DNA from: Tubiluchus corallicola
Taxonomy: Eukaryota; Animalia; Priapulida
Length of the DNA stretch: 64,000 nucleotides
NCBI GenBank assembly: GCA_030141605.1
Contig: JAQGDQ010000141.1
Location: 372,001 to 436,000, forward strand
Direction of reading: 5' to 3'
The translations under genes and the position numbers were made by a program. The notes below the pieces were generated by a model. The model searched no databases, was not told the origin of the DNA, and saw nothing but the letters and a program-made list of their open reading frames with translations. Shown here in pieces: positions 1 through 64,000 of this stretch (the first letter of the stretch is position 1; the number at the start of each line of letters is the position of its first letter).

Positions 1-1652
1 GAGCTGATACGCCACATCACCAAAGCTACTCCAACACACAATTTTTAAACAAGATCTATGTCAGAAACTACAAAAATTACTCCACAATGTTACATAAGGC
101 CAGTAGCGGCAAGTGGCTAACCCAGCGCTTAGCCTAGTGGACATAATCACGTATGTTACTGTCAAATACCCATCCGTTTGGAGAAAAGTGATGTACTTGC
201 TTCCCATAAAATTGCTTATATTATCTGCAAAATGTCAGTAACGTTATTCCCCTAACATAAAATTTTGCTTTGAAAAACAGGTCTAACATTTTAAAATTTA
301 CATCCGAAAGGCACAGTTTAACACCAGCTCTCAGCATAATTTCATTATTGATTGCGTACCATTCCATATCACCAGCTCTCAGCAGTGAATAAATGACACT
401 TGCTTTCTCAGGTCATCATCATTAAATCCAGTGTAATAATTAGAAATCTAATTACAATATTAAATTCAATTACGACGTGTGAGCTGATATATCACATCAG
501 CAAGGTTATTCTAACACATGATTTTATGGCCAGATCCATACCAAAAGCTATTGATCACTTCACTTTGCGCAAGTCTCCCACTTCAGGAATGTTATGAATA
601 TCCTTTAATTATTCCGTTAGAGCTTTGCAAAATGACATGTGGGGTTTTCACACGTTTGATCATAGTCAAAGACGGTTTTGCAAGATACATGACAGGAAAG
701 TCGCAGAGAGCAGGAAAGAGCAGACCTATCATCCCCCCTGTCTGTTCTCACGCTTATCACCTCTTATCATCCATCGTAGGTAAAATATAGCGAAATTTAC
801 AATATAGGATCAAAGGGAAGCAGCCCGGAGAAAGCAAGTGTAATTTGCTTGTTGCTGGCAGCTGGTGATGCTGGACGGCGAGCAGTCAATGATGAAGTTG
901 TGTGTGAGAGCAGGTTGTCAAAGCTGTGCCTTTCAGATGTAAATTTCAAAATGGTGGACCTATTTTAGCGACATAATAAGGAGACATCGTGAAATCGGAC
1001 TTATTTATTATTTTTTTCTTTTTCAGCAGTTCTTGACTACTCACCTTGATACAAAAAGCTCAAGGCACGCCTCATTATGCACTGAACAGAATTGAATCTA
1101 TGGTCCAGAGACAAGTGCGTCAATGATTTTGGCCACGTGATTTGTTGTTCGTAGTGATGTACATCCGGGCTTTTCACAGTAGTGAAGAAGTCCATGATGT
1201 TTTTGTTTGATTACAGTAATTTCATGTATTTTCACTAATTTGCCTGATTAACGCCTGGATTTATCGAATAATATTGAACTTATATTAATAATCGATTGCG
1301 TTTTCTATAGTTTCATCGGTAGAACGATTGTGTTTGTGAAATGAAGTAAATGCTGAGTTAAACGAGTCACTGTGGACAGAATTTAGGGTTAGGCGTTTCA
1401 CTAAGTTTGTGATTTTGTTCGCGTTCTCCGCTGGCCAGTTAGCTTATGTTATGTGAAACTCGTTTTTCTGATATCACAAAGTTTATCATGCAGGAAGGCG
1501 CAGATCAAGAAGAAGAAGGGGAAAACATCGACGGTGTCATTGAGTTTTGTTTTTAAAGCATAGACATGAAATCCGGGCTAGAACTTCGTGGATCTGTACT
1601 GTGTAGTAAGGAATAGTAAAAGGCCTAGTTGCCAGCCTTTTTGTGACTTTAC

Positions 1653-1725
1653 GTAAGTCACTAGGTTGTGCAGGTTGCTGGCTGTTTGTGCTAACGTAAA
1701 GTGTGCTTTCATTTCTGTGAAACAG
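1653..1725 (+). other. 5' UTR intron of ZFAND4 (73 nt)
   Basis: Donor AC|GTAAGT, branch point GCTAAC at about 1690, acceptor AACAG 16 nt before the ATG. Confidence 0.7.
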
Positions 1726-1741
1726 AAAAGCCTGTGTGAAC

Positions 1742-4700
1742 ATGATCATGGAATTATACATTGAAACGCTCACAGGAATGGCGTTTGAACTGCGGGTTTC
1801 TCCATTTGAAACCGTTTTTGCCGTAAAAGCGAAGATTCAGCGAATGGAAGGTGATTAACATTGTATTTTTTGCCATACCTTTCAGTTGATATTTTATAGT
1901 AGCTTGTTAACAAGTAACTCATTTATTTATTTTTTATTTTATTCATACGAAAAGTGCATTAATATAGCACAATTACTTAGTGCATTAGTGAATTTACAAA
2001 CATAATTAATTACATTTACATGGCACACAAAATCATGTCAAGTAATATGTGCCAATAAATGGAGCCTATCAGTGCAGGACATAAGTAACTCAAATATCAA
2101 TAAAGTAAAAAAAGTTAGAATGTATGTTAATGAAGTATTGCAGTTAAAATTGTATGCAAAGATGAGGTAAAGAAGTCATGATTAAGTGAATGATCTATAT
2201 AGTGTGATTTACAAGTATAGCAAAATTGTGTGATTGATCTCACAGACAGACACTTTTTGCTACTGTCTGTTTGCTCGCTAATTTTGGTGAAGAGGGTCGA
2301 GTGTATCCACGGTAACAGAAAAAACAAAACAAGAAAGAAGTAAAAAAGATACAAAATACAAAAAGAGATACATTTAAAAGAGCCATAAAATCATTTGTGT
2401 ATAATCACTCCTTAATGATACAAAAACAGAAATCTCCTACTTCTATTGTGTTTAAAATATTCACGGCCAGTGATACATTAGAAATTTGATTCTCAATTAA
2501 TTTAATTCATTTTGATATATGTGTGATTAGACAAGCTTTGGCTTAGGTATCATCGATGCATAATCTATATTGCATTTTTGGCATATAGTTTACATTATTT
2601 CCCATACATAATAAAACCGAATAACAACCTTGTCGAACAAAAAAGAAACTGGAGTATTATTCAATAGTACAGTTAAGTCCTCATTTTACAATGCTTTGTT
2701 TAGTGACAATTCACATAAACGATGATGACAGGCAGGTTAGTACTTCGGCTTGACATGCACCATGGCTTAGTTTAGTTAAAAATCCATCGATTGTGATACT
2801 AGATGTTTATGTCAGGTGTCACTAGAGCCAGACTAAGTGCAGATACTCATGAGAACTGAAAAGTTCAATTTTAACTCTGTGTGATAACATTTTAAATAAA
2901 GAAATTATCACATTAATATTGGTTATTGTAATTGATTTTTAAATAATTTTTCGAAACTGTTTTACGTCTGATTTTAGTGTATATGGTCTTAGGGATGCAC
3001 CGAATATTTGGATTGTCGAATGTTTTCTCCGAATATCAGTATAAAAGTCTGGTCAAATTTTCAAAAAATTTTGAAATTACAAGACAATTCAGTTCAGTTT
3101 CATGAAAAATTTCGGTTCGTCCTCAGTATGGTATTTCTTTTTAATTAATATTGTATTCAGTTCGGTCTAGCACAATCGATCACTTGGTTAAGCTTCTTTT
3201 CAGTGGCACCCAAGCATAAAACTTTATCTTCGATTCGGATGATGAAAATGTGCTTTCAGTGCGCCCATATATGGTCTGCCTGTAAACGTTTTTGCAGATC
3301 AAAACGTTCACTGATGTAAACATGGCATCTTACACATTTTATGAACTAGAAATTTATCCTATGGATTGCAGTTTAGAAAGCAGAGGATTTTGATCTTAAG
3401 TACACTTAAAGCAAAACTAAGCAAAAGGAAAAAATTTAGCATGAGGTATATTGAATGTTCTTTTGAACGAAGTTGACAAGTTAGGTGTGTCCAGTTTTTT
3501 TACGCTTCCTGATCCTGAAACCTCAATGTACATGCTCGGTCATCATTCATTGTGTGATCAATATCTGTCATCCTTATTTTTTATTTGCTTTTAGAGCATC
3601 TTAGCTCCTTAAAATAATCTTGATTTCAAATTTGATACACAAAGGTTGCTCTTATTTCCTATGTGTGTGGGCCTACGAAGTTTCCAGTTTTTGAACTGAA
3701 TATAGTTCTGTAATAAATCACCAAAAATCTGGAACAGCCATTGCCAAAAATTTATGCAACAGCTTACGTTATTTATGTGTAGTAAATAAACACAATTTGT
3801 TACAATAGATGCTTAGTATCTATCTTGTAAGCTGCAATATTTTGAAATGCATGTGTACACTGTACAGGTTTGTCACGTTTAAATGTTTTTAAGAACAAAT
3901 CAGCCGGCATTTAGGTAATCAGCATTACTGTAATGTTCTTAAGGTGATCAGTTTGGCAAGGTGACTGCTTATACCATGTAGGTCCAGTCGCCCAGCTAAT
4001 GCAGCTAGGCTTTTTCAAATATTTTGAATGCAGATTAGAGACCCAGCAGGTTTGAGAAGGACAGTTTGTTGCTGTTCGTGGCGAAAACTTGGCAATTCTG
4101 TAGTGTGCTAATAGTGAAAGTGGTTTAGTAATAGCCAGCTGAGTGTACGTGGATTGACCTATATTATGCTCAGGGTTTTTATGTGCTTTTTCACTAATTT
4201 GCAAGGCCGGCACAGACGCCCCGGGGCTAGCATGACACACGGATGCGTGTTATTTAAACCTTGAAATCAGTGCACAGGTTAATGTAGAGAAAAGTTTGTT
4301 CTGATAACAACTTTATAAGTGATTTATTGAGATGTAATGGAATTCTTTATTAAATTCAGCCTCTGTAATACATAACTAATTGAATGACTTTCTTAAAATT
4401 TTTAAAATCCATAAGCCATCTACATTTTCAGCCTGTCCAGTGTGTATCTTATACATAATGGAATTTAATGTAATTAGTATGCTGCTGCTTTGGCATTTGG
4501 TATTTGAAGGTTATTATACTATAATTCTATTTGAGCTTTTATATTTGCAAAGAGCTCTAGGTAGTATAAGTCTTCTTTAATTTTGTAGATGGCAGGTAAA
4601 TTTGATGGAGTTTGTATTATTTATTAAAGTTCTCTTAATTAATATTATTGTGAAGTCTTAATATTCAAACAGTGGATATTATGACATTGAACTAATACTT

Positions 4701-7700
4701 AAGCAGTGAAAATTGATGGATAATAATATAATCGTATAACATTAATTAAGAAATAATATCTTTATTGTTAATACTTGGACTATGTATATTCCAGTGTTAG
4801 GTAAACTGAACATAGTATTGATACAACAAAGCAACAGAAGTTTACTCTACTAGTTCTAATACACATTAACCAGTTAGTAATTCTAGCAGCAGTAAAGTCT
4901 ATGAGTTTTATGAAAACTAGACTGTGTATTTAATGTAGATCATTCATTCGCTTGTCAGTCATAAGTCATTCTATTTAGTGTTTAGCATTGACAGGTAAAG
5001 AATTTATTGCCTGGCGCGGTAGCTTAGAACCCCCGGACACACACAAACCTAGCTAGAGATGTAAGACAATATAAATGTTTAACGAGCTTAATAAACGTGA
5101 CAGCCCTACAGATGTGTTAAATGTTTCTTTGGTAGAAAGTTTTAAATTTTCCGATTAATAACTGAAAAGATGGGACTTCTGTTCGTTGGTGCTTGGCTAG
5201 GCCTATTGAAATACGTTATAATATGTGACCCGTGTTTAATGCGAGGAGATAGGATGTTATTATCGATGCAGTCTGCCTGCAGGTTTACGGATTTACCTGC
5301 CTGGAAAATAGTTTTAAAGTTTACAATTGTATGATACTAGCTTTTTTAAAAACTGTTTGAGTGTGAAAGCTGATATTTAGTTAATATGCTATAGCGATAT
5401 TTGTTCTTCGTAAACTTCATGAACGTGACTTTTACAGTTTTTTAAATCTAGATTTTTTGGTTTAATTGGCTCAAATATCAACATTCTAGAGAATAGTTTT
5501 TATTATGTGCAGTGTTGTGCTTTAAGAATGTTTTCATGGGAAATTCTTTGTACTTTTCAGTAAAATATTATATGCATGGCCACAGTTCCAATTATATTGA
5601 CATTTACCAAATTTTTTCAAGATTTTTATACTGCTAACAAGTGTTAGTGTTGTTTCAAGGTATTGAATGCTTAAAGCAACCACTGGATGCTAAACACAAG
5701 CGTTTTTTCAAGTTCTTAATTTTTCTCAGGCATTCCAATATCGCAGCAACACCTAATTTGGCAGTCTCGGGAATTGGAGGATGAATTCTGTTTACAAGAC
5801 TACAGCATTACTGATGGTGCAACCCTCAAGTTAGTCCTAGCTATGCGAGGAGGTCCCATCAATGCTAGAAGATGTAGGTGTAGTATAACAGTTTTGTAAT
5901 TTGTAATAAATCTTCTGCTTTACAGTATCCCGTTTATATGCTTTAACGAAGCAGAACTTTTATCACCATTCTCCTCATTTAAAACAAATGTTTCAATTTT
6001 ATGACAATATAACCTATTGTTTGGCTAGGTTAGCCGGACTGACCCAATGACCATAATTCTCTACAAAACAGGGCAAAACAACAGTTCTTCAACTCTGCCG
6101 TTGCTGTCATTTCAACATAAGTTAGTTGATTCGAATGTATTTTATTTAACCCGTCGTTTTAAATTTGGGTGTGGAAGCATGTGTGTATACCGTATAGTTA
6201 AACATTTTCCATTGTTTGCATACAGTGGAACCCACGTGATGTTAACATTTTTGATTAAATTCTGATTTTATAAATCCGCAAGTAATCGAAACATCTCAGT
6301 AAATTTATACACTTTTTTTTACTTTGTAGTGCCTTTAGAAAATCATACATTCAAGGAAATATCGGATTATGTTGAAGCAAACCGGTAAGATTTTATGTAG
6401 TTTCTGGTTTTCATATTTGTGAGTAAATAAGTAATGGGATTTAATTTTAAAACACTATGGAAATACCTACCATTTTTTTTAAATCTTTAGGGATGAAATT
6501 TGGGAGAAACTGCCTAGCAATCGACAAGTTACTCTGCTAGTGTTTCGTGAGGGGGATCAACTCAACTTTTTCCGCGTGGTAGATCGAGGTGACGGAACTT
6601 TAACGCCATTTTCAGAATCTTTAAGGTAGGTGCTATGTTTTATACACTAGGAAATATTAAAGGTTGTTCTGCAATTGTACATTCAATGTAGAAAAAGCTA
6701 CTATGTAAAGTATTATCTCTTGGTGTGCTCACTTTTGCTGCATAAGTTCTTACCCGAAAGAGTCATTTTCACTGTCAGAAGATTTCAAGTTTTTACTCGA
6801 TGCTTATAAAACAAGATTTAGAGATATTAATTTATTATTTGTCATATTTTTTTTAGTGGAACACCAATCTTAAATTATGTTGATGATGAGGACGAAGTGG
6901 AGGCATATGACGACTTAGAGGTGTCACCAGAAAAGCAGAAAGAAAATGCCGAAACTCGCGAGAAAATGAACGCTTTGCGGTCGAAAATGGAATGCTTGAC
7001 TGTCAATAAGAAACCAAAGCGGAAAGTTCGTCCTCCGTCTTCTGCCGTTCGGCCGGGCAGTCGTGATGGCCGTCATCGTGCTCGTCGTATGAGTGGACGA
7101 TTGAAAGGACAGACTAGGTTACCGCCCGTGGGTACATCATACACTGCATCCGAGTCCAGCAATGCAAGCGGCGAGGAAAACTGGTCAGAGCTGGATGATG
7201 AGCACAGGCGACATCTGGGTTTATTTGAGCTTGGTGAGCATTGTTCCAATTTACTAGTAATGGAAACCGCAAACTAGCTAGTTGACAATGAAGCTAATAA
7301 TAACCAGCTAGTTAACAGTTTCTGTCTTTAATTTACAATAGTGTTCCTTTTGAAACTATGATCTGAGAAAAGGATGGTTTGTTTTAGCCAGACAAGGTTC
7401 ATTTTTGACAAATATTTGCAGGACTAATATAACCCTAAACTCCTACAGGAATTGGTGGGGGTGTTGACATGTGACTTGTTGCAGAATTGATTCTGAGAAG
7501 CTCGGCATAGCAGTGATTTCCTGCCCAGTCAGCCATTGATATTTGGGGTTGTTGTAAAAATTGCTAAAGATCATTGTTGAAGTGACTAATTTATTGTGTT
7601 TTCTGTGCATGCTGTAAATTTTTGTTTTGTTTTGCCGTTGTAATATGGCAACTAAAAACTTGCAAACTATTTGTTTATGCTGCATTTCACAAAAAATTCA

Positions 7701-10700
7701 ATGTTTTTTGCCAATTGTGCCAGTTGTACTTAAATAACAAATTATTTCGGATTTTTTGATGTATTGCCAAAAGGTTCATCATTCAGGTATAGTACACATA
7801 AGATATGAGATACTAACAAAAATATATCAAATAATGTATTTGTTAATGTCAAAATTCTTTTGATTTTTTAAACTAGTAACACGATTTTATTATATAGCAT
7901 GATAACCGTAAATCACATAAGTTTCTCACAAGCCACTAATAGCACTGCTCCTTTTCTAAATAGTGGAGGTGTTAGATGACCATTATGGTCTTTCTCCATA
8001 ACGTCTTAATACAGTTATAGTGAATTGTGTATGATTAAGTTGCATATGAGTATGGAATGAGATAAGTAAACTAACTCTAATCCAAATCTAATCCGATCTA
8101 ATTGACAAGTGATCTCTGCTTGTTAAAAGCTCTCATATAATCAGGGCCGGCTCTACCATTAGGCAAACTAGGCAGTTGCCTCAGGCGTCAATTTTTGGGG
8201 GGCGTCAAACTCTGGAAGTAATTCTTTAATTTTGAAATTTAGGCCAAGTAATAACATGTTGTATATGTAATTCTTTAAGTGCACAATGCTAATTAAATGA
8301 AACAAACTAATTGCATTATTTTCCTGACGAAACTTATGAGTCTTTGATGCTAGCAAGTATCTTCTTGCACAAAACACTTTAGTTTTGCTTTATCGAGTTT
8401 TCTAAGATTAGGCCACTTCACACAGCACCCAAAACGTACTGTGTCATCACAAATTCAAAACAAATTCAACACAAGCTGTATATCGGTAATTGACTACACT
8501 TAATACATTATGCACTATAATACAGTGCAATTATTATTTCTTATAATATAATACAAGAAAAATTCAATATTGGGAGTGGCGTGTGGATCATGGGGGGCGC
8601 AGCAGTTGATCGTTGAGAAGGTGCTAAAAATATTTTTGCCTAGAGCTGGCACTGGTTATAATTCCCGTCTTATGATGCTGTTGGATACAATTGTTTATCC
8701 GCCGGGCATCATGTATGTATTGACAGCACAACATCAGAAAAAACCAAAGCAGGTGGGAAAATTATGCTATATAATGTTGTAAAATTTTGCTGTACAAAAT
8801 TAATATTGTACAGGATACTCCACTGCTACAAAGTCAAAAAATAGGGACAGGCAAATTGTTTTTGTGATGGTCAGATTTTTTAGCTGCCGTTCCCCATTTC
8901 CAGTAGAAGAATTGCTAAATTTGTACCCTACATGTTGAAATATAACATCCATATTTTTGTAGTTGGTTACAATACAGATGAAAAACATCTTTGTCTGATG
9001 GACTACAACGCACCAAAGTATCATTAATATTTTCAACATTTTGTCTGAGCCTGCATAGAGATTTAGTGTTGATGAGCTACATAATGTTAACACCACTTTG
9101 TTTATTTTCATATTCCCTACTCAAATGCTATATGTTCAAGTTGAATGCCTAGTATTAGATTGTTATTTAAAGATCTTTTTTTCTACAATACCGTGATTAT
9201 ATCCGTTGCCATTCATTGTCCTTGAGCAACTGGCAGAATGGATTTTTGTTACAGCATTTGCTTTGGCAGATGTTACTAGAATGTTATTTACTATACATTG
9301 TTGACATTGGGAAGAGTGGAAAATTGGTAATAATGTAGGAACACTGGCAGTATAATGAGGTTTCACTATTGTTGCCTGATAACAACTAAAAATGTGTTAC
9401 ACTTCCTTCTAAACCTGTAAGTTTTGATAATAATGACGTGCATAATTTGTTTTCTATAACAGGAAACATGAGATTATTTCTGTGACAAAAAACATGAGAT
9501 TATTTCTGTGACTAAAAATATGAGATTATTTCTGTGACAAAAAACATGAGATTATTTCTGTGACAAAAAACATGAGATTATTTCTATGACAAAAAACATG
9601 AGATTATTTCTATGACAAAAAACATGAGATTATATTTATGACAAAAAACATGAGATTATTTGTGTGACAAAAAACAGATTATTTTTATGACAAAAAACAT
9701 GAGATTATTTCTACGACAAAAAACATGGCAATAAAGAGAGTTAACAAAAAATTTGTGCAGCGTGTTTGCAACATGGCAAATGTCGTACGAGCATGTTGTG
9801 ATTTTACAACTACTTTGCTGAAAGAAGTGCGGGACAACAGAGTGCTGAGAAGTTGTCTCAAACTTGTCTCGGCAGCCTCAGAAGTGTCGCAGTATGTTCT
9901 TCAAGTTTTCGCATGCAATTAGTCCTCGCTTAACGAAGCTAACTCGTTCCAACACAGCGCGACATTAAACGAAACATCGTTAAATGAAGCCAAGACTTCC
10001 ATAGAAAGTAATGTAAAAGAATTGAAATACGTTCCACAGACAAAAATCAATACTGCTTATATCATATAAGTTATTAAATGTTCTATGAGTTTTATTCATA
10101 TTTCTACTTATTAATGCCTTCCTGTTTGCCTGAAACCTTCTAGATGTCACAGGGTCCAACACCGCCAAGGTCTGGGGCGACCTTGGGAATTTTGTCTATG
10201 TAGTTGTCCCGTTGCTGCAGCAACAGTTTGCAAGCAAAATTCCTTACATAAAGTTTGCTCGCTGGCTACGTGATGATTCTTATAAATGGCTAGTAATATA
10301 GTTTATTTTATTTTATTTTGTTTATTTGTAGTAGCGCGAGTAGGCAGTTAGGAAGTAAAAACATATACTTGTATAATAATTGCACTGTTTACGTTACTAG
10401 TACATTTTTAGAACAGAATAACGCAACAGTGCTGTTTTAATGCATCAAATCGGGTAAAAATTTTGTTGATAAAATAAAAATTTGTCTTGAGCAAAGTAAA
10501 AAAATTGTCATTAAAGCGAAATGTGCATCATTAACTAAAAAAATGTGTCAAATGATCGGCGTCGTTAAAACTAAACGTCGCTAAAGGGGGAGTCGGTAAG
10601 CGAGGACTTGCTGTAACAAATGTACTTATTATACTTCTATGCTCTCTTGCATGTAAATATATGATATTATTGAATTTCAGATAATTTTTACCGCAATGGA

Positions 10701-13700
10701 ACTTACCAGCTTGAAAATGGCAACAAGTCTGTATCGCTGCCATCTGGACTGAGTGGACAAACTGACCCGATAGAAGGACAGAGTAGCACCGAGTCAGATG
10801 ACGCAGAGTTTAATGCAGGACATTTGTCTGGGAAAACATCCTGTAATAGTACGAGAAGTCGGCATAGTTCCCGGCAACATGGCGAGCTCACTGAAAGTGA
10901 TAAAAAGTCTGAGGCTTGTGCTCAAAGTCCCGTACTTGTGCAAAGAAGTGGTAGTGCTGCCACTGGTGGTGTAAAAGCGAAACATAAAGTTGAACCATGT
11001 GATCAGGCCAGTAGCACAGGGATTAGTTATAAACCAAAAATAGGAACGTTATCAAGTGTCAAGATTAAGCATTTCAGTCGAGATTGTGATACCAATATGT
11101 CTTCAAATGCAGATGATCTAGGTTATAGTGAATTTAGTGAATTTACTGACAATCCTGTGTCAACTTATTCTGACAGTACACTAGAGAATTCGTCTTCTGA
11201 CGAGGTGGGCAGTACGTTAGCAAAATCGTTTGTGAGAAACTCGGTTCGCAGTCGCAGCAACGTGATGAACAGCAGCCATTTGAAACTAGTGGGTCATCCA
11301 GCGAAACTGGATGCCAGAATTCGACTCGAACCTTTGGGAGGTATTACCAAAAAAGACAACGAGCATACTGCTGTGCCTGCCAGTGAGAAGACCAATAGTT
11401 TATCTTTACCGCCAACAGGTGGTGCTCAAGAAATAAAAAATATTTCTCGGACTTGTGCGGCTAGTACAGAGCGTCTTTCAGCTTCCGAATCCGATTCAAA
11501 ATCTTCCATTAGAAAGAAATTAGAACCTTGCAATAGTCTGACAACTAAAATTAGAAAAGATGCGAATTGCATAGGCAGTGCTCTAAATGTGAAAAACAAG
11601 GTGAACTTGGACAAGCGAAAGCAGACTAGTTTAGATAGCCTCATGTTTGCAACACAAGAGCATGATGCAAACGATGACATCATGAACAAGGCGTCGTCCT
11701 TGGATACGCTACAGAAGTCTGAAATATACACGTTGGGGAGCCTAGTGAGGACATCAGCTCAAGAGAACTTGAGCTCAAGTAAGTTTTTAATAACCTTTTA
11801 TGCCTTTGAATGAAACTGCGAGCATATTTAGAAGTATTTAGTAATGTTGTTAGTATCTGCTGGTTCCTACATCTTTCGCAGTTATGAGTGTCGTCGAACA
11901 TGTTTCAAAATTTGTACAAGATGACATTTGTGTTTTGACACTCTTAGCTTGAATGCTCAAATGACACTGTACATTTTTGTGCAAATCTTTTCTAGGTAAG
12001 TCCAAGCTGGTGGATTGTAATCATGCAGGAGCACTGTTAGGTATGTCTGGTAGTGGTAACCAGGGCAACAGTGGCCGCAGCTCACCATCGAGAGTGCCTA
12101 CACCATTACTGGTAAGTCATTTTTATTAATTATGCATTTTTTGCAGAATTTGAAGGTAGATAATTATAGGTTTGTATTATTTTTACTGTATTAACATGGT
12201 TATGCAACAGTTTTGCAATATTATTATTAGCATGCGTTATTTAAATTGCTAGTATCCATAACCCTAAAATTAAAATAATGTTACGATAATAAGGAATTAA
12301 AAGTGTTTTAAAGAAAAACTGACCCTTGAACAACAGTCATTGTATATATTTTAATATTGAAATTACCACATAAATGACTTACTGCACTTACACAAATTGC
12401 CTTGCTTAAACTTATCTCTCGCAAGATGAGCTTTATATTTGAAGAAATTGATGTAAGCTGGTTGACAACATGAAGGCAAGCATAGCAGACCTTTTGCAGT
12501 TCACTCAAAATTCTGCTTTTCCAGCTGACTAAATTTTTGGGTTTAATGTTTCATTTCTGGTTCAAGATTTAATTTTTCTGAGAAGAGTGTGTTAAAGTTA
12601 CACTTTGCAGTCGGCCTAGAAAGCAGTTAGAAAATATACTGACAATAATAACATTTACTGACACTGACCTTCACTACTGGTACCAGGATACCAATGAAAT
12701 GATCGTTTGCTGATGTGTTAGAAATGTGAAGTCATGTTTAGCATCAGTTTGACTGCTCTTTTAAGTGCCTCTTCATTCCGATGGCCGTGTGGAAGCAATG
12801 CAGGATTTTGATCTACCAATGGTGATTTTAACTCCTTCTGGACCGTAAGCTTTTGCTGCATTTTGCATGGGTTCGTGAAAAACTGCTCTCACTAAGCAGC
12901 GATTACTTTATATTTCATAATTTTTGTACGTTTCTACTCCTCCTCACACAATAGATTTTCATGGAAAATTATATATCACACACATTTGCTTACCTTAGAC
13001 AAATTAAAAATTGGTTCTTGATAAGAAAATTGAAAAAAGCTTTTAGTAACTACAATGTTTGCACTGTAACAATGTGCAGTATCACTTGTGTGAAATTGGC
13101 TAATGCAGGAAATTTCGACTATTCACACACAGCACTCAAGTCTTTGGCCTCAAGTCTACTGTATTTTTAAAGTAGAAATTCTTGTTAAAAGAAGAAACAA
13201 CCTTTAATGGTTTTCTTGCGCTGTAGCAAGCAGGCAATCAATAAAATAGTGTGTACGATCACGTAAGTGTACACCAGACTAAATTACTCAATAGGCTAAG
13301 TTGGAGTGCCTGAAAATGGCATGTTTTTATTAATTTTATCCAATTAAATCACTTATAATTATTTAAACAAATAACATGGTTGGATAGCCGAGATTCTCCT
13401 GAATAGAACAGTACCTGATTTGTAATCATCTAATTATGTCATACAGTAGCAGGAAAGTCACAGGTCTTATAAGACCTATTTTGAATAGTGTGTCCCTGAA
13501 GGAGTTAACTCTGGCATTTTATTCCATTATAGTCGTGATAATTGACGAACAGTGTCGCCTTTACACGCCGTATGTTGCAGGCTGCCGACAGTCCTTTTGA
13601 AATCGTATATGCTGCATTTTCTGCCCTGTATCAGAATTGTAATACCATAAACTCGGGTTATAATGATGTGTCAATCTTGCGAAATTCCCTGGAGATCCTC

Positions 13701-15113
13701 ATCCCCTCATCGTCTACAAGCTCGCTCTGCAAAGCTATCGTGTTCTCTGTTCTGCATAGTCGCAAGGCTATCTACAGGGGCCTGTATTCGAGCCTTAAAT
13801 ACTTTTGTATGATGCTTTCATTGTGTGCCTTATTACGTGCAACATGTTAAAATTTTACACTATACTGGCATCAAAATCATTGCTACCTGTATCATCCCAA
13901 CGACATGACCAACTGTCCCACTAGCCACTGTGTCTGGATGATCAGTAAAGTTTTCAAATCGGGTTTATCGGGTTCAGCATTCAAATGTTTTGTGGAACTT
14001 GAAACATTGGCGAATGATCAAAACAATAATGAAAATATGGTGTGCTACCAAGCATCAGAGTTGCCTTCCCTCACAAGAGATGGCAGACCCATGGACGGTC
14101 CACCCTGTTAATTTGTTTTAATCGTAAAATATAACCAACTTTATGCAATCCTAAAAGAATATTGACAGCGCTAAACCCAGACAGTAACCCCTATGAGATG
14201 CAAAGATAATCTTACATAATGCTTTTGCTTTTTTGCAGTCTGCTAGGCTACAGCAGAAATTAGCCTACTCTAGGGAACGTCTCATATCTCCATTACAGCA
14301 GCTACCTCCAGTGAAGAGCAAGAAGAGAGTGATCAAGCGATGCTATCAGTGTCATAGAAAAACGGGTCTGGCTACCAGCTACATATGCAGGTTTGTATCA
14401 AGAGAAAAATGTGGAAGCTGGGCTAAAGTCATTTGCTTAAAGGAAGACAGAATGATTTTTCGTATACTATCCCATTTTCAACTCTGATAAAAAGTATACA
14501 TTTAACATGATTAATACTGTAAAAGTATCTCTGATAATTAAATAATAGGTTTAAAACCTAATTAACGGCGGACATTTTCCTGGACCTAATTCACAATTTT
14601 TCCCAAATTTTGACCAAACATCGTGCAAAAAACGTTCTAGCAGTGCCTAGTGGGACTCTCGGAAAGTGATATATAGCTCTTTAGAGATGAGGAGGATACA
14701 CGGTGATGTAGGTACATTTTAGGACGCCTCCATCAAGAGCGGCTCGCGACGAGTTGATTAGCGGTTCCATTTTGGGTGATGCTTGCTTAGAAGGTCATAA
14801 GTATACTGATATGCAAAATTTTTGTGGGGCCTTTGCTAGTGCATGTATAATACCCTCGTTATAGTGGCCAAGCTCACTGTACGCCAACTGTTTTGGCAGT
14901 CCCAAAGTAGGCGGTAATAATTGGTAAAATGGCTATGGATGGATGTGAGCTATATTTGAATTGGAATCTTGTTTCAGATGTGGAAATAACTTTTGCACGA
15001 TGCACAGGTATGCGGAGTCACATGACTGCACGTTTGATTACAAAACTGAAGGACGCAGGTTCATTCATGCCGCCAACCCTGTGGTAGCTGCTCCAAAACT
15101 GCCTAAAATATAA
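1742..15113 (+). CDS. ZFAND4: AN1-type zinc finger protein 4 (N-terminal ubiquitin-like domain, C-terminal AN1 finger), about 773 aa. Exons 1742-1850, 5730-5873, 6330-6384, 6491-6625, 6857-7233, 10681-11778, 11996-12111, 14239-14390, 14978-15113
   Basis: Spliced translation begins [47 protein letters not shown]...[16 protein letters not shown] (Ubl domain, matches ZFAND4/ANUBL1) and ends [62 protein letters not shown] (AN1 finger). All introns are GT-AG with consistent phases; total 2322 nt. Confidence 0.93.
2990..3269. mobile_element. hAT-type MITE
   Basis: Termini TAGGGATGCACCGAA / TTCAGTGCGCCCATA; perfect 8-bp TSD TATGGTCT on both sides. Confidence 0.8.
8142..8654. mobile_element. hAT-type MITE
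   Basis: TIRs CAGGGCCGGCTCTA / TAGAGCTGGCACTG; degenerate 8-bp TSD CATATAAT / GTTATAAT. Confidence 0.7.
9455..9727. repeat. Minisatellite, 26-bp unit (CATGAGATTATTTCTRTGACAAAAAA), about 10 copies
   Basis: The unit recurs at 9467, 9493, 9519, 9545, 9571, 9597, 9623 and 9649, followed by shortened copies; no spacers. Confidence 0.95.
9918..10613. mobile_element. pogo/Tigger-like non-autonomous element
   Basis: Inverted termini AGTCCTCGCTTAACGA / TCGGTAAGCGAGGACTTGCTG followed by TA; a related right end lies at about 21695-21758. Confidence 0.6.
12832..13504. mobile_element. piggyBac-like MITE
   Basis: TTAA on both sides (12828-12831, 13505-13508); TIRs CTCCTTCTGGAC / GTCCCTGAAGGAG. Confidence 0.65.
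14437..14725. mobile_element. Dispersed repeat starting TTAAAGG (possibly Kolobok-like). Its first ~135 bp recur at 23448-23579, and 14632-14722 recurs inverted at about 20610-20710
   Basis: Direct comparison: TTAAAGGAAGACAGAATGATTTTTC...AATTAACGGCGG is present at both sites. Confidence 0.6.
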
Positions 15114-17199
15114 ACATATGCTTTTTGTGTTTTTTATTCTTCGCTTTTTCTTATTCTTCTTTATCATTCTGAACCATTTGGCATTCACGTAATTTAGTAT
15201 AATTATTTAGTTTAAAACTACTATAAAAAGTTTAATTAGTGTTACAATGGCAAACGGCCTTTTAACCTTATATTACAGAAGCTATTTTTGGTTGTTGTTT
15301 ACAATAATCGAGGCGGACATTGCCAAATTACGTGAGAAAGTAACCACCCGTTGTTGTGACATTTATTCTAGAGGAAAATCTTTATTCGGACGCCGAATAA
15401 CCCCATTTTGCCAGTTTAAATGAAAGCATTTGCAATTTTACCTACTAATGTAATATTGGGCGTTTTTGCATTCTCTGTTGTATATTCACATTTTCTGTGT
15501 TTTCATGAGTTGCAATTTTCAGCTTTAGTGTGAATAACGTTAAACGTAAAAAATATGCTTTTCATGGGATTATTCATCTTACTGCTTTTACATGTTACAC
15601 TATTCAATACTGTACTTTTCACTATACTCCTTCTAGACTTTCATTATTGCTTTTTAATGATAAAGATGGCCACTTGCCTACTCAATCATTTAAATGTTGT
15701 AGCTGTATAAAATTTCTCAAGCATTTTCAATCAATTTTTTTCGTTCGTTAATTATCATTGTGAGAGTGTAGTTTGTCGTCAGTTTTAATTTTGTTTTGGA
15801 AAAGATATTTTAGTTATGCTTTTGACGATTGATTTAGTGTAATCAGGATTGTTGGATTATATTGTTTCGGTTGCTGCAATAGTTGTTAGTCAGTTTTCGA
15901 TCAATGTATTAAAAATTGTTTGCAAGTGCAAAATCAGATGTGCGTTATTAGTGATTTTTTTACCAGTCAATTCTTTGTTTTTTCCTTTCAAATACCAAAT
16001 GCTATACGGCGTAAACTGTGACTTGTATGAAATCATTTTTTTAAAATGTGTCATGTCTTGTGTGTGAAGTCTGAACATAATCATATCGTCAAATTAGAAT
16101 AGTTTAAAATGCCATTGGATGTTGATATTGCATTGACTTTACTTTCTTTGCCAAAATTTGTTAAAAAACAATGCTTAAATATGTAATAAATGGATATGAC
16201 ATAGAATTTAAATAAATTACATTATAGTAAAGTAATAGGAGTAATGATATTGATAAAGTTTATGGTACAGTAGTTTATCGAACAAAAAAACGCATTCGCT
16301 TCAGCATTTGTCATAAACAAGTTGGTTTAGCAGTATGTGACTTGTAGTGTCAGTGACTTATTTTTTCCAAGTAATGTTTGTTTTATACCATTCAAAGAAC
16401 GATCGGATTCGCTTATATAAGCTATGTAAATGTCATGTGGCAGACTTTGATTGCTTGGCTACCTTTTATTGTTGTGTACTTAATTTTACAATTTTCATGT
16501 GTTATGTGAGTTACATGAAATACGAATATTATCGGTTGTTTTAATGGTGTCTTCGTTTTTTATTTTAAAGTGCAGTGACTTTGCGTAATTACGTTGGACT
16601 GGAATTATAGACACTCAAAACTTGAATGATACATTTTTCAAAATTAATTAAATATTTTTGATCTTGATTGTACAACTATTGTGTGGTCTCACTGCATTCA
16701 GAACTAGCCAAAAGCTAGCCGTCACTATCTGGGCTATATTTCGAATCAGGGAAACATCTGACTGTTACTGTATTAATGCATTTTCTTTTCAAAAATCCAC
16801 CAGGCCGTGATTACTCTAATAGCTACTGCAACTAAAATTACAATCAAAGCTTGCATTGCAAAATGTTACTTAAGTTCTACTATTTTGCCATTTACTGCTT
16901 AAACTCGAATCCATGCCAAATTTCTTTTGCAAACTTTGGAGTTAAATGATAATACAGTTAACATAGCAATTCCGTTGTTTATATAGCTTTGATAATTATA
17001 AGACAACAAAAGCAAATCAAAATTCGCACTTTTCCTGCACTTTTAAAAACGAAAGTGAAAAATTTTATTTCATTTATCTGTGCAATGACGGCACATCAAA
17101 ATTGCGTGTGCATACAATATTTTACAGCATTCATTACAGTATCACTATTCTGAAGCTGATGCAGTGGTAAAGATTCTAGCACTTTGTTATTCTCACTGG

Positions 17200-17705
17200 C
17201 AGTAGCGGCTCGTGTATAGGTACTGTAGAACTGCAGCACCCTCCATTTTCACTCAATATTATCGATAATATTCAATGTAATAGGTCTTTTTCTTTAGTCC
17301 TTTCTTTGTAAATGTACGTAACCAAAGCACGTGAAGGTAGTACTGTTTGCTTCGCAGCCCAGCACAGTGCACTCCAGCAACATAGTGTTTGGCTGTTGTG
17401 CACATGCAGCCATGCGCACAGGTAGAGGAAGTACTGTCGCTCACACAGTTTGTTGTCAGTTTTCACGTGCTTACCGTGAATGGATCAAGCTTGAACTGTG
17501 ACAATATAGGCTATTAGTAAGCAAAAAAATTTTTGTTTACAATTTTAACAAGTTTATGTATAAAATTTGGTATTGTTGTTTGCTTAAAATTACAATTACA
17601 ACATTAAAATTATACATGTTTGTTTCGTTTTACACACTATTAAAACAATGGCTAAAAAATTTTTGGGAGCAGCACCCCACTAATTTTAGCTATGAGCCGC
17701 CACTG
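17200..17705. mobile_element. hAT-type MITE, family A copy 1
   Basis: TIRs CAGTAGCGGCTCGT / ATGAGCCGCCACTG; 8-bp TSD CTCACTGG / CTCACTGT. Confidence 0.85.
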
Positions 17706-18207
17706 CTCACTGTTATAAAACATTATCATTACTAATGTTCATGAAATTAAAATCTGTGCTACACATGACAATGGCAATCTACACAATTTACATAGAATGA
17801 ATTATGCCTCTTCTACTGATTGATGACAATTTGACAACATCAATGATCAATTCATAATTACTTGCTTATAGACTACAATGCATACATTTCACCACATGTG
17901 TATGCACTCATTGTTTTGAAACTCGTCCCATAAACTTGGTAAAACCATGCTACAACATCACAAATTCTTTTCTGGCTCCTGCATGAAAGGGACAAAAAAC
18001 TAGTAATCTAAGGGCTTTCTGAATTCTGCATAAATATATGCAATAATCTAAAGTTGGACATTATCACAGTGCAGATTGATCAGACCTACAATCTAATTTA
18101 TAGGGTAGGTCAGGTTAATTAAATGTATTTTCTTTAGCAAATAAGTTACATGAGTTTATATATCCATGATTATTTACGATTTATTTATTTATTTATTAAA
18201 TATATCC

Positions 18208-18455
18208 AGATGCATTTAGACTAGCAAGTTTTCTGTTTGACAGCAAACTTGCAAGTGAACTGCGTTGCGAGTTACTGTAAGCAAGAAATTGCAAATCCTT
18301 TGAACGTTGCTGCGAGTTACTGCCTAGTGTGAACGCTTCGGCGAGTTACTCTCGACACTTCTTGCAGTGAATAGATCAGTGAGTGTCAGCTTGCGTTTCT
18401 GACGGAGAATTGATGAGTTACTTGGCGAAAAAACTCGCTAGTCTGAAAGCACTTT
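18208..18455. mobile_element. MITE with GCGAGTTAC-type subrepeats; related copies at about 44097-44355 and 46210-46340
   Basis: Inverted termini GCATTTAGACTAGCAAGTTTT / AAAACTCGCTAGTCTGAAAGC; similar sequence at three sites. Confidence 0.65.
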
Positions 18456-19110
18456 CGTGTTACTTGAAACCGTTAATGATAAAAGGAGACAACGTGAGAT
18501 TTACAATACCAATCTTTTCAGGGCCCAAGAACAAACTACACAAAACGTGAAACTAGTAAAAAGCCATGTATGCAAAAATAATCTGCTACAACATAAGTGC
18601 ATCATATTTATTTGTTTCAAGATTTGTAGCATTTGCGTATTTTTCTTAACAAGATTTATCGTTATATCTATGTATGCATTTTACATAGTGAACATATATC
18701 TTATGACCACTGAGGAATTATGGGTAGTGAGTAAAAATATAGGTGCTTTGACAATCTCAAATCTTCGGTATTATAATGTAGACCGTGAGCACAAAAAGTG
18801 AGCAATTTAAGGACATAATTTCTGCAATTAACAAAGTTTGTAGAAATTTTATAACAATTTACGAACCATCTGCACACACAACATACAAACAACAATTTTG
18901 TTTAGACTTTAGTTTTCCTGCACTGTGTATGAACTGTTTACGTCAACAAGTACATAAATCTTGACAAATTTCACAAAAGCTACACTAAAAAAAGTGTAAC
19001 TTTGGAGTTCCACACTTAATTGACACATTCCAAACAACTTGCACACAAACAAAATGGCAACACGTAACACAATCATCTATCTTAAAAATCAGCAAACAAC
19101 TACACACTAT

Positions 19111-20059
19111 TAGGGGTGGGCAAACATCAACAAAATTAAATTTGAATCAAATCGAATTCAAACTGTATCAAATTTTCAAATTTTGAATTCAAATCGAATA
19201 TGAATTTAATGTAGTTTAAAGACTTTGCAAATAAATTTTGAATGAGCAATAAGAATAATAATGTGTTATTAAATAAAACTGGTTATAAAAAATAAATTTA
19301 GCTCTAAGTTGTCGAATATTGTATAGCTCAGAAATGGTGCTGACAAGCAACTGGTATATCGCAGTGTCTACTGTGCCAGATTTTTGTTGTGTTTACCTGT
19401 CTTGTGGGCAGATTTCGTTCACTTTAGAACTCCGCCCATTTTGACGGTAAGTTAATGTGAATACACTGCGTAAAGTTTGAAAAAATAACCAGAGCATTCG
19501 TAGTGGACACTTTGCTAACCAATCACCTGTATAAATTGCTTTATCTTGTCAATAAGATTAAAAAGTTTTTTTTTTCAATGAGTCGATGTTGTGTATTGGC
19601 ATTCTAGTTACAGGTGTTTCAAGCACGTAATTGTGATGCTAAGTAATACAACTTTGTGTGGAAAGTTTTTTGGGATATGCTTGCCTTTTCTTCTCCCTTA
19701 AACAACACCAAAATAGGCTATAGGTACTTGCTTCTACAGAACATTCTAACAATACAAACATTTTCTAAATTATTATAGTACGACCTGCAGTGCAGACTGC
19801 AGACGACCGACAAGGCTGACCAGATAATTGACGCATAATGCTTTTGTTCTACAATAAAAACTAGTAAAAATTTGATAAAAAAGTGCACAGAAATTGCTGC
19901 AAAATTTTCCTGATAGCATGACATTTCAAATATTTTAATGACAAAGAACAAATGTAATTACAATGTTGAGTTATTCTATTCCATAATTTCAGAGTTGAAT
20001 CAAATTCAAATGAAAAAAATTGTTTGAATTGAACTTGAGGGTTCGAATGCTCACCCCTA
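19111..20059. mobile_element. hAT-like non-autonomous element with TTCGAA-rich subterminal repeats. An internal part resembles about 42620-42935; a related end lies at about 48645-48784
   Basis: Termini TAGGGGTGGGCA / TGCTCACCCCTA; degenerate flanks CACACTAT / TGCACTAC. Confidence 0.65.
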
Positions 20060-20208
20060 TGCACTACACAAACAAAGATTTAAAACGGATTGCCAAATAC
20101 AACCTAATTTACAAACTACACTTCAAACGTAAACAGAAAATATGACATGACGTTGCCAGCAAACTAAAATCGTTGCTATGGCTACAGTGCATAGCAATTC
20201 TTGAGCAA

Positions 20209-31625
<11,417 letters not shown>

Positions 31626-32939
31626 CTACAGAAATTAATACTGAACCAAAAGAAGCTATTGCATCTTTAAATAAAACTATAACACTGTATTATTATAGTG
31701 TAGAATTTAATTTCACTGTAAAATAATATGATTTTCCTGTTGAGGCTACACAACAGGAACAGTAATTAACAAAAAACGTAAAAATAATTTAGGAATAACA
31801 AAGTATACAAAACCTAATAATGGCAAAAAATAAAATCTAATTTTAGTTAGTGTGTAAGCTGCTATAAAACAAGTTTTGCAGTAAATTTCAGCTCTATTTG
31901 CATACCTAAACACCGCTTGTTCCATTGTTAGTAGCAAGATTATGAAATAAACTATGCAAAAGCAAAAATATGCAACTTCACAGCCAAAAATTAGCAACAA
32001 AAAAATTCTCACAAAAAAGTTATACGAAATCCCAAATCTACACTGAGATCATAAAATGATCGAACGGTATAAGGTGTTTTACGCCCTCAGGGATTTATCT
32101 TCAGCAGATATCTACAAAATGCCCAGGCACAGCTATAGCAAAGGTTTGCTAGCTGTGCTAAACGGCAGACAGGTAATACGTAGAGGTCACAGTGCAGGCC
32201 TCAGTAGAACCATGAATAAATAAAGTAAATTGATTACCATACTGCTGTTGCTAACTGGAAATACCTACGGTCCAGAGTTGCACATTTAAAAAAGAAAACC
32301 CTTAGACATTAGCTGTTACATTCTTCTGTGGTGCAAGCAATGATGCCTACTGTTGTGCATGTAAATCCAGTCACTTTTAGATTATCGAATCATGCAATTA
32401 TAAAAGATTACAACTACAGCTTGAACGTACAGCATCATAAAACCTGAAGCGGAAATTTTTCTTTCTTAAAAACTAGTCTTTTATGGTGGCTTGTCAGAAT
32501 ATGGTGCGACTGTTGGTTAACAGTTTTGCAAACAGATAAAGTAAAGATGGCAGAAACATTCCTAGACTATTGCTCTCACATTTCATAATCATTCTGAGTG
32601 TGAGTTCACAATTTTGCTCATCACTCAAAAACCAAAAAATGATTTTTTTCTAGATTAAAAGCTTCATTTAAATTTTTCTACGTCAGCATTCTCGACATCA
32701 TTTTTCTTATTAATCAAAGAATCATTTTCTCTAACAATACAGGTCTGGTATTAAATTTAAAAGCAGGAGCATTTTGGCACATATTTAGGTTTGAACAGAA
32801 ACAGAACATTTAGAAACAGGACATCTGAACAGCAGTAATCTTATAAGTTAGATATAAGACAATCAAACAAAGTGAGTTTAAAAAAAAATTAAGACATCAT
32901 AACACCTAGTGATACATGAATTTTTGACAGATACATTTT

Positions 32940-33350
32940 AATGTAAACAAGCTAAGACATATGGAAGATGGAATGCAGAGATGTTTAAACAAGCCAGAAG
33001 TCCTGAAAGCCAGTGCACAGAAAAATTTGGGCACAAAAAATAAAAAAAGTTACGTCCACAAAAACATTCGGGCACTGGAAGTCCGGACACAGGAAGCTTT
33101 TTGCAAAGCATGTTTTGACACAGGAATGCTTAGACATGAAATAGTCGGTACAAGATGTTTGGGCCTAAGCATGGACAAAAAGAGATTGCATAAGAATGTT
33201 TGTACACAAAGATGTTGGGGCGCAGAGAAATTTAGATACAAGAGCTTGTGCACAAGGATGTTGAGGGGTGAGGGAAGGTATGAATCAGGAAAGCTTATGC
33301 ACAAGTCTACAGACACAAGGCAGGATGGACAACCCAGTGTGACATTTGGA
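32940..33350. repeat. Degenerate ~20-nt tandem array (GACACAGGAATGTTTG-like); similar array at about 61165-61640
   Basis: Recurrent GRCACARRRA...TTG units; accounts for the spurious ORFs 32961-33380 and 33050-33391. Confidence 0.6.
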
Positions 33351-36300
33351 TGCAAGGCAATTTCAATTCTGTTTAAATGAACTTGGTTCAACTCACCATA
33401 GTTTAATTTAACTCAAACAATCCTGTCACAACTTAACCCAAATGAGCTTACTTTAAGATCTTAACTCACTGCTGTCATAATTTCTATAATTTTCTCATTT
33501 TTTCTGTTCTTTCTTTTCTCATTTTAGCTATAATATTTTTCCTTGCCATTTTCTATACATTACGCTTGTATAAATAGATTCCCTCTTCTTATTTCTACTT
33601 CATATTCAGGAGTTCTTACAGGCTAATATAAGCTTCTTGAGCTACTATAGTAGCATTGTCGGGAGCAGAGTAGGGCACTAGCCGAAGCAGCGCATGATGC
33701 TGTACATCGGCTAGCCCAAGTAGGACACACGTACATAGGCTGCCCAAGTAAGGCAATAGAGACAGGTCACGAATTGAGCCCTGTTAACCTTAGCGGCAGT
33801 GTCCTTTGTCCGTGTTTATTTAGTAATAATAATAATAATAATAAAAATGTCAATATGCTTTGAATAATTTATTAAATGTGTGCTTGCATAGCAAAATCAC
33901 CCATAAGTCGGCAATTAAGCTTTTCTAGTTATTCACACATCCTGAATCTCCATTTCACGAGGATCATTTTGGTACCAAGCTCATCGCTCTATGTTATTTC
34001 TAAGCTGAGATAATCTAGGTTGAAGTTGAGGTGCACTTTAAAAACTAATTTTGAGAAAAATGCTTGAGAAAAAATTATATATAAGGAAATAAAATAATCA
34101 GTATTAGTAAAGAAGGCTTTTGTCGCATCATCCTTTAAAGTAAGCATGACTTCTATGTTTGACTTATCACTGTGGTATTGATTCAGTTCACCACTTTTAT
34201 ATCATACTGGTGAACAACACTAGAGAGCTAAATCAGCCTTCTTCTTCAGCGAACGAGTTGGAAAAGTCACTGCAAAACAATACCTATGCACTGCATGCTG
34301 GTACCGAAACACCTGGTCGAACAAGTTTTCATGACGCCAAACTGAAGGCATCTCAGGCGACAAGCACAATTTTTAATAAAGCTTTTACAAAATTTTTAAA
34401 AATTTGTCAAAATTCTCGATGTAAAGTTAAAAGAGTGAGAGAAATCGCCAGTGCGCTATTTGGGCTGCCCGTGTATAACATTGGTTTTTGCAAATTTAGT
34501 GCAACTGTCCTACATCGACTAGGCCCCTTTCTCCGCGCCGCATTATCATAAATGAAATCAATTGAAATCAGTATAGCTCTTGCTAGTATTAGTGTTCAAA
34601 ATTTTAATTTAGAAATGTGGCGACTTGACCAAGGTGCTGTGAAAAAAGTTCAGCATGGACCAGTCAGATTACATGCAAACAGGAAAACTGTTTAGCAGAG
34701 AGAATTGAAGGGAATAAGAGGCGCAACTGACTGTCCTGTACACAACAGTGAAAAGACCAAGCCTTTACTAGAATAAAGCTAATTATTACAAACAGCAAAT
34801 GGCTTTACGTAACTTAGTCTTTTTTTCAACATGTTAAGTATTATATACTATTAATGACGTGAACCAAATCAAGGCAATCTACATACCCAAATGAATTAAC
34901 GTTTTTTGCCATTTTTACAGTACGTAGTCTAGGCACGAATTAAATAGGTATTGAGTGTTTAATAAATAAATCAGTAGTAATTATACGTTAGTCGTCACCA
35001 AACCACATGTTGATCAACCATGCATAAACAACGGAACATCCCAGTGCTACTAGATCCAGGCGTGGGCGTGCAGACACACCGATTAGTTGGCTACATCTGT
35101 TCATTCACTTCGTTTTGATCCGGTTAACACGAATGCATTTTTTATCAAGTTTTGAACAAAATTTCACAGAATGCCTTAAAAACGCGAGATAAAATTTAAA
35201 CAAAAATCGCATAAAGCCGTGCACTCCTTTGCAATAGCACAGAAGATCTCGGGTCGGCCCCAACATCGCATTTGCAACTGTTGATGTTACTCGTGTGTTA
35301 AATTGTCAGCGAGTCTTTTAAGCATTAAAATGTACTACTGTACAAATTAAGCGCACTCAATACCAGAAGAGGATATAATTGTGCATTATGTCAAAAATGA
35401 TCTGTTAAAATTTGTGATCACACGCGCATATTCAGTCACTGAACAGACAACAATGTAGCAACTACGTATGCACATGATGTATTTAATTTAAATGTGTATG
35501 TTAATCATTGTTAGCAGAAATTAAAAACAACAGAAACACAAACAAGTTTAAGGTAGCAAAAACTGTTTCACAAAATTACGTTTATTGCCATAAATTCGTA
35601 ATTCACGATAACCAGATAACATTCTTGGTAAAATTATTTCTGGAAACTGCATCTGTCATAATGTACTGAGAGTGATTTACTAATCAAACTACATTCACAT
35701 GTCAGTTCAGCAATGCGATACACTGGAATGTTTAATACTAATGAGGGCCTGCGGATGTTTAAGCTAATTAAAAAAATTAGTCAGTGTTACATACAAGATA
35801 AAATTTTAAGTAATTCTACATACTGGTGGGTGCAATTCAATTACATTATTCAATAATCAATTATTCTGCTTCAGCACTGAACAAAGGTATTTATTACTTG
35901 AAACTGAAAATGCACAGCGATACTTCTTACAATTTGCTATGAAATGCCAAATTGCCCATGATGCTGAATGAGCATCCTGAATGTCACGTCTGCACTTGTT
36001 ACTTTCTAACAAAATAGCTAGCAATGAACAGTAGATTACCGAAGTAAAAAGTAATTAATAACTGCTCTCACCAGTAAGTACAATTACGAAAAAGTACAAT
36101 AGAAATATGAAGTACAACGGAACATTTAAGACAGTTGTGAGGTGAAGCAGCCATCTTTTAAAGGCTCGCTAGACCTTGTTTTAGATGCTCAACAGCAAAT
36201 TATGCCATACAAATATCAAAGAAACTAGCTTTACACACATCACAGCAGAGAACGCAACAAGCAAATACAGAACATTGCATCAAAACATCGACGTTACATA

Positions 36301-36519
36301 AAGAAACATCTTGAAAGCTTGCCTGCACAAGTTCCATAATTCCATTTGCTATAACTGATGTAAAACACCGGGTTATAATACTACAAAAGCAAATATAGGA
36401 AAAGTTCACCAAAACTACTGAAACTAGAAAAAAAGTATCATTATTTTTATGATGCTAATTGCAAGTTTTATTGAAATACAACTCTTTTATGGTGTGGTAG
36501 GAGAAATCACTGTGACTGT

Positions 36520-38744
36520 TTAGCACTGGCCAGAATCGGCAATTATTATCTTCTTGCTGGTTTTGCCACTCTGACTTCCGAAACTCTCCACATTCTTCAC
36601 TACATCCATACCCTCGACGACCTTGCCAAACACAACATGCTTGCCATCCAACCTTGGAAAAGAAAACGACAAAATCTTAAAGAGTCAGTCAGTGACGAAA
36701 AACTATTGAAAATCCATCACTCCGTCAATCTTTCAATAAAAAAACACAAAACTAGATACTATTTTAATATACAAACAGATTTCACAATGATAGCGGAAAC
36801 AGGAATGTTCCAGCGATGCTTAAATGCCTTCCCATTACAGGAAATCAGATATTCAATTACAACCACAACAATCACAGTCAATTGACAAGAGCTAATAATC
36901 TTCTTTTTAGTACTCAATGGTAGTGTTGTTCTGATTAACCGATTTCAGCAAAAGTCAGTCAACCATGACGTATGACTCAGTGCTCAATCATAAAGTTTAA
37001 TGACAAATGATAATTGCTTAATACCATAAGACTAACATTTTGCACACTTCACCAATCATATCAACCATTTAATTGCAATTCAAAAACTATCTTACTAAAA
37101 GGCAAAAAGAACTATCAATTAGAGCCAAAACAAAATAAGAGATAAAACAACAATCACAGACTTAATGTTCTAATTTCATACTGACGCAACCAAATGTTAC
37201 GATCGTTGCTGAAGGTTAATGACTGATCATAGAAATGCGACCAAATGCCAACACTGCTCAATTGCAGATCGTAATTAATGCAGATAGTTGCGGCAAGACG
37301 GAAATCCGGCTCAGATACGATTGAATATAAACATCCTTCCTCAACGATGTAAACAGCAAGAATCAGCACTTGAAATTAAAACCACATACAGCAAGTATGT
37401 AATCCAACGGTCACCTATCCACTCACTGACCAGCTTCAGTTGCTAAGTGCAAACTACGAAGCATTCGGTTATTTCCCTTGCGAAATACAATACCGAAAAA
37501 TTTGCAAAAAATGCAAATTAATAAACATTCAATAGCATGTTAGGAGCTGACCTAGCAAGAACAAGACCTATCAAATTAATAAGAATAACATTAATGCAAA
37601 AAGTCTAAAACTACGTACCATTCAGTTTTCACAGTGCACAGAAAGAACTGAGAGCCATTAGTATTTGGCCCTGCATTAGCCATGGACAAAATTCCTGTAA
37701 CAAATGTGAACATTTTCAACTGATTCACACAAAACACTACAAAGTAGTAAAATAGAAAAAAATTCAAATTAGAATGCAAATACAAAATGAAAAGCGTCGA
37801 AATGTCAGTACTTTGGCTCATAATACCAGCACAAACAACAAAAGTCATTTACCAGGTCCGGTGTGCTTCAGCTTGAAGTTTTCATCAGCAAACTTAGCTC
37901 CATAGATACTCTTTCCACCAGTTCCATTGTGATTGGTGAAGTCACCACCCTGGCACATGAAGTTGGGGATGACACGATGGAAGGTGCTGCCCTTGTAGCC
38001 AAATCCCTTCTCCCCAGTGCAAAGAGCACGAAAATTTTCTGTAGAACAAAAAAAGGAAAGAAGTATTTCACAAACATGTATATTGGATTGTCACAGAGTA
38101 CAGAGTTTGCACTACACATACTTGTAATTATCATACTTTGAAACATTCTAAGACAAATTACCTTTCTTTAACTAGAATACTTACATTGCCATGGGCTGTC
38201 TAGTTAAGATGATTATAATTTATTACCAATTATACTTTATAGTTAAAAGAAATAAAATTGCATTTCAGATGTAGTAAACAAAGTACCTGCAGTTTTTGGA
38301 ACAGTATCAGCAGCCAACTGCAAGAAAAAAATTATATTATGTTAGTACAATTTGCACACAAGAACGTTCATACATGCCAAGCTGCCAGGCACTCAACTTT
38401 CATTTGACCTTGACCGATATTGCATGATGTACATCAGCTGGGATAGCCGGGTTTTTAAATCAAATTGTTACAATACGAAGATACTGCATATAGACAACGA
38501 TAATGTTCCTTACTTTAATTAAAAACCTACACATTAATTAATGACAAAACCAAGCACATAAGCAATTACAAAGAAAAGCTAATATTCCATAAATGACTCT
38601 GATAAACCATTTCAGGTTTTACAAATTTGTAGCTTCAACAATGATGTTCAAATATAAAAAAAGTAATCATAGTACCTCCATTACAATACGACCGACTGGG
38701 CTGCCATCGGCTGTAATGTCAAAGAAGCACCTCGGGTTTGTCAT
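36520..38744 (-). CDS. PPIA: Peptidyl-prolyl cis-trans isomerase, cyclophilin A/F type, 164 aa. Exons 38744-38676, 38317-38287, 38038-37853, 37694-37619, 36652-36520
   Basis: Spliced translation [80 protein letters not shown]...[42 protein letters not shown]...IIIADSGQC*; 495 nt; minus-strand AATAAA about 50 nt after the stop. Confidence 0.96.
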
Positions 38745-38819
38745 GGTGCTCAGCAAACAACGAAAAGTCCTTAAAGAACCAATAACTGCAAAATTTAAAA
38801 GTCTTTTGCACAGGGCGGC

Positions 38820-38855
38820 AAGAGAAAGACGAACATGCCGGTAGACGCTTATATA
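38820..38855 (-). promoter_or_regulatory. Cyclophilin core promoter: TATA box (TATATAA, 38855-38849) and pyrimidine TCT/5'TOP-like initiator (TCTTTCTCTT, 38829-38820)
   Basis: Minus strand reads ACCTATATAAGCGTCTACCGGCATGTTCGTCTTTCTCTTGCC. The TATA-to-C spacing of about 27 nt is canonical. Confidence 0.7.
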
Positions 38856-39067
38856 GGTTACGGACTATTTTTCATGACACTTATTTTTGCGATCAATTAA
38901 TGCAGCGTAGAAATAAGAAAATCTGGGCTGTATTGCTAAATATGACAATAATACCATGTCTTTTTTAGACATTGATTTTCTTATTTTACGTAGTATCTAC
39001 GTTATTGTCGTTTAAAGTAGTTGTTCTTTTATTCAGCGGCGGCTTACATGCGTTAAAGATTCAACGT

Positions 39068-39198
39068 AAGATGGCAACACCGTCAACAGGCCAAGGAAAC
39101 GAAAAACGTGTGATGTAAGCAAAGTACAGTAGTTTTTTAACCTTTCCTTGATGGAAGTAGGAAAGTCGTTACAATCATCCTCTGTATATTATTTTCAG
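39068..39198 (+). other. Probable first exon of GTF2H5 (ending 39114) and an 84-nt 5' leader intron (39115-39198)
   Basis: AAGATGGC (YY1-like motif common near start sites) at 39068, donor GAT|GTAAGC, acceptor ATTTTCAG at 39198. Confidence 0.6.
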
Positions 39199-39248
39199 TT
39201 TGGAATATTCTTTAATAGAGTTAAACAGTGAATCGTTTTTTTTTTAAA

Positions 39249-42200
39249 ATGGTCAATGTAATGAAAGGAATCCTAGTGGAATGGTAACGCTTACTTTTGG
39301 CTTATTTATTGATGGTAGCTTATGTTATGGTTTAATCACGCGATGACTACTGAACTGAATTGAATTTGAATTATTGAACTTAGAGTTATTACTAAAGACA
39401 AAAACGTTCATGGTGGCCATGTAACTCGCGAAGAAGTCTAGAGAAACAGCCAGTTGACTGTAGACTTACAGTACACTATCGTCATTCAAAATCTTGATTG
39501 TATTTACCAAACAATTTGTATTTTTGTCCTATTCTGAAGAAGACGCAGACGATAGATCAAGATACGAAGGCAATACTTCTGAATTGCTTAGAGGTGTTCA
39601 ATGTTTACATAAGTAATATACTGTGGTGACCACGTGGCAGCTGCATATTCCAACAACGGCCAGCCCAAAGTTTCGCACAAATGACAAATGAATCTCTGCT
39701 GATTACTGTTTTCTTTACTTTATAGTACATATATTTGCTTTCTTTTCTAGCTCAATAATATAATCACAAAATTTCATGTTATTTGAAACCTCACAATCAC
39801 TCGAAGACTTTTCAATCTGGAAACTTCACGAACTAGACTATCATTGATTGAATAATTATAACTGACATGATCTTTCGGGTGCAGGACACTTTCAAAGAAG
39901 CCATTGCTCAGACCATATTTATTTCGACAGAATCAAGGTCAAGGTGGAGCCACTGTACAGCCAAACTCAATCATGATTTTTTTTAAATTATTTATTATCA
40001 TCCACAAACATTCTTATATTAGATTAAACAGTGTCAATGTTCTACTTTTGATGGTTAAATGTGCCCGAAAGTCCCAAGTTAGACTTTAGTAGCTTTATTG
40101 GGTTTTATCTGAAAACAAATGATGTAATTAATAAGTAAATTTGGCAAGTTTAATGTAAGATTTTATAACTAATTGCATAACGTGTATCTGAAAAATTGCA
40201 CAACATTGTAACTTACATGATAATATTTTGTAAAAATAAGAAAACTTACATTTGGCATCTCTTAGCCCTCTTGATAGAAAAAAGTATTATTATAGTGCAA
40301 AGTTGCTTAGCATAATGTATAGCAGTACTCAAAGTTTTTTTTCTTATTTTGTTGCAGCGATCCTGCTATGAAGCAGTTCTTGTTGAACTTAGATGAAAAT
40401 AACACTTTCGGAAAAAAATTTGTTCTGCACGATCTAGATGAGACACATATATTTATCATTCCTGAAATACTGGAAATTTTGCAGGTAGGTCCATATTAAA
40501 AGCCAAAAACACGAACTTATGGACTGGGTACTAAATTAAAAGCCAAGCTGGCCATGTGTTAGTGTTAGAAATTCAATGTACAATACACATCGTTACAACG
40601 AAATAGGCAGCTATAGAATTATCAGGTCTGTCTATTCGTCTGCCTGTCTGTCACCACTTTTTCTCGGCAGTGGAGTAAAGTGTGATGCTGGGACTTGGCA
40701 TGCTGGTAGGGTATTGGCCTATTAATTTTTGGATGAATTGGCGCAGTTTCGAATTTTTTACAGTTTTTTGAAGACTCGCGTATAACACCTGTGATAGCTG
40801 GACAACCACAATCAGTAACATGTTCTTATCTGTTTTTTTTCTATTATAGTGTTATTTTAAGTTCAAGTTATAATCCATGTGAATTTGCATTTTTAGTTAT
40901 AATGTTAAAATGTGTTGTTAGTTATAATAAGCTTTGAGTGTTTTTGTTTCCGGTCTAACTTGATATACATTATAATTGTAATACGTTACTCTGTAGTATT
41001 ATTATAACAGCTGTACATAGATTTTACGTAATTTTATGGTGCTAGTTACAAATTGTGCCAGTGCATAAAATACATTTTTGCAGTAGTCGTCATGTATATC
41101 AATCTCATCAGGGCAACTGCACCACTCTACTGAGGGCTCTCTAGTTAGCAGCATTCAGAAATTCGGAACTCAACTCTTATTTCTTACCACTTGCTTTATT
41201 TGATTGCCCCATACAAGCCAACTGGCAACTGCCAAAGATTTTAATGAGGTTATTTAAACAGGTTCTTGGTGTACAGAATTTCAATAATGCTTTAAATAAT
41301 ACTAAGACCATGATGGTAAAGTTTCAGCATTTATTGCACAGTGCACAGGTATATGCAGTCATACAGCAACTAAATTTCGGCAGAGCTCTTCTCTGTGCAC
41401 TGTGCAATAAATGCTGAAACTTTGCCACCATGATCTTAGTATTATTTAAAGCACTATTGAATGTTATTTACCTGAAATAGACCATCAATAGAATTTATTG
41501 GCATAACGTGATTTCATTTAAGGTGCATCAGCTTTTGTAGGTTTCTATAATGGTTTAAGTAGGTGCCCAAGTACCAAGTTATTGCTATAAGCAGTTAGAA
41601 TGGTAGTGCTTTAAAAAGCGCCATCCATCTTATTTGTCTGGTTTTCAAGTACTTTCACAAAATTCAGAGGATCTGTGACAGCCCAAAATTTCGAGACACT
41701 GGGAGATCAAATCACTCAGGAAAGCTATAAATCTCATGTTTACTCAGAGTAAATATACTGTACGCAATATACAATCCCTAATTCCTCCACATTTTAGTTG
41801 TGTATCCTTTTAGAAGTTGTAACCACTAACTATGCATTTAATCAGTTTTTAATAATATTAACGCCTTTTTAACAGATTTTTACAGCAAGTGCTTAATGTT
41901 GTAATAATTATACGATCCTGTCAAGTGTTGAAAGTTCAAAAATTTTAATAATATTAAATAATTTAGGCTGACTGCTGCAATAATGATGCCTTTTATTTTT
42001 TCATGTAACCATTTTATAAAGCACTTGTTTACTCATTGAACTTTTATACAGTATTGATATTAATGATGTGGCCTAGATTAGTAGCTGCTTCATATTTCTA
42101 AACAATTACATCTATCAGTCTCTAAAATTTATATGTATTAGTTCTGGCACGTAATTTGATGGACGACTGCAGACGAACTTGTGTTTGCCTAATCAGTGTA

Positions 42201-43060
42201 TTTCTAGTAAAAATGTTGTTGGATGACGATTTTCCAAGCCCAACCATGTTCTACTTCACTAAATCTTTTCCCAGTGGGGGAGTTTTGATCTTAATAAGAG
42301 TAACCTAATTTTTGTTGCTGTCAGCTGAAAAGACGATTCCTTATCTTCATTGCTGCTTGGCTTATAATTAGTGCTGCTTGGCTGAATTACAGTAATTTGA
42401 GGGTCTGCGCTTATTTTGAATTTTTAAGCCCTGGATTTAAAGCACAAGAAAACACTCTTCACAAATAAAGCTTAAAAATTTGTCTTGAAATTTTATATCA
42501 CTTACGTGTTGTCTTACCACAAACAGAGCTTGTGTTTATAGTAACGCTGTATAAAACTTGTAAATTTATAGCGCAGTCATTTTAGCAATAAATCGTTTGA
42601 AACATGTTTAGATGACATTGCATAAAGTTTGAAAAAAATAATCAGATTTATAGTAGTGCACACTTCACTAACTAAGCAAAAGCTTAATTTATTTTATATT
42701 GTCAATAAGATCAATTGAGTGTTTTTTTGGTGTTCTATTCAAAGGTGCACTGCACACTACAATGGTGATGCAAACCGTTTTACCAGGTGGCGCGAATATT
42801 TTAAATTATTAGGAATTTTCTTTTCTAGTTAAATAAATCTTTCAAGCAGGTAAATGTAATGCTAAATAATATAACTTTATATTTAACATTTTTTGTTGCA
42901 TACTTTAAAAATGCCTTTTCTTCCCCTTTAACACATTTACAAGTATGTTCATAAACGTAACATTGCTTCCATGTTGAACCTGTTTTCTTTTACTCTACAG
43001 GAAAAGATAGACGACTTGATGGATCGTTTACACTTTCCAATGCAGGAGAAGCCACAGTAA
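39249..43060 (+). CDS. GTF2H5: General transcription factor IIH subunit 5 (TFB5/p8/TTDA), 73 aa. Exons 39249-39283, 40358-40484, 43001-43060
   Basis: Spliced translation [73 protein letters not shown], colinear with human p8 ([25 protein letters not shown]...). Absent from the ORF track because the exons are short. Confidence 0.95.
41280..41461. repeat. Long inverted repeat: 69-bp arms (41280-41348, 41393-41461) with a 44-nt loop
   Basis: The arms are reverse complements with 4 substitutions. Confidence 0.9.
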
Positions 43061-43081
43061 AAAACGGTTACAGACTGTATC

Positions 43082-43786
43082 ATGTCACAGCGGATGATGA
43101 CAATTTTTCTCAGACGAAGTCGCCTTCATCGTTTCGACCTAGCCACCACGAGTCACCTTTTAAACAAAATCATGCCCTGTGCAGTTGGCATGACTCAGCT
43201 ATTGGACCATTTACCTTCGCTTGTCATAGACCAGCGGGCTGGAATTCTGGGGTTTACACGACCGCGGTTACCATTTGCGCCATCTGGCAACAAGAAAAAA
43301 GAATATTCTGAGCGGCGCATTCTAGGGTACTCGATGGAGCAGATGTACAATGTGGTCGCCAAAGTCGAACATTACCCCATATTTGTCCCTTGGTGCATAA
43401 ACAGCAAGGTATTTAACAGAAGGACAGGACATTTCAACTGCATGCTTGAAATAGGGTTTCCGCCATTAGTCGAGCGCTATAACTCTGTTGTTACCATAGC
43501 CAAGCCTCACCTTGTGAAATCTGTATGCACAGATGGACTCTTGTTTAATCACTTGGTGACAATATGGCGCTTCAGTCCTGGGCTTCCGGACAATTCGCAA
43601 ACGTGTACGCTGGATTTTTCTGTTTCGTTTGAGTTTAGATCTGCACTGCATTCGCAGCTTTCCACTCTTTTCTTTGACGAGGTGGTACGGCAGATGGTAA
43701 AAGCATTTTTGAAGCGAGCGAAAGTCTTATATGGGGAAGGATCTGTAAAGCATTCTCCTGCCCAGATTACAGTGTACAGGTCATGA
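43082..43786 (+). CDS. COQ10: Coenzyme Q-binding protein COQ10, mitochondrial (START/polyketide cyclase fold), 234 aa, intronless
   Basis: Uninterrupted ORF containing [68 protein letters not shown] and [39 protein letters not shown], typical of COQ10A/B. Arg/Ser/Leu-rich N-terminus resembles a presequence. Confidence 0.95.
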
Positions 43787-46700
43787 CCTTACTTTAATTT
43801 AGGACAATTTGTTGCTTTTTGTTATTAGCTAAGATAAATTTAACTATAATTTGTTAAGCGAGTCATACGTTAATTATACTCATTTTATAGATTTTATACT
43901 CTTAAGTAGTATAAAAATATTTATTGGCTGAGGAATTCTGACACATTTTATAGATTTTTGTACTTTAAATGGTATTAAAATATTAATAGGATGAGGGATA
44001 CTGATGTTGATAGTTAAAATTAAAAGCATTTGCATTACTTGTGATGTAAGTCAGATTAGAGTTTTAAATTTTCTCTTGCAGGTTACATCTGTCTAAAGGT
44101 GCTTTCAAACTAGCATGCTTTCTCTCTGATTGCAGGCTCGCAAGTGTGAGCTCATTTGCAAGTTACTGTCAGCAAGCTTTTGCAATCTCTTACTGTTTAT
44201 TGTGAACATCTCGTCGAGTTAGTCTCAACGCTTGCAGTGAATAGAGAAGTTATTGTCAGCTCGCGCTTACTGTCGGAGAGTAACTCGCAACAAGTTTTGC
44301 TGGTAGTCTGAATGCGCTTGCCAGTTATAAGTGAGAAAACTTGCTAGTCTGAACATGTGTTGTAAGGAATTGTACGCTTTTTGTTTGACAGTCTAGGTTA
44401 ATTTTTGCAAATAAGGTTTGAAATTCTCACACGTGTAGACATCCATAGACTCTATATACGTGACAAGCCACATTATGTAATGATTACAATGAATTACTTT
44501 TGGTAATGATTTGCTATGTGCAATACTGGATTATACTGCTGTGTCATATCACCTGTAAATAATCAAACTTTGTTCTGCGGCATAGCTAGATGCTTTAGAA
44601 TGCCCAGCTTGTTCACCGCATCTTAAATTCAAGGTGCAGTTGTTGGACAGCATGGAATTACTTTGTCATGTTGCCAGTTTGAAGGACTGTGTTGGTTTTA
44701 GTATTAATTTGTTTTGCTCATTTTGATTATTTATTGTTATCAGAGCTTAGACTTTGTTAATAATTGTTACCTTGGCAACATGATCGCATTTTTTCTAGCA
44801 ATAAAGAAAAATATGTCCCAAATTTCTTAAAATGTAAGCGATGGAGGTCTTTTGAAATAGAGTTCATGGGCTTTGTTAATAATTGTTACTGGTAAAGAAA
44901 AACACGTCTAAAATTTCAGGTGTTAAAATGTAAGATATTATTGATTAACACGTTTTTAATTGGAGTTAAGTCTGGCGGGAATCCAGGTTTACAGTTCATT
45001 TAGCAATCCTAAGAACATTCGGTGATTTCATTCTGAATGGTGTGGCGATGTACAACTGGCGTGATCTGCTTTGCCATGTGAACGCTATAGGAATAATTTG
45101 CATGTATGTTTTTTTTCCAGTTATTGTTCCATCGTGACCTTACTGATTTTGTTTTGCATTAACTGTTTATTTCTCTCACTGAGAGTCTCTACCTGCATTA
45201 TGTCTTGCACAGTGTTGCAGATTTCTCAGTCGAGTTATGCACAACGTGATGAAATATCAGCCTGAAATATTGCCCGGCTTGATGAGCTACATTATTATGC
45301 ATTATTTTAACTAATGAATGTAATTCTAACATTTTATATAGCATGTTCAATGTGTATATACTTGTTGACAATTTGTTAAACAAAAATTTGTCTACATCCG
45401 GTTTTTGTATCGCACCACTTTAATGATTTACATTGCTCGTGAAATTTACAAACAAAAAGCCATTAAACATGCCAGTTTTGTAAAAAAATATTTTTGCTTA
45501 AAAACAAGCGCATAACAACAGCCGTTTTAACTTGCACAAGAGACCACTACAGCTCGCCTAAAAACCATTACGTCACCAGGGTATACATACAAGCCATTCA
45601 GTAAATCATTAACTTGCTTTAGCTAGAAACTACTATTAATGGTCACAAAAACATTTGCTTCACCAGGGTATATATATATTTATGTATGACAAATTTTCCA
45701 GTAGATTTCTGACATGGTCACTTTACCATTTAACTCGCAAGAAAACCATGGCAGTGAAAAAACATCTCAAACCACTGATAGTGGTCCCCACATATCTGCT
45801 TCACCAGAGTATACAAAGTTATTTAGTAAATCACGAGCCAAAATTTCAACTACTGAGAGCAATATTTCCCGAATATTGTCTCTATGCCGAATACAACAAG
45901 TCTTATCGATAACAATGACAACATTAAGCAATTATTACAAGAGTATACAAGTCATTGGGATCAACATAATAATTATATACACAGATAAATGTCCGATTAT
46001 AAGATACAAAATTTACATTAACATACGAGCAATTGCCAACTGCTATGCATTTTACAATTGAGAATATAATGTGTATCACACACACCTACCTTAAGCAACC
46101 TGCACATACCAGAGTTCTTCCAAAGCAATTACAGTCCAAAGTGATTTAACTTTGGCGCCACACCACATACTACAAAGCAAAATAACTATAGCAACAATCT
46201 GACGGAAAGTTCAGTCTAGCGAGTTTTCTCTGTGACAGCAAGTGTGAATTGCTCTGCAAGTTGCTGTCGGCGAGAAATTGCAAATTGTCTGACACTAATT
46301 GAACACGCAAGTTGGCGAGAAAACTCGCTATCTGAACGCGCCGTAAGTCTCGTATATAACAGCCAGCTTGCTGTACATCTTCCAATAGCTAAAGCACTTA
46401 TTAACTTTTTCCTGCCACAGAAACTCCTGATCACTAGACTCCTCTGGTTCAGTTCCAAGCCCAACCAAAGAGAAGCCAATAGAGAATACGAAATAGATAC
46501 AATAATAAAACAATGTAGTTTAAATTCGGTATGAGATAAGTAACATTTCGCTATTTATCATAATTGCCATACATTGTTATAGCAGACATTGCTACATAAA
46601 TGTTGAGAACAAATTTAATTAATTGAAAATGACACAAAAACAGCAATTAGTGAATAATACAATATCTGGCTAGACAACACAATATATGCAGTATAAAGAC

Positions 46701-48129
46701 GATGAAATGTACCACTTTTGAATTAATAAGTATCTCACTTAGTCAGCTTGTAATGCTTAAAAAAAGTCTAATATTACAACAAATAGCCCGCAATTTAACC
46801 AAACTGTAAATCAATAAAAACAAAAATACAAGAACAGGAGTTAAGAAAAAATGACGCATTGTTACACAAAAAGCTCAAAATTAAAATCACATGAACTGAC
46901 TTTACACCGTACAAAACAAAACTACGATAAACATTTTACAATTGCGAACTATAAGAGTTCACAGTATTTAAAAAGAAATCACACAGTTTACAGAAGATAC
47001 TCTAGATACAGAAGGACTAAAAATTCTGTGTCACTGTAGTGTCTTATTGAATATGCCATTCAAAGCAGCCACTTAGAAATTGATAAACTAGTTTCTTTGC
47101 AGAAAAACTTGTTTTAGCATGGTTTAATCTCAATGGTGTACAATACTATAAAGTAAGATGGCAAAGCTTTTACAACTAGAGCATATAGGTTATACAAGAA
47201 AGGAAATAATACAAATTTTGTTTAACATAATAACTACATTTGAATGTAAAGTTGCTGTTGAATGTACCGTTGCAAGTTTTTTTCTTACAAAAACACGGCA
47301 CAGTTGAAGGCTAACTGACTGACTAACTTAACTATGCAGTAGTCCATATGCACTGGAACTACATAAGTCATCAAAACAAAAGTAACATCTTATAAGCTCA
47401 AAACTTCTGGTTATATTCAAACTCAACACTTTTTCAAATTCACAAAGTCAAGTTCAGAAACAATATTTTCTCTCAGGCTCGAAAATGCCACAGTGTTGAA
47501 CATCATACATCACAGATAACAAAAAAATCACAACTAAAAACCGGGACAACGAAAATAGCAGATGACATAACGAAACGTGTTGCTTTTTCCAAGCGTAACA
47601 GAATGAAATAATTATATTTCTTACTTTTATTATTGAGTTAATAATGCCATACTGATGTTTATCAACCAACTAAACTGATAACGAAACAGCAAACCAGCAA
47701 CTATACAAACTAATAAAAGAAAATACATACGACTTGTGGACTTTTCAACAAATCAACATTTCTTTCAACGTGTAAGTAATAAACAAAAATGATCGGTAAC
47801 CTAAACAACATCTGCTTGAAATTAATGAATGAATTTACAATCTAAACTGCAAAATGCAAATCACAGAAGCAAAAATACAACATAATCTAAGACAGAACTA
47901 GCATAAAGCAGCCAACTAGACACCGCTGTACATTACAAACTTGCATGATATAACATCAAACGATTAACTGCTAATCTATCATTTCACCGTAACAATGCCA
48001 GGCACAGTAACACATCCAATAGGAAAAGCACAACAATGCAATATAAGCAAACAATGAACATTGCTCACTGCTACACTCTTAACAGTCCCGCTCAGGAAAT
48101 CAGGCCGCCAGCTCAACACACACGTCAGC

Positions 48130-51100
48130 TCACGATTTAGGTGAATGCGGAGGTGGTGCTGTCGGTTTTGCAAATTTATCTGGGCTGGGCCGGATCTTTT
48201 GCTGTTGCTGCAAACAAACATAAATTAATATTTCAGGTTCTCCTATTCCTATAACTGGCACGTTTCTTGAAACGTAATATAGTGTGTTGTGATGTGAGGA
48301 AGAAATTAGTTCAATCTGCCACCTAAATTATGTACAATAACTCAAGCTGGTATAGAAAACAGAACAACTATTGTTCACATGCAGTTCATATTGTACAGTG
48401 TCTTAGACAAATGTTCAAAAACTGTGCAATAATGAAGTTCTATTTTCCTGCCTATAGCACTGTAATGTAGGGTCTGATGATAAATAAGTCATTAGTGGAA
48501 CAGTAAAATATGCGCTCTTTATCATTAAAACATTTGAAACATCGTGCAATCAGGCTACGATTTCTATGCACAATTTTTAAACAAATTATTATAGTGTTTT
48601 TACCGCAGAGCAAAATCAAGTAATATGCATAATATTATTAGTGATTCGAAAATTTATTCGAAAAACTTTAAAACTGAATTCAAATTCTATTCGGAATCGA
48701 AAATGCTGAAATTCGTTTTGATTCGAGTTTGAAAGTCACAAATTCGATTCGAATTCGCTTTCTGGTAGAAAATGCTCAGCCCTAATGCCTACTTAGCACC
48801 AAACTGTTTGTTAAAAATCAGGGAATTTAAACTTAGTTGTCACTTTTTTCAATAACTATCAGTGTTCGTTTACCATAAGCCAAGTGACGAACTGTTTCTC
48901 TGTAAAGTCTGATCAAGGCCACGTACAGTTTTCCTGTATTAATAATCAATGACTAACTACTTTTTTAACATGGAAAAATATTTGTTTTGATTAAACAAAC
49001 GTACAAGAATCAGCGCACTCACCGATGTACTAATCGAAGGCGGCGGTGGCGGCGGCGGAGACGTGCTGAGCAGCAGTGTGGTGGAGCCTGGATAGACCGC
49101 ATTGCCGCAAGAGCTACATCGTAGCACAGCCGGAACGTTTGAAGGACTAATGATAGGATAACTTAAACCTAAATAAAATAAACGAACAAAATAACGCTTC
49201 GTCAACAGCTCTTTGCACGTGAATGACCTATACTGACAAGTTTTAGAATTTTTTGTAACACCAAATTGTGGACAAAAGCAGTTTAACTCTTTATTATAAA
49301 AGAATTGAAGTGCTTCCTCAAACTATATTATATTATTGTATGACTATATTATACAATTTTATTGTCACTGTAAAGCAATTTAATTTAGCCTTCTATAATT
49401 ATTTCTTTTTGCATTTTTACAAACATGTGATTCTTTAAAGTGTTTGAAACAAAGCCAGTCTTGGTCACGTGACCTAAGTTTTAGTAGTATACGCCGCCTT
49501 TCAATCGCTCTTGTTTTTTACACGTAGTTAGATTTTCTGTTTTTTAGTGATCATGCCATTTAGTGATACCTGAATTGTTTTGTTTATTTTGTTATAATTT
49601 AGCAGTCATTGGTCTTACTGTCAAGCCAAAGTTGTCACCAGTAAATGTAAGTTGCTGTTTACTTTAATAATTAGTTAATAGTTTAAATTTGTTAGAATTG
49701 CTTCAAATCTCTAAAATCATAAGGTAATAATTTGTGTTTCAGCTTTCCTAAATCGAATTTTTCATCTTTAGTATAGTAAATAACCTTTGGCACGTTTTTA
49801 AGCGCTTTTTGTGATCTGTTATTTTAATAAATTGCAGGTCTATAACACAGTTCAATGCTGATTTTTGCTGTTTCTTTGCCTGGACTGAGAGCATCCCATC
49901 CATATTTATAATGGTTACAAGGATTAACAAATTAGCACTTTAGAGAAAGAGATTCTTACAAGGTAAATAGCATTAATTAATCAACAAAACAGAGATCTTA
50001 GCTTTTGTATTTTTCTAACTAAATTATATTTAGTATTCTAGAAAGTACAAGTGACTGTACGTGAGACTTTTACTCAAAGCACTAAACAACCAGAGGGTGT
50101 CAAGCAACAGCAAAAAGGGTTCCCACAGAATTTTATTTTCCTGACTTTTATATGAGTTTTCCCTGACCAAGATAAGCAGTAATTGCATTACCAGTATACA
50201 TATTCAAACATTTTTGTGAATCAACGTTTATACATATACTGTGTAAGCCAATCATTATTTTTGGAACAGAAATCGAAACTGGGCGCTTGGTATAACAAAA
50301 TTTTATGTGAACATGAATCACTGAAAAATATCGGTTCATGGTGGTTATTTTTGCAACCCTTTCCCTTTTCGCCCCATTAACATCATTTTTCCAACTTTTT
50401 ACCAAATTATCTTTTCCCCTGACATTTCCAGGATAGCCTCTATTTTCAAGGATTTTCCCTGAGTGTAGAGAAATCACATTAATCAATTTGGGAATGAATT
50501 TCGTATTGATAGTAAAAATTGCGAATTTATTTCAAATCTTTTAACAACATACCAGTGCCGCCTGGAGAGAGACCAGGATTTGTGGGATACGGTATGGGAC
50601 TAGACGCTGTACGAGAGCGTGGCACTCCATGACCATGTGTGGCTGCTTCGTTGAAATGCCTACAGAATAGCACAAAGAAATATGGATTTACTAATTAGTA
50701 ACTAAAAAACGAAATTGATAACTACAATAACTAGAACTGCCGTCATTATTAACTTCAGTTACTAGTAGCTACTCAACCTCAATTATTTAAGGAAGTTCAT
50801 AACCGAGTGGTCACGGCGTTGTGATTGGTAACTGAAGCTAAGAATGACGCTACTGACAGTTGCCAGCTTGGTTATTTGAGACGAAATCACATCAAAGTGG
50901 TCATGGCATAATGATTAGTGGCTGAAGTAATGAAGCTGAGGTTGGTCAGTGAACAGGTAGTTGAAGTGGTTCAATACTCTGACTGGTTTCGTTCACCATA
51001 CTGGTACTGGTCATTTACCTCATAGACGGAGGATGTACGTACGTCCGAATCTGGCTCAGATATCAATGTTCATTTTAGAAGTACAGCCTTGATAATGAGT

Positions 51101-54100
51101 CAGGTTCTAGTTTGGCCATGACCACTTGAATTGAACAAACCGTGACATTGAATGCAAGAACCTACCTACTGTGCACTGAATTACATTAAAAAAGAAAAAA
51201 GTTTATTTTTAGCCTAACAATAACAAAATAAAATCTAGACAATATCACATCAAAATGGCAAAATAGCCAAATTCTTCAGAGCAGAAAATAGCACGAAATA
51301 TGCACCAATATAGTACAACCGTTAATTTGTGATAACTGCTTTCAAATTACTGTGGATGCAGCAGTCCGTTGAAATGATATCTTAAAAGAACATAACAATT
51401 CACACCGCTCATCATCCATTTCTAAACTGCTTTCGCTCTCTGATAGGTGGCGACACAAGGCCTCTCGGCGGTCCATTTCCAGCTGTAGCTTTCTCTGTAG
51501 CCTGATGTTTTCCTCGCGAATGTGTCGTTCTTCTTGAGCATAGTGTGCCATCTTGTTTGAATCTGAAAAAGTTTTGACAAAATTGTATTGTATTGTATTG
51601 TATTATTATACAACCAGTTTTTTAACAAGTTATGAAAACAATGTCATGTGACGGAAAATAGATCTGCTATTGCGTAACAGAAAAGGACAATAGTACAGGG
51701 GTGTATCAAGACTTTACGATGCCCCAGGCTGAGAGTTTTGTCCTGCCCATCTCTATTGTGGATTTATGGTTGTTATGTACTCAGCAGATTAAATACTTAC
51801 TTGTGGTGTATTAGAAACACTATTAACCTAATTTCTATGTGGTCATTATAAATTACATGTATTTACATAGTGCTTATGTTTAAGCAAGCTGCGCAACTGT
51901 TTGTTGTATAATACCTTGCACCTGTTCGTTATGTGGTACTTATATAAAAGCTGAGCACAGTAACTGCCTGTAGTATGTTATGAAATGCGTCCTTCACATA
52001 AACTTGAAAGCATACACATTTTCCGAGGAGAATAAGAATTTTTTCTAAAATGTGGCGGCCCTCAAACTTTGGCGCCCTAGGCTATAGTCTAGTTAGCCTA
52101 TTGGTTAATACGCCCTTGCTCACTTCTTTTACGGGCAAATCAGCAACAGCCGGAAACGGGTTTTGACGATACAAGTCAAAACAGTGACGAGAAAAGACTA
52201 CCGGGTGAACGAACCTCACTTTAATACCACTTTTGGCACCATGATTGTTTATAACAGAACAGTAGCTCACTATAAAATTGATTAAAGTTTAAGGAAGGAA
52301 GCACAGAGTCGTGCTATTACTAGCTACTCACATTTGGAAATAGATTAGACTTATAAGTACATTAGACTTACAAGAAAAAAATCAGTCATCTTTAAATGGT
52401 TCTTGGTGGCATTATGATTATCAAGGCTGCTGCAAAGTTTTTTCTTGAATTTGTTGCCAACATATTTGCCTGTATTGTTAAATGTTAATTGATTTTGTAA
52501 CAGTGCTGGTGCCTTTAACATATGGTTAATACATTATACGCATGATCGATTTTGCATAAGACTTCAATTACTTGAATTGTCAGTGTGTGAACAAAATAAA
52601 AACCAAGTCTGTGTGTCACTTGATAATTTTAAAAAAGAAACAGTAGTACGAAGAACAATGAATAGTCCACAATCAAACAATCACAAACACCTTCGCTCTT
52701 CCAAGATGCTAAATGATAAACAATAAATGGTGTGTATCATTGTAAACTCACGTTCAGCCTGTGTGTTCTCCAGCAACTTTCTTAGCCGTAAAATTTCACT
52801 CTTTAAGTGTGTAATGTGGGAAGCAAGGTTTCCAGCAGTATCATCACCCAATATATCCATGGGTGATGGAGGGGTTGATACGGGTTGATCTAGCTTTTCT
52901 TGTAACATTCTGAAAAAAAGTTAACAATGCACTACTGTTATTTCTCAATGACTTCAAGAAGGAGCTAATTAGAGATAATTTCCAAATCAATTTAGTTTGA
53001 TTTTTCAGAAGTAATAACAGGTACGACCGGGTGTGCTATGTTATGTGCAGAACTTGGAGAATAACTCATATCTTTGGCAACCCAGTTAAGAGAAAGTAAA
53101 ATTATGCCAGTAAAAATACGAAGCAGTTTAGCAAATGCTACCTGAAAGACACACAATGGAAAGTACAGAGGAAAAAGAAGGACGGTGATTCCCGTGAATT
53201 ACACGATTACCAAAATCCCAACACATGTCAATCGTACAGTCAGTGTTGCAGTTAAAAAGTAGGAATTGAAAAGTGAAAATAGAATTATAGAAATTAAACA
53301 GAAACTGCTACGAGATGACTGCATGATAAACTGACACTTTCATGTGCTTGTAATCAATAGGCCTATAAAGATATATTAATATTATTTTTCTAATGATCAA
53401 CTAATGACGACCTGTTTTATGTAAAGCCAAGCCACCAAAAACTAAATTCTGCAAACGAACAATATATAAAGGCAGTGTTTCTTAGGACTCTTATAGTCGT
53501 ACACTGCCCTCACACATTTTCTTCTATAAAAATAGTTTCATTAATGGCTACTTTGTATTCTATTGCATGTTTTGAAATAAATACGTTTTATATCTCAATT
53601 CTTATTGTAATCAATGAATTTTGGTTGAAAGCTACAACTTGGACTAAGTAACATACACTATTGACTCGTCGAATATTAGCTTTTGCGTATGTCTGGAATG
53701 GTGTTCGAGTATAAAAGAAACATATCATGTCATTGTCTACACCAACAATAAATACACCAATAGATGCTCTTTTATTTATAAGCTTTTGTTTACACAATCT
53801 TTAACACATTGCATGTCGCTGGTTACATTACTGCTTAAAAGAGTGAAAACAGTGTTGCCTAGTGGCAGCTCGTGTATAGGTACTGTGGAGCAGCAGCACC
53901 TCCAATATTATATTCACTCAATATTATAGATAATATTCACTTAGTAAGTCTTTTTCTTTAGTTCTTTTTTATACTTGTATGGTCCAGAGCGCGTGGGCGT
54001 AGCAATGTTTGCTTCATAACCCAACACAGTGTGCTCAAGCAACATGGCGTTTGACAGTTGTGCACATGTGCACATGTCTGAGATAATACGCTGCACTTTA

Positions 54101-57100
54101 GGTAGAAAGAGCACTGTCGCTAATGCAGTGTGTGTTGTAAGTTGTTCCATATTTAAAAGCCGTGTATCGACATATTTTTGAACTGCGAACAATTTAGGCT
54201 ATTCTTAAACAAACAATATTTTTTGTTAAGTTTATGTATCAAATTCCATACGTTTGTTTGTTTAAAATTACAATTACAAATTGCAACATTAAAATTACAT
54301 AATGTTTGTTTTGTTTTACACAATATTAAAACAATAACTAAAATTTTTTTGAAGCAGCACCCCCAGTAATTTTAGCTACAAACTGCCACTGGTGTTGCCA
54401 CGACGAGTTATTCCTGAATGTCTTAAGCTCACAATATAGCACAACAGCAAAAGGAGTTAAGTGATATTAACTGTCTAGGTGTTCAGTGATTTGATACAAA
54501 CAGCATGGTATGAAACAAATTAGCATTTTGTGCTCGTACCATATGTGCTTGAAAATTGTAGTGAATATTCTGGTTACTACTTCACTTTTCATACTTAATC
54601 CTTAAAACACAATAAAAATTAGAACGTCCAAATGCTTCATTCATTTTGATGACAAAACTACCTTTTTATTTTTAAGCTGCATGTCCGTTCTATAGGTTTT
54701 ACATGTCAAATGTAGACCTACATTAACTCAAATATAGATTTACGTAATTCAAATGTGTTAACAATGGTCTTCAACAAATCTTAAGCGTTTTTTGGTATGT
54801 CAAATGTAGACACATGTCAAGTGAAATGTGACATTGGTATCTCAAATGTGGATAGGTGTTAAAGCTTGAGGATGTTAAATTTAATCTTCTTTAATTTCAA
54901 TGTAATAATTGCTCTTAAGACTGTGAAAATAATAACTTTGTAAGCAAATAATGACAAATAAAATGTAGAATTGGTGTATTAATAATTGTACAGTTGTTAA
55001 CTTATTCATGTACAACACTTTTAGGTGTTCTTGTCAAATAAACATTTTCTTTACATTTGAAAAATGTATTAACGTACAATCAAATAGTTGCAAATTAATT
55101 ACATATAATAAAAATTGATGCTGCCGATAGCACCATGACCATAAAATATAATTTTAATTAGGTTTTTCTTTTTGTAATTTGCACTTAAATGAGTTAATTG
55201 CAGATTTATTCAAAGTACCGCATCTGTATTTGACTTACCCAAGTCATATTTGAGTTAACAAAACACATTCGAAATTGCTATGTCTACATTTGACTTACCT
55301 AAGTCACTTTTGAGTTAGCAAAATACATGTGAAATTCTTATATCCACATTCGACTTACCTATGTCACATTTAAACTTTCCTGTGTCTACATATGACGTGT
55401 AAAACCTATACATACTAACTAATAACAATGTACATTAAATATTTCATGAAAAACATTATTAACAGTATAGCCTTTTGAAATAAAATAAACACTTAAGCTT
55501 TTATCACCTTTTCTCGGCCTCTAGTTTATCCATTCGTTTCCACAAGCGATTAACCAATGCTTCTTGTTCCTGTTCCAGGGTATTTTCCAATTCTATCTTT
55601 TCCCGTCGTAACTTGAAAATGCAAAATTTACAATTTAGTTCCTCGAAATTTCAACATTTATTTTAAAGTTCAAAATACCTCAATAATTTAAATTGTAAAG
55701 AAATATTTTAACAGCGATGAGCATTAAATAATAAACCTTACTGTTTATATAAAAGAACAGTTAGTATTAAGATGAATTTCTTGCAGAAAGAGGTGATGCT
55801 GAAAAACTGTGCATACATCAGGACTTGAAGGCAAGACCAGTGGATTGCTGCTATTCGCTCTAACCATCTGAACTATGAACCAGTGGCGGCTCGTGTATCG
55901 GTACTGTGGAACTGCTGCACCCCCTATTTTCACTCAATATTATCGATAATATTCGACATAATAAGCCTTTTTTCTTTAGTTCTTTCTTTATATTTGTACT
56001 GAACCAAAGCACGTGAGGGTAGTACTGTTTGCTTCACAGCCCAGCACACTGGTGTGTTTGGCTGTTGTACACATGCGGCCATGCGCACATGTCTGTGATA
56101 ACATGCTATACCCTGCACTGCTAGTGTCTGCTGCTAGGTAGAGAAAGTACCGTCGCTCACACAGTTTGTCGTGAGTTTTGCTTAAAAACCATGTACGGGC
56201 ATATTCGTGAACTGCAGCAATTTAGGATATTCAAAAGCAAAAAAAATTTCGTTTAGGATTTTATCGAGTTTACGTATAAATTTTTGCATGTTTGTTTGTC
56301 TAAATTACAAATTACAACATTAAAATTACATAATGTTAGTTTTGTTTTACACAGCATTAGAACAATGGCTAGAAATTTTCAGAAGCACAACCACTACTAA
56401 TTTTAATTACGAGCCGCCACTGCTGTGAACCCACGTGGAGAAAAAAGGCATAAATTATCATTCCTACAGCAGACACAATCAAACAGCAGTACCTACTAAA
56501 AAAGAACTAAAGAACAGTTAGCCGTATGACAAATTTATTATAGAATGACGTGATGCTGAAAAGATGATTCAAATGGGCACATGGCTCAGACGGTTAGAGC
56601 AAGTGGGCACAGCCTACTGGTCTCGGGTTCAATTCCAGGATTAGTCACAATTTCTCAACTACACCTCTTCGTGCGACCAATTGTTCTTTGATACAAATCA
56701 TAAAGTTTATTAATTCTAGGCAATATTTGAGCAAGTTAACTGCAAGATTATTTTTTTAAATGTTAAAACATCTTTACAAGAAGCAATAAAAAACTCAGGG
56801 CCAAAAATTGCAAGTTACCGCAAAAACTGCAAATTGCTGGTAACTAATTATCTAGCAAAAACCTAAATAAAAAAATTTAAATTTTTCGCCGAGTCGCACA
56901 CAGGAAACAAGGCACATAATATAATCACACTAATAGTACAGACCTGTTCTAAATTGCTCTGTTTAGAAAGAATGTCCGTTTCAAGTTTTTCGATCTTCCT
57001 CATTAGTTTGTTGACTTGAAACTCTTGCTCCCTTTCCAGAGTTTCTTCTAACTCCACTTTTTCCTGACGTAACTGAACAAAAGAGACAAGACTTATACGG

Positions 57101-60100
57101 GTGGTATAGCTTAACGGTATGTGCTTGCTTCCCGCCCAGAAGATTGCGGATTCAACTCCCAACTGAGCCATACCAAAGATTTAAAAAATGGTTCACTGAA
57201 GTAACATGGGGGTAATAATGATAAGAAGTCCGCGACTATGTACTAAACGAATTTATTATTGTTATCATTAATAGCCTAGAGTGGAACATTTAACAATCTT
57301 GCCAGACACTTTTTCTATCAAGTTACGTAAATCATTGTGATCCTCAGCAATGGGAGTAATGCATTACAAATGAATTATTATTTTGTAAATCTATTTTCAA
57401 TTCCACACTTAAAATCGTGGAACTGTAACTGTAAGTTTGTAATAAGTTACAGTTTTCAGAAGTTAACTTGTAAATGTAACTAGCTCTTTTTTGTTGTAAC
57501 TTGTAATAGAAATAACAGTTACTTTTACATTTGTCTAGAATGCACACAAGTGCACATAGAAACTCAAATTCTGATGTTAAAATGTAATTAGATCAAATCA
57601 TATAACTAATAAATATGCCTCCTGTGCAAGAATACGTGTTCTCGTAAAGTTATTTACCTGATTTAGTTTCCTGGAAAGATCATTTGTCAAAAATTCTTCT
57701 TCCTGTTCATAATTCATTGCCAGGGTTTCCTTCTCTTTCTTCAGTGCCTCTATTTTCTTAAGTAGTGTGTTACTAATATACTCTTCCTCCTGTTCTGCTT
57801 TAGCTTGCTGAAAAATAAAATCACACATGTAATAAAAACCATAAGCTAGCTACGTCTAAAAATTTAAATTCGAAGCTTACTGTTGTTTCATCGTGCGTCT
57901 TCATCACAAATGTGGTAAGCCAGAAATTAACTGAGTGGTACATCGGCGCCCTATTTTCTGTGTAATGTGGTTTTAAGATACAGCCATTATATCCATGTAA
58001 CACATGTAACAGGGTGCGATGCGAATGTGAAATGTTAAATTTTAGATTATTTTCAGCTACAGTTTACATAGAGTCCTGTTTCCTTTTAAAACTCCAACAT
58101 CAGTGGAATACAATTTTTCAATGTTTTTTGTGCTCTATATTTGATTGAAGTTAAGGGTCTCCACATTAAATGCAACATATCTCACTGGATTGTATTACCA
58201 TATTAGCTCCATTGTCAACTGCTTAGCCGCACTTCATTTTTGTGTTAAAATGAAGCTTGCACTAACTAGGCAATAGCTCGCTGGGCTTAACATCTTTGTC
58301 TGCAAAAGGGCAACCTGCCTAAATGTGAATCATTTAATATCTAATCATATGTATTTCTGCATGTGCAAAAAAGAAAGAAAAAAGCTTTTAATTAGCACCA
58401 CTTAAATGCACAGAAAAAGTGCGACTACATTCACTAAAATCATCATCAAGAAGGTGAACAGGCAGTCATGGACTCACAACCACAATTGATTCCAGCTGAT
58501 TGGTCGTAAGCGACAGCTGATTGATGTTGCGTAGTGCAACTAGCGTGGTGAAAAAATGCCCGGCTTTCAAAGTTTACCAGCTCAAAAAAGTTGTAATGTC
58601 GAATGCTTCTGTGCAGCAGACACAGATGTTGCAGACAAAATGTGTTGCTTGTGAGGCGATATTCTGGCAGTGGCCACTCCACTAAGGTCGTTAGTGATTC
58701 AAAGGTACGAATATGAATTCATGTCTTTAAAAAAAGTCTTCCATGGTGTATGCAAAACCTACAAGATACTTCTTCAGTGAAATTGTGAGGGCTTTGTGCT
58801 AATTAATGTTGAAGTCCATCTGCCACTTTTCTGTACATCCTTCTGGATACTGAAATTTTTTGATGGGTAACAAATAATAAAGTCATCTGTAATAATCGAA
58901 TATTTGAAAAGATTTCATCGTAACGATATTTATGAAAGGAAGAAAAAATGCTGGTCCTAAGACAGAGCCTAAGACGCCCTACTTCCTTGCATACTCATGA
59001 GGTCACATGAATAAATACGGAATGCAATTAACTGATAACAGCACTGAGATAGGAATGAAGCAATCCTATAATAACATATTATCACTGAAGCCACTTAAGC
59101 TTGACAAGCAGCAGATGATGAGCTAACCAGTTGAAGACCAAGGAGCACAATGCCCATTTGGCAAACTCTACCTCTGTGTTTGCCCTTTAAGGCAATGGAC
59201 CAGTTCATGGATAGCTTCTATCAGTTGTGTAAAATAAAAAACGAATTGCAAAAAACTGTCGACAAACAAACCTAGAACACAAGCTTGTCCAAACTTAAGC
59301 CCAAGTTAGCACCTCCACTGATTACATTGCCATTTAGATGAAGTTGGTGATAATCAATAGGTAAAACTTTATAAAAGTCTATTTCATTTTCATTGTTGGA
59401 ACCAGGTAAAAATATTAGGCTCGGGAAATAAACAATGCAGGTAATTACTTGGGTACATGGGTAACAGATGTAAACACTACTGTAAACATCAGCAAAAATG
59501 CTTTTAACACTACGAAAGGCAAAGACATTACAAAATTAACTTTAATAAGCCATATGGCATTGTATACACTATAACTTTTTGAGAGGAGGAGGACAAATTA
59601 GGAGCATTGGCCATCTCCAGTGTCACAAAACTTTGAGGTTCACCAGGCAAATCCATGTACTACAGTTATGTGGTGAATTGCTTAGCAGCCCACACTTAAA
59701 AGAAACAATAGTATTAGTAGGCAATGAAATGGATTACCCACCTGTATACTTCATTAAGAAACCACGCAAAATAAAAAAAAACATACCTTAACAAAAAGTT
59801 ATAATTGTCTAAAAAGAAGGCCTACAGAAAAGATTAGCTCTCAAAAACCAAATTTAACAAAGCTCTTCCTGTTCAGAATGAATAATATTTTATTTTATGA
59901 AATGTATAATCAATATTTAATTTGAAGTTTTTTTAAAGTTTTTGTCTGAAGTTTTAATTATTATCACATTCAGTACAATATAGTGACATGTAACTATTTA
60001 AATTATTTATATTTGATATTTTAATATCACGGAAGCGTTATATGAGCTGGACAACCTGCTACACTGTATGGATATCGGACTAGTGCTACCAACAGACAAT

Positions 60101-60452
60101 TTATGAAACGTGTGGTATTGCACAAAACCTCTAGATTTATAATGCCCATAGACTAACACTAATTCATGTCCACTGAATAAATACTTAAAATTTAAAAAAA
60201 CTAACTTGAATTTTCTAATATAAATATTGTCAAACGTTAACATACGATTGTCACACTAGCTTTGCGCAATGCTCGATTTTCCTCCATTAGAGACTTGCAT
60301 CTCAATTTGTATGTTTCAAGTTCCATTTTCAAAACTCTCTTCTCCTGCTCAAGGGATTCAATACGTTTAAATAATTGTTCTTTAGAAGCAGGAGACGGCA
60401 TTTTTAAGCCATCTATTGAACTAGAATCACTTTCGCTCGCCGAGTCAGCCAT
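48130..60452 (-). CDS. CCDC6: Coiled-coil domain-containing protein 6, about 411 aa. Exons 60452-60246, 57807-57658, 57072-56944, 55611-55508, 52909-52752, 51562-51406, 50659-50553, 49168-49023, 48207-48130
   Basis: MADSASESD start, then [122 protein letters not shown] and [14 protein letters not shown] introns with consistent phases; 1236 nt. Confidence 0.94.
51696..52118. mobile_element. hAT-type MITE, family B copy 2
   Basis: Termini CAGGGGTGTATCAA / TTAATACGCCCTTG; colinear with the reverse complement of 29795-30216; no clear TSD. Confidence 0.8.
53860..54391. mobile_element. hAT-type MITE, family A copy 3
   Basis: TIRs TAGTGGCAGCTCGT / ACAAACTGCCACTG; perfect 8-bp TSD GTGTTGCC. Confidence 0.85.
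54691..55410. mobile_element. MITE with ~27-bp TIRs and TCAAATGTAGAC subterminal repeats
   Basis: TATAGGTTTTACATGTCAAATGTAGAC / GTCTACATATGACGTGTAAAACCTATA. Confidence 0.75.
55881..56422. mobile_element. hAT-type MITE, family A copy 4
   Basis: Perfect 14-bp TIRs CAGTGGCGGCTCGT / ACGAGCCGCCACTG; TSD CTATGAAC / CTGTGAAC. Confidence 0.88.
56575..56646 (+). mobile_element. tRNA-derived SINE head (degenerate)
   Basis: A box TGGCTCAGACGG and B box GGTTCAATTCC at tRNA spacing; no valid cloverleaf. Confidence 0.55.
57098..57272 (+). mobile_element. tRNA-derived SINE with a central-domain fragment and ATT-rich tail
   Basis: A box TAGCTTAACGG and B-box-like GATTCAACTCC, then CATACCAAAGATTTAAAAAATGGT (resembles the Meta/MESC SINE core as I recall it), then an ATTATTGTTATCATT tail. 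Confidence 0.6.
58450..59230 (-). mobile_element. Highly degenerate LINE reverse transcriptase remnant
   Basis: Minus-strand fragments [18 protein letters not shown]-(F)TDD (FADD-like) and KWQMDFNI, with stops and frameshifts. Boundaries are approximate. Confidence 0.65.
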
Positions 60453-60714
60453 TTTGTCAAAACAAGCATTTGACGTCCTGCGAATTACGGCGCTTTGCCG
60501 AAATTGTTGATTGCAGCATTCTTTCATAACTCTCATTATTATATTATTAAACTAACAATGACAATAATTGGAATTAGCCTCGCTGACAAATCGTAATTTA
60601 TCGTGAAAAATGGTTATTTACAGTTTATTACCTAATAGCAAGAGATCCTCAAAGACCGTTTTGCAGTTAAACTTACAAGTTTAGTGAGCACGTTATCTAT
60701 TCCATGCTAAGCTG

Positions 60715-60835
60715 AGTTGTGTACCTCAAAGAACCCTTGAGTAGCCCGTACCGCTTACTTATTTTTATTAATGATATCGCTGATTGTATTTCCCCAGGGA
60801 CTAGCATCCCATTACTTGCTGATGATTTAAAACCA
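60715..60835 (+). mobile_element. LINE RT core remnant
   Basis: VPQ (shifted frame), then LLIFINDIADCISPGTSIPLLADDLK, matching the GVPQG...FLIFIND...LFADD block. Confidence 0.7.
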
Positions 60836-62819
60836 TTTTCCTCATTTGGGACGATCTTGAGAGAGGACCGTCATGATTTCTTTGGATCAGGTATTCTTGG
60901 ATAACGTATTGAGTCCTTGGTTCTCGCAATAATATATGTTTATGGCAAATAAGCTATGTAATTGACCTTGCAGAACTCTGACCAGTCCTTGGTGAAGGCG
61001 TGGTAGCATGCTCCATGTTCCATAGCCACGCAGCTAGGAGAGGCAGAGAGGTGGTCCCCTTGAAAGTTTGGGCAGTGGACATTCAGTTAATAAGACGTTT
61101 GTGCAATGTGTACTGGACAATACATGACAGCTATAGCACATAGTAAGAGAGGACAGGGCAGGACAGGACATACAGGACTGGCCAAGACATGTCTTTCATT
61201 TTATTTGTGCTCAAATATCCATGCATACAAACTTCCCACTGTCAAAATGTCCTGTGTCCAAACATCTCCAAACGTCTTGTATTTGTAACCACCCTTTTGC
61301 CAAAACCTGTGTGCAAATCTAAAGTTACTTGGTATGGTGTCCTTATACATTATTGTCTTCAAAGGTCCTATATCTAAATATCCTTGTGTCTAAAGTAGCC
61401 TTCTGTCCCAGTTTGTTGATGCACAAATACATATCTGAATATAGGTAGAATAGATAGAGACACAAAGGAAACACTGAACAAGATGGACAACCTGGACAAG
61501 ATGGCAGGCAATAACCTATCATTAATTTTAGATAAAGAAGGTTCAACAAAGAAACATATTAAATCACATAATGCCCACATAGTCTCCTGCCCAAAATTGA
61601 CAACCAAATGTCCAATGCCAAAATTGTCCGCTGCTCAAGTATTCACGGTTCGCTTTTCTGCCTTTGCAAGTTCTCGGTTGTCTGCTATTCTCAAAACGGG
61701 ACTCCACACATTACCCATGTGACATCCGGGCATCCGTGACTGTGAACAATTGAACATCATTTTGTATAATTAGGTCAGAAGTTGAAGTTAGTTGACTTCT
61801 GACGATGTAAAAAATAATGGATTTATTTCATATAAGCACTTTATGTGTACATTTGTGAGAAACTAACTGAATAACTGCTATAGAAACTCTTCTTCGTTTT
61901 ATGGGCATTTTCTAAGCTGGCATTTGCTTACGACAGGTATGCTATATGAGCTTCTTTCTGTGAGTGCAGTGCTAAATACTAAAATAGTTCTGAAACTAGG
62001 TTAAATTTGACAACAATTGATGGGGGAAATTAAAAATGATTCAAGCAAGTGCTTTGAAAACCTTATTTAGTCTGAGCGGTGTTAGATTGCAGTTTCGGTG
62101 GTTCTTTTTTAAGGCACTCACATCGCCCAAAGCAGAAATGTTGTTGAAACTGAGTCTATTTAGTCACATACTCAAATTTCACTACATATTTTGTTTGCTC
62201 CATTTTTCTGCACTGCCACTAGTTCTTGCGTTGCATAGTATTTTATCATTACGCTTAATTTGACACGATTGCATATATTTGCTTCATTATATTTTGTTTG
62301 AGTTTATTATACATATTTTGTTTCTTTCACTGATTTATTATATTATGTTTTTTTCGGTTTGACTTTTTTCTAGTTTTTTGTTTTAATCGGTTAGTTAAAT
62401 GCTTTAGATATTTTGTTAATCATCATTTCATAATTTTCATTTTATTTCTTTGTTGCATAACTTACTTATTTATTTCGCTTTCATTTTTAATGTATCCCCC
62501 ATAAATTCATGTTAACAGCAGCACCAAAAATTTTTTACAAATTTTCACTAACCCGAGAAGGGTAGCTGACTCGATGACCAATTGGTCTTTCGCTGCCCTT
62601 TCTCTTGCACCCCCTTAACTCTTTCCTTTATGCTTAATTTATCCTTTTTAATCAATAACTAAAAAAAAATAGTCAATTTGTATACAGGTGTAAATGAGAA
62701 GTTAAATAAAAATGTCTATGTCTATGTCTATGAGTGAAAGCAAGGCTACAATCTCTACCATCTACGCTACTAAAAAAGTACTATCTCTGATAATGAATGA
62801 CTTAACCAATAGGCAATAC

Positions 62820-64000
62820 CCCTGTTCATCTCAAAGGTTTTATGTTCAACTGCAATGGCTGTGTTAATAGACTTAGTGATTTCTTCAATTTCATTAATAA
62901 TTATAAACATGAATTTTTATGCTTATGTGAAACCCAGTTTTCTGAAGATAGATGATAGTGTAATTTGTCCTCAGCATTACTCAATTTTTAGTGCTAATCT
63001 CTGTGTCAGTCACAGCCGAAACTGTTGCTGTTGAACTCAAAACTTCTTCACAAGATAGTCTTAGTGTTGCTTGCATATATAGATCTTGCAATAATAACTG
63101 TACTCATACATTTGGTTATTTTGAAATCAATATACTTGAAGAAATTAAATATGCTATTTCTATCTACTATCAAAATGATGTTATCATTTGCGATGATTTT
63201 AATTTTCCAAAATTAGTGTGGCCTGACCCTGTTCCTCTTAATGATTTTGAGTGTATGTTTATTAATTCTTTACATGATAACCTGCTTGCTCAGTTATTTC
63301 ATTTTCCTACTTGCAAAAACAGTTGCCTAGAATTAGTCTTTACTAACTGTCTTGAATGCATTACGAATTGTTCTCCTTGGCATGGATTTTCAACTATTGA
63401 TCATGACACTAGCATTTGTTTTGATATTGAGTACAAATACCAAAAACTTGTAACTAAACCCTGGCGTGACTTTAATCGTTCTAAATTAATTTTGTTATTA
63501 GTTTTTTTTTTGAAAATATTGACTGGAAAGCTCACTTTCACAATTCTGACATTATTACTTGTTGGAATTACTTTTTGTCTGCATATAGTGAAGCAGTTAA
63601 CCAATTTGTACCCTTAAGAGGAACGTCTGCTTAACAGCGTAAGCTTATATCTTTCCCTTGGCTAAATAATCCCATTGTTACTAAAGCAAGAACTCGCAAA
63701 TGCAAATTATAGTTAAAATGGAACTATTCTAATCTTAACAAGGTTCATGCTGAATATACTCCTGACAGGAATTGAAATCAGCTTTATGTTCTGCTCGCTT
63801 GCAATATGAGGAACGTCTTGCATATTGACTAAGCAAGAGTTTTACTGTTATAGTAAGCATTTCCTTAAACCTCCTAATTATATTACTATTATTAATGATC
63901 ATCAACATGTTATTTCAGATCCTATCACAGTTGCTAATACTATTAATGATTCTTTTGCTTTTTTCTTCACTAATGAACCTGATGATGGTCCCTTACCAAC
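62820..64000 (+). mobile_element. Degenerate LINE (CR1/L2/Jockey-group) ORF2: APE endonuclease and downstream linker, running off the window
   Basis: FNCNG...LCLCET, IYRS, IICDDFNFPKLVW (GDFN motif), PTCKNSCLELVFTN (PTR..LDL), DH, later PWLNN and IANTINDSF..FF; frameshifts and stops. Confidence 0.85.

Follow-up and report, generated by a model that had tools for sequence, protein, structure and literature searches.

Can one cyclophilin gene serve both the cytosol and the mitochondrion by means of a CUG start codon hidden in its 5′ leader? The question is raised by a stretch of 64,000 nucleotides from the priapulid Tubiluchus corallicola (hereafter the window; positions are counted from its first letter), whose minus strand carries a five-exon cyclophilin gene with a leader that stays open, in the frame of the AUG, from a CUG onwards. 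The gene structure, the CUG, the open frame and the make-up of the encoded peptide are features of the DNA itself. The further reading, in which the candidate CUG start lets one gene supply a cytosolic and a minor mitochondrial cyclophilin, is judged somewhat likelier to be true than false on the sequence at hand; it is partly supported, in that the anatomy of the leader, the predicted transcription start, the chance tests and the homologues fit it, and nothing contradicts it outright.

Gene Structure and Protein Core

The five coding exons (Table 1) encode a cyclophilin of 164 amino acids, and a form started at the CUG would have 187. The exons are joined by a contig from a related species (X2, probably RNA), which ends at 38732, inside the coding region, in a loose end that we take to be sequencing adapter. 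The 76-nt exon presumably agrees with the exon plan of vertebrate PPIF. With its PF00160 domain and about 164 residues, the protein belongs to the single-domain CypA/CypD type, and at most 145 of its 164 residues are identical to any retrieved protein. A profile that includes a Conus scaffold scores higher for CypD than for CypA chains (about 320 versus 306 bits), and exon 5 alone reaches 62 bits against CypD and 54 bits against CypA chains in the PDB. In a tree of 45 rows, the gene fell in none of the starred sets, and the bootstrap did not settle its placement.

Table 1. Features of the cyclophilin gene, its leader and its promoter region in the window
Feature	Position	Strand	Basis and remarks
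TATA box (TATATAAG)	38848..38855	-	TATAWAWR match at 38855; putative function
TCT-like initiator / 5′ oligopyrimidine tract	38820..38829	-	Predicted +1 is C 38828, 27 nt from TATA box
CpG-richer short region, likely bidirectional promoter with divergent plus-strand gene	38830..39070	.	Sequence
First in-frame stop upstream, TAG	38865..38867	-	Rules out unspliced upstream AUG start; identical in X1
Out-of-frame ATG	38834..38836	-	Short frame overlapping CUG, terminating in TAA
GCCGCC context, G at -3, before CUG	38814..38819	-	Sequence read
In-frame CUG, candidate start	38811..38813	-	Sequence read; putative use; 15 nt from predicted cap; +4 is U
23-codon extension, predicted mitochondrial presequence	38745..38813	-	4 basic, 0 acidic; hydrophobic moment 0.57 over 11 residues
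Candidate cryptic splice acceptor AG, phase 1	38786..38787	-	No matching upstream AUG exon found within 39400-38800
R-T-F and R-C-L, predicted processing site	38754..38771	-	Arg at -9 and -6 from AUG; motif of AUG-started homologues
Coding exon 1, 69 nt, from AUG (AGCACC ATG A)	38676..38744	-	Joined to downstream exons in X2
Exon 2, 31 nt	38287..38317	-	Letters found between joined sides in X2
Exon 3, 186 nt, PF00160	37853..38038	-	X2 join, domain match
Exon 4, 76 nt	37619..37694	-	X2 join
Exon 5 to stop, 133 nt, PF00160	36520..36652	-	X2 join, domain match; PDB comparison nearer CypD than CypA

Predicted Transcription Start and Promoter

Whether the CUG lies within the mRNA depends on the transcription start, which an initial annotation of this DNA had placed near 38828. 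Judged against the general consensus of TCT-type initiators, this position holds up as the predicted site, since a TCT-like initiator lies 27 nt on from the TATA match at 38855; in the whole window, this combination at such a spacing is seen at one of the 59 TATA matches. A start at 38828 would keep the CUG inside the mRNA with 15 nt left before it, and the out-of-frame ATG at 38836, which lies 8 nt upstream of the predicted start and goes unmentioned in the initial annotation, would fall outside. The divergent TFB5 gene, followed by COQ10, has its start on the other strand, upstream by a few hundred bases, and the shortness of the shared promoter region leaves scant room for an upstream exon with an AUG.

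Further upstream, at 38865-38972 (-), an ATG-started frame of 35 codons shares the reading frame of the cyclophilin and is separated from the gene by the single stop at 38867. This frame contains acidic residues, lies upstream of the TATA box and is probably due to chance; its in-frame ATG near 38972 was rejected as a start of the cyclophilin, being cut off by the TAG and upstream of the TATA box.

The CUG and Its Context

The minus-strand letters given for the leader in the initial annotation were correct in every particular. The CTG at 38813-38811 is in frame with the ATG at 38744, has GCCGCC directly ahead of it and a T at +4, and is separated from the ATG by neither a stop nor another ATG, as in a near-cognate start defined by an in-frame upstream codon with an uninterrupted path to the AUG. 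Direct translation from the CUG yields LCKRLLNFAVIGSLRTFRCLLST, whose 23 residues include four Lys/Arg, no Asp/Glu, six Leu, three Arg and two Ser, matching the composition claimed. As for context, the purine at -3 is present (G) and the G at +4 is absent (U); this U and the leader of about 15 nt before the CUG had both been entered as caveats, and both agree with the reread sequence. The claim of a textbook Kozak context stands as far as the presence of GCCGCC goes; this consensus is a vertebrate one, whereas the context of the other inferred starts in the window is A-rich. GCCGCC is counted 14 times in the window and comes up again in the same promoter region, at 39043, and its place before the CUG may partly reflect the CpG richness of the promoter.

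Two contigs of a DNA run (X1, possibly the window's own source) cover 38689-38948 without a single difference, which makes an assembly error unlikely. An apparent branch at 38820 in X1 proved to be an adapter-like end and no allele.

That CUG is the most efficient near-cognate start, as the initial annotation had stated, is generally so according to the accessible part of PMC5666671, where efficiency depends on the -3 and +4 positions and downstream hairpins promote non-AUG starts. No stable hairpin was found after the CUG of the cyclophilin leader, where 40-nt windows reach -1.7 to -8.3 kcal/mol, and the leader folds no better than its shuffles (z -0.35).

Character of the Predicted Presequence

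By simple features, the extension resembles a mitochondrial presequence, being net positive and free of acidic residues, with a hydrophobic moment of 0.57 and an Arg near the predicted cleavage site. R-x-F/L/Y is a motif of the processing peptidase, and the Arg that had been placed near a plausible cleavage site is indeed found there, in R-x-F and R-x-L at -9 and -6 from the AUG. The exact Arg motif at -6 is carried by 900 of the 86,432 hexapeptides in the window (1.0%). The composition score of the extension is 0.089, where 21 Met-started homologues span -0.06 to 0.27, and this score is reached by 7.6% of 4,074 background stretches. The joint occurrence of no acidic residue, at least four basic residues and R-x-F/L/Y is seen in 58 of the same 4,074 stretches. 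The hydrophobic moment is attained by 776 of 4,483 open shuffles.

Chance Expectation for Such a Leader

How often a leader of this kind would arise by accident was estimated from 11,967 ATG-free dinucleotide shuffles of the 84-nt leader and from 3,399 ATG-free 84-mers of the window, with criteria that were all chosen after the sequence had been seen. Taken singly, the features are ordinary: the frame is open across the leader in 27% of the shuffles, and 12% of them have an in-frame CUG 15 or more codons upstream, a share that drops to 3.6% once a purine at -3 is required. Their combination is rare, with a CUG, a purine at -3, no acidic residue, at least four basic residues and at least two Arg coinciding in 0.09% of the shuffles and 0.12% of the window 84-mers. 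When any of CTG, GTG, ACG or TTG with a purine at -3 and a presequence-like make-up is admitted, the rates rise to 0.45% and 0.53%, respectively; when GCCRCC is demanded ahead of such a CUG, they fall to zero at four decimals in the shuffles and 0.03% in the window. Leaders of this kind are bound to turn up when many windows are scanned.

Homologues with N-Terminal Extensions

A second Met is kept behind an extension of 15 or more residues in 34 of the 285 proteins compared, and among these 34, 21 begin with Met not followed by Gly. Set aside from the 21 were eight rows starting with MG, which are likely artefacts of cDNA adapters, and five records beginning with L, V or K, in which a real start and a contig edge are indistinguishable. 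The Met-started extensions are 21-103 residues long, and the 23 residues of the present gene are fewer than in 20 of the 21. R-x-F/L/Y lies within the last 10 residues of the extension in 15 of the 21 and is lacking in six, many of the rows being close relatives; the Arg motif sits at exactly -6, as it does in this gene, in four.

Eight homologues that combine an extension with a kept second Met are known by name, and every one of them begins with Met. They come from seven insects, of which five are beetles, one is a caddisfly and one a fly, and from a chytrid, the insect proteins being of the Cyp1 type (Carabus P0066, Abscondita P0056, Pyrocoelia P0084, Oryctes P0094, Agrilus P0104, Arctopsyche P0117 and Musca P0217) and the chytrid protein being P0185. 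Like the leader studied here, they have a basic, acid-poor extension adjoining the second Met and mostly ending in R-x-F/L/Y, whereas theirs is Met-started and 38-66 residues long and that of the present gene has 23 residues and no AUG. Judged from sequence, these insect and chytrid extensions would target mitochondria, and the existence of AUG-started extensions in homologues raises the prior for reading the leader as a presequence. The initial annotation had also suggested that the gene preserves a state from before the duplication of the cyclophilins; this is plausible for the single-gene design and fails for the CUG, given the Met starts of all eight.

Several other records touch on the same subject. 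A springtail-like protein (P0076, sister to Allacma with support 98/82) has a Met-less 22-residue extension ending in R-N-F-A-T-K, which a contig edge could have cut. Together with P0187/P0273 and P0276, it makes three cyclophilins in which an initial L or V stands exactly 22 residues ahead of the Met and the extension is free of acidic residues; such beginnings may be near-cognate starts or contig edges. At 1457-1571 of locus L016, a cyclophilin gene of a eukaryote, interrupted by introns, shows a leader of 21 residues that resembles a presequence, starts at an AUG and lacks a second Met. Its style is similar, with C-x-R-L near the start and R-C-Y near the end, and the gene is a candidate for a dedicated mitochondrial paralogue from a different organism. 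Upstream of 745 in locus L015, a fungal-like cyclophilin has two in-frame ATGs 31 codons apart.

An orthologous leader from the lineage of this gene was found in none of the searches, which covered proteins, metagenome loci, prokaryote and viral contigs, and the runs X1 and X2. A protein search with the leader and exon 1 left none of 29 candidates with a score, and the best score for the extension and exon 1 in the Atlas search was 0.81, with no lead. Neither exon 3 nor alignment A3, used as queries, brought up a close relative, the best match being identical at 145 of 164 positions, and the diagnostic words of the gene were carried by none of the 285 proteins. A metagenome scan returned 18 loci, most of which read as bacterial and none of which has this leader. 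The pattern of exon 1 and its donor matched 53 stretches in prokaryote genomes and one in viral contigs, and none of the 54 reads as a cyclophilin.

Proposed Mechanism

In the mechanism proposed here, transcription would begin near 38828, 15 nt ahead of the CUG, on a TOP-like pyrimidine run. The G at -3 would permit weak initiation at the CUG despite the U at +4, the short leader and the lack of a strong hairpin, and the weakness of this initiation would make the long form the minor one. A small share of ribosomes would start at the CUG and produce the 187-aa precursor, whose basic, acid-free extension would direct it into mitochondria, and most would scan on to the AUG, which has an A at -3, and produce the 164-aa cytosolic enzyme. 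Amphipathic in character, the 23 residues would serve as a presequence with its cleavage site near R-T-F or R-C-L; the matrix enzyme that remains after cleavage would exceed the cytosolic form by a few residues, and the long form would take the role of cyclophilin D. A bolder claim, that the CUG-started presequence is the source of cyclophilin D in this lineage and perhaps in others whose annotated cyclophilins lack a presequence, is rather doubtful and is put forward tentatively; the Met-less extension of the springtail-like P0076 is noted in this connection. Were the claim true, annotation-based statements that an invertebrate has no mitochondrial cyclophilin would have to be revisited, and the stringency of start-codon choice on a TOP-like mRNA would govern how much of the enzyme reaches mitochondria.

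Alternative Explanations

Another explanation takes the mRNA for a TOP-like housekeeping transcript whose U-rich 5′ untranslated region is of the usual kind; the CUG, the frame and the look of a presequence would then have arisen by chance, and a mitochondrial cyclophilin would be encoded elsewhere or be absent. We hold this explanation to be unlikely and yet by no means far-fetched. It draws on the commonness of the single features (open frame 27%, CUG 12%, composition 7.6%), on the 14 copies of GCCGCC in the window and the recurrence of this motif in the promoter region, on the lack of a helper hairpin, on the dedicated mitochondrial paralogues that, to judge by L016, exist in other organisms, and on the reported absence of a mitochondrial cyclophilin from Drosophila, as given in the accessible part of PMC6262314. 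However, the features coincide at a rate of only 0.1-0.5%, and they do so in the same family and at the same position where homologues have AUG-started extensions with the same end motif. If the leader were instead a relic, in which the AUG of an ancestral presequence changed to CUG fairly recently and the extension is now unused, the open frame, the context and the motif would be explained equally well, and the Met starts of the eight named homologues would fit; but an unused leader should gain stops or indels, none of which is present in the window or in X1 (a single species), and we consider such a relic improbable.

Two further explanations involve a different mRNA. The presequence could be real and start from an AUG on a rarer, longer, spliced transcript that begins upstream of the TATA box, running from a donor at 38861, after an ATG at 38875, to the AG at 38803 or 38770, or from some other upstream exon to 38786. 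The ATG at 38875 is indeed followed by a phase-2 GTAACC donor, the phase-2 AGs at 38803 and 38770 keep the frame open, and yeast CCA1 is dually targeted through alternative transcription starts, as described in the accessible text of PMC12718117. Against this stand the weakness of the acceptors, introns of 59-92 nt, the crowding of the region by the divergent gene and, for 38786, the finding of no AUG exon of fitting phase within 39400-38800; this route appears slightly less probable than the relic. Finally, the mature mRNA could lack the CUG, either because transcription starts downstream or because the AG at 38786 accepts a spliced leader, leaving a cytosolic protein alone. The letters at this site, TTTTGCAG, are similar to the gene's own acceptors, and trans-splicing is possible in this organism, but the TATA box and the TCT-like initiator indicate a start at 38828, and we regard a mature mRNA of this kind as very improbable.

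Relation to Known Systems

The cyclophilin of Neurospora crassa reportedly uses AUG starts on alternative transcripts. The earlier statement that this species makes its cytosolic and mitochondrial cyclophilins from one gene is found in print, in the title of Tropschug et al. (1988, PMID 2971658). The priapulid gene would resemble it in serving two compartments from one gene, whereas Neurospora is a fungus and its gene does not use a CUG start. A single gene for two compartments is already known, and the CUG start alone would be new.

Non-AUG N-terminal extensions that yield mitochondrial isoforms are described as widespread in yeast in the accessible text of Monteuuis et al. (2019, PMC6582344), of which the main text, to the extent accessible, names neither cyclophilin nor CPR1 or CPR3. 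For yeast Gpx3/Hyr1, an upstream near-cognate start is reported to add a mitochondrial address (PMC5368413, accessible part). The candidate cyclophilin start would likewise add a mitochondrial address through a near-cognate codon, whereas the yeast cases are proven by experiment and the present one is read from letters. In vertebrates, PPIA (CypA) and PPIF (CypD) have the same PF00160 domain, the core of the present protein scoring higher against CypD; unlike in the single-gene arrangement proposed here, each of the two has a gene of its own, and the presequence of PPIF starts at an AUG and is cleaved, the cleavage being described in the accessible portion of PMC6316178. Dual targeting of TRNT1/CCA1 is achieved by leaky scanning, alternative transcription starts or paralogues in different species (Ly et al. 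2025, PMC12718117, where the accessible main text names neither cyclophilin nor PPIA). The likeness lies in one need being met variously across species, whereas TRNT1 relies on AUG starts.

The mitochondrial permeability transition has its threshold set by cyclophilin D, whose presence in invertebrates is debated. In Drosophila work by von Stockum, 5′ RACE is said to have missed the Cyp1 presequence. The literature on a mitochondrial cyclophilin in this fly is split, in that a review states that Drosophila appears to lack one (PMC6262314, accessible part) and the available text of a preprint reports that Cyp1 knockdown inhibits the permeability transition (10.1101/2025.10.08.681163). FlyBase lists 27 genes with non-AUG starts, 11 of them with CUG, according to the accessible part of PMC4528330; Cyp1 is unnamed in the main text there, and its Table S3 may bear on the point. 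No CUG-started cyclophilin in animals was found in the open-access literature, including the accessible parts of PMC2790464, PMC9787756, PMC11011324 and PMC6316178.

If the preferred reading, with the CUG in use, is true, the gene would be the first animal CUG-started cyclophilin that can be found in open-access text. Its long form would be invisible to AUG-based annotation, and the portion of the enzyme in mitochondria would respond to the stringency of initiation. As both ingredients, one gene for two compartments and non-AUG mitochondrial extensions, are known separately, such a design would be neat and not startling.

Neighbouring Genes

The divergent TFB5/GTF2H5 gene has exons at 39249-39283, 40358-40484 and 43001-43060 (+) and matches the Tfb5 family of Pfam. 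An intronless COQ10 frame (ATG 43082) begins 21 nt after its end, the pair occupying 39249-43786 (+) of the window; no promoter or intron is evident between the two, and judging by this arrangement they are likely carried on one bicistronic mRNA. TFB5 is known as an upstream frame in Drosophila (PMC2276209, accessible part), and its pairing with COQ10 was not found in a literature search. A candidate first exon of the TFB5-COQ10 unit at 39071-39116 (+), with an AAG ATG G start and a GTAAGC donor, would put a short upstream frame ahead of TFB5.

Two other genes of the window, at 6831-14487 (+) and 51342-60452 (-), presumably correspond to an AN1-type zinc-finger protein and CCDC6. A long exon at 10674-11813 has a single relative, with 41-45% identity. 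At 62964-63617 (+), a frame of 217 codons resembles what we take to be the endonuclease region of a decayed non-LTR retrotransposon.

Follow-up and report, generated by a model that had tools for sequence, protein, structure and literature searches.

The bicistronic transcript of Drosophila p8 was reportedly described by Herrera-Cruz in 2012. In this system, p8 (Tfb5, CG31917) is the short upstream cistron, and the downstream partner is Swc6/p18Hamlet (ZNHIT1), a nuclear SWR1 subunit reported to interact with p8. PMC7013941 and PMC2276209 place TFB5 as the first cistron in Drosophila as well as in "all arthropods", which bears out what an earlier note on this DNA had stated for Drosophila. In green algae, the TFB5 homologue REX1-S is the first cistron and REX1-B the second (PMC7896298). 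Both proteins serve DNA repair, and in Auxenochlorella they are separated by a 14-nt spacer (PMC11892635). The algal bicistrons are translated by leaky scanning and possess a weak first AUG and an AUG-depleted first ORF. The vertebrate RPP14-HTD2 mRNA encodes a small nuclear subunit followed by a longer, mitochondrial lipid-related ORF in the 3' UTR. According to PMC4705651, PMC5932603 and PMC6825209, this arrangement has been conserved for ~400 million years, and peptides from the second ORF have been found in rat; a 2015 review calls its translation mechanism "not investigated". In Drosophila, 2.5% of the gene models that encode proteins include a polycistronic transcript (PMC4528330). PMC4528330 and PMC2276209 describe dicistronic loci at which a small conserved protein comes first and unrelated partners are the rule (82%), with stop-to-start distances of -34 to 319 nt at loci that are polycistronic only.

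The locus described here lies in a 64-kb window, the whole stretch of DNA analysed. TFB5 (GTF2H5) is again the short upstream cistron, and it is followed after 21 nt, a distance inside the Drosophila range, by an unrelated ORF encoding COQ10. The layout is that of RPP14-HTD2, though the genes are different and this pair is known from one animal's sequence. The spacer is longer than that of Auxenochlorella, and the two proteins do not share a role as the algal REX1 proteins do. Where the arthropod partner is a nuclear protein reported to interact with p8, the partner here is mitochondrial COQ10, predicted from the gene sequence. TFB5 as an upstream cistron is already known from arthropods and green algae; no report was found of COQ10 as its partner. 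The features of the locus are as follows.

38745-39248, no strand assigned: intergenic region between the head-to-head ATGs of cyclophilin (38744, minus strand) and TFB5; CpG-rich candidate bidirectional promoter
39030-39248 (start approximate), plus strand: predicted non-coding leader exon with a 5'-UTR intron; the donor follows 39065 or 39114, and the acceptor AG is 39197-39198
39249-39283, plus strand: TFB5/GTF2H5 coding exon 1, 35 nt, AUG context AAAATGG, supported by tblastn
40358-40484, plus strand: TFB5 coding exon 2, carrying the PF06331 match
40485-43000, plus strand: TFB5 intron 2, with an inverted repeat of 69 nt (41280-41461) and, at ~42437-42905, a high-copy repeat; overall CpG o/e 0.51
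43001-43060, plus strand: TFB5 coding exon 3 to the TAA; strong acceptor (7.0) and weak internal acceptor at 43044-43045 (2.2)
43061-43081, plus strand: 21-nt spacer without AUG or in-frame stop
43082-43786, plus strand: intronless, intact COQ10 ORF, 234 aa, supported by homologues and PF03364
43787-44030 (end approximate), plus strand: likely common 3' UTR, with ATTAAA at 43974 and 44019 and a 63-nt tandem duplication (43878-44003)

TFB5 is composed of three coding exons encoding 73 aa and ending with the TAA at 43058-43060; the exons 39249-39283, 40358-40484 and 43001-43060 are the sole fitting GT-AG combination among those tried. Exon 2 alone matches Pfam Tfb5 (PF06331; E 3e-13, 49.9 bits against a cut-off of 23.5), and the protein is 53-73% identical to full-length relatives across ~70 aa. 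The spacer reads AAA ACG GTT ACA GAC TGT ATC, and the ATG at 43082 opens 234 codons in a single uninterrupted frame of 705 nt. This ORF carries the START-fold Polyketide_cyc domain (PF03364; E 3e-22), and its best homologues are all COQ10. Its first 40 aa contain 6 R/K and 1 D/E, a basic, acid-poor composition fitting a predicted mitochondrial presequence. The gene anatomy given in the earlier note (exon start, stop, ATG and spacer length) was thus confirmed by the splicing check and Pfam. The shared frame of the two ORFs, which the same note had stressed, is also correct, but it carries no weight and was rejected as a signal, as a common frame without an intervening stop is expected by chance at ~0.21. 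A tblastn search with 10 queries brought up neither another last exon for TFB5 nor a further COQ10 exon elsewhere in the window. One contig of run X1 spans 43054-43391 with zero differences; this run is possibly the source of the assembly and does not count as independent support. A 6-bp hairpin is possible at the spacer but is not significant (43058-43110, z -1.2), nor is any other structured RNA at the junction (z -1.2 to +0.6).

The CpG o/e of 38745-39248 is 1.33, with a 300-nt maximum of 1.6 against a window median of 0.62, placing it among the top 500-nt windows. From this composition, the region is likely a promoter common to cyclophilin and the TFB5-COQ10 unit. The predicted leader has GTAAG donors and an acceptor scoring 3.7, in the top 2.4% of AGs. 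The first canonical-type poly(A) signals 3' of COQ10 are the ATTAAA at 43974 and 44019, with AATAAA first at 44800; from 42833 to 43973 neither motif occurs. The view that the spacer has no poly(A) signal therefore stands for the canonical motifs, but a variant AGTAAA at 43056 overlaps the TFB5 stop. This variant is at chance level (17.6% of window 27-mers contain one of 12 variants). The absence of an acceptor from the spacer, also claimed before, was upheld: its only AG (exon start 43074) reaches -9.2, whereas 11 true acceptors of the window, scored leave-one-out, range from 0.3 to 10.6. The further claim that there is no room for a promoter is true of the spacer, but intron 2 offers 2.5 kb. 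Two separate, intact ORFs thus lie together, and no poly(A) or splice signal between them is usable, as expected of a bicistronic mRNA. Because the spacer has neither a canonical poly(A) signal nor a usable acceptor, the full-length TFB5 mRNA very likely carries COQ10, and the earlier proposal that it runs through COQ10 follows well from the sequence signals. In an RNA-like run, X2, a diverged relative is represented by a spliced contig of cyclophilin, but no contig covers TFB5 or COQ10, and the run is uninformative either way. Neighbouring genes lie head-to-head or on opposite strands, each with its own CpG-rich 5' end.

Nine AUGs precede that of COQ10 in the spliced coding sequence and spacer, five in frame and four out of frame, against 4.9 expected from base composition. 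The four out-of-frame AUGs compare with a mean of 3.0 in synonymous shuffles and are not depleted. With the strong context of the first AUG (AAAATGG), these counts disfavour leaky scanning, which had been called unlikely before. Neither the weak first AUG nor the AUG depletion of the leaky-scanning type (algal, stoned/Snapin) is present, and where two Drosophila bicistrons have an AUG-depleted first cistron, TFB5 here retains its out-of-frame AUGs. Internal AUGs per se are compatible with a bicistron, because Met16 (106 of 133 aligned TFB5 relatives) and Met61 (93 of 104) are family-wide; ant TFB5 (P0180) has the same two internal residues. M5 and M68 are dispensable, being present in 4 of 56 and 2 of 80 relatives.

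TURBS motif 1 is UGGGA and is complementary to 18S rRNA. No TGGGA is present in the TFB5 coding sequence, though the 21-nt stop-to-start distance fits. According to PMC10275272, viral re-initiation is most efficient when stop and start lie within ~20-30 nt, and the spacing rules that apply behind long ORFs in cellular mRNAs are unknown. PMC4705651 gives 55 codons as an ORF length predicted to prevent re-initiation, and the 73 codons of TFB5 exceed this limit. The preferred reading, put forward tentatively and at somewhat less than even confidence, is that TFB5 and COQ10 form one transcription unit in which TFB5 is translated from the first AUG and COQ10, at a lower rate, by re-initiation. Transcription would begin at the CpG-rich promoter in common with cyclophilin and stop near 43974-44030. 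Ribosomes terminating at the TFB5 TAA, those from in-frame AUGs 16, 61 and 68 among them, would start again at 43082 or at either of the AUGs that lie 12 and 15 nt beyond it. Best suited to this would be the two short frames of 13 and 6 codons that open at AUGs 61 and 68 and share the TFB5 stop. The pairing is probably opportunistic promoter sharing by two housekeeping genes and not functional coupling. Nothing was found in support of the coupling between TFIIH/nucleotide excision repair and ubiquinone that the earlier note had suggested, and the locus by itself makes no such link to ubiquinone biology.

COQ10 may instead be translated from a shorter isoform, produced by splicing of the predicted leader (donor after 39065) to 43001 or 43046, or from a promoter in intron 2, with COQ10 in the long TFB5 mRNA serving as untranslated 3' sequence. 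When splicing from the leader to 43001 is simulated, the only uORFs left are of 2, 13 and 6 codons, the latter two in weak context; after leader-to-43046 splicing a single 2-codon uORF is left. Both exon-3 AUGs lie upstream of the 43046 acceptor, whose score of 2.2 is inside the range of true window acceptors, but 5% of all 7075 AGs match this score, and the leader exon is itself a prediction. On FlyBase, monocistronic isoforms of the 3' gene usually use an alternative promoter and some use ORF-disrupting splices (PMC4528330). The lack of AUG depletion in TFB5 and the CpG-rich 5' end of COQ10 also agree with a shorter isoform. The 3' end of intron 2, however, is CpG-poor (0.33 in the last 200 nt, against 1.33 at the upstream promoter) and largely high-copy repeat; a 300-nt patch from 40735 reaches 1.18, the 90th-95th percentile of the window. 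Over the first 250 nt of COQ10 the CpG o/e is 0.98, and over the remainder it is 0.75; internal cyclophilin exons have 0.34. The COQ10 level would agree equally with a start site close by and with a recent insertion. On balance, a shorter isoform is a serious competitor as the source of COQ10, though less probable than re-initiation.

COQ10 has no introns, a feature that the earlier note does not mention; the neighbouring cyclophilin keeps four, with a 31-nt microexon. Matches to genomic COQ10 fragments of other animals (P0123, P0128) end after ..PHLVK or ..PYMVK, and P0128 has intron-like residues ahead of YSMEQM. Annelid and fish gene models duplicate roughly the segment after this point. 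Because of these break points and gene models, the COQ10 genes of relatives likely carry introns that are absent from this copy, as expected of a retrogene. COQ10 probably entered the last exon of TFB5 as a processed, RNA-derived copy, or else its introns were lost in situ. Retroposition is a candidate origin only, because no poly(A) remnant (an A-run of at least 6) was found within 1.6 kb past the COQ10 stop and no target-site duplication was detected, the best junction-sequence repeat being 9 nt and 2.7 kb distant; old copies are expected to lose both marks. The intron-rich genome and a downstream gene resembling a processed insert set this locus apart from the Drosophila dicistronic loci. 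Since no exon junction lies 3' of the TFB5 stop, junction-dependent nonsense-mediated decay would spare the mRNA, and the arrangement would thereby be able to persist.

An intronless COQ10 could also be a processed copy with little or no translation, with a working, intron-containing COQ10 elsewhere in the genome. Its difference from intron-bearing relatives, the nine upstream AUGs and the so far undepleted CpG agree with a silent copy. The ORF, however, is intact for 234 codons and has kept 27 of 27 columns invariant across 39 aligned sequences, and the poly(A) tail and target-site duplication typical of a very young copy are missing. A quick tree, built on 43 rows (the window sequence and 42 relatives selected for taxon spread from the 120 listed), gives the window's COQ10 an end branch of 0.84, with the median at 0.66, and does not flag it as long. 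A silent copy is improbable. No starred set in this tree contains the window sequence, and the closest named relative is Priapulus.

Some animal operons have very short stop-to-start spacing. The gap here is similar, and an AG lies 8 nt ahead of the COQ10 AUG, so that spliced-leader trans-splicing at 43001, 43046 or 43074 might release a monocistronic COQ10 mRNA. This is very improbable: the spacer AG, at -9.2, is not a strong unpaired acceptor, the neighbours are arranged head-to-head or on opposite strands with CpG-rich 5' ends of their own, and trans-splicing in priapulids, the group of the closest named relative, is unmentioned in the titles and abstract starts of the literature searched. 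Stop-codon readthrough into a 315-codon fusion would profit from the common frame and stop-free spacer but is scarcely credible, given the chance level of that frame, the poor readthrough context UAA-A, the burial of the predicted presequence and the lack of fusion proteins among the relatives examined (no TFB5 segment in the 120 listed COQ10 relatives, the best 120 of 635; no COQ10 domain in 136 TFB5 proteins, being 134 representatives and 2 longer matches of 92 and 96 aa; no joint families in Atlas clusters). Two Priapulus COQ10 isoforms differ in 14 N-terminal residues, which are unrelated to TFB5.

If confirmed, the bicistronic reading would add a third independent partner behind TFB5. It would also offer a plausible snapshot of the birth of an animal bicistron: a processed gene inserts into the final exon of a very small housekeeping gene, a site at which it can do without a promoter of its own and would set off no junction-dependent decay. 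With its strong start and nine AUGs, the first ORF would make the locus a clean cellular case for testing whether ribosomes re-initiate behind 73 codons. A broader idea, at present distinctly doubtful, is that the TFB5 mRNA is a recurrent landing site whose conserved coding sequence would by itself favour re-initiation past its stop, many AUGs notwithstanding and with no need of the viral TURBS motif, a property that a retroposed COQ10 would have exploited. The partners under this idea are ZNHIT1 (arthropods), REX1-B (green algae), COQ10 at the present locus and perhaps CDC26, from a fused gene model in a copepod. No zf-HIT match to ZNHIT1 was found in 144 of the 252 window open frames of at least 55 aa, a search in which short exons may be missed. 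A metagenome scan with the COQ10 alignment returned at least 80 loci at 31-43% identity, with no close or animal-level relative among the matches listed. Annotation pipelines would likely overlook one of these genes or merge it with the other. In Rfam, the region 38700-46000 gives three weak miRNA-like hits, each of them in the inverted repeat of intron 2 and under the gathering score.

TFB5 (GTF2H5), a small subunit of TFIIH, and COQ10, a mitochondrial coenzyme-Q-binding protein, are encoded by ORFs that are unusually close together, and this closeness is real. The features are as follows.

39249-39283, + strand: first TFB5 coding exon
40358-40484, + strand: second TFB5 coding exon
43001 onward, + strand: last TFB5 coding exon, with its TAA at 43058-43060
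43082 (ATG) to 43786, + strand: COQ10 ORF, 234 aa, in the TFB5 frame and 21 nt after the TFB5 stop
43878-43940 and 43941-44003, + strand: tandem duplication of 63 nt, copies 76% alike, likely 3' UTR

Among the splice combinations tried for TFB5, only this one obeys GT-AG, and the spliced model yields a 73-aa product. Pfam places a Tfb5 match in exon 2 and a Polyketide_cyc match in the 234-aa ORF. The named best homologues of this ORF are animal COQ10 proteins (~55-73% identity), and the Atlas is concordant. The exon structure, stop, spacer, and COQ10 ATG proposed in the earlier note, which was made from sequence alone, are thus borne out, and the anatomy is real. The spacer is in frame and free of stops, as was also claimed, but an open in-frame spacer of 21 nt has a chance expectation of ~0.21, so the shared frame means little.

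By its anatomy, a single mRNA very likely spans both ORFs, because the sole last TFB5 exon within the window begins at 43001 and the first canonical-type poly(A) signals downstream are ATTAAA at 43974 and 44019. The spacer had been described as lacking a poly(A) signal and a splice acceptor, which holds for canonical poly(A) signals and for usable acceptors. No AATAAA or ATTAAA was found across 42833-43973; the variant AGTAAA overlaps the TFB5 stop, but the window is AT-rich and a variant of this kind occurs in 17.6% of its 27-mers. A small acceptor model was built on 11 introns of the window, which themselves score 0.3 to 10.6 when left out one at a time; it gives -9.2 for the spacer AG and 7.0 for the TFB5 exon-3 acceptor. 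An AG within exon 3 (exon start 43046) scores 2.2, in the top 5% of 7075 AGs. Run X2, an RNA-like run from a diverged relative, covers only cyclophilin and repeats, and the matches listed in a COQ10 metagenome scan are all distant (31-43% identity). Both copies of the 63-nt duplication fold into comparable AU-rich hairpins, neither of them significant (z -1.3 and -1.8) or matched in Rfam, and TATAAA at 43910 and ATTAAA at 43974 lie near the 3' arms.

TFB5-led bicistrons are already published; the pairing with COQ10 appears to be new. No published TFB5-COQ10 pair was found in largely open-access literature, in agreement with the earlier note, though the FlyBase and algal lists of polycistronic pairs might include one. 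Three papers naming both COQ10 and TFB5 do so once each and appear to be screens or models. According to a review, p8 in Drosophila and all arthropods is encoded together with a SWR1 subunit on one bicistronic mRNA (PMC7013941), and a further paper names TFB5 among conserved uORFs, as that of CG31917 (PMC2276209). In four green algal species, REX1-S, the homologue of TFB5, is described as the shorter of the two ORFs in the REX1-S/REX1-B bicistron (PMC7896298), with a 14-nt spacer reported in Auxenochlorella (PMC11892635). In RPP14-HTD2, the 3' UTR belonging to a 124-aa subunit of RNase P encodes a mitochondrial enzyme; this arrangement has reportedly been kept for ~400 million years, and rat peptides support it (PMC4705651, PMC5932603, PMC6825209). 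In its anatomy the locus resembles these TFB5-led and RPP14-HTD2 bicistrons, and it would probably work as they do. In the copepod Lepeophtheirus salmonis, a gene model (CAB4065409.1) fuses a Tfb5 domain (35-82) to a domain of the APC subunit CDC26 (90-122), and TFB5 may have yet another close or bicistronic neighbour there.

The algal bicistrons and two Drosophila ones are described as having a weak first AUG and AUG depletion (PMC11892635), whereas TFB5 here has a strong first AUG (A at -3, G at +4) and undepleted AUGs. COQ10 is preceded by nine AUGs where 4.9 are expected; four of the nine are out of frame, and 5000 synonymous shuffles average 3.0 such AUGs. Leaky scanning therefore fits poorly, as the earlier note had anticipated. 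Within TFB5, M16 and M61 are family-wide, and relatives seldom have a Met at two other positions, M5 (4/56) and M68 (2/80).

Re-initiation is the favoured but tentative reading, somewhat short of an even chance: ribosomes finishing at the TFB5 TAA would re-initiate at the COQ10 AUG. The distance fits, because viral re-initiation is reported for a stop and start within ~20 nt, fading past ~30 nt (PMC10275272). Five in-frame AUGs share the TFB5 stop, two of them just 13 and 6 codons before it. Against re-initiation, TFB5 has 73 codons, and 55 is given as a length predicted to block it (PMC4705651). The junction also lacks significant RNA structure. UGGGA, motif 1 of the viral TURBS class of termination-reinitiation signals, is absent at TFB5. 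The locus thus falls into neither the leaky-scanning nor the TURBS subtype.

The main rival, unlikely though it is, is that COQ10 is translated from a shorter isoform. A leader exon is predicted, with GTAAG donors after 39065 and 39114 and an acceptor at 39198 (score 3.7). Simulated splicing of the leader to 43001 or 43046 leaves only very short uORFs, and monocistronic isoforms of such loci are reported as common per FlyBase (PMC4528330). Separately, a strong-context AUG upstream of TFB5 (39071-39118, + strand) opens 15 codons. Splicing from the donor after 39114 to exon 40358 would place this AUG in frame with TFB5 (76 aa, alternative N-terminus), and splicing to 39199 would instead yield a uORF of 30 codons that overlaps the start of TFB5.

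The COQ10 ORF has no introns, a point the first reading missed. Two genomic fragments that cluster with other animals' COQ10 span only YSMEQM or MEQM through an LVK/MVK motif and diverge afterwards, and annelid and fish gene models duplicate roughly the segment after it. Because these ends and repeats read as exon boundaries, relatives likely have introns absent here. Cyclophilin, in the same genome, retains even a 31-nt microexon. The simplest account is an RNA-mediated arrival within the final exon of TFB5. Neither a poly(A) remnant nor a target-site duplication was detected around COQ10, so either this event is old or the introns disappeared in situ. Junction-dependent decay requires an exon junction after the stop codon. 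None follows the TFB5 stop, so the long mRNA would be spared.

COQ10 looks maintained: its ORF is intact and shares the 27 columns that are invariant among 39 aligned sequences, its branch in a quick tree is of ordinary length, and its N-terminus is basic and acid-poor. A poorly expressed copy is improbable, although a parent gene may lie elsewhere in the genome. At the 5' end of COQ10, CpG o/e is 0.98 (0.34 in internal cyclophilin exons), which tips slightly towards a start site close by or a recent insertion. Trans-splicing of the unit is very improbable, and readthrough of the TFB5 stop into a fusion still more so; no TFB5-COQ10 fusion protein occurs among the 120 COQ10 relatives examined (of 635 found) or among 136 TFB5 relatives.

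The surroundings contain other genes and repeats.

9399-9759: 26-nt tandem array
17200-17709, 23818-23977, 53861-54395, 55881-56426: dispersed repeat of ~500 nt, 3-4 copies
18442-18798, + strand: weak DUF846 match
21754-24289, - strand: PfkB-family kinase exons
28333-28716: near-perfect 128-nt triplication
36520-38744, - strand: cyclophilin, 164 aa, five coding exons including the microexon (38287-38317)
41280-41461: inverted repeat in TFB5 intron 2, 69-nt arms, 94% complementary
42437-42905: high-copy repeat directly upstream of TFB5 exon 3; in run X1 (possible assembly source reads) its depth is very high and joints are numerous
51345-60452, - strand: multi-exon CCDC6 (DUF2046), best match Priapulus
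62964-63614, + strand: weak endonuclease/RT remnant

Cyclophilin (ATG 38744) is head-to-head with TFB5, and a spliced X2 contig supports three of its joints. The 504 nt separating the two ATGs have a CpG o/e of 1.33 (window median 0.62); TFB5 intron 2 has 0.51 overall, with one 300-nt patch reaching 1.18. The first CCDC6 exon best matches Priapulus caudatus (107 bits vs 92 for the next; 207 hits). The quick tree groups this COQ10 with Priapulus and one other protein (SH-aLRT 83, unstarred). Both results point, as a weak placement, to a probable priapulid-like ecdysozoan. The inverted repeat is likely a MITE and has weak miRNA-family matches below the gathering score. The high-copy repeat contains a CTCF-like motif at 42783.
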